From positions 8,581 to 72,580 of the forward strand of contig CALXBW010000002.1 in assembly GCA_944386645.1 (NCBI GenBank): a stretch of DNA of 64,000 nucleotides, written 5' to 3'. The DNA is from an uncultured Clostridia bacterium (GTDB taxonomy: Bacteria; Bacillota; Clostridia; TANB77; CAG-508). The notes under the pieces were generated by a model. The model saw only the letters and a list, made by a program, of their open reading frames with translations, was not told the origin of the DNA and searched no databases. The translations under genes and the position numbers were made by a program. Every line of letters begins with the position of its first letter. Within the stretch, counting starts at the first letter, position 1. Of the stretch, positions 1-64,000 are shown piece after piece.

Positions 1-626
1 ATTTTTCCTGTACCATTACAATTAGAACATGTTTTTGAAGTTCTCATTTGCCCTAAAATTGTTGTAACAACTTGTTGTATTTTACCAGTTCCACCACACA
101 TATTACATGTCTCAGGATGTGTACCTGGTCTTGATTTTTCTCCATGACACGTCTTGCATTCTTCATTTCTTGTAAGCACAATTTCTTTTTCAATACCTGT
201 ATATGCTTCTTCAAATGTAATTTCAACATTATATCTTAAATCTGCACCTCTTCTAGGTCCTGCATTTCTACCAGAACCTCCTCCAAAGTCAAATCCAAAT
301 CCCTTAAATATATTAGAAAATATATCATCGTCAAAGCCACCGCCATAATTTGTATATGTATAGCTTCCACTTTGCCCATTAAATCCACCAAAACCTGAAG
401 GTCCATCTGGTCCAAATTGATCATACATTTGTCTTTTTTGTTTATCAGATAAAGTTTCGTAAGCCTCATTTATTTCTTTAAATTTAGCCTCCGCCTCTTT
501 CTTATTATCAGGATTTGCGTCTGGATGATATTTTTTTGCTAATTTCCTATATGCTTTTTTTAGTTCTTCATCAGTCGCATCTTTGCTTACACCAAGAATT
601 TCATAATAATCTCTTTTTGAAGCCAT
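1..626 (-). CDS. dnaJ: Chaperone DnaJ (N-terminal J-domain through CxxCxGxG zinc-finger repeats; C-terminus runs off window start)
   Basis: Reverse translation from ATG at 626-624 gives [13 protein letters not shown]...HPD J-domain, G/F-rich linker and CxxC zinc-finger motifs; sits downstream of dnaK in the same orientation. Confidence 0.9.
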
Positions 627-660
627 CTAATTCCTCCTATGGTCTGTTTATTATCATTTT

Positions 661-690
661 AAGTTCTAGAAAGTTAAATTTCTAGAACTT
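661..690 (-). terminator. Perfect 12-bp stem/6-nt loop hairpin in dnaK-dnaJ intergenic spacer (attenuator/partial terminator)
   Basis: aagttctagaaa-gttaaa-tttctagaactt read directly; lies between dnaK stop (710) and dnaJ start (626). Confidence 0.4.
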
Positions 691-709
691 AAATAAGACC
701 TATTATAAA

Positions 710-2596
<1,887 letters not shown>

Positions 2597-2621
2597 TTAA
2601 ATCTCTTATAAACATATATTA

Positions 2622-3140
2622 TTAATTTGCTACTATAACCATTGAATGTCTTATAACTTTATTGCCTATTTTATATCCAGCTCTAAATTCATCTTTAATC
2701 TCTTGTTCTCCTAAATTTGGATCTTCAACATGATTTACTGCTTCATGTATTTCAGGATCAAATTTTTTTCCTACGCTTTCAATTTTTTGAACACCAAAAG
2801 AATTTAAAACATCTTTTATTTGTTTATCTACAAGTTCAATTCCTTGTTTATATTGTTCATCTTTTGTTTGTGTGTTAACAGCTTTGTCTAAATTGTCTAC
2901 TGCTGGTAATATAGCTGATATAACATCAGCTAGTATAGAATTATATAATAATTCTCTTTCTTTAGAACTTCTTTTTTTGTAATTTTCAAACTCAGCCATT
3001 AATCTTTTTAGCCTATCTGTCGTTTCTTCTAATTCCTTATTAATTTTTTCTAGTTCAGTATTTTCTTGATTTACACTTTCTTCATTAATTGCTTGTTCTT
3101 TTTTTTCTTCATTTTCATTATTGTTTACATTTTCTTGCAT
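2622..3140 (-). CDS. grpE: Nucleotide exchange factor GrpE
   Basis: 172-aa ORF with acidic N-terminus and RLKRLMAEFENYKKR GrpE motif; lies between hrcA and dnaK. Confidence 0.92.
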   Translation of the reverse strand: MQENVNNNENEEKKEQAINEESVNQENTELEKINKELEETTDRLKRLMAEFENYKKRSSKERELLYNSILADVISAILPAVDNLDKAVNTQTKDEQYKQGIELVDKQIKDVLNSFGVQKIESVGKKFDPEIHEAVNHVEDPNLGEQEIKDEFRAGYKIGNKVIRHSMVIVAN

Positions 3141-3165
3141 TATATCCCTTCTTTCTTTTGATATA

Positions 3166-4191
3166 CTAATCTTTGTCCATTTGCTCCCATCTATTGTCTA
3201 GTATCTTCTTTATATATTTCATAACAGAAATTACTTTTGAGTAATCCATTCTAGTTGGACCAATAATTCCAATAGTCCCTAAATCTTTCTCATCAAGTGA
3301 ATTTTTAAAAGTTATAATACTAAGATTTTTTAATTCATCATACTCATTTTCATTTCCTATATATACATTTATATTTTTTTCATTTGTACTATTTAATACA
3401 GATAAAACAAGTTCATTTGTATCTAATATTTTTAAAACATTTCTTGCAACTTCTACATTATTAAACTCTGGAAAATCAAAAACCTTTTCTTTGCCTTCTA
3501 AATATATATTATTATCTGCATTAATTACTTTGTTTATTTCTTGTAATATTGGTCTTATTATTTTTAATTCACAATTTATTTCAGATATAATATATTCTTC
3601 CATTGAAGTATCTATTTGTCCTAATGGCTTTCCTCTTAATTTATTATTAAATATAAAATTTAAATTTTCAACTTGTAACTCTGTTATATCTGAGTCAAAT
3701 TTTATTATAGATTCTTTTATTATACCTGTATCTGTTAATATTACAGCCATTAATACTCTTGTTCCTAATAATACAAATTTTATATCTGTAATAATATGAG
3801 TAGATGTTTTTGGTCCAATCGCTACTGAAGTATAATGAGTAATCTCAGATAATGTATTTGTAGCTATTTTTGTTAGTTCTTCTATCTCATTTACATTAGC
3901 AGTTAATCTATTAGTAATATATCTAATTTCATCAAAACTTATATTATTAGAATTTAACAACTCATCTACATACAATCTATATCCTTTAGCAGAAGGTACT
4001 CTACCGGCTGATGTATGTGGTTTTTCAAGATATCCAGTTTTCTCTAAATTATTCATTTCATTTCTGATAGTTGCACTACTAAAATTAAATCCATAATTAT
4101 CTACTATAGAAGCTGAACTAACTGGCTCAGCAGTTCCAATATATTCTTCTATAATTGCTTGTAATATTCTTTTTTTCCTATCATCAAGCAT
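3166..4191 (-). CDS. hrcA: Heat-inducible transcription repressor HrcA
   Basis: 341-aa ORF starting MLDDRKKRILQAIIEEYIGTAEPVSSASIV; first gene of hrcA-grpE-dnaK-dnaJ; CIRCE immediately upstream. Confidence 0.93.
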   Translation of the reverse strand: MLDDRKKRILQAIIEEYIGTAEPVSSASIVDNYGFNFSSATIRNEMNNLEKTGYLEKPHTSAGRVPSAKGYRLYVDELLNSNNISFDEIRYITNRLTANVNEIEELTKIATNTLSEITHYTSVAIGPKTSTHIITDIKFVLLGTRVLMAVILTDTGIIKESIIKFDSDITELQVENLNFIFNNKLRGKPLGQIDTSMEEYIISEINCELKIIRPILQEINKVINADNNIYLEGKEKVFDFPEFNNVEVARNVLKILDTNELVLSVLNSTNEKNINVYIGNENEYDELKNLSIITFKNSLDEKDLGTIGIIGPTRMDYSKVISVMKYIKKILDNRWEQMDKD

Positions 4192-4204
4192 ATAATCACC
4201 TCTT

Positions 4205-4231
4205 TTAGCACTTTACATATCAGAGTGCTAA
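4205..4231 (-). promoter_or_regulatory. CIRCE operator (HrcA binding site)
   Basis: TTAGCACTT-TACATATCA-GAGTGCTAA matches CIRCE consensus TTAGCACTC-N9-GAGTGCTAA; 14 bp upstream of hrcA start. Confidence 0.9.
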
Positions 4232-4237
4232 CCTTCA

Positions 4238-4269
4238 TATATATTATATCCATAATTCTCTTTTGTCAA
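4238..4269 (-). promoter_or_regulatory. Sigma-A type promoter of the hrcA operon
   Basis: On minus strand, TTGACA-N16/17-TATAAT-like (ttgacaaaagagaattatggatataat) immediately upstream of CIRCE. Confidence 0.5.
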
Positions 4270-4336
4270 TACTTTTTATTTAAAATTCACAAAATGAACA
4301 TAATTCAATATAATTTTAAAATTTTTAGAATCATAA

Positions 4337-4376
4337 CCACCCGTTTTACGGGTGGTTATGATTCTATTACCAATAT
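4337..4376. terminator. Strong hairpin (17-bp stem) downstream of minus-strand gene 4458-5588
   Basis: agaatcataaccacccg-tttta-cgggtggttatgattct, flanked by A/T runs. Confidence 0.6.
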
Positions 4377-4457
4377 AATTAATATATTTCTTTTCTTACT
4401 ATTCATTTATCATTCTTCTAAAATTATTAAAATAATATTTATTTTAGTTGTTATTTA

Positions 4458-5588
4458 TTAATTCTTTGTTGGATCATATGGTTCTGTACTATTAGGATTA
4501 CCATTATTTTTTGTTGAGTCTATTTTTATATAAGTAGTTGTATTATTAGTTATATCATACATTACAACTGTATCTCCTTTAGTAGAATTTTCTCCTGTTG
4601 TTTCTTTTTGTTCTTTATTAACATAAATAATTTTATATCCATCATAATTATCTATAATATAATTTAAAAAATCTTGTACTTTACTCTCTCCAATATAAAA
4701 TGCTTTACCTGAATCAAGTATATTAGTTATTAGATATCCTTTATCTGTTAATGATACACTTATATTTTTATATCCTAATAGTGGAATATCAACACCTATT
4801 TCTATACTGTAATTTTCTGATGTATGTATTCCCGTGTCATTATCACTATATATATTTTTCAAATTTACATCATTAAATAACATTTGCCAAATTATATTAT
4901 TATCTACATTATAAAATTCAATTTTGGAATATTCCATATTACATTCTAAATTTTTATTCCAATAATTATAATGTATTGTACCAAAAGAAACTATATTTTT
5001 TAAGTTTAAATCTTCCATAAATTCACCTAGTGTTGTTGGTTTATAATATGAATTTACATATACATAATAGTCACTATCATTTTCAAACTGTACTGCAATA
5101 ACACATTTCTGAGATAAATCATTTACAGAATATATATCCCCATTCTTATTATAACTAGTTTTTGTATATGTGTCATATCCAGTTAAAATTGCTGTACCTA
5201 TTTTATTTCCTATCTTATCTCTTTCAATCTTTGTTGTCCTACTAGAATATCTATTGTTATTATAATTGACCTCACTAAATTGTTGACTAATAGACATTTC
5301 TTCCCAACGTGGTACTATTGCTGTAGCTGATTCTGTTGAACTAGAATCTCCATATACTTCTTTTATCATCCATTGTCCATCTTTTTTATTTTGAACAGTT
5401 TTTGAATTAAATAAATTACTCGCATTAAACCCTATAATTGCAATAATTATTATACATATTGGTATTAAAGCATATCTAATTTTAAATTTTTTCATACTAC
5501 TCACTCCTTCCACTTTTGATAGAATTGCGTTGTAGTTCTTTTCTTTATTAAAATCTTTTTCTATCTCTTTTTTTAAATTATTATACAT
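4458..5588 (-). CDS. Membrane-anchored protein co-transcribed with ECF sigma factor (putative anti-sigma/sensor partner)
   Basis: 376 aa; single TM (IPICIIIIAIIGF) after a short cytoplasmic N-terminus; overlaps upstream sigma gene by 8 bp. Confidence 0.5.
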   Translation of the reverse strand: MYNNLKKEIEKDFNKEKNYNAILSKVEGVSSMKKFKIRYALIPICIIIIAIIGFNASNLFNSKTVQNKKDGQWMIKEVYGDSSSTESATAIVPRWEEMSISQQFSEVNYNNNRYSSRTTKIERDKIGNKIGTAILTGYDTYTKTSYNKNGDIYSVNDLSQKCVIAVQFENDSDYYVYVNSYYKPTTLGEFMEDLNLKNIVSFGTIHYNYWNKNLECNMEYSKIEFYNVDNNIIWQMLFNDVNLKNIYSDNDTGIHTSENYSIEIGVDIPLLGYKNISVSLTDKGYLITNILDSGKAFYIGESKVQDFLNYIIDNYDGYKIIYVNKEQKETTGENSTKGDTVVMYDITNNTTTYIKIDSTKNNGNPNSTEPYDPTKN

Positions 5589-6120
5589 CTTCTATATCAC
5601 CTTCTAACTTTACATCTTTTTTTATATTCTTTATAGTTCTATATAGGACATTTTTAACATTAGATTCACTCATATATAATTGTTCTGCAATTTGTGATAT
5701 TTTTAATTCTGAATAATAATATAAATAAAAAATTTTAATTACAGTAATATTCTTTTGTTTAATATATTTCCAAACCTCTTGTGCATTTAATTTTGTTACT
5801 ACATCCATTTCTGTATTAAGATCAGATGGAATTTCTAATTCATATTTTTCATCATCAATAGAATAATTTTTTTGTTTATATAATAACCCATAATATCTTT
5901 GTATTTTCTTTTTTGCTATTCCTATTATATAATTTTGATAATTTTCTAATACTATATATTCCTTTCTTTTTAAGATTTTATATAGTTCTATATAAGTTTC
6001 TTGTAATAAATCATTAACATCATCAATATTTAAGCATTTGCAAACAATATACATTAAGGTGCGATTATATGTATTATTATATATTTCTTCAAAATTTTCT
6101 ATGGATAATTGAATACTCAT
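5581..6120 (-). CDS. ECF-type RNA polymerase sigma-70 family factor
   Basis: 179 aa with region-2-like QETYIELYK and region-4 HTH (SQIAEQLYMSESNVKNVLYRTIKNIKK). Confidence 0.7.
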   Translation of the reverse strand: MSIQLSIENFEEIYNNTYNRTLMYIVCKCLNIDDVNDLLQETYIELYKILKRKEYIVLENYQNYIIGIAKKKIQRYYGLLYKQKNYSIDDEKYELEIPSDLNTEMDVVTKLNAQEVWKYIKQKNITVIKIFYLYYYSELKISQIAEQLYMSESNVKNVLYRTIKNIKKDVKLEGDIEDV

Positions 6121-6565
6121 TTCTATCTCCTTTGTTATATAGTGCCTTATTTTTACAAAAAAGTTTCTTTTTTTTGTAAATTTTTATATTTTTTTCATAA
6201 TACCATAAAAATATTTTTCACTCAAGGAAAAAATAGGATATAACGAAATCGAAGATTTCTATATTCTCGTATATACTAAATTAATTTGCAATTGTCTGTT
6301 TCTCTCTTTCTGTTAATACTTGTATATTAATTACTTGAATTGGTTTCATCTCATAATACTACTCATGCAGCAAAAAAAATGAAATATATACAATATTTAA
6401 AATCTAAATTTTAATATATCGATATATTTCATTTTATACAAAAAAAGTTTTAAATAACTTAAAAGGGGATATATAATTAAATAAATTTTAATATTAATTT
6501 AAAATAATAAATCACCAACTTATATCGCATCTCTCCTTTCATTTAAAATTTAGTTATAATATTTC

Positions 6566-6796
6566 CTATGCAATATATTTTGAAATCTCTCTTGTTGTTA
6601 AAACTTTTCCTTGGCTAACTAGTTTATCATTAATAACTAATCCAGGAATATTTTTTACTCCATATTTATCTAATGACTTTTTATCATCTAATTTTTCTAC
6701 TTCTATATCCTGATTTATCTCATCTGACAATCTTGTAATCATTTTATACAACTTCATGCCATTACTACAATTCGACCCTATAATTTTTATATTCAT
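6566..6796 (-). CDS. Small thioredoxin-family protein (MTH895-like fold; CxxC motif degenerate, CSNG)
   Basis: 76 aa MNIKIIGSNCSNG...VINDKLVSQGKVLT resembles small thioredoxin-like redox-active disulfide proteins, but only one Cys is in the motif. Confidence 0.45.
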   Translation of the reverse strand: MNIKIIGSNCSNGMKLYKMITRLSDEINQDIEVEKLDDKKSLDKYGVKNIPGLVINDKLVSQGKVLTTREISKYIA

Positions 6797-6983
6797 CCAT
6801 TCACCACCATTTCTATAATAAATTTCTTATTATTTTACAATACATCTTTCTTAATCACTCCCTTCTTAATTGTTGTACTTATTTTATCCATGTTTTATGT
6901 ATTTTTGGTGAATATTTTTTGTATTTTAGGTAAAAAAATACCATCAAATATTAATTTTATATTAACATTTAATGGTCATAAAA

Positions 6984-8207
6984 TTATATTATATGTTTGT
7001 ATAACTTAATTTCAAATGTAGTTCCCTTGTTTGGCTCACTTTTTACTGTTATTGTACCATTTTGTTGCTCTATTATTCTTTTTGCAAGTGATAATCCAAC
7101 ACCTATACTATCCTTATTTGAATTTTTTCCTTTATAAAACTTTTTAAAAATATTTTCTAAATCTGTTTTATTTATACCCTCTCCATAATCTACTATTTTT
7201 ATAGAAGTATATACAGAATTAGTCTCGCATTCTATATCTATCTCTCCATTTTCTCTTGAATGCTCTATAGCATTTTTTATTATATTTATTACTGCTTCCT
7301 TCATCCAATCTTTATCTATATAAATTTCTATATTTTCATTTATTTTAGTTACAACATTTACATTATTTATTTCTATTATAATTTCAAGTTTTTTAACACA
7401 ATCATTAATAAATTCATTTAAATTTATACTCTCAAATTTATAATTAACTGTTTTTGTATCTAATTTTGCAAGTTTCAATAATGAAACTAGGAGCCAGTTA
7501 ATCCATTTTATTTGTTTAGTTACTTCATGTAAAATTTTATTTTTTCTATCTTCATCTATATTTTTTTCACTTGATAATATATCTAACATAACTGATATTG
7601 ATGTTAATGGAGTTTTTATTTGATGTGATATATCAGAAATTGAATCAGATAAAGCTTTTTTCTCTTTTTTTAAAATATCATTTTCCTCTCTTAACATAAC
7701 AGTTACTTTATATATATTATTTTTAAGTAAACTTATCTCTCCTTCATTATTACTACTTACTAATAAAGAATAGTTTTTATTATATAATTCTTCTAAATAA
7801 TATGATATTTTTCTAAGTTTCTTATTTTTTATTAACTCATATATTATAAATATAGTTAATAAAATTACAAACAATAATAAAACAAATAAAATATTGAATA
7901 TAAGATTTCTATTTGTTTTTTCTTCTAAATTTAAATTTATTAATATTTCATCTGTATTTATTCCATACTTTTTTAAAATGTTATCTGTATTATTTACATC
8001 ATTAACATTTATTATTTCTTTTATAATTACATCCTTAAATTCTGGGTATTTTTCATCAACAATCTCTATAACAGACATTAATATATTATTTAACTCTTTT
8101 TTATATTCATCTTGTTGAAACTTAAAAATCAAAAATAGACATATAGTAGCTAAAGCTATAAATAATAGCTCTATGATTATTAAAATTTTTATATCTCTAT
8201 TTTTCAT
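6984..8207 (-). CDS. Sensor histidine kinase (two TM segments, HisKA H-box, HATPase_c)
   Basis: 407 aa; H-box SDISHQIKTPLTSI; G-box GVGLSLAKRIIEQQNGTITVKSEPNKGTTFEI. Confidence 0.85.
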   Translation of the reverse strand: MKNRDIKILIIIELLFIALATICLFLIFKFQQDEYKKELNNILMSVIEIVDEKYPEFKDVIIKEIINVNDVNNTDNILKKYGINTDEILINLNLEEKTNRNLIFNILFVLLLFVILLTIFIIYELIKNKKLRKISYYLEELYNKNYSLLVSSNNEGEISLLKNNIYKVTVMLREENDILKKEKKALSDSISDISHQIKTPLTSISVMLDILSSEKNIDEDRKNKILHEVTKQIKWINWLLVSLLKLAKLDTKTVNYKFESINLNEFINDCVKKLEIIIEINNVNVVTKINENIEIYIDKDWMKEAVINIIKNAIEHSRENGEIDIECETNSVYTSIKIVDYGEGINKTDLENIFKKFYKGKNSNKDSIGVGLSLAKRIIEQQNGTITVKSEPNKGTTFEIKLYKHII

Positions 8208-8888
8208 CTAATCACCTATTTTATATCCAATTCCTCTTACTGTTTTTATTATCTTTGGATTTGCTACATCATCTTCTATTTTTTCTCTTATCCTTTTTAT
8301 ATATACAGTTAATGTATTATCATTAACAAAATTTCCTGCAATATCCCATATTTTTTCTAAAATTTGCTCCCTTGTTAAAATACTTCCTTTATTTAAAAAT
8401 AACATTGATATAATTTTGGTTTCTAATGCAGTTAAATTTAACTCTTTTCCATCTTTATATAAAATATTTTTGTTAACATTATACTCTACATTATTAACTC
8501 TTATTACCTCATCTATGTTTTTCTTCTTATTATATCTTCTTAATATATTGTTTACTCTTGAAACTAATTCTCTACCTCTAAATGGCTTTGTTATGTAATC
8601 ATCTGCACCAATATCTAAGCCATTTACAATATCATTTTCATCACCTAAAGCTGTTAAAAATATAATTGGTACATCCTTAATTTTTTTAAAGTATTTAAAT
8701 AATTCAATTCCATTTCCTATAGGTAAACATATATCTAGAATTATAAGATTAAAATCAATTTTATCAAATTTTAATTTCGCATCTATTTCATCTTCTGCTA
8801 TTATTACTTTTTTTCCATCTGATTCTAAAAAATATCTTATACTATTTGAAATTATTGAATTATCCTCTACTACTAAAATATTTTCCAA
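8208..8888 (-). CDS. OmpR-family response regulator
   Basis: 226 aa; receiver MENILVVEDN...LDICLP; winged-helix C-terminus TVRGIGYKI. Confidence 0.9.
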   Translation of the reverse strand: MENILVVEDNSIISNSIRYFLESDGKKVIIAEDEIDAKLKFDKIDFNLIILDICLPIGNGIELFKYFKKIKDVPIIFLTALGDENDIVNGLDIGADDYITKPFRGRELVSRVNNILRRYNKKKNIDEVIRVNNVEYNVNKNILYKDGKELNLTALETKIISMLFLNKGSILTREQILEKIWDIAGNFVNDNTLTVYIKRIREKIEDDVANPKIIKTVRGIGYKIGD

Positions 8889-8897
8889 TGTATCCCC

Positions 8898-9560
8898 CTA
8901 TATTTTTCTAAAAACTCCACTTACTTTTCCAAGAATTTTACAATCATCTACAATTATTGGACTCATTGAACTATTTTCTGGTTGTAATCTTATATGATCT
9001 TTTTCTTTATAAAATGTTTTTACTGTTGCCTCATCTTCTATTAAAGCAACTACAATTTCTCCATTTTCTGCTGTATTTTGCTTTCTTACCAATATGTAAT
9101 CACCATCTAGAATTCCAGCTTCAATCATACTTTCTCCTCTAACAGTAAGCATGAAACTTTCACTGTTTCCAACAAAATCTATTGGTATAGGAAAAGTATC
9201 TGTTATATTTTCTACTGCTAAAATAGGAGCACCTGCTGTTATTCTACCTACAACTGGCACATCAACCATTTCTTTTCTTGTATATAACTCTTTTTCTGTA
9301 TTTTTATTCTCTAAACCACCTTTTAATACTTTTAAAGTTCTTCCTTTTTGTTGTTCTCTTTTTATAAAGCCCTTTTCTTCTAATTTATTTAAATATCCAT
9401 GTACTGTTGCTGTAGATTTTAATCCAACAGCTTTTCCAATCTCTCTAACAGATGGCGGATAACCATTTGTTCTTATTTGCTTTTGAATAAATTTTAAAAT
9501 AGCTTTTTCTTTATCATTTAGCTCGATATTAACATTATTTTTTTTCTTTCTCATATACAC
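8898..9560 (-). CDS. lexA: LexA repressor (S24 peptidase)
   Basis: w[36 protein letters not shown]; AG cleavage site ITAGAPI; S24 Ser/Lys region VRGESM...LVRKQ. Confidence 0.85.
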
Positions 9561-9642
9561 TTCTCCCTTTCCTTGGTATACACATATTGATATTAACCTT
9601 TGATTTTTACCTATTTTTGCAAAAGTATATCACATAAAAAAA

Positions 9643-9680
9643 AATAAGTCAAACAAAAGTTTTGCAAGACTTATTTTTTA
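9643..9680 (-). terminator. Rho-independent terminator downstream of M23 peptidase gene
   Basis: aataagtc...gacttatt stem, followed on minus strand by a T8 run. Confidence 0.5.
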
Positions 9681-9690
9681 ACGTATTACT

Positions 9691-10575
9691 CTATTGTTGT
9701 ACATAAATACCTGGATCTACATTTTCATTATCTTTTAATATTTCAAAATGTAAATGTGGTTCATCAGAGATTTCAAATATAGCAGTATTACCAACTGTTC
9801 CTATTGTTTGTCCACTTTTTATTTCTTCACCTTCTGTTACAAATTCAGCTGTTAGTAAATTAGAATATACTGTTCTAAAATTATTTTGATGTTCTATAAC
9901 TACTGTTAGCCCATATCTAGGATCATTTTTTATAGATATGACTTTCCCATCTGCAGCAGCTTTTACAACACTTGTTTTTTCAGCTTTTATATCTATACCT
10001 GGATGTGTAACCCATTCTTTTAATGTTTCTGAATATACTAATTTATCTTTTGCATATTCTCTTAATGTTTCTCCTTCAACAGGTTTAATAAAAATCGGAT
10101 CTTCAACTTTTTCTTCTTTAACATCTTTCTTTTCATCTTCTATATTAGTTTCTGTAGTTGTTGTAGTTTCCTCTGTTTTGTTTGTATTTGTATTATTAGA
10201 AACAGTATTATTTGCAATAGTATTTTCATTTTTTGTAGTATTTGCTGTATTTGTATTTGATACACTACTATTTGTATTATTTACACTATTTTGTTCTTTT
10301 AACGATTTTTCAGACTCTGTAACGTTTTTTCCTAGTGAGCTACTTGCTTCTTTTGAAGTATTTTCTACTGTATTATTATTTGGAACTAAATCTGTGACTT
10401 TAGAAGTAATAAGTTTACTTTCTTCCTCCTTTTGTGAAGTATTTGTGTTTATAAATATTAAAGCTATAATTATAAGTAGTACAATAGTGCCTACTGATAA
10501 ACCTATATATAATATAGATTTAGAATTTTCATTATTTTTTATTCTATTATCTCTTCTCATTATTTTCCTCCTCAA
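9691..10575 (-). CDS. Membrane-anchored M23 family metallopeptidase with Asn/Thr/Ser-rich low-complexity linker
   Basis: C-terminal LytM/M23 signature ...GQTIGTVGNTAIFEISDEPHLHFEILKDNENVDP; N-terminal TM. Confidence 0.8.
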   Translation of the reverse strand: MRRKIMRRDNRIKNNENSKSILYIGLSVGTIVLLIIIALIFINTNTSQKEEESKLITSKVTDLVPNNNTVENTSKEASSSLGKNVTESEKSLKEQNSVNNTNSSVSNTNTANTTKNENTIANNTVSNNTNTNKTEETTTTTETNIEDEKKDVKEEKVEDPIFIKPVEGETLREYAKDKLVYSETLKEWVTHPGIDIKAEKTSVVKAAADGKVISIKNDPRYGLTVVIEHQNNFRTVYSNLLTAEFVTEGEEIKSGQTIGTVGNTAIFEISDEPHLHFEILKDNENVDPGIYVQQ

Positions 10576-10625
10576 AATTAGTCTTTATCAAAAGTATTTC
10601 CTTTTTTTTGAAGAATATACATAAT

Positions 10626-11624
10626 TTAATAATTTATTATTTCTACACCACTATAAAAATGTTTTATAATTTCTTCATAATTCATTCCTTGTTTAGCTAA
10701 ACTATCACTTCCTGTTTGGCTCAATCCTACACCATGACCATAACCTATAACCTCAAACTTTACTTTTTCACCATTAAAACTAATTTTAAAATTTGTAGCT
10801 CTTAATCCTAACAATGTTCTAATTTCAACACCAGATATATTTTTATTTCCTACTTTTAAAGTTTTTACTCTACCTGAATCTGTATATTCTAATATTTTTA
10901 TATTTTCTTCATTTAAACTATCAATTACTAAATCTGAATATTTAGACTTAATTTTATCTTCTAATTCTTCCTTACTAAATTCTGCCTCAGACGCATATTG
11001 TGAATAATTCTCCTCTCCAGATGTTTCTACGCATTGCAAATATGGATATCCGCTTCCACCCCAAACATTTATTGGCATTTCTGTCTTTCCTCCACTATTT
11101 GAATGAAAAAATGCATTTATTGGTTCTCCATTATATGTAATTATCTTTCCTTGAGTACTATTAACTGCATTAACAATTTTTCCCCAATTTTCTTCTCTTT
11201 TTCCTTCTTCCCACCTATTCATTCTATCTTCTTTTGAAATCCATGCTTGGCAACATGTAGAATCATCACATATATCAGCTTCTCCATGTTTTCCACCACT
11301 ATTTATTATTTTATAAATAGTATATGTTCTTGCAACAACTGCTTGAGCTTTTAATGCCTCAAGCTCAAAATCAACTGGCATTTCCGCAGAAACCACACCA
11401 TATAAATACTCATCTAGTTTAACTTCCTCTATAGTATTATTTTTTTTATGTAATAATGATATAGTATCATACTCTTTGTAATTGTAATTTGAAATACTTG
11501 ACTGAGCTGTATTTTCTTGAGTTTCAGCCGATACATTGCTCGTTTGAAATGATTTAGTAAAAAACATAGGTATAGCAAAACAAATTACAATAATCAATAA
11601 AATATATATAACCAATTTTCTCAT
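10626..11624 (-). CDS. spoIID: SpoIID/LytB-domain protein (stage II sporulation protein D-like)
   Basis: 332 aa; YLYGVVSAEMP...ALKAQAVVARTY and C-terminal GYGHGVGLSQTGSDSLAKQG signature. Confidence 0.78.
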   Translation of the reverse strand: MRKLVIYILLIIVICFAIPMFFTKSFQTSNVSAETQENTAQSSISNYNYKEYDTISLLHKKNNTIEEVKLDEYLYGVVSAEMPVDFELEALKAQAVVARTYTIYKIINSGGKHGEADICDDSTCCQAWISKEDRMNRWEEGKREENWGKIVNAVNSTQGKIITYNGEPINAFFHSNSGGKTEMPINVWGGSGYPYLQCVETSGEENYSQYASEAEFSKEELEDKIKSKYSDLVIDSLNEENIKILEYTDSGRVKTLKVGNKNISGVEIRTLLGLRATNFKISFNGEKVKFEVIGYGHGVGLSQTGSDSLAKQGMNYEEIIKHFYSGVEIINY

Positions 11625-11641
11625 AAATCACCTACATATTA

Positions 11642-12370
11642 TTATACTATTAACTTCGTCCTCATAGAATTTAATATTTTTTTTTCTATCCTTGATACTT
11701 GTACTTGTGTAATTCCTAATATTTTTGCCACCTCTGTTTGAGTTTTCTCTTTATAATATCTAAGTAATATTATTTCTCTTTCTCTCTTATCTAATCCATT
11801 TATTAATTCTTTTATACATATCTTATCAATAACTGCACTTGTTTCATCTTTTCCTATATTTATTTTTTCTAATTTACTTGTTTTACCTTCATTTGATGAA
11901 CCCGAATATGCATCTTCATTTATAGATTCAAGCTGCCTGTCAGAATCTAATGCTACTGCTATTTCTTCTTTACTCACTTTTAATCTATCTGCTAATTCTA
12001 CAATTCCTACTTCTCTTCCTTCTTTCATCATATATTCTCTTTGAACTTCTTTTATTTTCATTAAAAGCTCTTTTATACTTCTACTTACTCTTATTAATCC
12101 ATCATCTCTTATATATCTTTTTATTTCACCTAGTATATATGGTACTGCATATGTAGATATTTTCACCTCAAAATTTACATCAAATCTTTTTATAGCTTTA
12201 ATAAAACCTAAACAACCTATTTGATATAAATCTTCAATTTCATGACCCCTACCTGTAAAACGTTTTACAATACTCCAAGTTAATCCATCATTATTTTTTA
12301 ATATTTCTTCCATAACTTTTTCATCTCCATTTTGAGCTTTTATAATATCTTCTATTTTAGTCTCATACAT
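11642..12370 (-). CDS. sigF: Sporulation sigma factor SigF (SpoIIAC)
   Basis: 242-aa group-3 sigma; immediately downstream of spoIIAA-spoIIAB; regions 2.x-4 recognisable (LYQIGCLGFIKAIKRFD..., TQTEVAKILGITQVQVSRIEKK). Confidence 0.85.
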   Translation of the reverse strand: MYETKIEDIIKAQNGDEKVMEEILKNNDGLTWSIVKRFTGRGHEIEDLYQIGCLGFIKAIKRFDVNFEVKISTYAVPYILGEIKRYIRDDGLIRVSRSIKELLMKIKEVQREYMMKEGREVGIVELADRLKVSKEEIAVALDSDRQLESINEDAYSGSSNEGKTSKLEKINIGKDETSAVIDKICIKELINGLDKREREIILLRYYKEKTQTEVAKILGITQVQVSRIEKKILNSMRTKLIV

Positions 12371-12418
12371 ATATACTCCTCTCTATATCCAATATGTCTC
12401 TATTAATAAGTTTTTTAA

Positions 12419-12898
12419 CTATGTAAATAATAAACTATCTTTTAATTCTTCCTCTTTTTCTTTATTTAATAATTTTATTTTCTTTGTCATTGTCACTTTT
12501 GTTCCTAAACCTAAAATTGATTCTACTTTTACGTCATCCATGAAACTCTCCATTATAGTAAAACCCATACCTGATCTTTCTAAATTAGGTTTTGATGTAT
12601 ATAGTGGCTCTCTTGCTTTATCAATATTTTCAATTCCATTACCTGTATCTGATATTTCAATAATAATTGTGTCACGAAAAATTTTTGTCCTTATTTTTAT
12701 AATCCCCTCTCTATCCTCATATCCATGAATAATGCAATTAGTAACAGCTTCTGAAACTGCAGTTTTTATATCAGCTAATTCTTCTATTGTTGGATCTAAT
12801 TGTGCAGCAAATGCAGCAACCGTTATTCTCGCAAATGCTTCATTATTTGATTTACTTAGAAATTCTAATTTCATTTCATTTTCATACAAATCCTTCAT
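12419..12898 (-). CDS. spoIIAB: Anti-sigma F factor SpoIIAB (GHKL Ser kinase)
   Basis: 159 aa; [11 protein letters not shown]...ISDTGNGI...[12 protein letters not shown] motifs. Confidence 0.85.
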
Positions 12899-12922
12899 TT
12901 TTATCTCTCCAATCTTTTTTAG

Positions 12923-13240
12923 TTAAATTTTTACTTCTTGTATAGGAATAATTTTAGATATACCTGACATTTTCAAAATCTTATACAAGTTTTCCTTTAC
13001 ATTAATCATTGATAACTCTCCTCCAAGCATTGATATAAGTTTATATCTTCCAACAACCATTCCTATTCCTGAACTATCCATGAAAGAAACATTATCAAAA
13101 TCAAATACAACTCTTTTTGGCATATATCTTTGAATTTCATAATCAGCCCTCCTTCTTATTTTTTCTACTGCGTGGTGATCTATTTCCTCATCGATTTTTA
13201 TAACTAATAGCTTGTCTTTATTATCATATTCAATATTCAT
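12923..13240 (-). CDS. spoIIAA: Anti-sigma F factor antagonist SpoIIAA (STAS domain)
   Basis: 105 aa; STAS motif VVFDFDNVSFMDSSGIGMVVGRYK. Confidence 0.85.
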   Translation of the reverse strand: MNIEYDNKDKLLVIKIDEEIDHHAVEKIRRRADYEIQRYMPKRVVFDFDNVSFMDSSGIGMVVGRYKLISMLGGELSMINVKENLYKILKMSGISKIIPIQEVKI

Positions 13241-13343
13241 ATAAAAACCTCCATTCTATTTAAAAACCTCTAATATAATATATACATTTTTTGGTAATTT
13301 TTTCCTTTGTTTTTTTTATTAAATCGTACGACAAAAAAAGACT

Positions 13344-13384
13344 AAATTCTTTATTTCAGAATTTAGTCTTTTTATTAATACATA
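13344..13384 (-). terminator. Rho-independent terminator downstream of WG-repeat protein gene
   Basis: aaaagactaaattct-ttatttc-agaatttagtctttt stem-loop with T-run on minus strand. Confidence 0.55.
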
Positions 13385-13395
13385 GTGCAGATTGA

Positions 13396-14874
13396 TTATT
13401 GAGCTGGCACTGTAATATTAGAATTAACATTTATACTATTATCTATTGTAGTATTCCCTAGATTATTTACATCATTTCCTACCGTATTTGTATCATTTGG
13501 TTGTACTGTATTTGTCTGGTTTTGAGTATCTCCACTTTGTGTCTGATTTAATTTTACATAATCTGATATAGTTATTTGTTGACCATTATACTCTAAATAA
13601 TATGTGTCTTGTCCTAAATTAGTTATAGAATATATACTATCAAACGCACATGGAGCTATATATTTACCTCTTGCATCTATTATTCCATATTTTCCATTCT
13701 GAGAAACTACAATTCCTTCAACCTCTGGTATTATTAAAACATTGTTTCTTGAAGTATCTTTTTGAGTTGAATTAATACATCCAAAACTATCAAAATTAGT
13801 TGGTATTATTTGATTGCCATTCACATCAAATGCTCCCCATTTTTTTGCTTTCATTACAGGTATACAATTATCAAATAGCAACATACTATTTTTTATTCCA
13901 TTATTTTTAAATTGTGTTGTATCTACACCAATTTTTTCATATTCTATATATACAACTCTTTTTCCATTTTTATCTAATACGCCATAGTAATTACCATTTT
14001 TTACATAATATAATCTTAAATCATTATCTAATACTTTTATATCATCATAGCTTGGCTCTATCTTCTGAGCACCTTCATTTGATAATATCCCAACTTTTTT
14101 ATTTGTTGTTACATAGAAATCTTGAGATACTTCTATAAATTCTATTGCATCATATCTTGTTCCAATAACATCTTTATTATCAACAGTTATTACTCCATAT
14201 TTATATTCATCTTTAGATTCTTGTTTTCTTACAACAATTAAATCATATAATAATGCTTTTTGATTTTTAAATTCTTGTGCTACACCTGCATATCCATAAT
14301 TCGAAGTAACTATAGATTCGTAATATGATACTAAATAATCTAATGTAACAATTTCTATTCTATTATATTCTTGATTATAGTTTATTTTAACATTTAATCC
14401 TATTCCTGCATCATCAGAATCTACATATATTTTTCCATTTATAGTTCTTGCTGGCTCAGACATAGTATACCAGTCATAATCTGTAGAATTTGAAGTTGGA
14501 TCTGCTTTATACATTTGGTTTGAACCTGATTCAAATCCAGCAACCTCTTTCTTGTTATTAACATAACATTTTGTATTTTCTTCAGTTAATTTATTGTAAT
14601 CACCTCTATAATATTCATATCCAGCTATTTTAGCCAAATCTTCTACAGAAACATATAACTTACCTGAATTTTGATCATATGAAAATAAATTTTGTGGTAT
14701 ATCCATTCTTTGTCTATCTACATATAATTTTAATGTTTGTGATTCCACATAATTAAAATATAACATTATACCTAAAACTATAAAAAACAATATAACTGCT
14801 AAAATAATAGATATTTTTATTATCTTTTTAGTTTTATCAGTTTTTTCATCTATTCCATCACTTACTAATTTCAT
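13396..14874 (-). CDS. Membrane-anchored WG-repeat (KWG/YG beta-repeat) protein with Asn/Thr-rich C-terminus
   Basis: Repeats such as KKWGAFDVNGNQIIP, NGKYGIIDARGKYIAP, NYYGVLDKNGKRVVY; N-terminal TM. Confidence 0.6.
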   Translation of the reverse strand: MKLVSDGIDEKTDKTKKIIKISIILAVILFFIVLGIMLYFNYVESQTLKLYVDRQRMDIPQNLFSYDQNSGKLYVSVEDLAKIAGYEYYRGDYNKLTEENTKCYVNNKKEVAGFESGSNQMYKADPTSNSTDYDWYTMSEPARTINGKIYVDSDDAGIGLNVKINYNQEYNRIEIVTLDYLVSYYESIVTSNYGYAGVAQEFKNQKALLYDLIVVRKQESKDEYKYGVITVDNKDVIGTRYDAIEFIEVSQDFYVTTNKKVGILSNEGAQKIEPSYDDIKVLDNDLRLYYVKNGNYYGVLDKNGKRVVYIEYEKIGVDTTQFKNNGIKNSMLLFDNCIPVMKAKKWGAFDVNGNQIIPTNFDSFGCINSTQKDTSRNNVLIIPEVEGIVVSQNGKYGIIDARGKYIAPCAFDSIYSITNLGQDTYYLEYNGQQITISDYVKLNQTQSGDTQNQTNTVQPNDTNTVGNDVNNLGNTTIDNSINVNSNITVPAQ

Positions 14875-14885
14875 ATATTCCCCCC

Positions 14886-16043
<1,158 letters not shown>

Positions 16044-16046
16044 CTA

Positions 16047-17072
16047 TTACATTATAAACATAGCATCTCCAAAGCTAAAAAATTTATACTTTTCTTTTAC
16101 AGCTTTATTATATGCTTCCATTATAAAATCTTTATCTGCAAGCGCAGATACTAACATTATTAAAGTTGACTTTGGTAAATGGAAATTTGTTATTAATGCA
16201 TCCACACATTTATATTTATATCCTGGATATATAAATATTCCTGTATCACCTTCTGTTTCTTTAACAAATCCTTGAGCATCTGAAACAGTTTCAAGCACTC
16301 TACATGAAGTTGTCCCACATGCAATAACTCTTTTTCCATTTTTCTTTGCATTATTTATTTTTTGTACATCTTCTTTTTTTATATAATAATGCTCTGTATG
16401 CATTTTATGTTCTTCAATATTTTCTACTTTAACTGGTCTAAATGTTCCTATTCCTACATGTAATGTGACATTTGCAATTACTATACCCTTTTCTTCAATT
16501 TTTTCCAATAGGTCTTTTGTGAAATGTAATCCTGCTGTAGGTGCTGCACAAGAACCTTCATATTTTGCATAAACTGTTTGATAACTATTTTTGTCTTTTA
16601 ACTTTTCTTTTATATATGGTGGTAAAGGCATTAATCCTATTTTATCTAGGATCTCATTAAATATTCCTTCATACTCAAATTTAATTTTCCTATTTCCATT
16701 TTCTAAAACATCTATTATTTCTCCTTTTAATATTCCTTCACCAAATATTATTTTAGCTCCTGTTTTTAATCTCCTTCCTGGTTTTACAATTACTTCCCAT
16801 ATATCATCTTCTACTCTTTTTAAAAGAAGTATTTCTACATTTATATCACTATCCACTTTTTTTCCATATAATCTTGCTGGAATAACTTTTGTATTGTTTA
16901 TTACTAAGCAATCTCCTTCATTTAAATATTCAATTATATCTTTAAAAATTTTATTATCTATTGTCCTATTTTTTCTATCCAAAACCATTAATCTTGCTTC
17001 ATCTCTTTTATCTTTTGGATGTTGTGCAATTAATTCTTCTGGTAAATTAAAATCGAATTCTTCTAACTTCAT
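16047..17072 (-). CDS. queA: S-adenosylmethionine:tRNA ribosyltransferase-isomerase QueA
   Basis: 341 aa starting [33 protein letters not shown]. Confidence 0.92.
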
Positions 17073-17093
17073 TTATTATTACCTCTTTTTCTT

Positions 17094-18449
17094 TTAAGTA
17101 TTATAATTTAAAATTCTCATAAATACATTTAATAAATTATGTGCTAAATTACTTATTTCATCAATTATATTTTGTGGCTCATCATTTATTGTTATTATTT
17201 TTGAATACAAAAATTCACTTTCATGAACGGGTTTTTTATTATATATTTCTTCTGGTAACCCTATATACTCTCCTTGATAACTAATTTTCTTTTGCATATA
17301 ATCTCTATACCATTTTTCCAAACTAATATACATTTCACTTTCATATCCATATTTTGAATTATCATGTAATGCAGGTACAATATATCCAAAATCTGTAGAA
17401 TTTTTTTCTAATGAATGTAAAAATTCGTGTAAAAATACTTCTTCAGGAAATCTATTCACATAATATTCGTATCTATACATATAACTATTTTTATCATTTG
17501 GTAATCGTATATTAGAAAAACCTATATTTTGATATTCCATTCCTCCTAGACCTATCCAATCATTAACAGGTATTTCTAGATTTTTAGACAAATCTCCTAA
17601 TTTTATTACTGCAAAAATATGATCATATTCATTTTTTTCTATATAACTTTGCAGTATATGTTCTACATCTGTTGGATTTATATAATATTCATTCTCTTGA
17701 TCATAAGATATAGAAGTAATTGGTTCTTCTATTTGTATTATCTCATAATTAACTTTCATTTTTCCTTCTGAAAATTCCTCACAAGTATTTTTAAATCTTT
17801 GCATATCATTTTCCATTAGCTTTATTTCATCTTGATCTATTTGGAACTTATATTCTTTATTATCTATATTTACATCTGTATTCCTAAAAATAAAACATGC
17901 TATATTCCATATATTACTATTATCTTCTACTCCTTCTTGTAACATAAAATCTGAAAACCAAGCTGTTCCTGTACACATATTATCATATCCGCCTAATCTA
18001 AAACCTATATTTACCTCATTTCTGTTTTTAGAATTAAAATATAGTGTTAACTCGGTCCAATCATTAGTTCCACTAATAATTTTTGACCTTTCTGTTGTGT
18101 TTTCTATAGAAATTTGTGCACCACCACCATTATTACTCTCTTGTTTTTCTACATTTAATGTTTTAACTTTACAAGTTATTTTATATGGAGTATTTGGCTG
18201 GACTTTTACTGTTTTATAAAACATTGCATCATTAAATGTATTAGATTGTATTTTGTAACTTGCATAATCATTATACTTCACTTCTTTATCTCTAGTAAAT
18301 TCTGAAGTATATACATTTCTTTCTGCTCTAACAAAATTATTATAATCTTTCTGTTTATATATAGTAAAAGTTTTATATAATGCAAAAATAGCTAATATCA
18401 AAATTACCCATGATATTATCTTTTTAAAAACAATAACACCTTTTCGCAT
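17094..18449 (-). CDS. Membrane-anchored hypothetical protein with beta-sandwich (CBM-like) region and C-terminal HExxH motif (HEFLHSLE); possible metallopeptidase
   Basis: 451 aa; N-terminal TM; HExxH motif seen; no stronger family match recognised. Confidence 0.45.
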   Translation of the reverse strand: MRKGVIVFKKIISWVILILAIFALYKTFTIYKQKDYNNFVRAERNVYTSEFTRDKEVKYNDYASYKIQSNTFNDAMFYKTVKVQPNTPYKITCKVKTLNVEKQESNNGGGAQISIENTTERSKIISGTNDWTELTLYFNSKNRNEVNIGFRLGGYDNMCTGTAWFSDFMLQEGVEDNSNIWNIACFIFRNTDVNIDNKEYKFQIDQDEIKLMENDMQRFKNTCEEFSEGKMKVNYEIIQIEEPITSISYDQENEYYINPTDVEHILQSYIEKNEYDHIFAVIKLGDLSKNLEIPVNDWIGLGGMEYQNIGFSNIRLPNDKNSYMYRYEYYVNRFPEEVFLHEFLHSLEKNSTDFGYIVPALHDNSKYGYESEMYISLEKWYRDYMQKKISYQGEYIGLPEEIYNKKPVHESEFLYSKIITINDEPQNIIDEISNLAHNLLNVFMRILNYNT

Positions 18450-18474
18450 TAAATTTCTCCTTCATCAGATTTAT

Positions 18475-18789
18475 TTAATAAATATTATTATTTAAACTTA
18501 GCTTTATTATTAAATCCATATTATCATCTTTTGCAGCTTTATTTTTTCTTATAGCCCCACATTTTTTACATTTATATATAATTACATATCCCTTTTTACT
18601 ATTAACTTCTATACCAATTGGTTCTAACATTCCATGGCATTCTTCTTTTCTGTCACCAGGGTTAATATCTAAATGTTTTGAATATAAACAATATGGACAA
18701 TGATTTCGACATGAATATCCTAATTTTTCTACTTCTCTTCCACAATTTTCGCATATAAATTCTTCATCTATTTCTAAAAATTTTTTCAC
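18475..18789 (-). CDS. RNHCP domain zinc-ribbon protein
   Basis: 104 aa containing CENCG...CRNHCPYCLYSKH...CKKCG. Confidence 0.6.
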   Translation of the reverse strand: MKKFLEIDEEFICENCGREVEKLGYSCRNHCPYCLYSKHLDINPGDRKEECHGMLEPIGIEVNSKKGYVIIYKCKKCGAIRKNKAAKDDNMDLIIKLSLNNNIY

Positions 18790-18803
18790 TTTACCCTCTC
18801 CAA

Positions 18804-20444
18804 TTAATATTCAAATACACTACCACCTATAAATTCTCTAAGCAATGATTGATTAGGTATGAATTTTGGATTTATTGGTTCAAAATAACTTAGCAATCTA
18901 TATAATCTTTTAGCTTCTGAATATTCTGGTTGATAATTATCTATTTTCAAAAGTAGTGGCATTGCATAATTTCTTAAAATTCCTAATTCATATACTAAAG
19001 ATGAATTAAACATTGCATCCGCTTGTTCCTGATATGGAAATATATTTTTATTTTCACCTCTATTTACAGAATCCCACATAGAAAGAGTATGATATGCTGA
19101 ATAACCTCTAAAATTATAATCCCTAACAATTCTTCTAATTAGTCTAGTATCTGTTGTAGAAATTCTATTATAATAATCTATATTAAGTACTGTAAGTGCA
19201 CTTATATATATTTTAAATTTCAAGTTTTTATCTATTTCATTAGTTAACTCATCATTTAAGCAATGAATCCCTTCTATTACAAGCACTTCATCTTTTGATA
19301 AAGACATAGTATTTCCTTTATATACTTTTCTTCCAGTTATAAAATCAAAAGTAGGAGCAAGTATAGTTTCTCCTGCTATTAACTTTCTTAAATTATCATT
19401 AAATAATTTTAAATCTATTGCATTTATAGATTCAAAATCATATTTTCCAAATTCATCTTTGGGAGTTTCCTCTCTTTCTAAGAAATAATTATCTACTGAT
19501 ATTGTTACAGGTTTTAAACCATTTAGTCTAAGCTGTATTCCTAATCTTTTTGCAAAAGTAGTTTTACCTGAAGATGATGGTCCTGCTATTAATATAACTT
19601 TTGTATTTTTTCTTTGCTTTATTTGGTTTGCTATTTCTATTATTCTCTTTTCATGTAAAGCTTCATCAACTAAAATGCACTCTTTTTCCTTTCTTTCATT
19701 TACAATAGTATTTAATTTATATATTGTATTTACATTTAAAATTCTATGAAGCTTTTCATAATCATCTAATGTTTCAATTAATTTATTAAATTCTTTATAT
19801 TCACCTAATTGATCTGGATTATCCTTACTTGGATATCTTATCAAAAAGCCATCTCTATATTTTATTATATCAAAAACTTTTATATATCCTGTTGATTGTG
19901 GCATTACACCATAAAAATAGTTAAAATAATCCTCACAATAATAAACTGTAACATCTTTATTATCTCTTAAATCTAATTGCAATTTTCCTTTTAAAGTTTT
20001 CTCTCTATTATAAAACTCTTCTGCTTCTTCTTTTGTCATCTCTTTTTTTATTATTGGTATATCTTTTTGTACAATTTCAAACATCTTGTTTCTTACTCTC
20101 TCAATCATTTCATCTGTTACTTCCATATTATCTACTTCACATAACATTGCATTATTTAATTGGTAATCCACTGTAAGTAATGCATCTTTATATGTCTCAC
20201 TGAATGCCTTTCCCATTATGTATAATAGACCTCTTATATATATTCTCTTTCCATCTTTATGTGTGAAATCAATTAAAGAAATTCTTGATTCTTTATTTAT
20301 TTTAAAATCTAATGATTTAACTTCATTATTAACCATACATGCAATTATTCTTTTATCAGAATTATTTATTTTTTCTTTTAAAATATCCTTTACTTTACTC
20401 CCCTCTTCTACATCCATTTCTTTATTTTCATAAATTATTTTCAT
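18804..20444 (-). CDS. Nucleoside kinase (uridine kinase family P-loop) with N-terminal TGS domain
   Basis: 546 aa; N-terminal TGS-like domain; Walker A ILIAGPSSSGKTTFAKRL typical of uridine kinase/PRK family. Confidence 0.7.
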   Translation of the reverse strand: MKIIYENKEMDVEEGSKVKDILKEKINNSDKRIIACMVNNEVKSLDFKINKESRISLIDFTHKDGKRIYIRGLLYIMGKAFSETYKDALLTVDYQLNNAMLCEVDNMEVTDEMIERVRNKMFEIVQKDIPIIKKEMTKEEAEEFYNREKTLKGKLQLDLRDNKDVTVYYCEDYFNYFYGVMPQSTGYIKVFDIIKYRDGFLIRYPSKDNPDQLGEYKEFNKLIETLDDYEKLHRILNVNTIYKLNTIVNERKEKECILVDEALHEKRIIEIANQIKQRKNTKVILIAGPSSSGKTTFAKRLGIQLRLNGLKPVTISVDNYFLEREETPKDEFGKYDFESINAIDLKLFNDNLRKLIAGETILAPTFDFITGRKVYKGNTMSLSKDEVLVIEGIHCLNDELTNEIDKNLKFKIYISALTVLNIDYYNRISTTDTRLIRRIVRDYNFRGYSAYHTLSMWDSVNRGENKNIFPYQEQADAMFNSSLVYELGILRNYAMPLLLKIDNYQPEYSEAKRLYRLLSYFEPINPKFIPNQSLLREFIGGSVFEY

Positions 20445-20516
20445 TGAAACCTCCTATTTGAACAATTTACTCTTAAAATTTATATTTTCACAAACTTATG
20501 AATAAAGTACCTTACT

Positions 20517-21344
20517 CTATTCATGACTATTTTTTAATATTCTAGGTGTAAATATTCGTACATATTCTTCTTGTATGTCTGGAAAAATATCACACACATA
20601 TAATACTTCTCCATTTTGTTTTGTTACTTTTAAATTTGGAAAAGTTTTTAGTATAACTTCATTCGAAAAATACTTATTAACAAATTCCTTTACTTTCGGA
20701 TTGTTATAAAAGTTTGTATATTCAGTAATATATTGATCCGTATTTGCCAAATCTAATTTATAATCATTTACCAGTCTTGTAAAAAACATTTTTAATGCAA
20801 ATCCTGTTACACAAGCATCAATAAATAAAAATATAATTATACAAGATATTATTGGTTTTAAATATTTCGTTGAAAATTTATTATATAACCAATTTATAAG
20901 ATTATCTACTTTTGGATTACAATATGTCATTAAAAATATAGCTAACAAGCCCCATATTATAGAAAACTCTATACATACTCTACCATTAATATTAAAAGGT
21001 ATATCAGAATAATCCCACCATATTACATTTAAGAAAACCTCACCAAACCAACTTACTACATACTCTACTATTGACCCAACAATAAAACCTCCAAAAAATA
21101 AACTAAAATTATTTTTCTTAACATTTTTTAATGCTAGAATCATTATAACAGCACCTAATCCATATATACCACAAAAAGGTCCTATTAAAAAACTTTTTCT
21201 ACTCTCAATCACACCTTTTGTAATTAATCCAAATATTGTTTCTAAAATAAATCCTAATATACTATAAATTATAAAATATAAAAATATTTTCCATATACTC
21301 ACACCAAAAATAGTTATACCTTTTTTTACTTCTTTATCTACCAT
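20517..21344 (-). CDS. Polytopic membrane protein (DUF1113/putative ABC-transporter type IV-like)
   Basis: 275 aa; multiple TM segments (GFILETIFGL..., GPFCGIYGLGAVIM...). Confidence 0.55.
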   Translation of the reverse strand: MVDKEVKKGITIFGVSIWKIFLYFIIYSILGFILETIFGLITKGVIESRKSFLIGPFCGIYGLGAVIMILALKNVKKNNFSLFFGGFIVGSIVEYVVSWFGEVFLNVIWWDYSDIPFNINGRVCIEFSIIWGLLAIFLMTYCNPKVDNLINWLYNKFSTKYLKPIISCIIIFLFIDACVTGFALKMFFTRLVNDYKLDLANTDQYITEYTNFYNNPKVKEFVNKYFSNEVILKTFPNLKVTKQNGEVLYVCDIFPDIQEEYVRIFTPRILKNSHE

Positions 21345-21530
21345 ATATATTCCTCAAACTTTTTATACATTTTAATACATATTTTATCATATCATAATAA
21401 ATTAATAAAATAAAGTACTTTTAAAAGTAATATTTTATATCTGTAACTACTCTGGAGATATGTTATCACTTAATATAAAAGTCTATTGTAGTTTTTCTTA
21501 GCCAAGTAGAACTGTACTTTTACAATTATA

Positions 21531-23225
21531 TTATTTGCTATTATATAGTTCAAAATATTTTCCTCTTTTACTCATTAACTCTTCATGTGAACCTTGCTCT
21601 ATTATCTTTCCATCTTCCATATATAATATCTTATCTGCATTTTTTATAGTTGATAATCTATGAGCTATAATAAATGCAGTTGAATTATCTGTTATTCTTT
21701 TTATAGCCATTTGAATTTTCTTTTCTGTAACAGTATCTAAATTACTTGTTGCCTCATCTAAAATAACAATTGGCGGATTTAACAACATTAATCTTGCAAT
21801 ATTTATTAATTGTATTTCTCCAACAGATAACATATTTTCATTTTCTATAATTGTATCGTAACCTTTATCTAATCTACTTATAAATATATCCAAATTCAAA
21901 TCTTGCTCTAAATTTTTTATAAAAGATTCATCTAATTTATCACTCCCATAAGTAATATTTTCTTTTATAGTACCTAAGAATAATTTACTATCTTGTAATA
22001 CCATTCCTATATTTTTTCTTAAAATTTCATTTGGTATATCTTTTATATCTATACCATCAATATATATATTACCACTATTTAACTTATAAAATTTCATTAA
22101 TAAATTAACTATCGTTGTTTTCCCAGATCCAGTTTTTCCAACTATTGCAACTTTTTCATTTTTATTTACAATAAAATTTAAATTTTCAATAAATTTTTTA
22201 TTATTTTTATAAGAAAACTCTACATTTTTAAATTCTATACATTTGTTGAATTTAATAAGATTGTTATTTGTAATATTCTGTTCATCTCTTTTATTTAAAA
22301 TAGCTTTTATTCTATTTATTGATACAACTGCTGTTTGTATTTCTGTAATATATGATGTTATTTCATTAAATGGTCTTGTATATATATTTACATATATTAA
22401 AAAAGTAGAAATCTCTCCAATAGATAATACATTTTTTTGAACCAAAATAGAACCTACAATTCCTAATAATATATATATTATGTTTATAATAAATCTAGAA
22501 CTAGGATTAGTTAGTGATGAAAAAAACTGTGATTTTATTGATATATTATATAAATTATTATTTATTTGTTCAAATTTTTTTATAGCTTCTTTTTCATACA
22601 TATAGTTTTTTATACTTTTATATTTAGAAACAATTTCTTCTGAATATTCATTTAAATCTGATACTTTATCTGCTCTTCTTATAAAATATATATTTGTTCT
22701 ATTTACTATAATTTTAGATATAATAAACATTATAGGTGCAGAAATTATTAATATTATAGCTAGTACTATATTTATGTTAATTATTATAATTGTTATGCCT
22801 ATTATTGTTATAATTCCAGATAAAATCTTAAATAAAGTTTGATTTATCATTCTTACAATATTTTCTACATCAACATTTATTAAATTTAACATATTACCAA
22901 TTTGCATATCATCTATATATGACATTTCCATTGTATTAATTTTTTTAAATATGTTATATCTTAACTCTTTAGATAAACTACTAGATATCTTATTTAAGCC
23001 TATATTTGAAACTATTTCGCTTATAAATAAAATAATATATGAAAAAAACAAAATAAATATAATCTTTAATATATCATTATTTACCAAATCATTTAAACCA
23101 TTTCCTATAAAAACAGGAATAAGTATATTACCAGTACCATATACGATTGAAAATATTAAAATTATTAACAATAATATTTTATTACCTTTAAATATAAAAT
23201 CTATATTTTTTTTCATTATAAGCAT
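21531..23225 (-). CDS. ABC exporter, fused permease/ATP-binding subunit (degenerate signature LSVGEIQ; likely the non-canonical half of a heterodimer)
   Basis: 564 aa; 6-TM domain + NBD; Walker A GKTGSGKTT; Walker B ILDEATSNLD. Confidence 0.85.
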   Translation of the reverse strand: MLIMKKNIDFIFKGNKILLLIILIFSIVYGTGNILIPVFIGNGLNDLVNNDILKIIFILFFSYIILFISEIVSNIGLNKISSSLSKELRYNIFKKINTMEMSYIDDMQIGNMLNLINVDVENIVRMINQTLFKILSGIITIIGITIIIININIVLAIILIISAPIMFIISKIIVNRTNIYFIRRADKVSDLNEYSEEIVSKYKSIKNYMYEKEAIKKFEQINNNLYNISIKSQFFSSLTNPSSRFIINIIYILLGIVGSILVQKNVLSIGEISTFLIYVNIYTRPFNEITSYITEIQTAVVSINRIKAILNKRDEQNITNNNLIKFNKCIEFKNVEFSYKNNKKFIENLNFIVNKNEKVAIVGKTGSGKTTIVNLLMKFYKLNSGNIYIDGIDIKDIPNEILRKNIGMVLQDSKLFLGTIKENITYGSDKLDESFIKNLEQDLNLDIFISRLDKGYDTIIENENMLSVGEIQLINIARLMLLNPPIVILDEATSNLDTVTEKKIQMAIKRITDNSTAFIIAHRLSTIKNADKILYMEDGKIIEQGSHEELMSKRGKYFELYNSK

Positions 23226-23228
23226 CTC

Positions 23229-24944
23229 CTAATTTTGCAACATATTCATATAATTATATAAACTACATTTTTTTATTAAATCTTCATGAGTCCCATATCC
23301 AACTATAGAACCTGAATCAAATACTAAAATTTTGTTACATTTTTTTATTGTATTAATTTTCTGAGATGCTATTAATAAAGTTATATTTTTTTTAATTACA
23401 TAATTTATTATATTATCTATAACATTACTTTCTGTTTTCAGATCTAATGCACTAGTTATATTATCTAGTAAAACAATTTTGGGATTTCCTATAAACATCC
23501 TAGCTATAGCTATTCTTTGTTTTTGTCCACCAGATAGATTGCTACCATCATTTTTTATAATATAATTTAAACCTTCTAATTTTGTTTTTATAAATTCATC
23601 TGCCCCAGACAAAATTATTGAATTGTTAATTTCGTTATCATTTACATCATAAGATAATTTTATATTGTTTTTAATTGAATCTCTTAAAAAAATAGGATTT
23701 TGTTCTATAAGTCTTATATTTTGTTTAACACAAAAATTTGTATACTCTGATAAATTCACATCACAAAAAAATATATTTCCTGAATTAGGTATATAACTCC
23801 TATTTATTAATTCTAAAAATGTAGATTTTCCTGAACTTGTTGGACCAATTATTCCAACTATTTCCCCCTTTTTTATAATTACGTTAATATTATTAAATAA
23901 TAAATTCTTATCATTATATGAAAAGCTTACATTTTCAAACCTAATAATATTATCTGTTCTTTCATTTATTTTTTCTATAAATCCTTTTTGTTTTTCTCCT
24001 TTTATATTAAATATATAATTAACTCTATTTACAGAAGAAAATGCTTTAGTATATATACTTATTAAATTAGACAGTATTATTACAGATATTAAAATTTGAG
24101 TAACATAATTAATTATTGCAATTAACTCTCCCTGTGTTAATAGATTATATTTTACTTGAATACTACCATTAAATAAAACTAAAATTATTGCCAAATTTAA
24201 TACTATACTTGTCATTGGGCTAAGTAAAGAAGAAATTATATTTGCTCTTTTATAAAACTTAAAATTTTCATCATTTATTTTTTTAAATTTATTTAACTCT
24301 TTATTTTCTGTTATGAAACTTCTAATAATTTTTATATTAATAATTTGTTCTTTAACCTTTGCCAATAAATTATCTAATAAATTATTAGCCTTTTTGTATA
24401 ATGGCATAGTTAATTTTATAATAAACCATATTACTAGTGAAAATATTATAGTAGACCCTAAAACTATAAATGCAATATTTAAATTTATAATGCTAATCAT
24501 AACAAGAGAAGCTATACATATAAAAGGAACCCTTATCACGAGCCTTATCCACATTGCAATTGCCAATTCAATATTAAAAATATCATTTGTTAATCTATTT
24601 ACAATTGCCAGAGAACCAATTCTATCAATTTCTTTATTTGGAACTTTAAATATATGTTTAAATAAATCCAATCTTAATTTTTTCCCAATATCTTGAGATA
24701 CTTTTGCTGCTAGATATTGACTTATAGATGCACAAATGTACCCAATTATAGTTATTATTAAAATAATTACCCCTATTTTTATTTTTTCATTCACATTATA
24801 TAAAAATATATTATCTATTACTTTTGCTATTATTACAGGTATTAATATTTCTATAATAGCTTCTACTAATTTAAATATTGGACCTATTATTAATTTATTC
24901 TTATATTCAGTTATTACATGTTTTACTTTATTCAAATCAACCAC
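23229..24944 (-). CDS. ABC exporter, fused permease/ATP-binding subunit (canonical LSGGQKQR)
   Basis: 571 aa; Walker A GPTSSGKST; LSGGQKQRIAIARM; 3-bp gap to the partner gene. Confidence 0.85.
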   Translation of the reverse strand: MVDLNKVKHVITEYKNKLIIGPIFKLVEAIIEILIPVIIAKVIDNIFLYNVNEKIKIGVIILIITIIGYICASISQYLAAKVSQDIGKKLRLDLFKHIFKVPNKEIDRIGSLAIVNRLTNDIFNIELAIAMWIRLVIRVPFICIASLVMISIINLNIAFIVLGSTIIFSLVIWFIIKLTMPLYKKANNLLDNLLAKVKEQIINIKIIRSFITENKELNKFKKINDENFKFYKRANIISSLLSPMTSIVLNLAIILVLFNGSIQVKYNLLTQGELIAIINYVTQILISVIILSNLISIYTKAFSSVNRVNYIFNIKGEKQKGFIEKINERTDNIIRFENVSFSYNDKNLLFNNINVIIKKGEIVGIIGPTSSGKSTFLELINRSYIPNSGNIFFCDVNLSEYTNFCVKQNIRLIEQNPIFLRDSIKNNIKLSYDVNDNEINNSIILSGADEFIKTKLEGLNYIIKNDGSNLSGGQKQRIAIARMFIGNPKIVLLDNITSALDLKTESNVIDNIINYVIKKNITLLIASQKINTIKKCNKILVFDSGSIVGYGTHEDLIKKCSLYNYMNMLQN

Positions 24945-25070
24945 CTTTTATTTTCTATTATATCCCAATTTTTATTTTTAAAACTTTTGACTTTTTGTAA
25001 AGATAATGTTATAATTTTACAAAATTTTTTTAAAATGTAATAGTCCAGATTGGATAGATTGGAGGTTTAT

Positions 25071-25262
25071 ATGAATGACGAAAATGTAAAACTGATACTT
25101 GCTGAAATAGATAATTTAAGAAATGATATTAACAAAAAATATGAAGACTTTAAATTATCTCTTTCCGCTCTAGACAATATCTTAGAAGAACTTGATTACT
25201 CAAATAATTTACAAAAAGAAAATAAAGAAGCAATAAATAAAATATTAAAATATATTAAATAA
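25071..25262 (+). CDS. Small coiled-coil hypothetical protein (63 aa)
   Basis: GGAGG 6 nt upstream of ATG at 25071; followed by intrinsic terminator. Confidence 0.35.
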   Translation: MNDENVKLILAEIDNLRNDINKKYEDFKLSLSALDNILEELDYSNNLQKENKEAINKILKYIK

Positions 25263-25277
25263 GATTACACTAGAAAA

Positions 25278-25303
25278 AGAAAATGCTGATATTATATAGC
25301 ATT
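25278..25303 (+). terminator. Rho-independent terminator
   Basis: aaaatgct-gatattatat-agcatttt followed by cttttttatt. Confidence 0.5.
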
Positions 25304-25321
25304 TTCTTTTTTATTAATATA

Positions 25322-26416
25322 TTATTTTACACTATCTCCACCTATTATTTCACCTGTTGTACAATCTACAAAGTAGCTATCTTTATCGGTAAATAAATCG
25401 TTTTTATAAGTAATTTCTACTACCCAAACCTTTCTAACAGTTTCATTTGTTACATATACTTGATTATCATCTGTATTTTGTATTGTTGTTGTATTAGATA
25501 TTATATTATTATCTCTTTCAATAATTGACTGTTCTTGAGAATAAACAAATGTATTCATTTTTCTTATATCAAGTTTTGAATCTATTTTTTTTATCTCGCT
25601 ATCAGGTCTCATACTTAAAGCTTTATTTTTGGCAATTTCGACTGCTTCTGGTTGACTAATTACAATTGGATTATTTTCAAATTCATCATCAAATAGAGTA
25701 TATATTGTTAATTGTTTAATTTCTGGAATAAATGTTATTCTTACACACTGATATATATTATATATTCCATCATATTTTTTACAAAAATCTGCTCCCCATA
25801 AATTAGTATCATCTGTTATCGAATTTTTCTTAAGAGAAGATAATTCATACTCTCCATCTTTATATCCTAATTCATAATATATTTGTTTTGCAATTTTTTC
25901 TGCTTCATCTCTTGAAACTGTTGACTCTATTTTTGTATCATCAATTCCCCAATCAGAAATTTGCTTTAATTTTCCTGTTTTTGCATCAATACTAACAGAT
26001 ATTTTTGTATCTGTATCAATATACCAATTTAAATCATATATATCTATTTTATTCATCTCGGCTCTTACTACATTTCCAAAATTTTTACCTAAATTTCCCG
26101 TTATTTGTTTTGCTATATCTATTGCTTCATCTTTAGTTAAACTATCCTCTACTTCTTTTGATGTTATTTGTCTAATTTCTTCACTATTATATTTCTCTGG
26201 TTCTTTCCATATTTTTTCATAAATATATGTACCTGCATATGTAACTCCAAATCCCAATGTCACAACTAACATTATCATCGATAAAACTCTTATTGCTCTA
26301 TTACCTTCTGTATTTTTATAATAATGTTTCCTATAAAATTTATCATTTGTTTTATTCTCACTATAATCTGAATACTTATCCCAAACTCCATTTAAAAAAT
26401 CTTTTTCATTTAACAT
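25322..26416 (-). CDS. Membrane-anchored protein co-transcribed with ECF sigma factor (putative anti-sigma partner; PepSY-like repeats)
   Basis: 364 aa; TM VLSMIMLVVTLGFGVTYAG; repeated DEAxxIAKQ motifs; overlaps sigma gene by 7 bp. Confidence 0.5.
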   Translation of the reverse strand: MLNEKDFLNGVWDKYSDYSENKTNDKFYRKHYYKNTEGNRAIRVLSMIMLVVTLGFGVTYAGTYIYEKIWKEPEKYNSEEIRQITSKEVEDSLTKDEAIDIAKQITGNLGKNFGNVVRAEMNKIDIYDLNWYIDTDTKISVSIDAKTGKLKQISDWGIDDTKIESTVSRDEAEKIAKQIYYELGYKDGEYELSSLKKNSITDDTNLWGADFCKKYDGIYNIYQCVRITFIPEIKQLTIYTLFDDEFENNPIVISQPEAVEIAKNKALSMRPDSEIKKIDSKLDIRKMNTFVYSQEQSIIERDNNIISNTTTIQNTDDNQVYVTNETVRKVWVVEITYKNDLFTDKDSYFVDCTTGEIIGGDSVK

Positions 26417-26994
26417 ACTTCTCCCTCCTTTCTTAAAACTTTTTCAAGAGATTTTCTTGCTCTATATATAGAAATTTTGACCTGAGGCATAGTCTTATCT
26501 AATATTTTACAAATTTCCTTATAATTAAAACCTTGTATATCTCTTAAATAAATTAATATTTGATATTCCATTTTTATCTTCTCTAAAGCTTTTGATATAA
26601 TTTCTTTATTTTCCTGTTTTATTAACCTTTCATCAATATCTATAATATGTAAGTCTTCTAAAGGTATATCAGAAAGTGGAATATTTCTCTTTTGCTTTTT
26701 CATATAATTTATCGCTCTACATTTAGCAATAGTAAATAAATATGTTTTCAAACTATATTTAAAATCATATTCTTTTTTATTTACTAATACATAAACAAAA
26801 GTATCTTGTGATAAATCTTCTGATATTTCTATATTTTTTACATATTTCAAAATAAATAATATTAATGTATTTCTATATCTTTTTACAATTTCATTAAAAG
26901 CTTCTTTATTCCCATTCAAAAAATCATTATATAACTCCACATCTGTTTTTTCTTTTAATACTAAATCTTCTAGCATTTTGTACTTCCTTTCCAA
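26410..26994 (-). CDS. ECF-type RNA polymerase sigma-70 family factor
   Basis: 194 aa; region 2 (LSQDTFVYVL), region 4 HTH (YKEICKILDKTMPQVKISIYRARKSL). Confidence 0.75.
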   Translation of the reverse strand: MERKYKMLEDLVLKEKTDVELYNDFLNGNKEAFNEIVKRYRNTLILFILKYVKNIEISEDLSQDTFVYVLVNKKEYDFKYSLKTYLFTIAKCRAINYMKKQKRNIPLSDIPLEDLHIIDIDERLIKQENKEIISKALEKIKMEYQILIYLRDIQGFNYKEICKILDKTMPQVKISIYRARKSLEKVLRKEGEVC

Positions 26995-27163
26995 ATTATT
27001 ATAACTTATATCCTTTACTTTAATACAATTTTAATTTGCAAAAGTTACACTTAAATTTTTGCTTTTTATATAAAATTAGCAAAAAAAAATTAATATATTA
27101 TTTTTGACAGTCGATGTATGTGAGACTTATAAAATAATATATTAATTTTTTAGATATTAATTA

Positions 27164-27211
27164 GAGTTCGGGCTAACAGTGTTCGCCTGAACTCTAATGT
27201 TATTTTTTTTA
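27164..27211 (+). terminator. GC-rich hairpin followed by T8 run (intrinsic terminator-like; repeat family with 44044-44066)
   Basis: agagttcgggc-taacagtgttc-gcctgaactct then aatgttatttttttt; GC-rich island in AT-rich DNA. Confidence 0.5.
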
Positions 27212-27227
27212 ATATATAAATGCTACT

Positions 27228-29072
27228 CTAACCAACTTTTCTTTCAAATTGTGAATTATACAAATTATAGTAAAATCCTTTTTTATCTAATAATTCCTCA
27301 TGTGTACCTTGTTCTATAATATCTCCATCATTAATAACAAGTATCTTATCTGCATCCTTTATAGTAGAAAGCCTATGTGCAATTATAAAACATGTTCTTC
27401 CCTTCATTAAATTATTCATTGCCTTTTGAATTAATATTTCTGTTCTCGTATCTACTGAAGATGTTGCCTCATCTAATATCAATATTTTAGGATCAGATAA
27501 AAATGCTCTTGCAATTGTTAACAATTGTTTTTGTCCTTGAGAAATATTATTGGATTCTTCATTTAAAATCATATTATATCCATCTGGTAATGTTTTTACG
27601 AAATGATCAACTTGAGCTTTTTTAGCAGCCTCAACTACATCTTCATCAGTTGCATCAAGTTTTCCATAACGTATATTTTCCATAATAGTACCATTAAATG
27701 TCCATGTATCTTGTAAAACCATTCCAAATTCTGAACGTAAATCATTTCTTGTAAAATTTTTAATATTTATACCATCTAATAAAATTTCTCCACTATTTAC
27801 ATCATAATATCTCATTAATAATTTAACAATTGTTGTTTTTCCAGCTCCTGTTGGTCCAACAATAGCTATTGTTTCACCAGCATTTATCTTTGCAGAAAAA
27901 TCATTTATTATAATTTTATCCTGATTATATCCAAAATTAACATTTTTAAACTCGATATTTCCTTTTACATTATCTATAGAAGCTGGTTTATCTGTATCTG
28001 GCACTTCCTCTTCTTCTGCCAAAAATTCAAATACTCTTTCAGCAGCTGCTATAGTTGATTGTAAAACATTTGATATATTTGCAATTTGAGAAATTGGCTC
28101 ATTAAATCTTCTCATATATTGTATAAAAGATTGTATATTACCAACTGTAATAATTCCATTAGTTGCATAATATCCACCTAAAATACATATAACCACATAT
28201 CCTAAATTTCCAACAAAATTCATAATAGGATGCATTAAACTTGATAAAAATTGTGATCTCCATGCAGATTTATATAATTGGTGGTTGTATTCCGAGAATG
28301 TCTCTTCTGAACTTTTCTCACCATTAAAAGACTTAACAATTGTATGATTTGTATACATTTCTTCAATATGACCATTTACATGACCTAAATATTCTTGTTG
28401 CTGTTTAAAATATTTTTGTGATTTTCTAACAACTATACTAACTAAAAAAGCTGATATTGGTAAAACCAAAACTGCAAATATAGTCATCTTCCAACTTATA
28501 GTAAGCATCATTACTACAATACCTATTAAAGTTGTAATTGATGAAACAATTTGTGAAATACTTTGCCCCAAACTTTGTGAAATTGTATCTACATCATTAG
28601 TTATATATGATAAAACTTCACCATGACTTTTTTTGTCAAAATACTTTAAAGGAAGTCTATTTATTTTTTTAGATATATCTTTTCTTAAATTATAAGTAAC
28701 ATTCATTGTTACTTTTGTTAAAATAAAACCTTCTATATACCAAAAACCAGCACTTAGTAAATATAATACTATTAATATTATAACAATATTTAAAATTCCA
28801 GCAAAATTTATTCCAAGTCCATTATCTGCAATAATATTCATTACACCTTCATATATTATTGTAGTAGCATCACCTAGAACTTTAGGTCCTATTATATCGC
28901 ATATTACTGATAAAATAGAAAATACAATTGCAACGAAAATCATTATTTTGTATCTTCCTAAATACTGTACCAACTTTTTTAAAGTCTTTTTAATGTTTTT
29001 AGGTTTTTCTATTGACTTTCTTACACCAGTTCCTGGAGGTCCACCAGCAAGTTTGTTACTATTATCTGCCAT
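27228..29072 (-). CDS. ABC multidrug-type exporter, fused permease/ATP-binding
   Basis: 614 aa; Walker A GPTGAGKTT; signature ISQGQKQLLTIARA; Walker B ILDEATSSVD. Confidence 0.85.
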   Translation of the reverse strand: MADNSNKLAGGPPGTGVRKSIEKPKNIKKTLKKLVQYLGRYKIMIFVAIVFSILSVICDIIGPKVLGDATTIIYEGVMNIIADNGLGINFAGILNIVIILIVLYLLSAGFWYIEGFILTKVTMNVTYNLRKDISKKINRLPLKYFDKKSHGEVLSYITNDVDTISQSLGQSISQIVSSITTLIGIVVMMLTISWKMTIFAVLVLPISAFLVSIVVRKSQKYFKQQQEYLGHVNGHIEEMYTNHTIVKSFNGEKSSEETFSEYNHQLYKSAWRSQFLSSLMHPIMNFVGNLGYVVICILGGYYATNGIITVGNIQSFIQYMRRFNEPISQIANISNVLQSTIAAAERVFEFLAEEEEVPDTDKPASIDNVKGNIEFKNVNFGYNQDKIIINDFSAKINAGETIAIVGPTGAGKTTIVKLLMRYYDVNSGEILLDGINIKNFTRNDLRSEFGMVLQDTWTFNGTIMENIRYGKLDATDEDVVEAAKKAQVDHFVKTLPDGYNMILNEESNNISQGQKQLLTIARAFLSDPKILILDEATSSVDTRTEILIQKAMNNLMKGRTCFIIAHRLSTIKDADKILVINDGDIIEQGTHEELLDKKGFYYNLYNSQFERKVG

Positions 29073-29073
29073 A

Positions 29074-31285
29074 TTATAATTCTCCTTTCTCTAATTGTGA
29101 TGATGCTATTTCATAGTAAGTAGGACAATTTTTTAGTAACTCCTTATGTGTTCCTTTTCCCACTATCTTACCTTCATCTAGAACTACTATTTGATCAGCA
29201 TTCATTATTGTACTTACACGCTGAGCAACAATTAATATTGTATTTTCTTTAAAGTACTCATTTAATGCCTTTCTTAATTTACTATCTGTTTCAAAATCTA
29301 ATGCAGAAAAACTATCATCAAAAATATAAATTGGAGCATTTTTTACTAAAGCCCTAGCAATAGATATTCTTTGTTTTTGTCCACCAGATACATTCGTTCC
29401 GCCTTGTGCTATAGGACTATTATATTTTTCTTCCTTACTGTCGATAAATTCTTTAGCCTGTGCTATATTTGCACATATTTCCATAAACTCATCACTTGCT
29501 TCTTGATTTCCATATTTTAAGTTAGATTCAATTGTACCAGATAATAAGCTTGCTTTTTGTGGTACATATGCTATTTGTTTTTGCAAATCACTATAATCAT
29601 AATCTTTTACATTAACTCCATTTACTAATATTTCACCATCTGTTACATCATAAAACCTTGGAATTAATTTCACAAGAGTAGATTTACCGTGAACCCGTAG
29701 AACCTATAAAAGCTGTTGTTTTTCCTTTCTCCGCAGTAAATGTAATATTTTCTAATGCATATTCATCTGCACCTGTATATTTAAAATTAACATTCTTAAA
29801 TTCAACAATACCTTTATTTTTATCATTTGATTTTTTAGGTTCTTTTGGATTCTTAATTACAGGTTCTGTTTCTAATACTTCATTAATACGATTAGCAGAA
29901 ACAGAAGCTCTTGGCACCATTATAAATATCATTGATATCATCAAGAATGACATTATAACTTGCATTGCATATTGCATAAATGCCATCATATCTCCAACCA
30001 TTAATGCAGATTCAGCTATTTGATGTGCACCTATCCACACAATTAATAAAGTTATACCATTCATTATTAATGTCATTGCAGGCATCATAAATACCATAAC
30101 TCTATTTACAAATAAATTAGTTTTTGTTAATTTCTTATTTACATTATCAAATCTTTTTTCTTCATATCTTTGAGTTCTAAAAGCTCTAGAAACCATTACC
30201 CCTTCTAAATTTTCTCTAGAAACTAAATTAATATTATCTATTAATTCTTGCAATTTCTTAAATTTTGGCATAGCAAGAGCAAATATTGTCGCAATTAATA
30301 TAAGTATTAAAACACATGCTAAAACAAGAATCCATGTCATACTAGTATTTGTATTTAAAATCATAATTATTGCACCAATCCCCATAACTGGAGCATATGC
30401 CATTATTCTTATTCCAGAAATAATTATATTTTGTATTTGAGTTATATCATTTGTAGTTCTTGTTATTAAAGATGATGTTGAAAATTTATCAAATTCAGCA
30501 TCTGAAAAAGTTTGAACTTTTTTAAATACATCTTTTCTTATATTTCTTGCTATTTTTGTTGCAGTTCTAGTAGAAATAAAATTTACACACACTGCTGATA
30601 CAATTACAAGCAGTGTTACCCCTATCATTTTTAAGCCAACCCATAATATATAATTAGTCTGTATTTTAGATATATCTACATCAATCTCTTGATAAAATAA
30701 TTTTGTAAATACAATAGCAGATTGTTCTAACAAACTTTCATCCATACTTTCTGCTTTTTGTCTTGCTTCATTTATTATGGATTCATCTATACTTTCCAAA
30801 TATGGTTGCATACCATATATTTTAGAAAAATCTATTTGTGTATTGTCAGTTATCTCAACTGAATTATTATTTTTACTATTCAATTCTGACATAACATCTA
30901 TAAATGTTCTTGTAGACACTTCAAAAACTCTGTCTAATTTACTTAAATCATCATCACTTACATCTTTAAGTATGTATATATTATTATCCATAATTCCTGG
31001 ATAATCTTCTACATATTCACTATTTCCTTTTTGAATTAATTCATAATTTTCATCAACTATTTTAATATCATCTTCTGACATAAATACCTTTAAAAAATTC
31101 ATACCATTTTCACTAATAGCTTTTGGTGTGGCATTTTCTATTCCTGATGATTGTATTCCAACATTTACAATATCAGACATAAGACTTGGTAATTTTAAAT
31201 TGCCAATTGCTTGCACAAATAATAAACATATTGCTAATATTAATATAAATATATATGGTCTTAAATATCTGTGTAGTTTTAACAC
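29074..31285 (-). pseudogene. ABC exporter permease/ATP-binding gene split by a +1 frameshift inside the Walker A codons
   Basis: ORF 29684-31285 ends ...AFIGSTGSR* and ORF 29074-29673 continues (KST)LVKLIPRFYDV...LSGGQKQR; DNA reads ggttca-c-ggtaaatct where GSTGSGKST is expected (extra base near 29686-29692). Confidence 0.6.
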
Positions 31286-31728
31286 TTAAATTCCTCTCTT
31301 TCTTTCTCTATATTATTTTTTATTTTTTTTAAAACATTATATACAGAATCTAATTCTTCTTCTGTTATACCTTTAAAGGTTCTTTCTATCAAATCTTTTG
31401 ACATATTACTACATTCTTTATGAAACTGTTTTCCCTTTTCTGTCATATACAATCTTATAATTCTTTTATCTTTTTCATCTTGCACTCTTTTTATAAAACC
31501 TTGATTTTCCATTTTCTGAATCATTGTTGTAATTGTTGCTGGTCTTTTATAACAAATATCAGATAAATCTTTTTGACTTATTCCTTCATTTTCTGCAATT
31601 GTTTTTATTATTATTGGTTGACCTGGATATACTGTAACTTTTCCCATCTTTTTATATACATATTGCCTATTTAATGTTAAAATAGATTTTACTAATTCAT
31701 GTATCATAAAAGCTTTTTTCTTATTCAT
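31279..31728 (-). CDS. MarR-family transcriptional regulator
   Basis: 149 aa; wHTH GISQKDLSDICYKRPATITTMIQKMENQGFIKR; first gene of the operon with the two ABC exporter genes. Confidence 0.8.
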   Translation of the reverse strand: MNKKKAFMIHELVKSILTLNRQYVYKKMGKVTVYPGQPIIIKTIAENEGISQKDLSDICYKRPATITTMIQKMENQGFIKRVQDEKDKRIIRLYMTEKGKQFHKECSNMSKDLIERTFKGITEEELDSVYNVLKKIKNNIEKEREEFKC

Positions 31729-31950
31729 ATTACTACATCCCCTTGGTATAATAATTAGACTTCTAATTATTATACTACTTTTATTTTTTTTGTCAATGAT
31801 ATTATAACCATTTTTCGTAATAAAATATAATGTCTGAACAGTAACAAATTTATAAATACTCTTGGGTTATTAATAATTCACTTTTTTAATATTGATATAT
31901 TTTGTAAATTAATGTATAATTTTTTTATTATTTTTATAGAAGGTGATAAT

Positions 31951-32109
31951 TTGAAAATTAAAGAAATAAGATTGTTAAATATTACAGTATTACAAAATAA
32001 TATAGAAATATACAATGGTCCTGTTCAAGAAGCTACTGAAGAATTGTTAGATACTGAAATAAAAAAAATACATTTTGATGAAGATTCAAATTTAATTATA
32101 GAAATATAA
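31951..32109 (+). CDS. Small hypothetical protein (TTG start, ~52 aa)
   Basis: aaggtga RBS then TTG; followed by intrinsic terminator; no homology recognised. Confidence 0.25.
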   Translation: MKIKEIRLLNITVLQNNIEIYNGPVQEATEELLDTEIKKIHFDEDSNLIIEI

Positions 32110-32141
32110 AAACTAGCCTTACGGCTAGTTTTCTTTGTCGA
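32110..32141 (+). terminator. Rho-independent terminator
   Basis: aaaactagcc-ttac-ggctagtttt followed by ctttgtc. Confidence 0.45.
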
Positions 32142-32368
32142 TATCTTGTAAAAAAGACTTGAAGATTAAGATTAATTTAACCTTGTATAAATAATATATT
32201 ATTGTTATAAATTAGTCAAGTTTTTTCGTGTGTCATTTTTCGACATTTTTCTACTTTTATTTTATTACATTTTTTTATTATACTAGTAGACAAATTTTAT
32301 TTATATAACTATACTATTAAGGGTTATAAATTTATTTTGAATATGTACAATAAGGAGGAAATTTTTCC

Positions 32369-32902
32369 GTGGAAGAGTTAGTTAAACGTTCCATTCATGG
32401 TGATAAAGCAGCATTTACAGAAATTATACATATTATTCAAAGTGATTTATTTAGAATTGCAAAATCTAGATTAGATAATATTGAAGATGTAAATGATGCA
32501 ATACAAGAAACAATGATTATTGCTTACAAATCATTGAAAACTTTAAACAATCCTCACTTCTTCAAAACTTGGATTATTAAAATTTTAATCAATGAATGTA
32601 ACAAGATTTATGAAAAGAAAAATAAGAAAAACATACTCTTTGATAAAATACTAAAATTTAAAAGCACACCAAATGAAACTTATACAGACACTTCAAATAT
32701 AGATACAAAAGTTGATTTTAATAATTTGCTTGAAACTCTAAATTATGAAGAGAAAATCTGTATTATCTTATTCTATAACAATAATTATTCTATTAATGAA
32801 ATTGCTGAAATTTTAGATACTAGTCCCAACACTATAAAAAGTAGAATAACAAGAGCAAAGAAAAAGCTTAAGAATAAAGGAGGTGTTGCAAATGGAACAT
32901 AA
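32369..32902 (+). CDS. ECF-type RNA polymerase sigma-70 family factor (GTG start)
   Basis: AAGGAGG RBS 9 nt upstream of GTG; region 2 IQETMIIAYKSL; region 4 YSINEIAEILDTSPNTIKSRITRAKKKL. Confidence 0.75.
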   Translation: MEELVKRSIHGDKAAFTEIIHIIQSDLFRIAKSRLDNIEDVNDAIQETMIIAYKSLKTLNNPHFFKTWIIKILINECNKIYEKKNKKNILFDKILKFKSTPNETYTDTSNIDTKVDFNNLLETLNYEEKICIILFYNNNYSINEIAEILDTSPNTIKSRITRAKKKLKNKGGVANGT

Positions 32903-33938
32903 TAAAAATAATCCAAAAGATGAAATAGATGATTTATTATATGACTATTTTAAAAATAATGATGAAGATGTTCCAATTGAAACCTCAAAAGCTATAGATG
33001 AAGCTCTTTATAAAAAGAAAAAACATTCTTCATTTAATATTTCTAAAATAGCAGCTATTATATTACTTTGTTTTACTATGACAACTGGTCTAATATTTGC
33101 AAAAGATATAATAAACTTCTTTAGTGAAATATTTGATCTAAAATCTACTAATATTGATAATAGTGGAATTGTAGATGCAATAGCAAATAAAAATTATATA
33201 CAAAATGTTGATATGGATTACATACCTATTGATGACAATTATAGTATAAAAGTAGATTATTTAATGCTAGATGACTTAAATTTATATTTGGTATTTAATC
33301 TTCATTCTAACAAAAAGATAGATGAAAACTATAGAATTTCTATCACTGATTTAAAATTAACAGACCAAGATGGTAATGTGATATATGATGGAAATAGTAT
33401 TACATTTTATAATACTAATCAAACATTATATTGTGATGGTTGGAATAAAATTAACAGTAGTTCTGATTATTGTTTAAGAGAATTATTATATATAATGACA
33501 AATGGTATAAGTAATTTAAATACACTTTACTTTTCTTTTAATAATTTAATCATATATCATAATAATAATCCTAATAGTAATTTAAAAATTAATAAAAGTA
33601 TAAACTTTTCTATAAACATTATTGATAAATTTATAAATAAAGATATATATGAATTTAAATCACTTCAAAATTATAAAGATTTTAATATTAATAAGTGCAT
33701 ATTAACTGATACTGGCATGTATTTATTATATACAGCTCCAGAACCAAATATTAATTTTACTTTTAACAATTATTCTAAAACTAAAAGATTTTTAGGATAT
33801 AGAAATAATTTATATTATTTTATCGTTCATTTTAATATTACTAAAAATATATTTTATTTTGAAAATAAAATAATATTAATTGAAACATACACAAATCGAA
33901 CTATTGAATTAGAAATAAATAAATCATCTACAAATTAA
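32892..33938 (+). CDS. Membrane-anchored protein downstream of/overlapping ECF sigma gene (putative anti-sigma partner)
   Basis: AGGAGG RBS then ATG at 32892 (MEHNKNN...); TM IAAIILLCFTMTTGLIFA; Asn-rich extracellular domain. Confidence 0.5.
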   Translation: MEHNKNNPKDEIDDLLYDYFKNNDEDVPIETSKAIDEALYKKKKHSSFNISKIAAIILLCFTMTTGLIFAKDIINFFSEIFDLKSTNIDNSGIVDAIANKNYIQNVDMDYIPIDDNYSIKVDYLMLDDLNLYLVFNLHSNKKIDENYRISITDLKLTDQDGNVIYDGNSITFYNTNQTLYCDGWNKINSSSDYCLRELLYIMTNGISNLNTLYFSFNNLIIYHNNNPNSNLKINKSINFSINIIDKFINKDIYEFKSLQNYKDFNINKCILTDTGMYLLYTAPEPNINFTFNNYSKTKRFLGYRNNLYYFIVHFNITKNIFYFENKIILIETYTNRTIELEINKSSTN

Positions 33939-33967
33939 ATATTTGTAGATGATTTATTATATGTATT

Positions 33968-34378
33968 CTACCAACTATACATTTTCATATCCATATTTAT
34001 TCTAACCGAACTATCTGAACATTTTACAGTTATTCCTGCATCACTTCCACCTGCTATAGGTATATAATCAGCCTTTCTGGTTACTCCATCTGTATATGTT
34101 CTAAATCTGTGTATTGTATTTGTATATGCTACATATACTTCTATTATTAATTCTCTAGATATTCCATCTTCTGCTGTAGCAGTAACTTCAACTGCCATAT
34201 AATCACCATCATAATGCTTACCCATGCTAGAAAAAGTTCCATAAAAACTTACTGGAGCTGGATCATAATATGCAAATGTGCTTACTCCATTTGCTTTTAC
34301 TTGTGTAGGAACAGCAATTAATGAAAACATCATTATTACTCCTACAATTAAATACATAATCTTTTTTACAATTGACAT
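33968..34378 (-). CDS. Small secreted hypothetical protein (signal peptide)
   Basis: 136 aa; N-terminal signal MSIVKKIMYLIVGVIMMFSLIAVPTQVKANG. Confidence 0.5.
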   Translation of the reverse strand: MSIVKKIMYLIVGVIMMFSLIAVPTQVKANGVSTFAYYDPAPVSFYGTFSSMGKHYDGDYMAVEVTATAEDGISRELIIEVYVAYTNTIHRFRTYTDGVTRKADYIPIAGGSDAGITVKCSDSSVRINMDMKMYSW

Positions 34379-34423
34379 TCTTAAATCACCCTTCCTTTAA
34401 TTTTACTGATAGTATAAATAACA

Positions 34424-34466
34424 AAAAAAGATATAAAAAGATATAAAAAGATACAAAAAGATATTT
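34424..34466. repeat. Tandem direct repeat, ~3.7 copies of 11-bp unit AAAAAGATATA
   Basis: aaaaagatataaaaagatataaaaagatacaaaaagatatt read directly, ~60 bp upstream of the Spo0A_C-domain regulator gene. Confidence 0.7.
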
Positions 34467-34527
34467 TTTTAATTTTATTGCACCTGTTTTGTAAAAAACT
34501 ATTATCTAATATATTGGTGAGATAATT

Positions 34528-35253
34528 ATGGTTAATGTTCTTATTGCAGATGATAATCTATATTATGCAAAATCATTAATGGACTATGTTAATAATATTA
34601 ACAATAATATTAGAATTTGTAATATTGTAATTGATGGTAAAGAATTAATAGATATACTAAATTCATGCCAAAATATAGATGTAATATTATTAGATGTGAA
34701 TATGCCTATATATAATGGACTACAAGTATTAAAAATGCTTTCTAAAGAAGCTAGAATCAAATATAAAAAATCATTTATTATGATATCCGGCAGTAGTATT
34801 GTAGATGAAATTGAACCGGACAAAAGTAATTTAATTTATAATGCACTTTCAAAAAAACAAGATATGTCTGACATCATATATGAAATAAAAAAATTAATAG
34901 AATATAAGAATAATAAAAATATTCATTTAATAAGACAAAAAATACTAAATGAAATTTCATATCTAGGATACAACCCATCATATAAAGGAACTAAATACTT
35001 AGCTGATGCAATACAATACACTATTATTCATAATAATATGAATTTAGATAACTTAAATAGAGATGTATATCCATTTCTTGCACAAAAATATGAACAATCT
35101 ATACACAATATTAAATGTAATATTAATAGAGCAAATTTATATATGTACTATAATTGCAATTCTGATAGATTACGTGAATATTTTTCTTATTATGATGATG
35201 AAAAACCTAATACAAAAACTATTATAATTACTATTATGCATAAAGTTATTTAA
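34528..35253 (+). CDS. Spo0A_C-domain DNA-binding response-regulator-like protein with divergent receiver domain (Spo0A paralogue)
   Basis: Receiver-like N-terminus (VLIADDN...IDVILLDVNMP); C-terminus aligns to the Spo0A DNA-binding domain pattern (YLGYNPSYKGTKYLADAIQY...VYPFLAQKYEQS...KPNTKTIIITIM vs Spo0A IKGYxYLxEAI...LYPxIAKKYxTT...KPTNSEFIAMIAD). Confidence 0.6.
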   Translation: MVNVLIADDNLYYAKSLMDYVNNINNNIRICNIVIDGKELIDILNSCQNIDVILLDVNMPIYNGLQVLKMLSKEARIKYKKSFIMISGSSIVDEIEPDKSNLIYNALSKKQDMSDIIYEIKKLIEYKNNKNIHLIRQKILNEISYLGYNPSYKGTKYLADAIQYTIIHNNMNLDNLNRDVYPFLAQKYEQSIHNIKCNINRANLYMYYNCNSDRLREYFSYYDDEKPNTKTIIITIMHKVI

Positions 35254-35353
35254 AAATGTAACTTTTTATATCTTTTTGCGATAAGGGCCATCATTTATTA
35301 TATTATTAATATACCCATTACACATATGATAAATATTATGAAAGGAGTTTTAT

Positions 35354-35530
35354 ATGTCAAATCGTAAATTTTTTATTATTTTAGCATTGCTTACTTGTTT
35401 AAGTCCATTAATAATGTTTTCTTTACATAGTATTCAAGCCACATTTAGTTCATATATATATACTGGATATTATACAGAATATAATGATAATAATATTATT
35501 GAAAGCAGTAAATATGATGTTTTAAAATAA
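35354..35530 (+). CDS. Small ORF (58 aa) with N-terminal signal-peptide-like hydrophobic segment, not in the ORF track
   Basis: AAAGGAG RBS 7 nt upstream of ATG 35354; MSNRKFFIILALLTCLSPLIMFSLHSIQA|TFSSYIYTGYYTEYNDNNIIESSKYDVLK; followed by terminator hairpin. Confidence 0.35.
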   Translation: MSNRKFFIILALLTCLSPLIMFSLHSIQATFSSYIYTGYYTEYNDNNIIESSKYDVLK

Positions 35531-35541
35531 AATTTGCATAC

Positions 35542-35575
35542 AAAAATGGAGCTAATTAATAGCTCCATTTTTGTA
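35542..35575. terminator. Hairpin terminator (bidirectional position between small ORF and minus-strand gene)
   Basis: aaaaatggagcta-attaa-tagctccattttt. Confidence 0.5.
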
Positions 35576-35584
35576 AAATTATGT

Positions 35585-36019
35585 TCATACATTAAACTGA
35601 GCCAATTTTTTTAACATCATAAGCTCAGCGTAAACTCTAGCAGCCCACATTATATCATGCAGAGCCAATTTCATTTTTTCTTCTTTCGATATGTTTCTTC
35701 CAAACAATTCAATTCTTTCCCTTGTTACAGGTAAAGACCTTTCTATCACTGACTTTGCAAAATAATCAGTGAACTTACCATCACAAACAAGGTTTAAATT
35801 TTCACCGAAACGATCTGCCAGAAGCTGGCAATGTCCGTAAAAGAAGTCACCTATAACAACATTATAATCATCTACTTTATTACAATTTCCAAAATACTTT
35901 TCGTAATAGGAAATTAAATCATTGAATTCCTTACTATCCACAATTACTTGTGATATAGCAATTTCCTGCTTTAAAATTTCGCTATTAAGGTGAGAACTTT
36001 CTTTAAATTTGTTTAACAT
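35585..36019 (-). CDS. Hypothetical protein, paralogue A of a duplicated pair (with 36782-37195)
   Basis: 144 aa; shares SLPVTRERIELFG...LKKLA C-terminal block and upstream promoter/5'UTR with paralogue B. Confidence 0.55.
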   Translation of the reverse strand: MLNKFKESSHLNSEILKQEIAISQVIVDSKEFNDLISYYEKYFGNCNKVDDYNVVIGDFFYGHCQLLADRFGENLNLVCDGKFTDYFAKSVIERSLPVTRERIELFGRNISKEEKMKLALHDIMWAARVYAELMMLKKLAQFNV

Positions 36020-36216
36020 AATTTTTTCCTCCTTATTTTAATAAATGTAAACACTATGTTGCCCTAGAGGAACTTCTAAGTTTCACAACATCTTTAGTAT
36101 ACCATACTTTACATAATATAGCAAGTATTTTTTAGAAATTTTTTCATTTTTCTGATTTTTATGTTACATTTTAGTAAAAAATCATAATAATTTTGCATTT
36201 TATATTCGTATTTACA

Positions 36217-36756
36217 TTAAATCATAATAAAAATATAAATAAAATATATAATTATTAAAATAATACCTCTTTTCCCATCTAACTCGCTATTTTCATTCAT
36301 TGCTGCAATTAGCTGTAATGCCATTGTTACAATTATTAAAAGTAACATAGGTCCATTAAAATCTGTTGCAAATGTTAAAGGATTAATTACTGCTCCTATT
36401 CCCACTAATAAGCATAAATTTATAATATTAGAACCCGAGATATTTCCTAGTAGCAAATCTGTTTCATTTTTCCTTGCTGATATAATACCTGTTATAATTT
36501 CTGGTAAAGCTGTACCAATTGCTACAATTGTCATGCCTATAAATCTTTCAGATAAACCCAAATTATTTGCAATTTCTATAGAATTATCAACAACAAAATC
36601 TGCTCCAAATTTTAATCCTAAAATTCCTACAATCATATAAAAAATAATTGTGTTAGTTGTATAATTCTCTTTTGATTTAACTTTCTTTATTAAATTACAT
36701 TGCAGACTAAAGCCCAATGCATATAAAGAAAAAAATGAAAAATAAAAGAGAGCCAT
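36217..36756 (-). CDS. Half-size Na+/Ca2+ exchanger (CaCA) family membrane protein (single alpha-repeat; possibly truncated)
   Basis: 179 aa with GMTIVAIGTALPEIITGIISARKNETDLLLGNISGSNIINL (alpha-repeat GTSLPE motif); typical CaCA proteins have two such halves. Confidence 0.5.
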   Translation of the reverse strand: MALFYFSFFSLYALGFSLQCNLIKKVKSKENYTTNTIIFYMIVGILGLKFGADFVVDNSIEIANNLGLSERFIGMTIVAIGTALPEIITGIISARKNETDLLLGNISGSNIINLCLLVGIGAVINPLTFATDFNGPMLLLIIVTMALQLIAAMNENSELDGKRGIILIIIYFIYIFIMI

Positions 36757-36781
36757 TAAATAATAGCTCCCTTTATTATGT

Positions 36782-37195
36782 TTAATCTGCTAACCTTTTT
36801 ATGGTCATTAATTCTTTTAAAATTATTCCCACCACTTTCATATCATGTTTCCACAATATTTCCTTTTGTTTTTTACTGAGAATATTATTCTCAATAATCA
36901 CTCGTTTCACTGGTAAGGTCCGATCATATGCTTCCTTTTCAAAGCACTCTGAAAATTTAATTTCAGTTAAATGATCCAAATCATCACCAAATAACTCTGA
37001 AAGTCTCCTAGCCATTTCGTGAATCCTATCTCCTATCAACACAGAATACCGTGTTGGTGTTCCAGGAAAATTCGATTCACATTGTATAAGTAACACTTTA
37101 AACTCCAATGTTTTTGCAATTTTCTTTGCAATGTTTTTTTCGTAAGCAATTACTTCTGCCGGCAATACTGAACTTTCATTGAATAAATTAAACAT
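36782..37195 (-). CDS. Hypothetical protein, paralogue B of a duplicated pair
   Basis: 137 aa; TLPVKRVIIENNILSKKQKEILWKHDMKVVGIILKELMTIKRLA similar to paralogue A. Confidence 0.55.
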   Translation of the reverse strand: MFNLFNESSVLPAEVIAYEKNIAKKIAKTLEFKVLLIQCESNFPGTPTRYSVLIGDRIHEMARRLSELFGDDLDHLTEIKFSECFEKEAYDRTLPVKRVIIENNILSKKQKEILWKHDMKVVGIILKELMTIKRLAD

Positions 37196-37447
37196 AATAT
37201 TTTCCTCCTTAAAATAAGAAATATAAACACATGATGTCCTTAGAGGACCTAATTAAATTTTCATCAACATATTTATTACAGCATACTTTACATAATGTAG
37301 CAAGTACTTTTTTTTTAATTTTTCCTATTTTTCCTTATTATTCCCTTCTAATTGCATATATTATACATTTACTTTTTTACAACACTTCTAAATTATTTAT
37401 TTTAGCAATATATATTTATAATTTAAATTATAAACCACTATAGAGAA

Positions 37448-37657
37448 GCCAAAGAAATTAATATATATTATTATATAAGCAAAAAGTAATGTGCTTTTTA
37501 TGTAGTAACAATTCGTGGGGAGCAGCAAGCTTACAGTCTGTTATAGATATCTTTTTATACGTTTTGTTTCTATTTACAGACTGTGCGATGCTGGGAGTTA
37601 CAAATAAAAAACACATTACTTTTTGCTTAGTAAATAACTTTAGCATTTCTTTGGCGA
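37448..37657. ncRNA. Candidate ~210-nt structured RNA/inverted-repeat element (rod-like hairpin with internal bubble; 6S-RNA-like architecture or MITE)
   Basis: Outer arms 37448-37512 and 37598-37657 are imperfectly complementary (perfect 18-mer taagcaaaaagtaatgtg on both). G-rich unpaired segments (cgtggggagcagcaagc / gtgcgatgctgggag) flank an inner stem ttacagtctgt/acagactgtg and a ~34-nt terminal loop. Locally GC-enriched. Confidence 0.3.
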
Positions 37658-37830
37658 TTTAATTATGTGCTATTTTTTAATACGTATTTCAATATTTGAC
37701 TTTCATTTATCACCACCCAAAATATTGGTATTAATAATATTTTATCGTTTTTCTTTACTGTATCAGAGTTTATATAAATTTTAAAACTTTTGAATAGTCT
37801 TTTTGACATTTGCTAGATATAATATTTTTA

Positions 37831-38370
37831 TTATAATTGCTTTTCTACTAAATCTTGTAATGTATATGATATTATCTTCAATTCTTTATCTTTAGTATTT
37901 GCTCTCGATTGAACATTATCCGTTTCAGCTATAAAATTTACTATGTATTGTTCTATATATTTTTTAGTTCCTGATGAATAAGTAATATTGAAAATAATAT
38001 CTTCTATATTGTCTTTTCCTAATTCTATAGGGTCTATATTAGAAATTATTGATTGAGTTGGAGCTATAAAAGTATTTTTTATATGTTCAAATGGTCTACG
38101 TTCTGTAGAATAAGAATACTTTAATAAATCTAGATTACATTCAAACTTTTCTATAATAGCACCTGTTTGTCCAAAATTTCTCAATACAATATAATATGCC
38201 GGGTCTTGAAAATTTGTTACTCTTACATAAATTGTTATATATGGTCTTGTACTATTTTCTATCATTTTGCTATTTTGTTTTAATGTTATTACTACTGTTA
38301 TTACAGATATTACTGACAAAACAAACGATAAAATGCATAGAACTACATTTATCCAATCTGATATTTGCAT
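37831..38370 (-). CDS. Membrane-anchored hypothetical protein
   Basis: 179 aa; N-terminal TM VVLCILSFVLSVISVITVVITL. Confidence 0.5.
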   Translation of the reverse strand: MQISDWINVVLCILSFVLSVISVITVVITLKQNSKMIENSTRPYITIYVRVTNFQDPAYYIVLRNFGQTGAIIEKFECNLDLLKYSYSTERRPFEHIKNTFIAPTQSIISNIDPIELGKDNIEDIIFNITYSSGTKKYIEQYIVNFIAETDNVQSRANTKDKELKIISYTLQDLVEKQL

Positions 38371-38715
38371 AGAATTCTCCTTTTAATATATTCACTTTTC
38401 TAGATTTGTTTATATAAATTATATTTTAATATATATATTACATAATTATATAATTTTCATATTTATTTTTTTACCTTCAGTAATTATTGAATTTTAATAT
38501 TCTTCACAAAATTTTTAACTGCTTTTATCCTTCTATATTTATATTTTTTATTCATATACAGTTTATCTATTTAAACTTATTTTATAGTTTTCATTTATAT
38601 CTATTAAATGTATTTCTCAAATGAAAAATGGACCATTTTGGAACAGTATTATAATTGAAATTTGGACCACTTATTTACATAACCATTCTAACAATTATAT
38701 TAAAATTTATCAAAG

Positions 38716-38756
38716 TGTCAATACTAAAATAAATTGATAAATCAAGTATTGACACT
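38716..38756. repeat. Perfect 11-bp inverted repeat GTGTCAATACT-N18-AGTATTGACAC in a long AT-rich intergenic region
   Basis: Read directly; candidate operator or hairpin upstream of gene 38966-39958. Confidence 0.35.
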
Positions 38757-38965
38757 TATTCTAAATTTTAATTCTTATTAATTAAGAGGTTATATAGTTA
38801 TTTTATGTTATTCAAAAATCTTAATTATAATGTGGTCCATTTTTCACTCATTAAAAACATCTTGGATAGATAAGAAAATTTCATCGCTTATTACATTATT
38901 TTATTATTTTAACTATCTATGATATTATAGTATAGTTATTAACCGTATGATAATGGAGGTGTATA

Positions 38966-39958
38966 ATGGAACAATTTATAAAAAATTTAGAAATACAAAA
39001 CATAGATAAAGAAAAGATTAATCATTTAAAAAATTTAATAAAATCAGTTTGCGGAAGTTTTTATATAATAAAACCTAAAAAAAATTATTTTAGATTTCCG
39101 TATTTATTATATGTTCCAAATCAATTTGATAGTACCACTCTAATAATGCATGGAAATAATTTAGCTTTAGAAGAAGGTAATATTTTAAACATATATTCTG
39201 CAATATTTGAAACTACATCTGAAGCAGGTTATGATTTACTATCTTTAAATCAACCTATACTTGTACCTATCACATCAAACTATATTCATCCAGCTAATAA
39301 TAACATGCATGAATTTTTCCCTATGCAAGCTTCAAGAAACGTTTTATTTTGTAAAGATTCTACAAATACATATTATAAACTATTTGAACAAATCAATAAT
39401 ATGATTGAAGATGCCCAAAATATAATAGAGTCAAAATATAATGTGCATATTGATGATAAGATAATATGCCATGGTTTTTCATCTTCTTCAAAGTTCGTAC
39501 TTAGATATGCAACATGTTATCCAAGTAAAGTTTCTTTATTAATTGCTGGCGGATTCGGAAATCAAGCTATACTTCCTTTAGAAAATATTACTATTAATAA
39601 TACTTGTATTGATTTAATATATCCCGTAGGAATAAAAGATATAAAGTATATTACTGGAAAGGATTTTGATAAGAGTAGTTTTTATAATTTAAAACAATTT
39701 TACTTTATAGGAGAACTTGAAGATTCCTCTAATGATACAGCTTTTAACTTTAGACATACAGATCCAGACATACAAGAAATATATAAAAATGTTTTTGGTT
39801 TTGATTATCAATCTCGTTTTGACCAATTGAAAAAAATATTTAAAGAACTAAATTATACTAATGTAGAATTTATTAGATATGCAAACTTTGGACATAGTGC
39901 TACCCCTGGCATAAGTCATTCTACTGAATTGATAAAGAACTACAGAAAAATAGAGTAG
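38966..39958 (+). CDS. Hypothetical protein (possible alpha/beta-hydrolase fold; GFSSS nucleophile-elbow-like motif)
   Basis: GGAGG RBS then ATG; 330 aa; KIICHGFSSSSKF motif is only weak evidence. Confidence 0.5.
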   Translation: MEQFIKNLEIQNIDKEKINHLKNLIKSVCGSFYIIKPKKNYFRFPYLLYVPNQFDSTTLIMHGNNLALEEGNILNIYSAIFETTSEAGYDLLSLNQPILVPITSNYIHPANNNMHEFFPMQASRNVLFCKDSTNTYYKLFEQINNMIEDAQNIIESKYNVHIDDKIICHGFSSSSKFVLRYATCYPSKVSLLIAGGFGNQAILPLENITINNTCIDLIYPVGIKDIKYITGKDFDKSSFYNLKQFYFIGELEDSSNDTAFNFRHTDPDIQEIYKNVFGFDYQSRFDQLKKIFKELNYTNVEFIRYANFGHSATPGISHSTELIKNYRKIE

Positions 39959-39995
39959 TAAGAAATTTTTCAAATCCTTACTACTCTAATATTTT
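39953..39995 (+). terminator. Hairpin overlapping stop codon of 38966-39958
   Basis: gagtagtaag-aaatttttcaaatc-cttactactc followed by taatattttt. Confidence 0.4.
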
Positions 39996-40017
39996 TGTGT
40001 ATGGTGCGGTTTTCTTG

Positions 40018-40043
40018 CAGCTTACGAACTCTGTTCTCTTTCT
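40018..40043. repeat. Left inverted-repeat copy (CAGCTTACGAACT-C-TGTTCTCTTTCT) matching reverse complement of 43600-43648
   Basis: Direct comparison: rc(43600-43648)=CAGCTTACGAACT-gtaaaaagtttgtaagttgtttat-TGTTCTCTTTCT; left copy lacks the 24-nt insert. Confidence 0.45.
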
Positions 40044-40148
40044 AAAACTTCATTTTATTTAATTAATAGCAATCCTATTTTACTTGATGAATCTAAACTA
40101 TTGATTTTAATTATTGAAAAAAATGTATATTTCAAAATTATAGTTAAA

Positions 40149-41357
40149 CTATAGATTATTCCATTCTCTTTCTAAAACAAATCCTCTATTGTTTCTTAAT
40201 ACTTGTAAAGCAGCTAAGTTTATTTCAATACAATTCTTAAAATCTCTATCTTGTCCTGAAATACCAAACTTTCTTATAAATTCAATATTTATTCGAGCAG
40301 TCTCTAATAAATTTTCTTGTGCAATAATACTTTCATTGAAAGAATCTCTATTTAAAATATCTATTTGATATTTTAAGCTGTTTAAATAATGTCTGTGAGA
40401 TTCCCCTTCACTATATGATGTACTGGTTGGTAAAGCACCATTAAATAAGACATTAGAATATTCATCATTTAGACTTGAATCTGGTTTCATTCTATTTAAT
40501 ATACCATTATTAAATGCTAAATCCAAAAAAGAGATTTTATATTCAGATAATGCTTGAGGATAATAGTACCATTTATTTCTTTGCTTTGGTTTAGACTCTT
40601 CATCTTTAAATTTATTATCAAATTTTCTTACATTAAGCCAAGTTCCTGAAGCAATAGCATCAATCTTAGTAGGTGCAAAAGATAAAAATTGATGATTGGC
40701 ATATCCTAAAATTACCTTTTTTCTTTGTAACTTTAATCCAGCACATAAATCCATTAAATTTGTCATCCAAGTAATTTCATCGTCTATTAAATATTTATTT
40801 TCTGGATGATATGCTACAACATAGTATCCATCTACATCCCATTTTTCGGTCTTTTCAAGTATTCTTTCAACTATCTCATTACTTCCTAGTAACGCATTAC
40901 TTGGTAAAGCTATTGTCATTATTCTATTTTTATCTGTCATAATCTCTTTTGATTTATCTACCAATACCTTATTTTTTTCAAACCAATTACTATCAATTTC
41001 AGATTCCATTATACTTGGTATAATATATTCTATAGTACCAGCTGTATCATTATTCTCTTTAATTTTTTTTAACAATTGTTCTTCTTTTGATATATTTTCC
41101 TTTTTCCCAATATTGGTATAGTTAACCAAATTATGATATCCATACATATCTAAATTTTTATGATTTTGCTTAGGATAATAGCATTGAGGATCAAATAAAA
41201 GATTTATATTATGATTTCTAAACTCTCTACACCATTTCCACAATGCTTCTTTTTTTATATCTCTTGGACTTAAAATTACAGTTGCTTTTCCCCATTTATC
41301 AGCTAAATCCAAAGATAGTTGTTTCATACCATAACCAAATTGTAAATATAATTCCAT
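40149..41357 (-). CDS. Hypothetical 402-aa protein, translationally coupled (TAATG) to upstream Ser/Thr kinase gene
   Basis: ATG at 41357-41355 overlaps kinase stop (gaaTAATGg); MELYLQFGYGMKQ...; no family recognised. Confidence 0.55.
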   Translation of the reverse strand: MELYLQFGYGMKQLSLDLADKWGKATVILSPRDIKKEALWKWCREFRNHNINLLFDPQCYYPKQNHKNLDMYGYHNLVNYTNIGKKENISKEEQLLKKIKENNDTAGTIEYIIPSIMESEIDSNWFEKNKVLVDKSKEIMTDKNRIMTIALPSNALLGSNEIVERILEKTEKWDVDGYYVVAYHPENKYLIDDEITWMTNLMDLCAGLKLQRKKVILGYANHQFLSFAPTKIDAIASGTWLNVRKFDNKFKDEESKPKQRNKWYYYPQALSEYKISFLDLAFNNGILNRMKPDSSLNDEYSNVLFNGALPTSTSYSEGESHRHYLNSLKYQIDILNRDSFNESIIAQENLLETARINIEFIRKFGISGQDRDFKNCIEINLAALQVLRNNRGFVLEREWNNL

Positions 41358-42211
41358 TATTCCTCTCCCATAATTAAAGTTTCTTTTAGCCCTTTCAACC
41401 ATTCTAATGCTTTTTTAGCAGAAGGTGGCCTTCTTGATATTTGTTTCATCATTAGTGTTTCAATCAGACCCATAAACTGTTGTTGTGTATCTCCATCTAT
41501 TTGTAGTCTTTCTGGAGTTATAGTTACGGTTTTATACCATATTTCATTATATGATTGTTCTGTTCCAGTTCTATATGGATTAACTCCAAATATACATTCA
41601 TAAATCACAACACCTATAGAAAATAAATCCGTTCTAGAATCTATATTTCTATTCTCATAATAATTTAATAACTCTGGAGCTCCATATCCTGGAGTGTGTG
41701 GTGATTTTGTATTAAGGACAAATGTAAGAGATTGCATATCCAATGCTTTTGCAATTCCAAAATCTATCAAATAATATTTGTTGTTGCTCATTAATATATT
41801 TTCAGGTTTTATATCTCTATGAACTATATTATATTCCTCCAATTTACTTTCAGTAATTAATAATGTCTCCAATAAAGTATAAGCTTCTTTCAAGTTGAAT
41901 TTATGTTTTTTTATAAGATTTTCTCTTAAGCTATTTCCATCAATAAATTGTTCTAAAATATAAATACATTTATTCCCGATAAGGTTAATTTCTCCAGTAT
42001 CATACATTTTAGGAACATTGGGAATATCATATTTCGTTACAATTTCAATCTCTCTAATTACTCTATCAACATCAGTATCAGCTTTCACAATTTTTAGAAC
42101 ACAATCACCATAGTCTTTTGATTTAATTTTATATACATCTTTTTGTGAACCAGGATTTAATTTATCAATAATTTTTATTCCTGAAATCTGTTTTTCTATC
42201 TCATCTTCCAT
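41357..42211 (-). CDS. Hanks-type (eukaryotic-like) Ser/Thr protein kinase, stand-alone catalytic domain
   Basis: 284 aa; catalytic loop HRDIKPENIL; DFG (LIDFGIAKAL); APE-like GYGAPELL; degenerate Gly-loop and VxK (CVLKIVK). Confidence 0.8.
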   Translation of the reverse strand: MEDEIEKQISGIKIIDKLNPGSQKDVYKIKSKDYGDCVLKIVKADTDVDRVIREIEIVTKYDIPNVPKMYDTGEINLIGNKCIYILEQFIDGNSLRENLIKKHKFNLKEAYTLLETLLITESKLEEYNIVHRDIKPENILMSNNKYYLIDFGIAKALDMQSLTFVLNTKSPHTPGYGAPELLNYYENRNIDSRTDLFSIGVVIYECIFGVNPYRTGTEQSYNEIWYKTVTITPERLQIDGDTQQQFMGLIETLMMKQISRRPPSAKKALEWLKGLKETLIMGEE

Positions 42212-42224
42212 TTTATTTTCCTTT

Positions 42225-42950
42225 CTATATACAAATTTCTTTTCCTATAATTTCCTCTATTACCAATGAAGAATAACTATTAGGTATTTTATTTCTTCTC
42301 GCTTTCATAATTAAATTAAAGTTCTTATTTTTTTCTTGATACATTCCAATTCCTAAATTATCAAACTTGTTTCTAATAACATTATTAGGTTCTTGTTTTG
42401 TATTAGATAATACATAACACTCAGATGAAAATCGCAAATTATTTATTGCTTGTGTTAAAGCACTATTCCATTGATTTATTTTTGCTTCAACAGTTTCTAT
42501 TTTAGTAATCGCAAAGAAATTTTTTCTATCGCAAATTTTCCATAGTTTATTATTTCTTTCAATCATTTTAGCATCAAGCAATCTAGTAATAGTCTCTAAA
42601 ATTGTACTTTCATTAATACCTAGTTGTCTTTTTAATTGACTATTACTTATACCATTCTTCATATAGATGTGATATAATATTTTTAAATCTTGATTATTTA
42701 GCTTTTTTCTGTTTTCATTCCAATTATCAAAATTTTTTTTATTATATTCAACAAATATAATATCTGGATATGAAGATTCTATTTTTAATTCTTCAAAAAT
42801 TGCCATACTTATATCTTTATTTTTGTTATATTTTTCGAATTTATTTTTTTTATAATTTATAAATCTATTAACCAACTCTAATTCTAAACCTTGAGTTTGA
42901 TTTCTTGTCAAAATATTTGATTTATTATTAAATTCAATAATATCATTCAT
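42225..42950 (-). CDS. Hypothetical protein with predicted winged-helix (MarR-like) segment; first gene of the kinase operon
   Basis: 241 aa; GISNSQLKRQLGINESTILETITRLLDAKMIERN resembles wHTH; AGAGGGA RBS; 13-bp gap to kinase gene. Confidence 0.5.
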   Translation of the reverse strand: MNDIIEFNNKSNILTRNQTQGLELELVNRFINYKKNKFEKYNKNKDISMAIFEELKIESSYPDIIFVEYNKKNFDNWNENRKKLNNQDLKILYHIYMKNGISNSQLKRQLGINESTILETITRLLDAKMIERNNKLWKICDRKNFFAITKIETVEAKINQWNSALTQAINNLRFSSECYVLSNTKQEPNNVIRNKFDNLGIGMYQEKNKNFNLIMKARRNKIPNSYSSLVIEEIIGKEICI

Positions 42951-43147
42951 AATATCCCTCTATTCTTTAGTATAAAATTTATCATAAAAAATAAAAAATT
43001 TCAATATTTCATAAATACTTATCTATTCTTCAAAGTAATTGAATATTGTATAATTAAATGCACGTTGGTAACATAAAAATATAGACACATAATTAAAAAT
43101 CATTTAAAATGTTAGTTGACTAGACTAAACATTGGAGGTTTTTAATT

Positions 43148-43513
43148 ATGTGTCAAGAACAGTATAACACAAAAAGAAAAAAATCTAAACAATTAACTTA
43201 CAAAGATAGAATAAAAATTGAGGCATTGTATAATGAATTGAATTTAACATATACAGAAATAGGAAAAATAATAGGAAAAGACAGAACAACTATCAGTAGA
43301 GAAATAAAATTAGGGTTAATAGAATTAGAAACATCATATTTGCCAGTATGGAAGTATTGTTCAGAAGTAGCGCAAAGAAAAAACGAAGAAAATGAAACAG
43401 CTAAAGGGACAAACTTAAAAATTGGAAAAGATATAAAATTGGCTAATTTTATAGAGAAAGAAATTAAAGAAGGGAAATTTTCACCAGAAGTAATAGAACA
43501 TAAAATAAAATAA
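43148..43513 (+). mobile_element. IS30-family transposase N-terminal fragment (HTH region only; DDE domain missing) - IS remnant/pseudogene
   Basis: 121 aa; LTYKDRIKIEALYNELNLTYTEIGKIIGKDRTTISREIKLG matches the IS30 transposase N-terminal HTH pattern; ORF ends after ~120 aa where full-length enzymes are ~340 aa. Confidence 0.55.
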
Positions 43514-43597
43514 AACAAGGCAAATATTCAACAACGTTGTGTTTTAAAACGATTTACAACTATATAGATAAAGAAGTATAAAAAATTGTCCTCCTTT

Positions 43598-43645
43598 CCA
43601 GAAAGAGAACAATAAACAACTTACAAACTTTTTACAGTTCGTAAG
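43598..43645 (-). terminator. Terminator of tRNA operon (hairpin cttacgaact-gtaaaa-agtttgtaag then T-rich); also right inverted-repeat copy
   Basis: 10-bp stem with 1 mismatch immediately 3' of tRNA-Phe on the minus strand, followed by ttgtttattgttctctttc. Confidence 0.45.
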
Positions 43646-43656
43646 CTGTTAGAATA

Positions 43657-43732
43657 TGGTGGCTTCAAGTGGAATCGAACCACTGACACGGGGATTTTCA
43701 GTCCCCTGCTCTACCAACTGAGCTATGAAGCC
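43657..43732 (-). tRNA. tRNA-Phe (anticodon GAA), CCA encoded
   Basis: rc reads GGCTTCATAGCTCAGTTGGTAGAGCAGGGGACTGAAAATCCCCGTGTCAGTGGTTCGATTCCACTTGAAGCCACCA. Confidence 0.9.
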
Positions 43733-43755
43733 ATGAATTTTCATTATAAAAAAAA

Positions 43756-43832
43756 TGGCGACCCGGAACGGGCTCGAACCGTCGACCTCTAGCGTGACAG
43801 GCTAGCGTTCTAACCAACTGAACTACCGGGCC
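43756..43832 (-). tRNA. tRNA-Asp (anticodon GTC), CCA encoded
   Basis: rc reads GGCCCGGTAGTTCAGTTGGTTAGAACGCTAGCCTGTCACGCTAGAGGTCGACGGTTCGAGCCCGTTCCGGGTCGCCA. Confidence 0.9.
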
Positions 43833-43855
43833 GTATAGGAAATAAAGTAAAAAAA

Positions 43856-43931
43856 TGGTGGGCGCAATAGGGCTCGAACCTATGACCTCCTGCTTGTAAG
43901 GCAGATGCTCTCCCAGCTGAGCTATACGCCC
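43856..43931 (-). tRNA. tRNA-Val (anticodon TAC), CCA encoded
   Basis: rc reads GGGCGTATAGCTCAGCTGGGAGAGCATCTGCCTTACAAGCAGGAGGTCATAGGTTCGAGCCCTATTGCGCCCACCA. Confidence 0.9.
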
Positions 43932-43942
43932 ATCTCTTTGAC

Positions 43943-43978
43943 ATTGACTAGTATACTAAATTTTATTATCGTTGTCAA
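43943..43978 (-). promoter_or_regulatory. Sigma-A promoter of the tRNA-Val-Asp-Phe operon
   Basis: Minus strand TTGACA-N17-TATACT ending ~12 nt upstream of tRNA-Val 5' end. Confidence 0.45.
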
Positions 43979-44043
43979 TAATATTTTTAAAATTTTTTTA
44001 ATTTTTTTACTTATTGAATATTTTTAAGCAATTTCTTCGATGA

Positions 44044-44066
44044 ACGGGCGAACACTGTTCGCCCCT
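44044..44066. repeat. GC-rich hairpin GGGCGAAC-ACTG-TTCGCCC (shares AACAGTGTTCGCC core, in opposite orientation, with 27164-27196)
   Basis: Read directly; no adjacent U-tract; GC island in AT-rich DNA. Confidence 0.4.
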
Positions 44067-44252
44067 ACACTTCTACTACAACTATTTTATTATTTTATAA
44101 AAAGATTAAAAAGTCTAAGGGTGGGGGCAAAAATAAAGTCCACCAAATTGGGTATGACCCAATTTGAATATTATAATTTTATGATAATCAACTACAGTTC
44201 AATAAGTATCTAAATGAAATCCCAATAGTTAATATTATTCATTAATATGCTT

Positions 44253-46019
44253 TTATTTTTCAACATTTTCATCATCATCTATTTTTGTATTTTCTCCATA
44301 TCTTTTAATTTTTTGTGTAGTTGTTTTTTCCAATTCTTTATCAACTATTTTAAACCCTCTTATATGCTTATAATTTGGTATTTTTTTATTAACTGCTTGT
44401 ATAGCATTAGATATAACTTGTTTTATTTGATCTTTTGTTGGAATATCTACCTTTAAAAATTCTTTAATAGCATCCATATTTGGAAATATTTTTGCCTTTA
44501 CAAATGTATCCCCCTTTTTATTGTCTTGTACTCCTACAACTATTGATTCTTGTATAACTGGCTCTTCATTTAAATAGTGTTCCAATTCTTCTGGATATAT
44601 ATTTTTGCCATTTTTTGCTATTATTACACTTTTGCTCCTTCCTGTAATATATAAATATCCATTTTCATCTATTCTACCTAAATCTCCTGTATAAAACCAT
44701 CCGTCCTTCATAACAGCTTTTGTAGCTTCCTCGTCATTATAATATCCAAGCATAACATTTGGACCTTTTACAATTATTTCTCCAACACCTTCACTATTCT
44801 TATCTGCAATTTTATATTCAACATTTGGAATTGGTAAACCAACAGAATCATTTCTTCTATAGAAATCATTATTCCCTGCAACTAAAGGTGAACATTCTGT
44901 TAACCCATAACCTTGTAGAACTCTAATTCCTATTGACTCAAAAACTGCTGATATATCTGGATTCATAGCTGCTGCCCCAACTATAAATGTTTTTAACTTT
45001 CCTCCTAATGTTTTTTTAATCTTTCCTTTAACTATTGGTTTTAAAAAGAATGGTAAAGATTCTATTATATTTTTACCCTTTTCAAAATATTTTGGAGGCA
45101 AAGATTTTTGTAATGTCTTAACAATTTTCTTATATACACTTTCTAATAGCAATGGTACACACAATATTAAATTTGGTTTATATTCTTTCATATTCTTAGC
45201 TATATGCCTTAAACCATCACAAAAAGCAACACATCCACCTGCATAAATAACTAATAAATATCCTAACGTACATTCATAAGTGTGGTGTATAGGAAGTATA
45301 GATAATACTCTTACTCCAAATTTTAAACTTACTGTACCTGATACAGACATTATGTTTGAACATATATTTTTGTGTGATAGCATAACAGCTTTTGAACTTC
45401 CTGTTGTACCAGATGTAAATAATAATATATGCATGTCATTTGGATTTATTTTTATTAATCTAAAACTCTCATCTCCGTCTTCTACAAGCTGTCTTCCTTT
45501 ATCTACAATTTTATTAAAACTATATATTTCTCCTATATTTTCATTATTATCAAAATCTATAAATGTAAATTTCTTTTGATTTATTTTTTCTGTATTTTTT
45601 ATAAGTCTACTTATGTATTTATTATCTCCCAATATAGCACAACTTTCAGAAATATTAATAAAATTAATTATTTCATCAATATTTAATTCTTTATCTAATG
45701 GAACAACAATACCTATTATTGCTGTAGCTAAATATGATACAGCCCATTTATAGCTATTTTTTCCTATAACACATATTTTTTTATCTTTCAGCCCTAATTT
45801 CATCAATTGTGTAGCTAAACTTTCTACATCTTCTTTATACTTTTTATAAGTTATTTCTTTAATTTCTCCATTCTCTTTTACTTTAAATGCTACTTTTTCT
45901 TTATTCTTTTCATAAGTTTTATATAATAAGTCTTTGAAATCTGTTATTTCATATGTTTTCATATATTTTCTTTCTAATTCTTGTACTAATATTGGTTTAT
46001 TTTCCATAGCAACCTCCAT
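44253..46019 (-). CDS. AMP-dependent acyl-CoA synthetase/ligase (long-chain-fatty-acid--CoA ligase-like)
   Basis: 588 aa; AMP-binding motif LLFTSGTTGSSKAVMLSHKN; YTGDLGRIDENGYLYITGRSK. Confidence 0.85.
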   Translation of the reverse strand: MEVAMENKPILVQELERKYMKTYEITDFKDLLYKTYEKNKEKVAFKVKENGEIKEITYKKYKEDVESLATQLMKLGLKDKKICVIGKNSYKWAVSYLATAIIGIVVPLDKELNIDEIINFINISESCAILGDNKYISRLIKNTEKINQKKFTFIDFDNNENIGEIYSFNKIVDKGRQLVEDGDESFRLIKINPNDMHILLFTSGTTGSSKAVMLSHKNICSNIMSVSGTVSLKFGVRVLSILPIHHTYECTLGYLLVIYAGGCVAFCDGLRHIAKNMKEYKPNLILCVPLLLESVYKKIVKTLQKSLPPKYFEKGKNIIESLPFFLKPIVKGKIKKTLGGKLKTFIVGAAAMNPDISAVFESIGIRVLQGYGLTECSPLVAGNNDFYRRNDSVGLPIPNVEYKIADKNSEGVGEIIVKGPNVMLGYYNDEEATKAVMKDGWFYTGDLGRIDENGYLYITGRSKSVIIAKNGKNIYPEELEHYLNEEPVIQESIVVGVQDNKKGDTFVKAKIFPNMDAIKEFLKVDIPTKDQIKQVISNAIQAVNKKIPNYKHIRGFKIVDKELEKTTTQKIKRYGENTKIDDDENVEK

Positions 46020-46058
46020 TCAAGCAATATTTGCTTTTCAACAATAAATTTTCATATA

Positions 46059-47267
46059 TTATTTTAATTCTTCTATAGCTCTTTTTAATTGTGTATCTTG
46101 TTCAAATGGTATATTTAATTCATCTTCTAAATTCTCTGGTAAACTTACTTCTATATCTGGTTCTATGCCTATTTTATTAATCTTACTATTATTTGGTGTA
46201 AAATACTCATTTGTAGTTATTTTTAATCCAGCTCCACTAGATAATGTAAATACATTTTGTATAACACCTTTTCCATATGTTTTTTCTCCAACAATTTTTG
46301 CAACACCATTATCTTTTAAAGCTCCTGCTAATATTTCAGATGCACTTGCTGAATTATTATTTGTTAGCAATATTACTGGAACATCTACTATAGGCTCTTC
46401 TTCAGATTCTGTTATTTCCTCTTTTCCATCTTTATCTTTTGTTATTAATATAGTTTTACCTTTTTCTATCATAGCATCCGCTATTCCAGTTGCTTCTTGT
46501 ACTATTCCTCCAGGATTATTTCTTAAATCTATTATTAATCCTTTTATTCCTTTTTCTTTTAATTCATTATATTTATTTTTAAATTGTTCTGAAGTACCCT
46601 CATCAAAACTGTATATATCCATATACCCTATTTGATTATCTAATACCTCTGTATATATTTGATGTAATTTTATATTTTCTCTTGGCACATCAAATTCTAA
46701 TATTTGATCCCCTCTTTTTATTTTTAATTTTACACTTTTTCCAACTTCACCTTTTATTATATTTGACAAATCTGTTAATGTTGATTCACTTGTTACTTCA
46801 TAATCATCCACCTTTAAAATCTCATCACCTGGTAATAACCCTGCTTTTGCAGCTGGTGAATCTTTTATTGGTGATACTATTACCATTTTATTATCAGTTG
46901 TTTTACCATAATATATACCTATTCCATTATAATTTCCTGTTGTTTCTGCTTCAAAACTTTCCATCTCACTTTTTGGTATATATTCTGAATATTCATCATT
47001 TAAACCATCTACATATCCAACTAATGCAGAATCTAACAATTCCTGTTCATCAAATTCTCCCATATAATATTTATCAATAATTGCTTTTACTTTAGATATT
47101 TCTGATGATACTCCTTTATCAATTGTTGGTAGCATAACATACTTAGTATCTTTATTATTTCCTAAGTAATTATAAATAAATATTGTTGTAGCAATAAATG
47201 TAATAATTGCTACTAAAATAATTAGCATTATTGTTTTATAAATTCTTTGTTTCTTATCGTATTCCAT
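46059..47267 (-). CDS. Carboxyl-terminal processing protease (S41, CtpA/Prc-like) with PDZ domain
   Basis: 402 aa; N-terminal TM; PDZ KAGLLPGDEILKVDD; S41 core ILLTNNNSASASEILAGALKDNGVAKIVGEKTYGKG. Confidence 0.85.
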   Translation of the reverse strand: MEYDKKQRIYKTIMLIILVAIITFIATTIFIYNYLGNNKDTKYVMLPTIDKGVSSEISKVKAIIDKYYMGEFDEQELLDSALVGYVDGLNDEYSEYIPKSEMESFEAETTGNYNGIGIYYGKTTDNKMVIVSPIKDSPAAKAGLLPGDEILKVDDYEVTSESTLTDLSNIIKGEVGKSVKLKIKRGDQILEFDVPRENIKLHQIYTEVLDNQIGYMDIYSFDEGTSEQFKNKYNELKEKGIKGLIIDLRNNPGGIVQEATGIADAMIEKGKTILITKDKDGKEEITESEEEPIVDVPVILLTNNNSASASEILAGALKDNGVAKIVGEKTYGKGVIQNVFTLSSGAGLKITTNEYFTPNNSKINKIGIEPDIEVSLPENLEDELNIPFEQDTQLKRAIEELK

Positions 47268-47576
47268 ATGTCCTCCATTCGAGCTTATGCTCTATAATTT
47301 ATTTAATTTTTGTTAATTATCTTAGGTTTTTATAGATTTCATCTAATACATTATACTACAAATCACCACATATAGTATAGTATTAATAAAAAAATTTCTA
47401 GAAATTTCTAGAAATCTTTAGTACAATTTACAGATTATAATAATAAGATAAAAGAACTATATATTATATAGAATAAATTTTGAATGCCATTGTAAGAATA
47501 CTTAAGTCATTCTATATTTATCATAAAAATTTATAACATATAATATATACTCCTTTTATATGCAAATTGTAATATC

Positions 47577-48770
47577 TTATGGTAGATAAGGTAATGGATT
47601 TACTGACCTACCATTAACTTTAACTTCAAAATGTAAATGTTCTCCTGTTGAATTTCCTGTACTTCCAACTGTCATAATAGCTTGACCTTGTGATACTTCT
47701 TGTCCCTCTGTCACCTTTCTAGAACCAGCCTTACCATGCGCATATAAAGTCATGGTACCATCATGGTGATTAATAACTATATATTCTCCATAACTTCTAT
47801 ATGTACCATTAGGATTTTTCAAGGCTTCTGATATAACAACTGTTCCTGATTTAACAGCTACTATTGTTTTTCCACTTACATTTATATTAACATCAACACC
47901 TGTATGTCCTGGATATGATGGATAATTCTTATTATTTATATTTGCTTTGCTTAATCCTATTATAGGGAAAATATATCCACTCGCACTTGGTGGCGTAGTA
48001 ACTCCTGAAGAACCATTATTTTTTTCTTTTTCCTGTTCAGCTTTAATAATATCTTCTAATCTCTTTTGTATTGCTCTTTTATCTGCTTCAAATTGATCTA
48101 ATTGCTCCTGCAATTCCTTTTCTTTATTTGATAATACACTAACTTGTTTATCTTTTAATGCTTTTTTATCTTCCAATGCTTGCGCTGTTTCTTCTTTATT
48201 TTTCTTTTTTACTTCTACTTGATTTTTAGAATTTTCTAAATTTTGTTTTTTAATTTCTATTTCTTTCTTACTATTTTCTAAATTTGTTAATAATTCAGAA
48301 TCCGATTTTGCAATCTCTGAAATTAAATAGTATCTTGATAAGAAATTTGAAATACTATCTGAATTTAATAATACATCTAGATATGAAGTTTGTCCTGCTT
48401 CATACAAAGCCACTAATCTTTTTTTCATCAATTCATCTTGTTTTTTATACTCCTCTTCAGCTTTTGCTAATTCTTCTTCTTGTACTTCTATCTGACTTGC
48501 TAATTCGTCTAGTTCACTATCTAATTCATCTATTTGGTCTTGATACTCACTAATTTGTTCTGTTATTTTCTGAACTTCTTTCATTCCATCAGATAAATCA
48601 CTTTGAACATCTCCAATTTCTTTTTTTGTATCATCTATTTTACTATCCACATTATTCATTTCTGCATTTACTTCTGATTTAGATTCTGCATATACTAATA
48701 TTGAAGTAGACATTATTGTTAAAATTAAAACAAATACTACTAATATCTTATAAATTTTATTTCTACTCAT
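47577..48770 (-). CDS. Coiled-coil M23 metallopeptidase (EnvC/PcsB-like)
   Basis: 397 aa; long coiled-coil N-terminal half; C-terminal M23 (GHTGVDVN...LYAHG...GEHLHFEVKVNG). Confidence 0.8.
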   Translation of the reverse strand: MSRNKIYKILVVFVLILTIMSTSILVYAESKSEVNAEMNNVDSKIDDTKKEIGDVQSDLSDGMKEVQKITEQISEYQDQIDELDSELDELASQIEVQEEELAKAEEEYKKQDELMKKRLVALYEAGQTSYLDVLLNSDSISNFLSRYYLISEIAKSDSELLTNLENSKKEIEIKKQNLENSKNQVEVKKKNKEETAQALEDKKALKDKQVSVLSNKEKELQEQLDQFEADKRAIQKRLEDIIKAEQEKEKNNGSSGVTTPPSASGYIFPIIGLSKANINNKNYPSYPGHTGVDVNINVSGKTIVAVKSGTVVISEALKNPNGTYRSYGEYIVINHHDGTMTLYAHGKAGSRKVTEGQEVSQGQAIMTVGSTGNSTGEHLHFEVKVNGRSVNPLPYLP

Positions 48771-48787
48771 AATTCCTCCATTTTATA

Positions 48788-50023
48788 CTAATTTGCTTGC
48801 ACAAAATTTAAAGGTTGTACATATTCTCCATTAACTCTTACTTCAAAATGTGCATGCGGACCAGTTGCATATCCAGTCATACCAACTTTTAATATTGGAT
48901 CACCTTGTTTTACCTCTTGCCCTAAAGTTACTAAAATTTCGCTTCCATGTGCATATAATGTTGAAACACCACCTCCATGATCTATTATTACCATATTACC
49001 ATATGCTGTATTATATCCTGCTTTTATTACAACTCCATCATTTGCAGCAATAAAATTTGTTCCTATTGGAGCTCCTATATCCATTCCTGTATGTAATTTA
49101 TATACTCCTGTTATCGGATGTGTCCTCATTCCAAAAGGCGAAGTTATTCTTGTATATCCAGGTACTGGCCAGGCCATAACTCCGCCAATATAGTCTGTAC
49201 CTATATTAGCTGTTGTAAGCATTACTATTTCTTTTTCAATTAATCGCAATTCATTTATAGCTTCTTCAATTTTAGTTTGCAATTCTTGCTCTTTCTGTGT
49301 TAAGTTATTCATATAATTATTTTTCACAATCAGTGTGTTTTCTAGCATAATTTGTATTTTTTCTTCTTCATCTTTTACTTTTTTATATTCTTCCATCTGA
49401 GCATTTAATTTATTTCTTGCTTCTTCTATTTCGTTTTTCTGTTTTTCTACTTCTTCTACTATTTCATTATCATATTTTGCTATTTCAGTTATAAGATAAT
49501 ATCTAGACAAAAAATCTCCTATACTTGTTGAACTTAATAATACATCTAAATATTTGTTATCTCCAATTTCATATAATATTACTAATCTTTCTTCTAACGC
49601 TTTTTTCTTTTCTTCATATTCTTTTTCAACTTTATTTAATTCATCTTGTATAATTTTTATTGATTCAGATAAATTATTAACTTGAATTGAATTCTTATCT
49701 ATTTGTGTTTGATATTCTAATAATTTTTCGTTAAGGCTTTCAATTTCTTTCATATTCTCTGATAAATCATTTTGTATATTTAGTAATTCATTATTTGAAT
49801 CATCTACTTGTCCTTGTAATTCATCATGTGTTTTTTGTAATTCTTCTACATTAGTTTGTCCAGTAGTATTTTCATTTCCTACTGTATTTAATGTATTAGA
49901 ATTATTATTATCTACTGCGTTATTTACTATATTATTTTGTATATCTAACGCTTCTGCTGGGTATGCCATCAATGATATTATCATAATTATAATAATTAAT
50001 ATTAATGAAATGTATTTTTTCAA
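48788..50023 (-). CDS. Coiled-coil M23 metallopeptidase (EnvC/PcsB-like), paralogue of 47577-48770
   Basis: 411 aa; coiled-coil + M23 (HTGMDIGAP...LYAHGSE...GPHAHFEVRVNG). Confidence 0.8.
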   Translation of the reverse strand: MKKYISLILIIIIMIISLMAYPAEALDIQNNIVNNAVDNNNSNTLNTVGNENTTGQTNVEELQKTHDELQGQVDDSNNELLNIQNDLSENMKEIESLNEKLLEYQTQIDKNSIQVNNLSESIKIIQDELNKVEKEYEEKKKALEERLVILYEIGDNKYLDVLLSSTSIGDFLSRYYLITEIAKYDNEIVEEVEKQKNEIEEARNKLNAQMEEYKKVKDEEEKIQIMLENTLIVKNNYMNNLTQKEQELQTKIEEAINELRLIEKEIVMLTTANIGTDYIGGVMAWPVPGYTRITSPFGMRTHPITGVYKLHTGMDIGAPIGTNFIAANDGVVIKAGYNTAYGNMVIIDHGGGVSTLYAHGSEILVTLGQEVKQGDPILKVGMTGYATGPHAHFEVRVNGEYVQPLNFVQAN

Positions 50024-50039
50024 ACTTATACACCCCTTA

Positions 50040-50942
50040 TTAAACTTTTAAATATCTTCTCATTGACATAGCACTTCCTAATATACCTATACCAATTCCC
50101 AATGCAATATATACTACAATTATTAAATTAAACAATTCATTAAAGCTTAATAAATTAAATCCTATTATATTGTTTAATGATGAGCCTATTATTCTATTTG
50201 AAACCATATTATATGCTAATCCTATTAATAAGACTGATATTAATGATGCCACTGTTCCAATTATAATTCCCTCTACTACAAAAGGTGCTCTTATAAAACT
50301 ATTTGTAGCTCCTATGTATTTCATTATTGATATTTCTTTTCTTCTTGCATGAACTGTTAATTTTATTGTATTTCCTATTATAAATATTGATATTAATATT
50401 AATAATATTAGTATAATTGCAGTTATTATATTTATTGTATTTCCTATTGAAACTAATTTTGCACTTGTTTCATCACTACTATTTATATTTTTTACATTAT
50501 CTAGTTTACTAATCTCTTCTTGCACTTGTGAACTTAATGTTAAATCTGTTAATTTAACAATATATGATGGAGGAAATATGTACATTCCATTTAATATATC
50601 TTGATCACTTTTTAATATTTCCTTCATTTGATTTAATGCTTGTTCTTTTGTCTTAAATTGTATTGTATTTACACCATCAATTTCTAATATTTCTTGACCC
50701 AATTTTTCTATTGCTTCATCCGTTGCATCATTTTCTATAAAAACTTCTATTGCTTGAGAAGATTCCACTTGATCGATTGCATTACTTATGTTTTTTCCAA
50801 TTACAAAGAATATTCCAAAAATCAACATTGTAGCACACATTATAGCTAAACATGCAAAAGTTGATTTTTTATTTTTAAAAACATTTCTAAAACCTTCCCC
50901 AATTAGATAACCTAATATATTATATTTCATGATCATAACCAC
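50040..50942 (-). CDS. ftsX: Cell-division ABC transporter permease FtsX
   Basis: 300 aa; FtsX topology and start MKYNILGYLIGEGFRNVFKNKKSTFA; overlaps ftsE. Confidence 0.85.
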   Translation of the reverse strand: MVMIMKYNILGYLIGEGFRNVFKNKKSTFACLAIMCATMLIFGIFFVIGKNISNAIDQVESSQAIEVFIENDATDEAIEKLGQEILEIDGVNTIQFKTKEQALNQMKEILKSDQDILNGMYIFPPSYIVKLTDLTLSSQVQEEISKLDNVKNINSSDETSAKLVSIGNTINIITAIILILLILISIFIIGNTIKLTVHARRKEISIMKYIGATNSFIRAPFVVEGIIIGTVASLISVLLIGLAYNMVSNRIIGSSLNNIIGFNLLSFNELFNLIIVVYIALGIGIGILGSAMSMRRYLKV

Positions 50943-51606
50943 CTTTTCTATTATCTCTAACTATAACACCTTTATGAATTTCTATTACTCTTTTTCTCAT
51001 TCTATCTACTATATCTTTAGCATGTGTAGCTACTACTACAGTGGTTCCTCTCATATTTATATCATTTAATAAATTCATTATATCCCATGCTGTTTCTGGG
51101 TCCAAGTTTCCTGTAGGCTCATCTGCAATTATCATAGATGGATTATTAACTAATGCTCTTGCAAGTGAAACTCTTTGTTGTTCTCCTCCTGAAAGTTCTT
51201 CTGGATACATTTTTGCTTTTGAACTTAATCCTACTAAAGATAAAACCATAGGAACTTGTCTTCTTATATGTCTTGGTGTTGCCCTTACAACATGCATTGC
51301 AAATGCAACATTATCATATACAGTTTTATCAGGTAATAATCTAAAATCTTGGAAAACAACCCCCATACTTCTTCTTAAATATGGAACTCTACTTTGTTTT
51401 AAAAATGTTGTATCTTTGCCATTTATTATTATATTCCCCTTTGTAGGTTCTTCCTCTTTTAGTATCATTTTTATTATTGTTGACTTTCCAGAACCTGATG
51501 CTCCAACTAAAAAAGCAAAATCACCTTTATCTATTTTAAAATTAGCTTGCTTAACTGCAACAGTACCAGTATCATATACCTTTGAAACATTTTTAAATTC
51601 TATCAT
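50920..51606 (-). CDS. ftsE: Cell-division ATP-binding protein FtsE
   Basis: 228 aa; Walker A GASGSGKST; LSGGEQQRVSLARAL; Walker B IADEPTGNLD. Confidence 0.9.
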   Translation of the reverse strand: MIEFKNVSKVYDTGTVAVKQANFKIDKGDFAFLVGASGSGKSTIIKMILKEEEPTKGNIIINGKDTTFLKQSRVPYLRRSMGVVFQDFRLLPDKTVYDNVAFAMHVVRATPRHIRRQVPMVLSLVGLSSKAKMYPEELSGGEQQRVSLARALVNNPSMIIADEPTGNLDPETAWDIMNLLNDINMRGTTVVVATHAKDIVDRMRKRVIEIHKGVIVRDNRKGGYDHEI

Positions 51607-51841
51607 TGTTTTCTCCTTGTATATACATCATATATTTATTATCATTCAACATTATCATAACAATAAAAAAATACATTTGCAATATTTTATATACAAAAAA
51701 ACAATATAAATTTAATTATTTTTCATTAATTTATATTGTTTTTCTTTATTTATCTCTTTTTTGACTTTTTCACACAAAATTCACAATTATCTATATATCA
51801 AAAGTTCAGTAATCAAATGTGATTTTTGTTCTGACTATAAC

Positions 51842-52657
51842 CTATCTTTCAAATTCATCCAAAGTTTTAAATTCATATCCTTGATTTTTCGCCTCTTTTA
51901 TTACATAATCTAAAACATTCATATTATCAACTGAATTACCATGTAATAATATAACTGCTCCTGAGTGTAAATTATCTAAAATTTTTTTCTTTGCATACTC
52001 CACACCTTTTTGATGCTTTTCATCCCAATCATCATATGCAAGCGACCACATCGCTGTTTTATATCCTAAAGAATTACATATAGCAAGAGTTCTTTGACTA
52101 TATTCTCCTTTAGGTGGACGTATGTACTCCATATCATAATTAAATTTCTCATATACAGCTTGATGTAAATCCATAATTTCTTTTTTTATTTTCTCATCAT
52201 CTAAACTAGGCATACTATAATGATTCACTGTATGATTTCCAACTATATGTCCATCATCAATCATTTTCTTTACTAATTCAGGTTGTGAATTTAAATAATG
52301 GGCTGTTATAAAAAATGCTGCTTTTACGTTATTTTCTTTTAATATCTCTAATATTTTTTCTGTATATCCCGCTTCATACCCCTGATCAAATGTTAAATAT
52401 AGTTTTTTAGTTTCTGCATTTCCCATAGCAATTCCATCTGCCTCATCTATGTACTTTTTATTTTTCTCTCCTAAGTCTGGTTGTTTATGATCTTTTTCTC
52501 TTTTTATACCCCATTCTATTTTTTGATTACTTAATCCATTATTTTCTTGTGCACTTGCTAAAACAGTTTCATTTTGTGTTTTTAACACACTAACAGTAAA
52601 AACTACCATCATTATTGATAATATTGAAACAATAATATACTCACTTCTAAACTTCAC
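51842..52657 (-). CDS. Polysaccharide deacetylase (NodB homology; PdaA-like delta-lactam biosynthetic deacetylase)
   Basis: 271 aa; signal/TM then LYLTFDQGYEAGYTEKIL...AAFFITAHY...GNHTVNHYSM NodB motifs. Confidence 0.8.
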   Translation of the reverse strand: MKFRSEYIIVSILSIMMVVFTVSVLKTQNETVLASAQENNGLSNQKIEWGIKREKDHKQPDLGEKNKKYIDEADGIAMGNAETKKLYLTFDQGYEAGYTEKILEILKENNVKAAFFITAHYLNSQPELVKKMIDDGHIVGNHTVNHYSMPSLDDEKIKKEIMDLHQAVYEKFNYDMEYIRPPKGEYSQRTLAICNSLGYKTAMWSLAYDDWDEKHQKGVEYAKKKILDNLHSGAVILLHGNSVDNMNVLDYVIKEAKNQGYEFKTLDEFER

Positions 52658-52782
52658 ATTATTTCCTCCTTTTATTTTAAGTATATTGTTTCATTATCAT
52701 TTAATGACTAAAAATCATATTAATATGTAGCAATATAATTTCACTATTGTTGATAATATATTACCATCATTGTCTTGCCCAC

Positions 52783-52852
52783 ATATAAAAAGATGGAAAA
52801 CCTCTTTCTACTTAGAAAAAATTCTATTTTTTCATATGTATAGTTTCCATCT
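52783..52852 (-). terminator. Long hairpin (11-bp stems aagatggaaac/gtttccatctt) terminating the SpeE-like operon
   Basis: Inverted repeat read directly; T-rich tract follows on minus strand. Confidence 0.4.
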
Positions 52853-52866
52853 TCTTATAATATTTT

Positions 52867-54402
52867 TCACCAATTCTGAACTTCTTTATTATAATATGTA
52901 ATAAGTACTGGCTTAAACATATTATTTTCTTCTACTTCATCTAAAGGTATTATCTCATCATTTCCAAAAACAAACAAAGAATCTATATTATTTGAATTTA
53001 AATATTTTGTTTCAACACTCAATTCATTTCTTATATTTTCGCCGTTAAAAGCTAAATTAAAGCCCCAATCTCCAAAAGAAGGTACTTGTAAATGATATGG
53101 AATTACTGTATTAAACTGACTCTTTATAGTTTTATTAATACACCAAAATGATTTTGGAGCATAGTATGGACTAGTAGATTGGCACACCATTACTCCACCT
53201 TCTGCTAAATTAGCTTTTATATAATTGTAGAAAACATTAGTATATAATTTATTTAAACTCTCATTATTTGGATCTGGAAAATCTATTATTATAACATCAA
53301 ATTTTTCGTCATTTTGTTGTACAAAAATATATCCATCTTCATTGATTATTTTTAATTTTTCATTTTTCAAAGAATTATTATTTAATCTTGTTATTTGTTC
53401 ATTTTCAGTACATAAATCTGTCATTTTCTTATCTATATCTACTAATACAATTTCTTTTACTTCTTCATACTTTAATACTTCTCTTGCAGCTAGTCCATCT
53501 CCTCCACCTAGAATTAAAACTCTATCATGATTTTTTGCATACATCATTGGTATATGTACTAAAGCTTCATGATACCTATATTCATCATTAGAACTAAACT
53601 GTAAATTACCATCTAAAAATAATCTTAAATCATCTTTATGCTTAGTCATGACTATTTTTTGATATTCAGTTTGTTCTGATAAAATAATATCATCTCTATA
53701 TAAGCCACTTTCTATATGTTTAGTAATAACTCCTCCAAAACATAAAAATAATATCATAACAATGAATAATATAACTGAACAATATTTTAGTGCTTCATGA
53801 TTTATAATAAACTTTTTATATTTCCATATTATAAGTATTGCTACAAATATATTGATTGTTCCAACAATAAATGATGTTGTAATAAATCCTACTTGTGGAA
53901 ATAATAATAATGGAAATACTACTGAACCAATAAGTCCACCTATGTAATCAAATGTAAAAATATGTGCAAGATTTTCTCTAACATTACTTTCATTTTTCTC
54001 TATAATTCTAGTAAGTATTGGTATTTCTAATCCAACAAATATTCCTATTAGAATAATTAATAAATACATTATTAATGCATATATTTGTGTATATATATTT
54101 GCTAAAAATAAAATTAAGCTTGAAAATCCACCTAAAATACCTACACTTATTTCAATCAAAATAAATTTATTAAATAAATTATTTTTTATATATTTAGACA
54201 GATAAGAACCTATACCCATAGCACTCATATATAAACCTATTGTTATAGAAAACTGAAATATGCTATCTCCTTGTAAATATGAACTAATACTACTTATAAT
54301 TAATTCATAAATAATAGAACATATAGAGATTAATAAAGTGGTTACTAATAGTAATCTTCCATCAAATTTTTCTTTTTGTTTTTCCATTTTATAATACACC
54401 AC
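52867..54402 (-). CDS. Polyamine aminopropyltransferase (spermidine synthase-like) fused to N-terminal polytopic membrane domain
   Basis: 511 aa; N-terminal ~6 TM; C-terminal SpeE fold VLILGGGDGLAAREVLKY...IIIDFPDP...GGVMVCQSTSP. Confidence 0.8.
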   Translation of the reverse strand: MVYYKMEKQKEKFDGRLLLVTTLLISICSIIYELIISSISSYLQGDSIFQFSITIGLYMSAMGIGSYLSKYIKNNLFNKFILIEISVGILGGFSSLILFLANIYTQIYALIMYLLIILIGIFVGLEIPILTRIIEKNESNVRENLAHIFTFDYIGGLIGSVVFPLLLFPQVGFITTSFIVGTINIFVAILIIWKYKKFIINHEALKYCSVILFIVMILFLCFGGVITKHIESGLYRDDIILSEQTEYQKIVMTKHKDDLRLFLDGNLQFSSNDEYRYHEALVHIPMMYAKNHDRVLILGGGDGLAAREVLKYEEVKEIVLVDIDKKMTDLCTENEQITRLNNNSLKNEKLKIINEDGYIFVQQNDEKFDVIIIDFPDPNNESLNKLYTNVFYNYIKANLAEGGVMVCQSTSPYYAPKSFWCINKTIKSQFNTVIPYHLQVPSFGDWGFNLAFNGENIRNELSVETKYLNSNNIDSLFVFGNDEIIPLDEVEENNMFKPVLITYYNKEVQNW

Positions 54403-54598
54403 TCATTATAATACCTATAGCTACAAACATTCCACCTAACATAATTCCAACTGCTTTATTATTGTTATCTACTTCTTCTGTTAATTTAAAATCCTTTTTA
54501 AATTTTAATTCTACTAATTTATATCCTATAAAACAAAACGCTACTCCTATTACGACATAAATAAGTATTTCTAATAATTTAAACCAAACTGTTTCCAT
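54389..54598 (-). CDS. DUF350 small membrane protein
   Basis: 69 aa two-TM protein; paralogue of the next gene. Confidence 0.55.
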   Translation of the reverse strand: METVWFKLLEILIYVVIGVAFCFIGYKLVELKFKKDFKLTEEVDNNNKAVGIMLGGMFVAIGIIMSGVL

Positions 54599-54610
54599 TT
54601 CTTCCTCCCT

Positions 54611-54817
54611 CTATATAATAACTGTTCTAATTATAATAGCTATAGATATAAAAATACCTGCTATTAAAAAGCCTGCAGCTACATTTTTTTCTTTTAATTC
54701 TCTATTAAAATCATAAGGTACAATTAAATCAAATACATACATACTAGCAAGCATTAAAACTATTCCTAAACCTCCATATAATAATGTTTCTAGTATTTGT
54801 GTCCACAATAACTCCAT
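54611..54817 (-). CDS. DUF350 small membrane protein
   Basis: 68 aa two-TM protein MELLWTQILETLLYGGLGIVLM... Confidence 0.55.
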   Translation of the reverse strand: MELLWTQILETLLYGGLGIVLMLASMYVFDLIVPYDFNRELKEKNVAAGFLIAGIFISIAIIIRTVII

Positions 54818-54831
54818 TAATATTTCCTCCT

Positions 54832-55863
54832 TTATTTTCCAAAACTTATACCTCCACCACTACTTCTTCTACTGTTTACACTTTGCTGTCTGGCAGAATC
54901 TGCATATTCTGAATAAATATTACTTTTATTTGAACTATTAAATGCTCCATAGTAATATGGGTTATAATAACTATGATATGTATAACCACCAGTACTTACA
55001 TATTTTTTATCTGAAACCTGAACATATACAGTCCCATTTTCTAAATATACATATGCAAATTCATTTTTTGTATGTATCCCTACTCCCTCTTTATCTGTAT
55101 TATTTTCTGAACCTGTTACACTTGTTATTTTTTCTGGTATACCATCTATTATATCTTTTACTGTTTGAGCAATAGTTGAAAATGATGACTTATATACTCT
55201 TGCTTTCTTACGATTCGTATTATTTGTAATTGATGTTACATATTCATATTTTGAATTTTTTTCTATGTATTTTTGCATAGGGTTACCATTAAATATATTT
55301 ACAATAAATATTACAATAACAGCTAAAATTGGAATAACTGCCAAAGCTATTTTAGATTTACTTTTACTATTTTTTATATTATTTTTATCCTGTTTACTTG
55401 TTGGTTCTTCTAAAGTATTTGTAATCTTTACTTTATTACCATCTATATATTCTCCTTGACTTTTCTCGGCTCCATCATCCCATTTTTCAATAGAAATTAT
55501 ATGTTTTTTATCTTTTGTAATATAATTTATATATTTACATTGTTCTCGAATATCTACGTCCACATTTCCTAAATAATTTTTTACTGTCGCAACACCTTCA
55601 TCTAAAAATTCATATTCATGACCATTTATACTAAAATTCTTATCTTTTTCGTTTATATCACCTGTATATGGTATATATGTTGAATACAGTATTTTATTAG
55701 ATTCATTTTTTTCAATACAAAGAATTTTGCTTTTACCTAGTTCATCTCTTATTTCATATTCTTGCCAAATATCACTATTCTCTTCAAATTCTATCATACT
55801 CATAACTAAATATTTGACATTATCTATATATATTACTTGCCATTTTTTTAATTTTTCTTCCAT
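54832..55863 (-). CDS. DUF4178-like protein with C-terminal TM and Tyr/Ser/Gly-rich tail
   Basis: 343 aa; N-terminal domain resembles DUF4178 (WQVIYIDNVKYLV...GHEYEF); module DUF4178-DUF350-DUF350-membrane SpeE is a recurrent bacterial arrangement. Confidence 0.5.
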   Translation of the reverse strand: MEEKLKKWQVIYIDNVKYLVMSMIEFEENSDIWQEYEIRDELGKSKILCIEKNESNKILYSTYIPYTGDINEKDKNFSINGHEYEFLDEGVATVKNYLGNVDVDIREQCKYINYITKDKKHIISIEKWDDGAEKSQGEYIDGNKVKITNTLEEPTSKQDKNNIKNSKSKSKIALAVIPILAVIVIFIVNIFNGNPMQKYIEKNSKYEYVTSITNNTNRKKARVYKSSFSTIAQTVKDIIDGIPEKITSVTGSENNTDKEGVGIHTKNEFAYVYLENGTVYVQVSDKKYVSTGGYTYHSYYNPYYYGAFNSSNKSNIYSEYADSARQQSVNSRRSSGGGISFGK

Positions 55864-55914
55864 TTTCTCCCCTCTTATTTATAAGTTATCAAATTCATTT
55901 TGGTTTTATAAACA

Positions 55915-56298
55915 TTATTTCTTACCAAATATTTTCTTGAGAAAATTAATTATTTTATCTAATAATCTTTCTTTTTTTATAACTAATGGTAATTCTTTAT
56001 CATATTCGTTTTCTAAATTTCCTTGATATATTTTTTCGTTATTTTCCCATGTTTTTAATACTTTTCTTTTTTCTTCTTCTGATGCTAAATAATTATAATA
56101 TATTAAAGCAATTAAATCTTTACTTTCTTCTGAAATATTTTGTTCTAATAAACTTTTATTTAAATCTATATCAACTTCCTTATTTGAATCTTTTGCTGTA
56201 TTTTTTAAATAATCTAAAAATTTTATTGGTATTTTTTTTATTAACTCATAATCCACATAGTCTAATATAGAAACGACTTCTTTTGCTATATCATTCAT
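55915..56298 (-). CDS. Hypothetical protein (127 aa)
   Basis: ORF overlapping upstream gene by 8 bp; no family recognised. Confidence 0.4.
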   Translation of the reverse strand: MNDIAKEVVSILDYVDYELIKKIPIKFLDYLKNTAKDSNKEVDIDLNKSLLEQNISEESKDLIALIYYNYLASEEEKRKVLKTWENNEKIYQGNLENEYDKELPLVIKKERLLDKIINFLKKIFGKK

Positions 56299-57046
56299 CT
56301 CTAGAAAATCCTTCCTTTACTTTTCCTATTATTTTATTTTTTTGCCTTGTTATATTATCTCTTATCCTTGTATACATTTGTTTTATTTTACTAATACTTC
56401 TACTTTCTGCTAAATCTTTTATATCATTTTGATTAAATTTTTTGTTATAATTATTATTCTTTTCATCTTTTTCTTCTACAAATTTAATATTACCATTGTC
56501 TAACTTATCTTTACTTATTATAGGTAATTCATGTTCTATACTTTTAATATATTTAATTTGATCAATCATTTGGTCAAAATGTTCATCAGTAAAATATATT
56601 TGACAATTATTATAAAAACTTTTAACATAAGCAAATTCTTTTTCTGGAAATTCATCTGAATAAGGATCTTCCTTATTTATAATCCCATATTTTTTTGATA
56701 ACTTACCTACTAAAGCATCTATATCAATATCATAGTTAATGTCATCTTTTGTTCCAATTTCGACATAGTTAATTTTTCCTTTTTTACCTATCATCCATGG
56801 CTCATATTCTCCATTTAATGTGACACAAAAATTAATATTTGTTTTCTCATCTTCTAAAACATTTTCCAATTTTATTAACTTTTGTTTTTCTTCTTCAATA
56901 TTTGATTCTACTCTTTCTCCTTTTATAATCTCTCTAAAATATTGTGTTAATTCACCTTTTTTATTATTAAAATATACTCCATATCTATTTCCACTTATTA
57001 TATTCCCATATAAATAATATGGTTTTTTATATGTATTATTTGCCAA
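56291..57046 (-). CDS. Hypothetical protein (251 aa)
   Basis: ORF; no family recognised. Confidence 0.45.
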   Translation of the reverse strand: MANNTYKKPYYLYGNIISGNRYGVYFNNKKGELTQYFREIIKGERVESNIEEEKQKLIKLENVLEDEKTNINFCVTLNGEYEPWMIGKKGKINYVEIGTKDDINYDIDIDALVGKLSKKYGIINKEDPYSDEFPEKEFAYVKSFYNNCQIYFTDEHFDQMIDQIKYIKSIEHELPIISKDKLDNGNIKFVEEKDEKNNNYNKKFNQNDIKDLAESRSISKIKQMYTRIRDNITRQKNKIIGKVKEGFSRDE

Positions 57047-57065
57047 ATTAATTGTAAATTTGTCC

Positions 57066-57266
57066 TTATCTTTTAAAAACCCGAGCCATTAATTCTATAA
57101 TCTTAGGACTTTTCAAAAATGAAATATATGCACTTGAAGATGCAAAATTTGTTATATTATCATGATTCTCTAATACTCCATCACATGAAGCAAATGGCTT
57201 AAAGCCGTTCTTATCCAAATATTCAATTATATCTACAAAATCTTTATCAATATCTGATATTTTCAT
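57066..57266 (-). CDS. Hypothetical small protein (66 aa)
   Basis: ORF preceding the 251-aa gene. Confidence 0.35.
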   Translation of the reverse strand: MKISDIDKDFVDIIEYLDKNGFKPFASCDGVLENHDNITNFASSSAYISFLKSPKIIELMARVFKR

Positions 57267-57435
57267 ATTTTCCCCTTCTTTTGTTATTTATTTTTCTCTT
57301 TTTTTATGAATTTAGTATAACATAAAATTATATTATCTACTACAATTTTATAATAATTGTATAAAATATATTTTTTTAATATGATATAATACAAATATAC
57401 TTAGAGTATATTACTCAAATTTTTAGGAGGTTTTT

Positions 57436-58839
57436 ATGTTAAACAAATATATTGATTCTAAAAAAGATGAAATGATACAAAAATTAAAAGAGTTAATTAA
57501 TATTCCTAGTGTATATGAAAAAAGTGATGATCAAAATATGCCTTTTGGAAAGAATGCAAATTCAGCACTTGAATACATACTTAATCTTGGTGATTCTTTA
57601 GGATTTAAAACAAAAAATGTTGATGGTTACTGTGGTTATATTGAATTTGGAAAAGGCTCTGAATTAGTTGGTATTATAGGCCATTTGGATGTTGTTCCTG
57701 CTAATGATAATTGGACCTACTCGCCTTTTAATGCAACTATTCATGATAATAAAATATATGGTAGAGGTGCAATTGATGATAAAGGTCCTGTAATTGCTTC
57801 TTTATATGCAATGAAAGCTGTTATGGATAATTGTCAAATAAATAAAAGAGTTCGATTAATATTAGGTTTAGATGAAGAGAGAAGTTGGAAATGTATAAAT
57901 TATTACAAAGAACATGAAGAAATACCTAGTATTGGCTTTAGTCCTGATGCAGATTTTCCTTGTATATACGCAGAAAAAGCAATTTTAACAACATATTTAT
58001 CCACTGAATATAAACCAAATGTTGAATCTAATATATATATTAAAGAAATAGATTGTAATAATAATCCTGATAATGTAGTACCTAAAATTTGCACTATTTT
58101 ATTATCTATAACTGATAATATTGACATGTCTCAATTAATTTCTAATTTAAAAGATATAATTTCTAAATATAATTTTAATATAAATTATGAGATTATAGAT
58201 GATAATAATTTGAAAATTGCTTCTCATGGTAAGGAAGCACATTCTGCACACCCAGACTTAGGTATTAATGCAATTTCAAGATTAATTGTAACTATTAATG
58301 ACCTATTAAAACACTACAATAATAATATTGATTTATTCGAATTCTTTTGTAAATTTATAAATACACAATATGATGGGAAAAATCTTGGTATAAATTATAA
58401 AGATGAATCTGGTACATTAACTTTAAATGTAGGAAATTTTTTTTATAATAATAATCGCATTACAATAGGGATAAATATGAGAATTCCTATTAATACAACT
58501 ATCGATACAATTGAAAACGCTTATTTAGATAAATTATCTTCTTATATAAATATTAGATATGAAAAAAAAGATAGTAAAAAAGCTCTATATGTTGACAAAA
58601 ATTCTTATCTTGTAAGAACTCTTTGCAACATATTTAATGAAATGAATAATTCTAATTTTGAACCTATTGCAATAGGAGGAGCAACATACGCTCGTGCTTT
58701 TGATAATTGTATATCTTTTGGCGCGAATATTCCTGGCCAAAAAGACATATGTCATCAAAGTGATGAATTTATTACCATAGATAATTTAGTTTTTGCAAGT
58801 AAAACTTATGCAAAAGCTATTTATGAACTATCAAAATGA
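57436..58839 (+). CDS. pepV: M20-family dipeptidase PepV (Xaa-His dipeptidase-like)
   Basis: 467 aa; GIIGHLDVVPA...YGRGAIDDKGP M20 motifs; AGGAGG RBS. Confidence 0.85.
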   Translation: MLNKYIDSKKDEMIQKLKELINIPSVYEKSDDQNMPFGKNANSALEYILNLGDSLGFKTKNVDGYCGYIEFGKGSELVGIIGHLDVVPANDNWTYSPFNATIHDNKIYGRGAIDDKGPVIASLYAMKAVMDNCQINKRVRLILGLDEERSWKCINYYKEHEEIPSIGFSPDADFPCIYAEKAILTTYLSTEYKPNVESNIYIKEIDCNNNPDNVVPKICTILLSITDNIDMSQLISNLKDIISKYNFNINYEIIDDNNLKIASHGKEAHSAHPDLGINAISRLIVTINDLLKHYNNNIDLFEFFCKFINTQYDGKNLGINYKDESGTLTLNVGNFFYNNNRITIGINMRIPINTTIDTIENAYLDKLSSYINIRYEKKDSKKALYVDKNSYLVRTLCNIFNEMNNSNFEPIAIGGATYARAFDNCISFGANIPGQKDICHQSDEFITIDNLVFASKTYAKAIYELSK

Positions 58840-58867
58840 TTGTAACGTACAAATTTTATAATTTATC

Positions 58868-58897
58868 TAAAGTACTCAAAAAAGAGTACTTTTTTTA
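58868..58897 (+). terminator. Rho-independent terminator of pepV
   Basis: aaagtactc-aaaaaa-gagtacttt followed by ttttt. Confidence 0.55.
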
Positions 58898-58990
58898 GAC
58901 TTATTTTACAAAAATATTACATTATTTCTTTTTTTATTATAGGTATTGACAATATTATATTTTTGGATTATAGTTTTTAATATTGGAAAT

Positions 58991-59020
58991 TTAAGGTAAT
59001 GGGTTGTATTTTGTAGAATA
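58991..59020 (+). promoter_or_regulatory. Sigma-A promoter upstream of agrA-like gene
   Basis: TTGACA-N17-TATAGT (approximate coordinates). Confidence 0.4.
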
Positions 59021-59040
59021 ATGTAGAAAAGGTGATTTTT

Positions 59041-59772
59041 ATGTTGAATTTTGTAGTCTGTGATGACAATATTTATATATTAGATAAAATATCTAAAATT
59101 TTAGAATCTATTTTTATAGAACATAATTTTGATGCAAATATTATTTTTAAAGGAACAAATGCAGATGAAGTTTTACAATTTATAAAAAATAATTATAACA
59201 AAATAGACGTTTTAATTCTTGATATTAATTTAAAATCTGAAGTTTCTGGACTTGATATCGCTAAAAGTTTGCGTAATTATAACAAAAATGCTTATATAAT
59301 TTTTACCACTGGTCATTTAGAATATGTTATGATGGCTTACAAATATAAAACATTTGATTATCTACCCAAACCTATTACTTTTGAAAAAATTGAAGAAACT
59401 GTTATTAGGTTATTTAATGATATAACTAATAACTCTAACAAATATTTAAAACTAGTTTCTAAAAATATGCTCATCAACGAAGATGATATTTATTATATTA
59501 AAAAAGATGGTATGAGGGCTATTTTTATAAGTCCTTATCAAACTTATGAAATATATAACTCATTTTCAAAAATTCAAAATTCTTTACCACCTAATTTTAT
59601 AAGATGTCATAAATCTTACATTGTAAATATAAATAAAATTTCTGATATAAGAATCAATATTAATAAAATATATTTTAAAGATAATATATCTTGTTCTATT
59701 GGTCCAAAATACAAAAATAATTTATTGGAGGTTATTAACAATCATGGAAATAATACAAAATATCTGGAATAA
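59041..59772 (+). CDS. LytTR-family response regulator (AgrA-like)
   Basis: AAGGTGA RBS then ATG 59041 (MLNFVVCDDN...); receiver D in ILDINL; C-terminal LytTR domain (FIRCHKSYIVNI). Confidence 0.85.
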   Translation: MLNFVVCDDNIYILDKISKILESIFIEHNFDANIIFKGTNADEVLQFIKNNYNKIDVLILDINLKSEVSGLDIAKSLRNYNKNAYIIFTTGHLEYVMMAYKYKTFDYLPKPITFEKIEETVIRLFNDITNNSNKYLKLVSKNMLINEDDIYYIKKDGMRAIFISPYQTYEIYNSFSKIQNSLPPNFIRCHKSYIVNINKISDIRININKIYFKDNISCSIGPKYKNNLLEVINNHGNNTKYLE

Positions 59773-61093
59773 TTTATCATCACAAAATGAAATACTTACT
59801 AATATAATTTGTAGTCCTTTTATCATTATAGATGCATTTATAGGTATGTTACTTTTTACAACTATCTTAAATATTAAATCTAATAATAAACAGAAATTAC
59901 TTTATGTTGTTTCTATTTCAGTTTTAGCATTCATAACAAGATCTTATATTCCAAACCCGTATGGAACATTTATAAATATGATTGCTCTCCCAATCTTTAT
60001 AATCTTTATCTTCAAAACAACTCTATTAAAAAGTATAATTGCAGAATTATTACCTCTACTTATTTCAGCTTTAATTGAACCTATATGCGCAAAATTATAT
60101 ATTATTATATTTGATATACCTATAGAAGTAGCAATGAATACACCTATATCTAGATTATTTGTAATGTTTATAGTTTATTCTATTATGTATTTAATCTACT
60201 ATGTAACAAAAAAATTTAATTTTAATATAACTATACTTGATGAATTAAATCTAAAAAGTAAAATCTTATTAATTGTAACCTTTTTATTAGGTCTTATTTC
60301 AATAGCTATTCAATATTATATAATTAATTATTATAGTAATAACATTCCTATTCTAGTAACTGTACTAAGCACATCTACATTACTTATATATTTTATTATG
60401 AGCCTTTATAGCCTAATTAGAACAACTCAATTAGAAATAACAAAACAAAATTTAGAACAGTCAGAATTATATAATAAAACTCTTTCAATTTTATATGATA
60501 ATATTAGATGTTTTAAACATGATTTTAATAATATTGTACAATCAATAGGAGGGTATGTTCAAACTAAAGACATAACTGGTTTAAATAAATATTATTCTCA
60601 ATTATTAGAAGATTGTCAAAGAGTTCACAACTTAACAGCTCTAAATCCTACAGTTATTAATAATCCTGCAATATATAGCTTACTAACTGCAAAATACCAT
60701 GTTGCAGATTCTAATGGTATACAAATTAATTTAGAAATATTTCTTGATTTAAATACACTCAATATGAAAATATATGAATTCTGCAGAATACTTGGAATAT
60801 TATTAGATAATGCAATTGAAGCAGCAAATGAATGTTCCGAAAAAATTATAAATTTAAAAATGCAACTTGATAATAGCTCTCAAAAGCCACGTCAGTTGTT
60901 AATTATAGAAAATACATTTAAACAGAAAAATATAGATTTAGAAAAAATATTTAATAAATCATATTCTACAAAACCTAATAATACTGGATTAGGTTTATGG
61001 GAAATTAGAAAAATATTAAAGAAAAATAACAATTTAAATTTATTTACAACTAAAAAAGACGATTTCTTCATACAACAATTAGAAATATATTGA
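59744..61093 (+). CDS. AgrC-like sensor histidine kinase (HPK10 family; polytopic sensor + GHKL)
   Basis: ~6-7 TM N-terminal domain; H-box CFKHDFNNIVQSIGGY; ATPase LGILLDNAIEAA...TGLGLWEIRKIL; start chosen at ATG after GGAGG. Confidence 0.8.
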   Translation: MEIIQNIWNNLSSQNEILTNIICSPFIIIDAFIGMLLFTTILNIKSNNKQKLLYVVSISVLAFITRSYIPNPYGTFINMIALPIFIIFIFKTTLLKSIIAELLPLLISALIEPICAKLYIIIFDIPIEVAMNTPISRLFVMFIVYSIMYLIYYVTKKFNFNITILDELNLKSKILLIVTFLLGLISIAIQYYIINYYSNNIPILVTVLSTSTLLIYFIMSLYSLIRTTQLEITKQNLEQSELYNKTLSILYDNIRCFKHDFNNIVQSIGGYVQTKDITGLNKYYSQLLEDCQRVHNLTALNPTVINNPAIYSLLTAKYHVADSNGIQINLEIFLDLNTLNMKIYEFCRILGILLDNAIEAANECSEKIINLKMQLDNSSQKPRQLLIIENTFKQKNIDLEKIFNKSYSTKPNNTGLGLWEIRKILKKNNNLNLFTTKKDDFFIQQLEIY

Positions 61094-61127
61094 AAACATA
61101 AATTTATTTATCTGATTATATATAATA

Positions 61128-61178
61128 AAAGTGAATAGCGTATTTGATTTTTATTAATTCATTTACACTATTCACTAT
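61128..61178. terminator. Bidirectional hairpin between convergent agrC-like gene and thrS
   Basis: agtgaatagcgt...acactattcact, 12-bp stem with one mismatch. Confidence 0.45.
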
Positions 61179-61188
61179 CTATATTTAT

Positions 61189-63105
61189 TTACATTACAAG
61201 TTCTTCTTCTAAGTTTTTAATAAATTCTTCTACATCTTCTTGCCCCATATCTCCATTTTCTCTTGAACGTACAGAAACAGTATTATTTTCTATTTCTTTA
61301 TCTCCAACAACTAACATATATGGTACTTTTTCTAATTGAGCTTCTCTTATCTTATATCCTATTTTTTCATTTCTATTATCTAATTCTACTCTAATTCCTT
61401 TTTCTTCTAGTTTTGCTTTTACTTTTTCTCCATACTCATTTTGTTTATCACTTATTGGCAAAATCTTCACTTGTAATGGTGAAAGCCATAGTGGAAATGC
61501 ACCTTTTGTCTCTTCTATCAAAAATGCCATAAATCTATCTAATGTACCTAATATTGCTCTATGAATTACAACAGGTCTATATTTTTCTCCATCTTCTCCA
61601 ACATATTCTAACTTAAATCTTTCTGGTAATAAGAAATCTAATTGACATGTTGAAACTGTAACATCATGCCCAATTGCAGATTTTAATTGTACATCTAATT
61701 TTGGTCCATAAAATGCCGCTTCACCTTCTGCTTCATAAAATTCTATACCAAGTTCTTTTAATATCTCTCTTAACTGACTTTCTGCTTTTTCCCACATTTC
61801 ATCATCATCAAAATATTTTTCTTTATCATTCTTATCTCTTAAAGATAATCTAAATTCATAATCTTTAAATCCAAAATCTTCATATACTGCTAAAATTAAT
61901 TTTACAACTCTTCCTACTTCTTCTTTTATTTGATCAGGTCTTACAAATAAATGAGCATCATTTTGGCACATTTCTCTAACTCTTTCTAATCCACAAACAG
62001 CTCCACTATCTTCATATCTAAAATCATGTGCTAATTCTCCTATTCTTACAGGTAAATCTCTATATGAATGTAATTTATTCTTATATATTAACATATGATG
62101 TGGACAATTCATTGGTCTTAAAACAAGTTCTTCATTTCCAATTTTCATAACAGGAAACATATCTTCCTTATAATGATCCCAATGTCCAGATACTTTATAT
62201 AACTCTGAATTTGCCATTGATGGAGTATATACATGCTTATATCCCATTTTTATTTCTTTATCTTGTATATATCTTTCAAGTAATCTTCTTATTGTTGCAC
62301 CATTTGGTAAATACATAGGAAGTCCTGAACCAACAAGTTCATGTGTCATAAATAAATCTAATGCTTTTCCAATTTTTCTATGATCTCTTTGTCTTGCCTC
62401 TTCTAATTTATTTAAATACTCTTCTAACTGGCTTGCTTTTGGAAAAGATATTGCATATATTCTTTGTAACATCTTATTTTTTTCGCTACCTCTCCAATAA
62501 GCACCTGATGAAGATAATATTTTAACAACTTTTACTTTTCCTGTATTCATTAAATGTGGTCCTGCACATAAATCTGTAAAATCCCCTTGTTTATAAAAAC
62601 TTATTTCTTCTCCTTCTTCTAATTCTTCTATTAATTCTTTTTTATATGGTTGATCTTTCATTAAATCTAAAGCTTCTTTTCTTGGTAAAGAGAATCTTTC
62701 TATTTCAATATTTTCTTTTATAATCTTTTTCATTTCATTTTCTATTTTTTCTTTATCTTCTTCTGTAAAAGGTTTTTCAACATCAAAATCATAATAGAAT
62801 CCTTCATCTATTGCTGGCCCTATTGCAAATTTTACATTTGGAAATAATCTTTTAACAGCTTGTGCCATAATATGTGATGTTGTATGCCAATAAGCCTTTT
62901 TTCCTTCTAAACTACTTTCGAATGTATGAATAACTAAATTACAATCAGCATCTATCTTATGTCTTAAATCATATATCTTTCCATCAATTTCTCCGCAAGT
63001 TGCAACTCTAGCTAATCCTTCACTAATCATTTTTGCAACATCTAATATAGAAGCACCTTTTTCAACCTCCAAATTAGAACCATCTTTTAAAGTTATTTTT
63101 ATCAT
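61189..63105 (-). CDS. thrS: Threonine--tRNA ligase
   Basis: 638 aa; TGS N-terminal domain, class II core, HRAILGTLDRFMAFLIEE motif. Confidence 0.95.
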   Translation of the reverse strand: MIKITLKDGSNLEVEKGASILDVAKMISEGLARVATCGEIDGKIYDLRHKIDADCNLVIHTFESSLEGKKAYWHTTSHIMAQAVKRLFPNVKFAIGPAIDEGFYYDFDVEKPFTEEDKEKIENEMKKIIKENIEIERFSLPRKEALDLMKDQPYKKELIEELEEGEEISFYKQGDFTDLCAGPHLMNTGKVKVVKILSSSGAYWRGSEKNKMLQRIYAISFPKASQLEEYLNKLEEARQRDHRKIGKALDLFMTHELVGSGLPMYLPNGATIRRLLERYIQDKEIKMGYKHVYTPSMANSELYKVSGHWDHYKEDMFPVMKIGNEELVLRPMNCPHHMLIYKNKLHSYRDLPVRIGELAHDFRYEDSGAVCGLERVREMCQNDAHLFVRPDQIKEEVGRVVKLILAVYEDFGFKDYEFRLSLRDKNDKEKYFDDDEMWEKAESQLREILKELGIEFYEAEGEAAFYGPKLDVQLKSAIGHDVTVSTCQLDFLLPERFKLEYVGEDGEKYRPVVIHRAILGTLDRFMAFLIEETKGAFPLWLSPLQVKILPISDKQNEYGEKVKAKLEEKGIRVELDNRNEKIGYKIREAQLEKVPYMLVVGDKEIENNTVSVRSRENGDMGQEDVEEFIKNLEEELVM

Positions 63106-63390
63106 ATAAATTCCTCCCTTTTATACCTCCATCAGAATGAAAAAGCACTCCAATGGATCATATTATCCATAGGAGTGCTATATTTGCACGGTTCCATCCT
63201 ATTATTTTCTTAATTAATAAAGATTATAACGTATCTTAAACACGTCTGACTTATTCATCAGAAATATAAAGAGTTAGTTTTCAAATATGTTTACTTAAGT
63301 TAGCTTCCAGCTAATAACTAACTCTCTCTTTAAGCAACCTCTATTTTACTCTTCTCTCATTATTTTATGAACATTATTTTAATTCTTTTT
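63106..63390 (-). promoter_or_regulatory. T-box riboswitch leader of thrS (minus strand) with terminator/antiterminator
   Basis: On minus strand, AATAGGATGGAACCGTG (degenerate T-box motif AGGGTGGTACCGCG) immediately precedes terminator hairpin agcactcc...ggagtgct + T-run, then GGGAGG RBS; minus-strand promoter TTGACT-N17-TAAAAT at ~63375-63404. Confidence 0.6.
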
Positions 63391-63413
63391 TTTATAAAAG
63401 TCAATATATAGTA

Positions 63414-63442
63414 TTGCCAAATATACAAATTTATAGTAAAAT
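63414..63442 (+). promoter_or_regulatory. Sigma-A promoter of serS leader (TTGCCA-N17-TAAAAT), back-to-back with thrS promoter
   Basis: Read directly. Confidence 0.45.
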
Positions 63443-63448
63443 TGTTTT

Positions 63449-63668
63449 ACTTTAAATATTTGTGATGTTAAAGAGAGACTATATTAAATATCTTTTACAT
63501 AGAGAGTTTATGGTTGGTGTAAATAAACTAAAAGAATTTAAGAATCTACTCTCTGAGTTTTTAGTGAAAACTAAACCGTTTGTATGGGTTATAATACTTA
63601 GAGTATAATAAAAGGTGGTACCACGTTAAATACGTCCTTTGCTAAAAAGCAATGGGCGTTTTTTTTGT
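63449..63668 (+). promoter_or_regulatory. T-box riboswitch leader (plus strand) controlling DUF1653 gene + serS
   Basis: Conserved T-box sequence AAAGGTGGTACCACG at 63611-63625, immediately followed by terminator hairpin and T8 run; AGAGAG stem-I-like motifs upstream. Confidence 0.65.
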
Positions 63669-63684
63669 TTTGGAGGTGACAAAA

Positions 63685-63917
63685 TGAATACTCTTGAAAT
63701 AGGAAAATTATATAGACATTTTAAAGGAAACTACTATCTTGTTTTAGGAACAGCTTTTAACTCGGAAACTCAAGAAAAATATGTAATATATAAAGCTTTA
63801 TATGGAGAATACAAAACATGGATAAGACCTGAAAAAATGTTTTTAGAAGAAATAGACTATAATAGAAAAGACAATATTACAAAACAAAAATATAGATTTG
63901 AAAGGATTGATTTATAA
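63685..63917 (+). CDS. DUF1653-family small protein
   Basis: GGAGGTG RBS 6 nt before ATG; MNTLEIGKLYRHFKGNYYLVLGTAFNSETQEKYVIYKALYG matches DUF1653 YRHYKG...YxV motif. Confidence 0.6.
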
Positions 63918-64000
63918 TGTTAGATATCAAATTTGTTAGAGAAAACCCTGAATTAGTTAAAGAAAATATTAAGAAAAAATTTCAAGATGAAAAAGTAAAA
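63917..64000 (+). CDS. serS: Serine--tRNA ligase (N-terminal 28 codons; continues beyond window)
   Basis: MLDIKFVRENPELVKENIKKKFQDEKVK is the canonical SerS N-terminus; start overlaps stop of the DUF1653 gene (TAATG). Confidence 0.75.
   Translation, partial: MLDIKFVRENPELVKENIKKKFQDEKVK

What the first reader, a model, noticed from the sequence alone, without database searches (positions are those of the whole stretch)
34528..35253. Orphan Spo0A_C-domain regulator with a divergent receiver domain (Spo0A paralogue)
The C-terminal ~110 aa follow the Spo0A DNA-binding-domain pattern (KG-YL-AI ... YP-AxKY ... KPTN), a domain normally seen only in the sporulation master regulator. The N-terminal receiver is atypically Asn/Ile-rich but keeps the LLDVNMP phospho-acceptor context. 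It sits far from a canonical spo0A context, next to a tandem-repeat array and a small signal-peptide ORF. It may be a Spo0A-like regulator rewired to a different signal, or one that competes for 0A boxes.
Basis: partly seen in the sequence, partly recalled or inferred. Interest (0 to 1): 0.65.

Follow-up and report, generated by a model that had tools for sequence, protein, structure and literature searches.

The report
Spo0A-like regulator with its own operator
This gene encodes a two-component regulator that has the DNA-binding fold of the sporulation master switch Spo0A but a rewritten DNA-reading helix; it belongs to a large undescribed family of gut Clostridia whose genes are flanked by a conserved 10-bp repeat that probably lets them switch on neighbouring secreted-protein genes.

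Summary
ORF 34528-35253 (+, 241 aa) has a receiver domain and a Spo0A_C domain, both above Pfam cut-offs. Its modelled C-domain matches only Spo0A structures in the PDB (TM about 0.8).

It is not the sporulation regulator. It scores 62.9 bits against the Spo0A equivalog cut-off of 200, lacks spoIVB/recN synteny, and has a short helical linker. The otherwise invariant recognition helix SRVERAIRHA is replaced by HNIKCNINRA.

It belongs to an uncharacterised, chromosomal family of at least 275 50%-identity clusters from low-GC gut Clostridia.

Units GTAWCTTTTT, spaced 10 bp apart, lie next to the regulator gene in 9-10 of 13 divergent lineages. They always point at the flanking gene and sit 19-24 nt upstream of a -10 box. 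The flanking genes almost all encode signal-peptide or membrane proteins.

Best reading: a phosphorylation-dependent local activator that binds head-to-tail repeats overlapping the -35 region, as Spo0A does on tandem 0A boxes, but with a different box. Competition for 0A boxes is unlikely. The receiver keeps all active-site residues. The kinase, DNA binding and co-existence with a canonical spo0A are untested.

The parts
34528..35253 (+). Regulator gene, 241 aa: receiver domain, helical linker and Spo0A_C-type DNA-binding domain
   Evidence: ORF list. Pfam Response_reg 39.7 bits and Spo0A_C 42.8 bits. AF2 full-length model pLDDT 91.7.
34537..34884 (+). Receiver domain (aa 4-119). The phospho-acceptor D56 codon is at 34693-34695; D8, D9, S87 and K109 are also present
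   Evidence: Across 238 family sequences D56 is kept in 92%, K109 in 88% and S/T87 in 86%. The closest solved folds include Spo0A receivers (TMt 0.82-0.85).
34864..34962 (+). Continuous helix (aa 113-145) linking receiver alpha-5 to the effector domain. It replaces the long flexible Spo0A linker
   Evidence: Secondary structure of the AF2 model. The inter-domain geometry is uncertain (pTM 0.65).
34948..35244 (+). Spo0A_C-type effector domain (aa 141-239)
   Evidence: Pfam. The family profile hits 1fc3 and 1lq1 at E=1.8e-9. The C-domain model (pLDDT 93.4) matches only Spo0A-C chains in the PDB, with TM 0.78-0.88 and rmsd 1.7-1.9 A; the next hit has TM 0.26.
35101..35154 (+). Predicted recognition helix (aa 192-209), IHNIKCNINRANLYMYYN. 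K196, C197 and N200 align with Spo0A E213, R214 and R217
   Evidence: Alignment to 1lq1 and 1fc3. Family conservation: K196 93%, N194 85%, I199 95%, C197 66%. Helix limits.
34425..34464 (-). Array of four 10-bp units (ATATCTTTTT / GTATCTTTTT read on the - strand) pointing at the divergent 136-aa gene. Candidate operator
   Evidence: TRF. Only 4 matches in 64 kb against 0.31 expected, all flanking this gene. The array can be aligned with those in L106 and L092.
35258..35277 (+). Two units, GTAACTTTTT ATATCTTTTT, starting 5 nt after the regulator's stop codon and pointing at the 58-aa ORF. Candidate operator
   Evidence: The same dimer sits directly after the stop codon in L005, L088, L096, L100, L102, L105 and L106.
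35276..35304 (+). Promoter-like site TTGCGA-17-TATATT for the 58-aa ORF. The repeats abut and overlap its -35 hexamer
   Evidence: Consensus scan. A -10-like hexamer lies 19-24 nt after the last repeat at 11 sites. Function is inferred.
35354..35530 (+). 58-aa ORF with an N-terminal signal-peptide-like segment. Putative target gene
   Evidence: It is called as a gene in four related contigs and has no family hit.
35539..35575 (+). Intrinsic-terminator-like hairpin that closes the 58-aa transcription unit
33968..34378 (-). 136-aa secreted protein (signal peptide ending ...VKA/NG), transcribed divergently. Putative target gene
   Evidence: It has no Pfam family. Its family is narrow and unannotated, and contig-length matches place members on the same contigs as the regulator; the L106 copy is 56% identical.
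34400..34405 (-). Candidate -10 hexamer TAAAAT for the 136-aa gene, 19 nt after the last repeat unit
   Evidence: Read directly from the sequence. Inferred.
34516..34521 (+). Ribosome-binding site GGTGAG for the regulator; supports the ATG at 34528 as the start
34479..34512 (+). Block upstream of the regulator start (TGCACCTGTTTT..AAAAACT..TATCTAATA) conserved with L106. Possibly the regulator's own promoter
   Evidence: Alignment A3. Function is inferred.

Best explanation
The gene encodes an orphan two-component response regulator that descends from Spo0A but is a separate family member, not the sporulation master regulator.

Proposed mechanism:
1. An unidentified kinase phosphorylates D56.
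2. The protein then binds head-to-tail 10-bp direct repeats with consensus GTAWCTTTTT (core TGTAWCT). It uses a Spo0A-type helix-turn-helix whose recognition helix has been re-specified.
3. These repeats replace or overlap the -35 region of promoters with good, often TG-extended, -10 boxes. The promoters lie immediately beside the regulator gene.
4. Binding therefore activates the adjacent genes. In this window these are the divergent 136-aa secreted protein (four repeats) and the downstream 58-aa signal-peptide ORF (two repeats).

In other lineages the same arrangement drives other exported or membrane proteins: Amidase_6 proteins, an FtsX/ABC transporter, a PepSY-like protein and an HExxH protein.

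Shown here: domain identity and fold, divergence from Spo0A, the existence of the family, the conserved oriented repeats and their spacing to -10 boxes, and the nature of the neighbouring genes. Inferred: that this protein binds the repeats, that it activates rather than represses, and that it depends on phosphorylation.
For: Domains and fold:
- Pfam Response_reg and Spo0A_C both exceed their cut-offs.
- The family profile hits 1fc3/1lq1 at E=1.8e-9.
- The C-domain model matches only Spo0A-C structures, TM about 0.8.

Not Spo0A:
- TIGR02875 scores 62.9 against a cut-off of 200.
- The recognition helix differs at the positions aligned with E213, R214 and R217, and this holds across the family.
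- C-domain identity to canonical Spo0A has a median of 22%, against 70% among canonical Spo0As.

Family: 114 90%-identity clusters and 275 50%-identity clusters at E<=1e-30.

Repeats:
- In the window they occur only next to this gene.
- A pattern taken from the window alone gives 18 hits in 131.9 kb from 12 other lineages. Eleven lie within -130..+30 bp of the regulator gene, in 8 lineages, and all point at the flanking gene. Shuffled sequence gives 0-5 hits.
- With a slightly broader pattern, all 7 perfect hits are adjacent to the gene.
- A -10-like hexamer, frequently preceded by TG, lies 19-24 nt after the last unit at 11 sites.
- The upstream array can be aligned across three lineages.

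Other:
- The flanking genes nearly all encode signal-peptide or transmembrane proteins.
- The receiver quintet is intact.
Against: - There is no experimental evidence of binding or regulation.
- The repeats are phased T5 tracts. They would also bend DNA and could act as activator-independent upstream elements, or be bound by another factor.
- The motif is absent or weak in 3-4 of 13 lineages (L098, L104, partly L092 downstream, L095 only upstream).
- The broader pattern was refined after several loci had been seen.
- No kinase is adjacent.
- About 8% of family members lack the phospho-acceptor Asp, so phosphorylation is not universal in the family.
- The identity of the base-contacting Spo0A residues (E213, R214, R217) rests on my recollection of the 1LQ1 paper, not on a tool result.
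- The target genes are not homologous to each other, so no common physiological output can be named.
Confidence: 0.6

Rival explanations
1. It is a Spo0A paralogue that still recognises 0A boxes (TGTCGAA). It would compete with or supplement Spo0A at sporulation promoters.
For: It has the same effector fold. The KG..YL and YP..A.KY scaffold motifs are kept. The new core TGTAWCT shares its first three bases, TGT, with TGTCGAA, and the 10-bp head-to-tail register resembles tandem 0A boxes (my recollection of 1LQ1). The window carries sporulation genes (spoIIA operon, spoIID).
Against: The recognition-helix residues aligned with E213, R214 and R217 are K, C and N, and this is conserved across the family. 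That helix is invariant in every canonical Spo0A examined. TGTCGAA and TGNCGAA are not enriched in the window: 3 against 1.25 expected, and 6 against 4.5. None lies next to the gene, whereas a different repeat does.
Confidence: 0.07
2. It is the genome's only Spo0A: a fast-evolving orthologue that still governs sporulation in this lineage.
For: A canonical spo0A could not be shown in the same genome; the window has none and the contig-matching attempt failed. The protein is Spo0A's closest relative among named families.
Against: It scores 62.9 against 200 for TIGR02875. There is no spoIVB/recN synteny. The gene's position and neighbours vary between lineages. The family diverges much faster than Spo0A. 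Some members have lost the phospho-acceptor. NCBI names a member only 'response regulator'. Low-GC Clostridia MAGs do carry canonical Spo0A (L010). By established knowledge, all known endospore formers carry a canonical Spo0A with the invariant helix (PMC6136694).
Confidence: 0.03
3. The protein is a Spo0A-like regulator, but the flanking repeats are not its operator. They would be phased T-tract (curved-DNA, UP-like) promoter elements, or the site of another factor. The regulator's true targets would lie elsewhere.
For: Each unit contains a T5 run with 10-bp phasing, which is a classic bending signal. The genomes are 25% GC, so T-tracts are common. Phased A/T tracts upstream of clostridial promoters are known to stimulate transcription (my recollection of the C. 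perfringens plc promoter).
Against: The non-T part of the unit (G-T-A-W-C) is conserved. The dimer is about 40-fold concentrated in the 160 bp around family genes in lineages that are only 44-56% identical and sit in different genomic contexts. Orientation and distance to the -10 box are fixed. Three other ECF-sigma-linked and many other promoters in the 64-kb window lack the repeat.
Confidence: 0.2
4. The regulator acts as a repressor or autoregulator at these sites rather than as an activator.
For: The sites overlap the -35 region, where bound proteins can also block RNA polymerase. The upstream array lies about 12 bp from the regulator's own putative promoter block.
Against: The target promoters lack a recognisable -35 hexamer but have good, often TG-extended, -10 boxes, which is typical of activator-dependent promoters. 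Spo0A activates from -35-overlapping boxes at spoIIG (my recollection).
Confidence: 0.1

Closest known systems
Spo0A (sporulation master regulator; TIGR02875; PDB 1FC3, 1LQ1, 1QMP)
   Same: The architecture is the same, REC + Spo0A_C. The six-helix effector fold matches (TM about 0.8). The receiver is Spo0A-like, with a DDN motif and D56. There is no adjacent kinase, as for clostridial Spo0A. The predicted binding sites are head-to-tail repeats with a 10-bp period that overlap the -35 region.
   Different: It is 241 aa rather than about 270, with a short helical linker. The recognition helix is HNIKCNINRA instead of the invariant SRVERAIRHA. C-domain identity is about 22%. It scores far below the equivalog cut-off. 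There is no spoIVB/recN synteny. The predicted box is TGTAWCT rather than TGTCGAA. The targets are local and lineage-variable rather than a global sporulation regulon.
LytTR-type regulators of secreted peptides (AgrA, ComE, PlnC/D)
   Same: This is a functional analogy only. They are response regulators that bind pairs of direct repeats just upstream of or overlapping the -35 region, at promoters of adjacent genes for exported peptides or proteins and their transporters.
   Different: The DNA-binding fold is unrelated (LytTR beta-fold against the Spo0A_C helical HTH). LytTR systems normally have a cognate kinase and a peptide-processing gene next door; none is present here. A separate LytTR regulator with a GHKL kinase does sit in this window at 59032-61093.
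Phased A/T-tract (curved DNA) upstream promoter elements of clostridial genes
   Same: Runs of five T (or A) repeated every 10 bp immediately upstream of a promoter.
   Different: Here a specific GTAWC core is conserved between the tracts, and the element is tied to one regulator family across lineages.

Membership tests
Canonical Spo0A (NCBIfam TIGR02875 equivalog) | Whole-protein score at or above the curated cut-off (200 bits) | tested here: not met
   62.9 bits in two stretches.
Canonical Spo0A (NCBIfam TIGR02875 equivalog) | REC + Spo0A_C domain architecture | tested here: met
   Pfam Response_reg 39.7 bits and Spo0A_C 42.8 bits.
Canonical Spo0A (NCBIfam TIGR02875 equivalog) | Invariant recognition helix SRVERAIRHAIEVAW, with E213, R214 and R217 reading the 0A box | tested here: not met
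   The aligned residues are HNIKCNINRANLYMY. This holds across the family. The helix is identical in 1lq1, 1fc3, P0113 and L008-L010.
Canonical Spo0A (NCBIfam TIGR02875 equivalog) | Conserved neighbourhood spoIVB-spo0A-recN | tested here: not met
   The neighbours are an ECF sigma/anti-sigma pair, small secreted proteins and ABC transporters. Context differs between lineages.
Canonical Spo0A (NCBIfam TIGR02875 equivalog) | Binds 0A boxes and is required for sporulation initiation | not testable with these tools
   Needs EMSA or ChIP and genetics. 0A boxes are not enriched in the window.
Pfam PF08769 Spo0A_C domain | HMM score above the gathering threshold over the full model | tested here: met
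   42.8 bits against 25; model positions 3-103 of 104.
Pfam PF08769 Spo0A_C domain | Six-helix fold of 1FC3/1LQ1 with an embedded helix-turn-helix | tested here: met
   The AF2 C-domain model (pLDDT 93.4) matches 1fc3 and 1lq1 with TM 0.78-0.88 and rmsd 1.7-1.9 A. No other PDB fold matches.
Phosphorylatable two-component response regulator | Receiver fold with the active-site quintet (two acidic residues after beta-1, the phospho-acceptor Asp, a Ser/Thr and a Lys) | tested here: met
   D8, D9, D56, S87 and K109 are present. Receiver structures align with TMt about 0.8.
Phosphorylatable two-component response regulator | Cognate histidine kinase encoded next to it | tested here: not met
   There is no kinase within +/-10 kb. 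The nearest kinase, at 6984-8207, is paired with an OmpR-type regulator.
Phosphorylatable two-component response regulator | Actual phosphotransfer to D56 | not testable with these tools
   Needs acetyl-phosphate or kinase phosphotransfer assays.
Short Spo0A-like regulators (family defined here) | Length about 235-250 aa with an N-I-K-C-N-I recognition-helix signature | tested here: met
   Alignments A1 and A2. Conservation table for 238 sequences.
Short Spo0A-like regulators (family defined here) | GTAWCTTTTT direct repeats beside the gene, oriented toward the flanking gene | tested here: met
   The window has 4 units upstream and 2 units after the stop codon. The same arrangement is seen in 8-9 of 12 other lineages.

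The most novel reading that the evidence does not exclude
The Spo0A effector fold is treated in the literature as a unique marker of the sporulation master regulator. Here it has produced a second, large family with a re-specified DNA code (TGTCGAA to TGTAWCT, in the same head-to-tail 10-bp register). The most novel reading not excluded is that this family is fed by the same orphan sporulation kinases as Spo0A. Entry into sporulation in gut Clostridia would then be coupled to the release of lineage-specific secreted proteins, such as lytic enzymes, peptides and transporters, encoded next to each paralogue.
Probability: 0.15. Interest if true: 0.75.

Novelty: new variant of a known kind. Interest (0 to 1): 0.55.

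Why it matters
**Marker reliability.** Surveys of sporulation capacity and of Spo0 pathways use a Spo0A_C-containing response regulator as the signature of Spo0A. [quoted passage not shown] This family passes the Pfam threshold without being Spo0A. It can therefore inflate or confuse such calls in gut metagenomes.

**A natural test of DNA-recognition change.** The family keeps the Spo0A fold while both the recognition helix and the candidate operator change. That gives a directly testable case of how a master-regulator DNA code is re-specified after duplication.

**An experimental handle.** The predicted operator and promoter layout offer a concrete entry point (EMSA, DAP-seq, reporters) to a set of unannotated secreted proteins in abundant, uncultured low-GC gut Clostridia.

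Tried and rejected
- **Genome-collection scan with the full-length alignment.** The tool chose generic receiver motifs. It returned only unrelated regulators and three canonical Spo0As, so neither a species name nor a test of co-occurrence came from it.
- **Metagenome scan with the C-domain alignment.** The pattern NIKCNIN was too AT-rich. Only one locus was recovered (L095).
- **Contig-length matching.** I tried to place a canonical Spo0A on the same contig as a family member, using a low-GC Clostridium Spo0A as query. None of the 120 listed hits shared a contig length with a family member, so co-occurrence stays untested.
- **Plasmid and phage origin.** There were no plasmid hits. The phage-collection hits were only 21-26% identical and look like canonical Spo0A on unannotated faecal contigs. 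A mobile origin is rejected.
- **Literature.** No description of Spo0A paralogues or of this family was found. PF08769 is only noted as enriched in gut mobile elements (PMC6907783).
- **Homology among the putative target proteins.** None was found beyond signal peptides, apart from Amidase_6 in L005 and L102.
- **ECF sigma/anti-sigma adjacency.** It is seen in 5 of 13 lineages, but it involves three different sigma groups, and this window alone holds three such pairs. It is not clearly more than chance.
- **Full-length Foldseek search.** It was dominated by receiver domains, so the C-domain had to be modelled separately.
- **Rfam scan of the window.** It found only three tRNAs.

Full report
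**1. The observation.** It starts with ATG and has a GGTGAG ribosome-binding site at 34516-34521. Pfam scores the C-terminal 99 residues as Spo0A_C (42.8 bits, cut-off 25, nearly the whole model). It scores residues 4-119 as Response_reg (39.7 bits, cut-off 30.2). The tandem repeat (4 x AAAAAGATAT, 34425-34464) and the 58-aa signal-peptide ORF (35354-35530) are real. So is a divergently transcribed 136-aa secreted protein at 33968-34378.

**2. Fold.** A profile of 47 relatives hits the Spo0A effector-domain crystal structures 1fc3 and 1lq1 at E=1.8e-9 over the whole domain. An AlphaFold model of the C-domain (pLDDT 93.4) superposes on those chains with TM 0.78-0.88 and rmsd 1.7-1.9 A. It matches nothing else in the PDB; the next hit has TM 0.26. 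The full-length model (pLDDT 91.7, pTM 0.65) shows a standard receiver. Its closest solved relatives include Spo0A receivers. One long helix (aa 113-145) joins the receiver to the effector domain, in place of Spo0A's long flexible linker.

**3. It is not the sporulation regulator.**
- The Spo0A equivalog model TIGR02875 is the best NCBIfam hit, but it scores 62.9 bits against a cut-off of 200.
- In the residue-by-residue alignment to 1lq1, the Spo0A helix TTASRVERAIRHAIEVAW corresponds to QSIHNIKCNINRANLYMY. The positions aligned with E213, R214 and R217 are therefore K196, C197 and N200. I recall these three as the base-reading residues of the 1LQ1 complex; my recalled B. subtilis sequence puts E, R and R at exactly those numbers.
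- The Spo0A helix is identical in 1lq1, 1fc3, P0113 and three genome-derived Spo0As from 29-45% GC organisms.
- C-domain identity has a median of 70% among canonical Spo0As, 51% within the new family, and only 22% between the two groups.
- There is no spoIVB, recN or kinase gene within 10 kb.

**4. The family.** The word-indexed search found 114 clusters at 90% identity. Almost all are 235-250 aa with both domains, and they are 40-56% identical to the query outside its own species group. An exhaustive profile search of 1.84 billion 50%-identity representatives found 275 clusters at E<=1e-30. Sources are metagenome assemblies, many from human gut, and a few MAGs. The one named member is called only 'response regulator [Clostridia bacterium]'. 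Loci have 24-30% GC. No member is found on plasmids or in phages. Across 238 sequences the phospho-acceptor D56 is kept in 92%, K109 in 88% and S/T87 in 86%. In the recognition helix, K196 is kept in 93%, N194 in 85%, I199 in 95% and C197 in 66%. The window protein has the full quintet. Its Asn/Ile richness is within the range of other proteins in this 25% GC window.

**5. The repeat is a conserved cis-element of the family.**
- *In the window.* The two-unit pattern occurs four times, against 0.31 expected. Three overlapping matches lie in the upstream array, and one inverted copy starts 5 nt after the stop codon.
- *In other lineages.* The same element appears next to homologues that are only 44-56% identical and sit in unrelated contexts. 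A pair GTAWCTTTTT GTAWCTTTTT lies immediately after the stop codon in L005, L088, L096, L100, L102, L105 and L106, and more weakly in L092. Arrays of 2-4 units lie in the divergent upstream region in L092, L103 and L106.
- *Independent test.* A pattern taken from the window alone (RTAWCTTTTTRTAWCTTTT, up to 2 mismatches) was scanned over 131.9 kb from 12 other lineages. It gives 18 hits, of which 11 lie within -130..+30 bp of the regulator gene, in 8 lineages. A twelfth, in L095, lies just upstream of the estimated gene start. Block-shuffled sequence gives 0-5 hits in total.
- *Broader pattern.* With a slightly broader pattern, all 7 perfect matches in 189.5 kb are adjacent to the gene.
- *Orientation.* It is invariant. 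Downstream copies read toward the downstream gene, and upstream copies read toward the divergent gene.

**6. Promoter geometry.** When the sites are anchored on the repeats, a -10-like hexamer follows 19-24 nt after the last unit at all 11 sites. It is often preceded by TG, for example atggTAAAAT, atggTATAAA and atgaTATATA. No good -35 hexamer is present. In the window, the consensus scan finds TTGCGA-17-TATATT at 35276-35304, abutting the downstream dimer. A terminator hairpin at 35539-35575 closes the 58-aa unit. The repeats therefore occupy roughly -34 to -54 (or to about -74 for the four-unit array). This is the position of an activator that substitutes for the -35 contact. -10-like hexamers are frequent in such AT-rich DNA, so this point is supportive rather than decisive.

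**7. Neighbouring (putative target) genes.** Nearly all begin with a signal peptide or a membrane anchor:

| Locus | Flanking genes |
|---|---|
| Window | 136-aa and 58-aa proteins |
| L092, L103, L104, L106 | 141-161-aa secreted proteins |
| L005, L102 | Amidase_6 proteins followed by a membrane-anchored protein |
| L088, L106 | FtsX/ABC operon |
| L100 | PepSY/YcdB-like protein |
| L105 | HExxH protein with a membrane protein |

They are not homologous to one another beyond that. The 136-aa protein belongs to a narrow, unannotated family. Contig-length matches place its members on the same contigs as regulators: 113482, 15451, 3984, 2092 and 9765. L106 confirms the divergent arrangement with an array at 46% regulator identity.

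**8. Genome context.** The window is ordinary chromosome of a genetically sporogenous Clostridium-like organism. It carries:
- dnaK and hrcA, lexA, and an OmpR-type two-component pair;
- spoIIAA-spoIIAB-sigF, spoIID and an M23 peptidase at 9.7-13.2 kb;
- tgt and queA;
- ftsX, pcsB-like genes and an S41 protease;
- a LytTR regulator with a GHKL kinase, and thrS;
- three tRNAs.

Relatives' contigs also carry spoIVA, gerA, spoIIR and yabP/yqfD. All known endospore formers encode a canonical Spo0A (PMC6136694), so a canonical copy is expected elsewhere in the genome. I could not show this. The window has none, and a contig-matching attempt failed.

**9. Mechanism proposed.**
- *Shown:* a Spo0A-derived regulator with an intact receiver and a Spo0A-type HTH whose recognition helix is re-specified; and a conserved, oriented, 10-bp-periodic repeat beside the gene at a fixed distance from -10 boxes of genes for exported proteins.
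- *Inferred:* the phosphorylated regulator binds the repeats head-to-tail, as Spo0A-C does on adjacent 0A boxes in 1LQ1 (my recollection). It then activates the flanking promoters.

The core TGTAWCT keeps the TGT of TGTCGAA but replaces CG with A/T. This fits the loss of the two arginines. That correspondence is an inference, not a test.

The kinase is unknown. Helix alpha-1 keeps the Spo0A-like DDN...Y[IV] frame but differs at several intervening positions. Sharing of Spo0A's kinases is therefore possible but unsupported.

**10. Comparison with what is known, and novelty.** The protein works like Spo0A at the level of fold and probable binding mode. At the level of circuit logic it works like LytTR regulators. 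It fails the defining tests for membership of Spo0A proper: score, recognition helix and synteny. Six literature searches found no description of such paralogues. The domain is explicitly used as a unique Spo0A marker. I class it as a new variant of a known kind, namely a response-regulator subfamily with a Spo0A-type output domain and a distinct predicted operator.

**11. What led nowhere.**
- Two collection scans were spoiled by uninformative patterns.
- The species could not be named.
- ECF sigma/anti-sigma pairs adjoin the gene in 5 of 13 lineages. They belong to three different groups, and this window alone has three pairs, so the association may be chance.

Noticed in passing
window 5581-6120/4458-5588, 26410-26994/25322-26416, 32369-32902/32883-33938: One 64-kb window holds three ECF-type sigma factor genes, each followed by a gene for a membrane protein of about 350-376 aa (DUF4179 in the third). 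Orthologues of different ones sit next to the Spo0A-like regulator in L103/L105, L092 and L104.
   Followed up: partly
window 35585-36019 and 36782-37195 (- strand), flanking 36217-36756: Two paralogous ORFs of unknown function (34% identical, E=8e-21, no Pfam family) bracket a short 179-aa Na_Ca_ex-family ORF. The arrangement is conserved in related contigs.
   Followed up: partly
window 9691-13240 (- strand); 13327-13333: The cluster spoIIAA-spoIIAB-sigF-spoIID-M23 peptidase is present. A near-consensus 0A box, TGTCGTA within TTTTTGTCGTA, lies about 90 bp upstream of spoIIAA. This hints that a canonical Spo0A acts in this organism, although a single near-match could be chance.
   Followed up: partly
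window 32239-32245 (- strand): A perfect 0A box, TGTCGAA, lies about 125 bp upstream of the ECF sigma gene at 32369. It is one of only three in the window (1.25 expected).
   Followed up: no
window 59032-61093 (+): An agr-like pair is present: a LytTR response regulator (246 aa) overlapping a GHKL-domain membrane kinase (464 aa). No AgrB or AgrD gene was looked for.
   Followed up: no
window 40149-42950 (- strand): This stretch holds a Ser/Thr protein kinase (284 aa), an overlapping 417-aa ORF with no Pfam family, and a weakly MarR-like 241-aa ORF. It lies between the regulator region and a tRNA Phe-Asp-Val cluster at 43657-43931.
   Followed up: no
window 32000-44000: GC skew is strongly negative across the rest of the window, where genes are on the - strand. 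It is near zero or positive at 32-36 kb and 38-44 kb, where gene orientation is mixed and most ORFs lack family hits. This may be a variable region next to the tRNA cluster.
   Followed up: no
window 34479-34512; L106 555-600: A block upstream of the regulator's start codon, TGCACCTGTTTT..AAAAACT..TATCTAATA, is conserved with L106, whose protein is 46% identical. It ends in a TATCTAATA segment that resembles one repeat unit. It may be the regulator's own promoter or an autoregulatory half-site.
   Followed up: partly
L092 9246-9482; L105 4084-4938 and 6498-7199: A C-terminal motif (..Y.[VI].CGGYGIFKVD....RYI.VITNKE.K) recurs in a 78-aa ORF, in the anti-sigma-like protein upstream of the regulator in L105, and in a membrane-anchored protein downstream of it (33% identity over 84 aa, E=1e-6).
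   Followed up: no
family members P0098, P0101, P0104: A minority of family members, about 8%, have lost the acidic pocket or the phospho-acceptor context (for example IANKD or IASNN instead of IADDN) while keeping the effector domain. This suggests phosphorylation-independent variants.
   Followed up: partly

Follow-up and report, generated by a model that had tools for sequence, protein, structure and literature searches.

Intergenic DNA of bacteria harbors several families of palindromic repeats, including REP/BIME, REPIN doublets, ERIC, the Correia elements of Neisseria and the RUP and BOX elements of Streptococcus pneumoniae. Families of the REP, ERIC, Correia or RUP type reach tens to hundreds of copies per genome, and some such repeats act as terminators or mRNA stabilizers. 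In Correia and RUP elements, the termini are defined and accompanied by target duplications; REPINs are served by a cognate RAYT transposase. Canonical terminators are composed of G+C-rich stems of 5-14 bp and loops of 3-8 nt.

We analyzed an element, called H here, in a 64-kb stretch of DNA from an uncultured Clostridia bacterium ("the window," i.e., the whole stretch under analysis). By its sequence, H is best classed as a member of a small, lineage-restricted and previously undescribed family of palindromic intergenic repeats of ~150-210 nt. By analogy, it appears closest in behavior to the REP/REPIN, ERIC, Correia-type and RUP repeats and to bidirectional terminators. Like REP, ERIC, Correia and RUP, the copies of H are imperfect palindromes in the ~100-200-nt range, confined to intergenic DNA and found at different sites in relatives; they would be 3′-UTR hairpins co-transcribed with the upstream gene, and decayed copies occur. 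Unlike them, H is present once in ~90 kb, with no shared termini, duplication or transposase found, and it has no sequence similarity to them (no Rfam match and no real BLAST match among plasmids and phages).

H resembles a bidirectional Rho-independent terminator in having an A-tract and a U-tract paired in its basal helix, in its location between the end of a transcription unit and the next promoter, and in that a CM built from it cross-matches ordinary gene-end hairpins of this genome. It departs from canonical terminators by being a 43-pair multihelix rod with a conserved 13-nt bulge and a loop of 16-34 nt, and by forming a sequence family rather than a convergent structure.

Anatomy and surroundings of the palindrome

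Read from the sequence, H is a 208-nt imperfect palindrome within a 635-nt spacer between two minus-strand genes. Minus was set as its sense strand, as both flanking genes are encoded there. The features of the element and its spacer are as follows.

37448-37655, minus strand: H, the whole palindromic element (from folds, inverted repeats and sequence)
37448-37458, no strand: outer 11-bp arm of H, GCCAAAGAAAT, pairing with 37645-37655
37645-37655, no strand: partner of the outer arm, ATTTCTTTGGC, then UUCUCUAU on the minus strand
37459-37647, minus strand: family-homologous core of H (BLAST, nhmmer, alignments A2 and A3, CM R1)
37604-37625, minus strand: 5′ side of the 22-bp basal helix with the A-tract, CAAAAAGUAAUGUGUUUUUUAU (RNAalifold consensus)
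37480-37501, minus strand: 3′ side of the basal helix, AUAAAAAGCACAUUACUUUUUG, with the U-tract at its end, a terminator-like tail
37510-37522, minus strand: conserved 13-nt unpaired C-rich bulge in the 3′ arm, sense CUCCCCACGAAUU
37533-37584, minus strand: inner 9-bp stem and variable loop, sense ACAGUCUGU/ACAGACUGU
37831-38370, minus strand: upstream gene, 179 aa, with an N-terminal membrane anchor and no family; stop codon 175 nt before H
36782-37195, minus strand: downstream gene, 137 aa, no family, with its own conserved promoter and leader
37330-37434, minus strand: flank downstream of H, remnant of a promoter-like module (local alignment to L199 6575-6690)

The first-pass annotation, made from the letters alone, had described a rod-shaped element of ~210 nt with near-complementary arms and a shared 18-mer, which agrees with the 208-nt palindrome and with an exact 18-mer, TAAGCAAAAAGTAATGTG, at 37476-37493 with its complement at 37612-37629. 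This 18-mer matches twice in the 64 kb, both times in the arms of H, with 0.08 matches expected. The inner stem, put at 9-11 bp around a loop of ~34 nt, measures 9 bp (ACAGTCTGT at 37533-37541 and ACAGACTGT at 37576-37584 on the plus strand) around 34 nt. The local GC content was likewise correctly described as above the surroundings (0.38, vs 0.17-0.25 around H and 0.25 for the whole window). The long arms are AT-rich and include a short GTAAC/GTTAC helix. On the plus strand, two G-rich stretches (37510-37529 and 37585-37597) had been thought unable to pair with each other. The asymmetric loop is there, as a 13 x 3 nt internal loop between 5-bp helices in the consensus fold, but the stretches are not wholly unpaired, since CAGCA/TGCTG and two G-C pairs form.

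Folding against shuffled sequences, a comparison also proposed at first pass, gave -73.0 kcal/mol for the plus strand (shuffles, -40.5 ± 4.0; z = -8.05) and -73.6 kcal/mol for the minus strand (z = -12.5); none of 200 shuffles folded as well on either strand. One Logan contig of a related lineage (L213, 2127-2215) terminates exactly at the center of the hairpin, indicating that the palindrome breaks short-read assemblies. Among 14 independent metagenome contigs from this organism, 12 match the spacer at 100% identity, and L026 and L030 have one substitution each.

The promoter and leader of the downstream 137-aa gene occupy ~135 nt before its start codon, and H is outside that leader. We rejected the idea that H belongs to the 5′ leader of this gene, as the conserved leader is only ~135 nt long and homologue loci (L068, L073 and L201) are without H. 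A 144-aa gene (35585-36019) is a paralogue of the 137-aa gene, in a family without Pfam match, and the promoter/leader regions of the two are ~80% similar. The window lineage alone has a half-size Na_Ca_ex gene of 179 aa (36217-36756) between the paralogues, which are direct neighbors in L068, L069 and L201.

Copies in related lineages and conservation of the fold

Examination of the loci of homologues of the H-flanking proteins yielded a family of four copies, three intact and one decayed, which occupy three genomic sites in four lineages. The copy of the third lineage (L195:3111-3294) is 81% identical to H; that at L069:5261-5423, in a lineage that includes L211-L213, is shorter and 70% identical. 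CM R1 scored the three intact copies at 165.6, 160.8 and 120.6 bits. Both the L195 and the L069 copies are found directly after an acyl-CoA-synthetase (AMP-binding) gene, ahead of the tRNA promoter. The spacer between the AMP-binding gene and the tRNAs in the window (43932-44252) is unrelated in sequence to these two copies, and H lies 6 kb away. In the fourth lineage (L199/L200:~9017-9093), one arm is well kept and the other has decayed; this copy follows an HD-domain gene and sits between convergent genes, a further point of likeness to terminators. The outer 11-bp repeat GCCAAAGAAAT is seen in the window copy only and is absent from L195 and L069. The loci sampled from the P0129 lineage (L201-L210, covering ~20 kb around this region), where the flanking proteins are >90% identical, do not contain H.

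The first-pass annotation had proposed looking for additional copies. These were found at other sites in relatives, but not a second time in ~90 kb of this genome: nhmmer and the CM detected no copy beside H in the 64-kb window and ~25 kb beyond its ends. In the other related loci (~200 kb), neither nhmmer nor the CM, run over 292 kb, detected additional copies. The 18-mer gave chance single matches and no true match in one genome each from 185,579 species; a 17/18-mer search of viral contigs also returned chance single matches, and three more viral scans returned nothing. A metagenome scan with ACAGACTGTAAGCTTNCTG listed 120 loci, all of them chance matches and nearly all from one abundant unrelated human-gut sequence. 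The family is hosted by a few related Clostridia of the gut, a spore-forming clade with 25% GC that is known from metagenome contigs alone; the window itself, also at 25% GC, encodes SpoIID, a Spo0A-like protein and sporulation sigma factors.

The fold was compared among the intact copies using alignment A3, from which RNAalifold derived 43 consensus pairs. Across the three copies, 96.9% of the cells are paired, a value that 1 of 500 shuffles reaches, and five stem pairs, four of them in the basal helix, are changed on both sides. In controls in which the partners were slid by 1-3 columns, 34-51% of the cells were paired, with 0-1 compensated pairs. The intact copies do not differ in the inner stem, and the loop varies in length (34 nt in the window, 33 nt in L195 and 16 nt in L069, the last of these loops being fully self-complementary). 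These observations, from n = 3 intact sequences, are suggestive but not conclusive of a hairpin maintained by compensatory substitutions. The 13-nt bulge reads CUCCCCACGAAUU in the window, UCUCCACGAAU in L195 and UUCCCACGAAU in L069. It is kept in sequence despite having no partner on the opposite arm, and it varies exactly in its C-run (CUCCCC, UCUCC, UUCCC).

As the DNA itself is palindromic, covariation does not tell an RNA hairpin from a DNA hairpin. Both strands have similar fold energies in every copy; with no preference for the sense strand, a role at the RNA level is not separable from one at the DNA level by this measure. H would represent a low-copy, structure-maintained palindromic repeat of a very AT-rich, uncultured clade of Clostridia.

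Gene ends and candidate roles

All four copies are in sense orientation behind a gene, at 175 nt (window), ~15, ~15 and ~41 nt from the stop codon, and all three intact copies are also upstream of the next promoter. In L069, the sigma-70 promoter of the tRNA operon (11 of 12 positions) begins 34 nt after the copy. We detected no other terminator-like site separating the AMP-binding gene from the tRNA promoter in L069 or the 179-aa gene from H in the window. All three intact copies keep the motif CAUUA(C/U)UUUUU in their 3′ arm, paired with the A-tract, and each of their sense hairpins has a terminal U-tract of U5-U8. The only other matches of the CM are weak, and they are plain A-tract/U-tract hairpins at gene ends, including some between convergent genes (e.g., L211:10613-10647 and L201:18919-18953). 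Together, the placement after stop codons, the A-/U-tract helix where no other terminator-like site is present and the nature of the CM matches point to a terminator or 3′-end hairpin. We put at about 0.5 the probability that H is a dispersed palindromic repeat serving in this way, possibly as a bidirectional intrinsic terminator.

In such a mechanism, transcription of the upstream gene would yield an RNA that folds into the long hairpin, at the base of which the A-tract, stem and U-tract, judging by their anatomy, would cause intrinsic termination. Since the design of H is symmetric, it may terminate transcription in both directions. As a 3′-end hairpin, it may also block exonucleases, and it may insulate the upstream gene from the next transcription unit. 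Some features sit less easily with a plain terminator: an AU-rich stem adjoins the U-tract, a simple terminator consensus scan does not call H, and a hairpin of 150-210 nt with a conserved bulge far exceeds what a terminator needs.

The bulge might have a function of its own. H could be a mobile 3′-UTR RNA module of a new class, that is, a self-spreading terminator hairpin whose C-rich bulge CUCCCCACGAAU is functional; we consider this improbable. The bulge CUCCCCACGAAU could then be an anti-Shine-Dalgarno seed acting on mRNAs, or a site for a mobilizing or processing protein. If H were such a module, related Clostridia would be exchanging ready-made transcription-unit boundaries together with a regulatory function, and with a functional bulge H would be a tractable example of a transferable boundary of this kind.

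Alternatively, H could encode a structured regulatory RNA, either 6S-like or an sRNA derived from a 3′ UTR. In the sRNA version, the unpaired C-rich bulge (CUCCCC) would recognize target mRNAs by pairing at their G-rich ribosome-binding sites; RsaE/RoxS and other sRNAs of Firmicutes typically carry unpaired motifs rich in C. The covariation of the fold, the conservation of an unpaired C-rich bulge on the gene-sense strand and the constant sense orientation behind genes are all in keeping with a regulatory RNA. The variation of the bulge exactly in its C-run speaks against it, as does the lack of any Rfam match, RF00013 included. No convincing promoter of its own was found, the best upstream match (9 of 12) being at chance level in that region, and the L195 and L069 copies begin ~15 nt after a stop codon. 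In addition, a position that is not fixed, absence from close lineages and one half-decayed copy are unlike a core regulator. We give little credence to a regulatory RNA.

The 6S-like version had been favored in the first-pass annotation because H shares with 6S RNA a length of ~200 nt and a rod-like shape with closing stem, internal loop and terminal stem-loop. It fell on several counts. A check against RF00013, proposed there, gave no match at the gathering score over the whole window, and no other Rfam family matched H at that threshold; searches with all Rfam families, RF00013 among them, returned nothing at E ≤ 10 over 37200-37900 and nothing at E ≤ 1 over the L195 and L069 copies. The large two-sided central bubble of 6S RNA is absent from the consensus fold, in which the 13 x 3 nt loop is one-sided. 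Unlike 6S RNA, H also has no convincing promoter of its own and no single stable locus, being found at three loci, in decayed form at one, and absent from the sampled loci of close relatives in the P0129 lineage. The chance that H is a 6S RNA is very small, and for annotation it should not be taken as the 6S RNA of this organism.

A 62-aa open reading frame within H had been deemed probably spurious, and the comparison bears this out: only 24 aa of it remain in L195, and L069 has no counterpart. In protein libraries of 5.8 billion and 1.8 billion entries, the peptide matched only itself, other hits being long repetitive proteins. We rejected a protein-coding or small-toxin function on these grounds, the open reading frames not being conserved between copies. 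Those called inside H should be dropped; one is already in public protein sets, as P0008.

Module exchange beside the tRNA cluster

H is located at the far end, i.e., the distal junction, of a strain-specific island of ~6.3 kb (window ~37335-43656) that directly follows a tRNA Val-Asp-Phe cluster (43657-43931), the island starting after tRNA-Phe. Its genes, and a second repeated module close to the tRNAs, are the following.

43148-43513, plus strand: HTH_38 protein
42225-42950, minus strand: MarR-like wHTH protein
41357-42211, minus strand: Ser/Thr kinase, PD-T4-6/mad6-like by PADLOC
other island proteins: 417 aa, 330 aa (plus strand) and 179 aa
44045-44064, minus strand: G+C-rich hairpin module, also at L195 ~3325-3345 and at L199 ~5930-5950 and ~6520-6540

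PADLOC matched the kinase to PD-T4-6/mad6-type models and the wHTH protein weakly, and nothing else on the island. At the same spot, the cargo of L201 is a sigma factor, a 368-aa protein and an HTH_5/HMA/P-type ATPase set, that of L199 a 259-aa protein and LytR; L069 has nothing there.

H could be a site acting at the DNA level, a cruciform or recombination site, for the exchange of islands beside the tRNA cluster. Consistent with this, all copies are found no more than a few kb from the tRNA Val-Asp-Phe hot spot, whose cargo differs by lineage. The window copy marks the distal junction of the island, the L195 and L069 copies are just across the tRNA cluster in the same orientation, and the two strands fold equally well. 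However, the clustering may be a sampling artifact, because every fetched locus was anchored in this region. No lineage has H on both sides of the island, and no integrase or recombinase was found in the island, where Pfam gives only HTH_38, MarR-like and kinase domains. H also misfits the R-box consensus of integron attC sites (RYYYAAC/GTTRRRY). A site of this kind seems a long shot. An integron attC site, retron msr/msd, a plasmid single-strand origin (ssoA) and an IS110 bridge RNA were also considered and seem unlikely: the R-box and CS-6 consensus motifs do not occur in every copy, and neither an integrase nor a reverse transcriptase, Rep protein or IS110 recombinase was found near H.

A miniature inverted-repeat transposable element (MITE) was the other possibility raised at first pass. 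H would then be a nonautonomous MITE- or REPIN-like element with its transposase elsewhere and no host function. Part of this picture holds, namely a repeat family at different sites. Homologous copies occur at three unrelated sites in four close lineages, and their presence varies between lineages whose flanking proteins are >90% identical. In the window copy, the ends form an 11-bp terminal inverted repeat, another copy survives as a decayed relic, and exchanged modules abound in the region, which also holds a DUF772 transposase fragment in L069-L071. Target-site duplication and shared termini, on the other hand, did not turn up in the copies, nor did high copy number in the ~90 kb covered of this genome, and the one transposase seen nearby is the DUF772 fragment. 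No copy is bordered by a target-site duplication, and no empty site was found: the joined flanks of H align to L199 on the downstream side only, such that neither an insertion boundary nor a target duplication can be defined. The L195 copy replaces other sequence rather than being inserted into it, and the 11-bp outer repeat is not common to the other copies. Within the DNA searched, the numbers also argue against transposition, with one copy in the 64 kb and ~25-kb flanks, none in the other ~200 kb of related loci, no true match of the 18-mer in the 185,579 species genomes and none in viral contigs, plasmids or phages. Compensatory changes in the stem, finally, are unexpected for transposase-binding termini. 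We consider a true MITE or similar transposable element unlikely, if still worth weighing.

The flank of H is informative here. The 105 nt after H align to a promoter module of L199 (6575-6690) with a score of 42.5, vs 16.4 ± 2.6 for shuffles, and in L199 this homologous module precedes a different island gene. The homology makes the spacer a mosaic, and recombination among intergenic modules would fit this arrangement at least as well as transposition. For the dispersed terminator-like repeat that we favor, the copies may be pictured as having spread through recombination between intergenic modules or through some transposition mechanism, in the island-exchange hot spot beside the tRNA Val-Asp-Phe cluster. 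Exchangeable modules make up the spacers around this hot spot: hairpins resembling terminators, promoter modules and a small GC-rich hairpin. Segmental duplication together with the 3′ end of the AMP-binding gene, first suggested by a lenient BLAST search, was rejected, as the upstream-flank alignment scored 16, vs 19.7 ± 2.5 for shuffles.

The G+C-rich hairpin module consists of GGGGCGAACAGTGTTCGCCC followed by GTTCATCG(A/C)AGAAATTGCTTAAAAATATTCAA. In three lineages, it immediately precedes the promoter of the tRNA operon; L069 is without it, and L199 has an extra copy downstream of the tRNAs. Contigs L070-L072 break within the tRNA cluster. The DUF772 (IS5/IS1182-type) fragment comprises the N-terminal part of a transposase (L069:7265-7684, L070, L071 and L211:10212-10613); its insertion, behind the 144-aa gene, is confined to the L069 lineage. 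In L201, a large serine recombinase of 541 aa (1990-3615; Resolvase/Recombinase/Zn_ribbon_recom) and a few small genes split a polysaccharide-deacetylase gene, which encodes 123 aa there and 271 aa elsewhere, suggesting an integrated element. The window also encodes an orphan Spo0A-like response regulator of 241 aa (34528-35253, plus strand) with receiver and Spo0A_C domains; it adjoins an ECF sigma factor and DUF4179 pair and is kept in all lineages sampled.

Follow-up and report, generated by a model that had tools for sequence, protein, structure and literature searches.

Stand-alone Hanks-type kinases are validated defences (PMC9519451). PD-T4-6 (PMC9519451) and the staphylococcal Stk2 are single-gene systems of this kind, and Hanks kinases also belong to multi-gene defences such as MADS and BREX type 2 (Pgl, with PglW). 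Enzymes with the fold of tRNA-guanine transglycosylases (TGTs) function in two further systems, Dpd and type IV CBASS (PMC10164549; bioRxiv 10.1101/2025.04.06.647259). The active site of TGT and of DpdA (PDB 7UI4) contains three Asp residues, an acid/base after β3, a base-reading Asp and a nucleophile after β8 (PMC10164549), and Cap10 (PDB 9NTN; bioRxiv 10.1101/2025.04.06.647259) is a TGT-family enzyme remodelled for protein deazaguanylation. A comparable regulatory logic is found in CapK/CapS, where a kinase and its DNA-binding substrate lie next to an immune effector and control it; CapK is an anti-sigma-type (GHKL) kinase, CapS is a STAS protein, and the two occur together with a wide variety of operons (PMC13373217).

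The locus described here lies in a contig of an uncultured Clostridia bacterium (CALXBW010000002.1, assembly GCA_944386645.1), of which a stretch of 64,000 nucleotides, hereafter the window, was analysed. Three genes, A, B and C, are all encoded on the minus strand (Table 1). The spacer between A and B is 13 nt long and contains an AGGAA-type ribosome-binding site, while the stop codon TAA of B and the start codon ATG of C overlap as TAATG, with GGGAGAGGA just upstream. These junctions bear out the first-pass annotation, which had described a coupled three-gene operon centred on a kinase-domain-only Hanks kinase. The GC content of the cassette, 0.26–0.28, equals that of the background.

Table 1. 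Features of the A-B-C locus; positions refer to the window.
Feature	Position	Strand	Remark
Hairpin, 22-nt arms, 4-nt loop	39946..39993		Separates gene C from the convergent 330-aa gene; outside the transferred unit
Left repeat arm	40012..40048	+	Partial inverted copy of the tRNA-terminator sequence, 24 nt missing
Gene C	41357..40149	-	402 aa; start is M16 of a 417-aa ORF
Gene B	42211..41357	-	284 aa
Gene A	42950..42225	-	241 aa
Upstream region travelling with the cassette	42951..43009	-	DNA homology with loci L001, L002 and L003 stops at 43009
Candidate promoter TTGAAA-17-TAAATT with upstream TG	43004..42976	-	Consensus match only
IS30-family transposase remnant	43148..43513	+	121 aa, N-terminal HTH only; Pfam HTH_38, E 4.9e-10
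Two tandem terminator hairpins of the tRNA operon (right repeat arm)	43585..43654	-
tRNA-Val(TAC), tRNA-Asp(GTC), tRNA-Phe(GAA) operon	43657..43931	-	Integration hotspot

The three genes are obligately linked. Of 80 genome loci, 71 have A, B and C in this order on one strand, and seven of the other nine lie at a contig edge; among the 73 loci with enough upstream sequence the order is likewise kept in 71, and the remaining two are decayed copies. Loci with the triad span about a dozen phyla, and because the same order recurs in different phyla the arrangement is far beyond chance. The B-C gap is mostly 20 nt or less across the loci, with many overlaps. Sampling from the A side recovers B and then C as well; A has no stretch conserved enough for a metagenome pattern scan, and this sampling consisted of look-ups from A-side proteins. 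The module is rare and patchily distributed, with 152 matches among 185,579 species genomes. Complete triads also occur in two IMG/VR contigs, a B. mycoides plasmid and a plasmid of the haloarchaeon Natribaculum, whose C is just 26–27% identical to that of the window. Identity does not track taxonomy: the C protein of the window shares 49% identity with copies from Deltaproteobacteria and planctomycetes, and 38–39% with many from Lachnospiraceae. The catalytic residues of A and B persist to the most divergent copies. The cassette is thus tightly coupled, under purifying conservation and mobile across phyla and domains. This supports the first-pass annotation, which had described an accessory module in a mobile-looking context. 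Viral collections are nearly devoid of it (2 of 2.9 million IMG/VR contigs, 0 of 50,697 phage records), which fits a defence role and is not diagnostic of one.

Protein B is a soluble Hanks-type Ser/Thr kinase consisting of the catalytic domain alone, the sequence ending directly after it. It matches Pfam Pkinase (PF00069) with 121.4 bits against a gathering threshold of 31.7 (E 5.6e-35, residues 16–269) and contains the HRDIKPENIL, DFG and APE motifs. Residues K40, E54, H131-R-D133, K135, N138, D150-F-G152, E180 (of APE), D195 and R261 are kept in 72–79 of 79 orthologues, as are S161, T163 and T173 of the activation loop. In the Gly-rich loop, whose sequence PGSQKDV is atypical, Q23 and V26 are conserved. 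The Hanks catalytic set (VAIK Lys, αC Glu, HRD, Asn, DFG and APE) is intact in the plasmid and archaeal copies too, and B is predicted from its residues to be catalytically intact. Its best PADLOC matches, mad6 (E 2.4e-39) and PD-T4-6 (E 1.3e-37), extend across the kinase domain only; the latter (HMM PDLC04042) aligns residues 40–276 of B with positions 40–273 of 292, a similarity at the level of the kinase domain.

Protein A is predicted to adopt a PD-(D/E)xK nuclease fold in which a MarR-like winged helix (wHTH, residues ~79–139) is inserted between the core strands β2 and β3. The predicted fold contains the α-β-β-β-α-β core of the superfamily, and the motif elements are all found: the α1 Glu is E23, the β2 (P)D is P62-D63 and the β3 (D/E)xK is E155-A-K157. 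These residues and Q167 are kept in 70–72 of 72 sequences, the catalytic core E23, E54, D63, E155-x-K157 and Q167 is invariant or nearly so, and the archaeal copy retains every motif residue except P62. The public records annotate A as a "MarR family regulator" or as "hypothetical". A MarR protein was taken here to have a fold of ~140 aa in which dimerising helices lie on either side of the wHTH; A lacks this arrangement, and just the 49-residue wHTH core matches the Pfam MarR model (residues 84–135, E 1.7e-6, 28.2 bits against 24.6), embedded in the nuclease fold. Membership of the MarR family was accordingly rejected. The wHTH-like segment noted at first pass is therefore real, but it does not describe the whole 241-aa protein.

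Protein C, with the highest conservation of the three, resembles an enzyme. The protein itself matches nothing in Pfam, NCBIfam, PHROGs, PADLOC or the PDB sequences, and 38 members of its family have no Pfam match even at E 0.1. The first-pass annotation had found no recognisable family, which holds for the databases; C nevertheless has relatives in at least 883 clusters, a family whose fold is a TGT-like TIM barrel. The fold is a (β/α)8 barrel with a large insertion between β8 and α8 and a C-terminal helical bundle, and it is closest to the tRNA- and DNA-guanine transglycosylases, having the TGT-type (β/α)8 architecture. A Foldseek search against the PDB ranks generic barrels first by E-value and does not single out TGT. 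No sequence relation to TGT was detected: a single-sequence search of C against the PDB sequences returned nothing, a profile search gave chance matches only, with no TGT among them, and hhalign of the C family with a bacterial TGT profile gave a probability of 0.2%, that profile being of low diversity (82% identity or more) since it was built from the tgt of the window. C was therefore not classed as a TGT-family member (PF01702) by sequence. The host has a separate, canonical tgt (about 14886–16013 in the window, with CDCYTC), and the DSGGFQ, GGLxVGE and CxCxxC...H motifs of bacterial TGT (PDB 3UNT, 2ASH) are missing from C.

The barrel face of C displays a cluster of invariant residues that is kept down to the most divergent copies. 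When C is compared with DpdA by secondary-structure register only, D56 at the end of β3 and Y60 at position +4 parallel Asp95 and Phe99 of DpdA, an invariant Pro and no Asp follows β4, and the position of the nucleophile after β8 is occupied by the invariant G238. In this register, D56 is the only counterpart in C of the three Asp that are invariant in TGT and DpdA. The Zn site CxCxxC...H of the TGT superfamily is also absent, no Cys being invariant in the C-family alignments; E272 and D279 are further invariant carboxylates. With no Zn site, one of three Asp matched and a Gly at the position of the nucleophile, transglycosylase chemistry is doubtful for C.

The triad corresponds to no described system, either in PADLOC matches judged by their cut-offs and the neighbouring genes or in the literature covered (kinase with TGT-like protein and nuclease, BREX-related systems, Dnd, DefensePredictor and CapK/CapS), where no description of it was found. 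MADS resembles the cassette as a multi-gene defence with a Hanks kinase and provides the top PADLOC match of B, but B reaches 113 bits where the MAD6 model demands 460, A and C match no PADLOC model, and the other MADS components are missing, no neighbour being conserved. The same likeness holds for BREX type 2 (Pgl), whose other components are also missing; the PglW model, with a cut-off of 990 bits, gives B 50, and again there are no conserved neighbours. A TerY-P triad is incompatible with A and C, in which domain searches found no vWA or PP2C domain. Neither is B a stand-alone PD-T4-6 gene: it shares with PD-T4-6 and Stk2 the Hanks kinase and, plausibly, an output by abortive infection via phosphorylation, but it is obligatorily flanked by A and C wherever the upstream sequence suffices, bar the two decayed copies. 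The PknB/Stk1 PASTA locus is excluded by a score of 106.7 bits against 450, by the end of B at 284 aa and by the lack of a phosphatase in the cassette.

The two systems with a TGT fold also differ from the cassette. In Dpd the DNA-modifying DpdA has no sequence homology to C, which lacks its Zn site and, in the secondary-structure register, counterparts of its nucleophile Asp and base-reading Asp; the partner in the cassette is a Hanks kinase, conservation does not extend past A, B and C, and DpdB, DpdC, the restriction genes and helicases DpdD-K and linked preQ0 synthesis are missing. For type IV CBASS, the cassette has no CD-NTase, QueC-like Cap9 or CBASS effector, and C has no PADLOC Cap match. 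Unlike CapK/CapS, finally, the Hanks kinase and the wHTH-nuclease occur constantly with the same partner, C. The HMM searches named as a check in the first-pass annotation thus yield Pkinase for B, the MarR wHTH for A and no match for C, and its statements that this is not a PASTA/PP2C housekeeping kinase locus and that no described system can be assigned are both upheld.

The flanks of the cassette agree in part with the earlier description. The cassette does adjoin the Val-Asp-Phe tRNA operon and a truncated IS30 transposase, which is 35–42% identical to the N-termini of annotated IS30 transposases (tblastn). The inverted repeat is also real: CAGCTTACGAACT is exact at 40018–40030 (+) and 43636–43648 (-) and has five matches at up to two mismatches, a number reached by none of 100 shuffled sequences, and TGTTCTCTTTCT is exact at 40032–40043 (+) and 43600–43611 (-). 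It does not, however, bound a mobile island as had been supposed, because DNA homology with the cassettes of other hosts is limited to 40129–43009, inside the repeat. The repeat arms were consequently rejected as transposon ends, the right arm being the tRNA terminator. On the other side, the hairpin downstream of gene C is probably, judged by its sequence, a terminator shared with the 330-aa gene. In this species, all contigs read that hold the neighbouring 330-aa gene also hold the cassette, and each contig either has it or ends at the tRNAs. No empty site was found among the contigs read, and at this locus the cassette seems to be fixed in the strains of the species that were sampled. In one strain (L091), prophage lysis genes, belonging to an inserted prophage, stand at the position of the tRNA operon.

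The wider neighbourhood contains no fourth conserved gene; for the most part it consists of genes for recombinases, integrases and relaxases, together with scattered defence genes of known kind. The commonest neighbour cluster is present in 12 of 80 loci, and the 147 nearest neighbours carry 117 Pfam families. Serine recombinases or tyrosine integrases lie near the cassette in 20 loci, and relaxases, TnpV and DDE transposases are found as well. Known defence genes are a scattered minority: one locus (L011) has an NF042964 PLD-like anti-phage protein directly upstream, others have AbiEii, Schlafen/AlbA_2 or DNA methylases, and the DpdE-like matches come from SNF2 helicases in 3 of the 147 neighbours. 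Co-occurrence with defence genes elsewhere, a check named in the first-pass annotation, is thus observed, but it is sparse.

On balance, we lean towards the view that the three genes make up a single functional module, self-contained and moving horizontally, which most probably serves in conflict with phages or plasmids and is of a kind that has yet to be described. We infer the defence role from the genomic context. In the proposed mechanism, C, whose active-site face looks intact, would recognise or process a nucleobase in DNA or possibly in tRNA. It could serve to sense nucleic acid that is foreign or modified, or it could be an enzyme that removes or exchanges bases. B would gate the system by phosphorylating A, C or both, or host targets, and A may be the DNA-cleaving effector, a wHTH-guided PD-(D/E)xK endonuclease that probably also auto-represses the operon. 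We infer both this flow of information, from C through B to A, and the substrates; the roles of the three proteins could be permuted. A bolder version, which we think unlikely, is that C represents a previously unrecognised branch of the TGT superfamily, one that excises or exchanges a base in DNA or tRNA and is coupled by Ser/Thr phosphorylation to the endonuclease. The cassette would then be a kinase-gated, base-sensing immunity common to Bacteria and Archaea, with a chemistry distinct from Dpd and from CBASS deazaguanylation.

The module could instead act in the manner of restriction-modification, a DpdA-like C marking host DNA with a base from the host pool (e.g. 7-deazaguanine), A restricting unmarked DNA and B replacing DpdB as an ATP-dependent control. 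This is improbable in view of C itself, in which the Zn site is missing, two of the three TGT/DpdA Asp have no positional counterpart in the secondary-structure register and homology to TGT/DpdA at the sequence level is lacking. Nor do que, folE, dpdB or dpdC genes recur beside the cassette, which is moreover present in an actinobacterial MAG (L046), from a phylum in which queuosine metabolism is mostly not known.

Another explanation, to which we attach an equally low probability, is kinase-driven abortive infection or an addiction of the toxin-antitoxin type. B would be a toxic effector acting on host proteins, A a repressor or antitoxin that uses the nuclease fold for binding, and C a trigger sensor or neutraliser, and the main benefit could be the stabilisation of mobile elements and not phage defence. 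Stk2, PD-T4-6 and HipA phosphorylate host proteins, and B is closest to defence kinases. The cassette resides on integrative elements and plasmids, including those of Bacillus, beside recombinases, and decayed copies often have the kinase truncated or interrupted (L040, L072, L093/L094), which suggests a cost of carrying the kinase. The CapK/CapS kinase-repressor pair, with its VapC toxin-antitoxin derivative, offers a precedent in concept (PMC13373217). The full nuclease catalytic set of A is, however, strongly constrained even in the archaeal copy, which is unexpected for a mere repressor, and the high conservation and enzyme-like character of C also argue against this reading. Least probable in our judgement is a function outside conflict, such as a pathway of nucleic-acid repair or modification, or a transcription unit under phospho-regulation that acts on host genes. 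The apparent fixation of the cassette in the species, its background GC content and neighbours that are mostly not defence genes would suit such a role. The rarity of the module, its transfer between phyla and domains, its carriage on plasmids and mobile elements, a gene context that is never conserved and the common decayed copies all speak against it.

At present, A is mis-annotated as a MarR regulator, the family of C, with roughly 900 clusters, has no Pfam or NCBIfam model, and automated tools would probably label the kinase alone as "PD-T4-6" and overlook the triad. A self-contained cassette of about 2.9 kb lends itself to easy testing. Should it prove to be a defence system, prokaryotic immunity would have recruited the TGT fold independently for a third time, Dpd and type IV CBASS being the first two, and the cassette would be a rare case of a eukaryotic-like kinase hard-wired to two nucleic-acid enzymes, which would make it a compact model for phospho-regulated immunity.

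The three minus-strand genes of the cassette, A, B and C, are packed as the first-pass annotation had described, with a 13-nt spacer between A and B and a TAATG junction between B and C, just before which lies the ribosome-binding site GGAGAGGA. The neighbouring Val-Asp-Phe tRNAs and the truncated IS30 transposase were likewise located, and the GC content of the cassette (0.26–0.28) equals that of the very AT-rich background. A perfect 16-nt inverted repeat, GACACATAATTAAAAA/TTTTTAATTATGTGTC, spans the start codon of the IS30 remnant and may be an IS-end or a regulatory structure.

Features of the window and of cassette-bearing loci in other genomes (L-numbers)
Feature	Position	Strand	Description
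Gene A	42950..42225	-	ORF, 241 aa
Gene B	42211..41357	-	ORF, 284 aa
Gene C	41357..40149	-	402 aa from ATG overlapping B stop; longest ORF 417 aa
tRNA-Val, tRNA-Asp, tRNA-Phe	43931..43657	-	tRNA operon
IS30-family transposase remnant	43148..43513		121-aa ORF, HTH_38 N-terminus only
16-nt inverted repeat	43084-43154
tRNA-guanine transglycosylase	~14886-16013	-	375 aa
ABC transporter	29074-31285	-	533-aa membrane part, 199-aa ATPase, 10 nt between
Paralogous proteins	35585-36019; 36782-37195		144 aa; 137 aa
Repeats	35994-36152; 37170-37333		about 165 nt, 79% identical
phrog_9607 protein	37831-38370	-	179 aa
SNF2-type helicases	L011:5658-8363; L017:11209-14112; L047:10941-13562
Decayed copies	L040:7720-9921; L072:9704-9988; L093/L094:3006-3569
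Prophage genes	L091:15200-20730

Scanning one genome per species turned up 152 relatives of C, and 80 loci were retrieved. The three genes keep the same order on one strand in 71 of these, the nine exceptions being seven contig ends and two decayed copies (L045 and L072; in the latter A is lost and the kinase is reduced to a stub). Gaps between the genes are small in all loci, a conserved fourth gene is absent from them, and a search begun from A-side proteins gave the same linkage, with the kinase 3' end and C deleted in some strains. Decay is also seen in L040, where about 1.3 kb interrupts the kinase, and in L093 and L094, where the kinase is truncated at 187 aa and polysaccharide genes replace C; the A protein of these two is identical in L095 and L096, where the kinase is full-length. 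Hosts belong to the Bacillota, Desulfobacterota, Planctomycetota, Acidobacteriota, Bacteroidota, Actinobacteria, Spirochaetes, Nitrospirota, Gemmatimonadota and others. Complete triads also occur in two IMG/VR contigs, on a mobilizable B. mycoides plasmid with an adjoining recombinase and integrase, and on a haloarchaeal plasmid (L099, Natribaculum breve CP095393.1, 78.5–81.3 kb region), whose record has no gene annotation at the triad and whose C shows about 26% identity. All these copies keep the catalytic residues of A and B, and the haloarchaeal one is evidence for transfer between domains.

Protein C, previously described as lacking a recognisable family, indeed has no match in Pfam, NCBIfam, PHROGs, PADLOC or PDB sequences, also when a family profile is used, but its relatives (928 clusters in a word-indexed search; 883 representative clusters, of 1.84 billion representatives searched, at E up to 1e-3) form a coherent family. 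None of the 150 best representatives listed is a fusion; each is about 400 aa long or a shorter fragment. In its AF2 model (pLDDT 88.4, pTM 0.90), C folds as a (beta/alpha)8 barrel that carries a large post-beta8 insertion and, at the C-terminus, a helical bundle. By Foldseek E-value, tRNA-guanine transglycosylase (TGT) does not stand out, although it has the highest query-normalised TM-score among the matches listed (0.48 versus 0.30–0.37). In sequence the two are unrelated, hhalign giving a probability of 0.2% when the profile is that of the tgt gene of the host. Residues invariant across the family, including the Bacillus and haloarchaeal copies (Q6, S30-P31, D56-P-Q58-x-Y60, P114, Y179, G238, N242, R244, Y265, E272, H323-Y324), map in the model to the beta8 insertion and to the C-terminal strand ends of the barrel, the place of the active site in TIM-barrel enzymes. 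Three Asp residues are invariant in both TGT and the DNA transglycosylase DpdA (PMC10164549): one after beta3, with an aromatic residue at +4, is the general acid/base, another reads the base, and one after beta8 is the nucleophile. By secondary-structure register only, C has a counterpart of the first (D56 with Y60), while Pro follows beta4 and Gly follows beta8; the Zn site of TGT is absent. We conclude that C adopts, in the model, a TGT-like fold whose active site is remodelled, and that it is not a canonical transglycosylase. The window also encodes a canonical housekeeping TGT (DSGGFQ, GGLSVGE and CDCYTC motifs; homologues carry PF01702), so the host owns a TGT besides C.

Protein A matches only wHTH models (MarR, E 1.7e-6, residues 84–132), and public records label it a MarR regulator. 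The wHTH noted earlier is real and lies as an insert within another fold: the confident AF2 model (pLDDT 89.8) runs alpha1, beta1, beta2, wHTH insert (79–139), beta3, alpha2, beta4, a modelled order that corresponds to the canonical PD-(D/E)xK core. Together with the invariant or near-invariant E23, E54, P62-D63, E155-A-K157 and Q167 in alignments, this order predicts an active, DNA-binding endonuclease.

By its sequence, protein B is unambiguously a Hanks kinase domain (Pkinase, 121 bits) with all catalytic residues conserved in an alignment of 79 orthologues; sensor, transmembrane and PASTA parts are all absent, in keeping with its description as a kinase-only protein. Among defence-database models it matches mad6 and PD-T4-6 best (E about 1e-38). 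Scores far below the NCBIfam equivalog cut-offs for MAD6, PknB-PASTA and PglW indicate that this likeness is generic kinase-domain similarity, and the earlier exclusion of a cell-wall kinase locus holds. The Gly-rich loop (residues 19–27) is atypical, with PGSQKDVY in place of GxGxxGxV; 70 of the 79 cassette kinases keep Q23 and V26, which may be a family signature.

The 147 nearest neighbours of the cassette include 117 different Pfam families, most commonly phage integrases, serine recombinases, relaxases, and TnpV and DDE transposases; by clustering alone, a recombinase or integrase lies within 10 kb in 20 loci. Identity of C is out of step with taxonomy, and the DNA similarity to the closest copies in other hosts (84% and 74%) is confined to 40129–43009, which comprises the three genes and about 60 nt of putative promoter sequence, and does not extend to the inverted repeats proposed as island boundaries. 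These repeats exist (a 13-mer and a 12-mer match exactly between the two sides; 0 of 100 shuffles reached the real match count for the 13-mer pattern), but the right arm simply consists of the tRNA operon's two terminator hairpins in tandem. Within the species, every contig read that bears the adjacent 330-aa gene carries the cassette, and contigs picked by the AMP-ligase gene carry it or break at the tRNAs. No empty site was found in the same-species contigs examined. One same-species strain (L091) has a prophage at the tRNA side, which marks the tRNA locus as an integration hotspot; lysis genes (holin PF05105, Amidase_2) and other phage-like ORFs there replace the AMP-ligase side, beside the tRNA/IS30 remnant.

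Defence genes are scattered among the neighbours (SNF2/PLD helicases, AbiEii, Schlafen/AlbA_2, DNA methylases). In a handful of loci the cassette is directly adjoined by a roughly 900-aa helicase of SNF2 type, either as an occasional accessory gene or as independent neighbouring defence; the one directly upstream in L011 has a PLD domain and exceeds the NF042964 cut-off ('PLD-like anti-phage protein'), whereas that of L017 falls below it and is closest to DrmD. Elsewhere in the window, the phrog_9607 protein (E 2e-28; a phage family without assigned function) has an N-terminal transmembrane segment and may be a phage remnant next to the cassette. Two paralogous unannotated proteins stand either side of a 179-aa Na_Ca_ex fragment (35585–37333), and the two-part ABC transporter is either frameshifted or genuinely split.

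For the triad, whose folds, conservation and linkage are shown here, the evidence best supports a reading as a self-contained conflict module in which the TGT-fold protein C would recognise or process a base, B would act as the gating kinase and A as the wHTH-guided endonuclease effector; the defence role, substrates and order of action are those we infer. A DpdA-like restriction-modification scheme is one rival, disfavoured by the lack of catalytic Asp residues (by secondary-structure register) and of linked deazaguanine genes. A kinase-toxin abortive-infection or addiction module is another rival. Against a non-conflict accessory pathway stand the rarity of the cassette, its transfer across domains and its variable gene context. 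Of the systems with a kinase or a TGT-type enzyme, PD-T4-6, MADS, BREX type 2/Pgl, TerY-P, Dpd and type IV CBASS were tested and none fits; the first-pass annotation, from sequence alone, could likewise assign the cassette to no described system. Literature searches found no description of this triad.

The triad is put forward as a well-defined and easily testable candidate for a multi-gene mobile conflict system in which a kinase is combined with a nuclease and with a nucleic-acid-modifying fold, and which includes an unannotated protein family.
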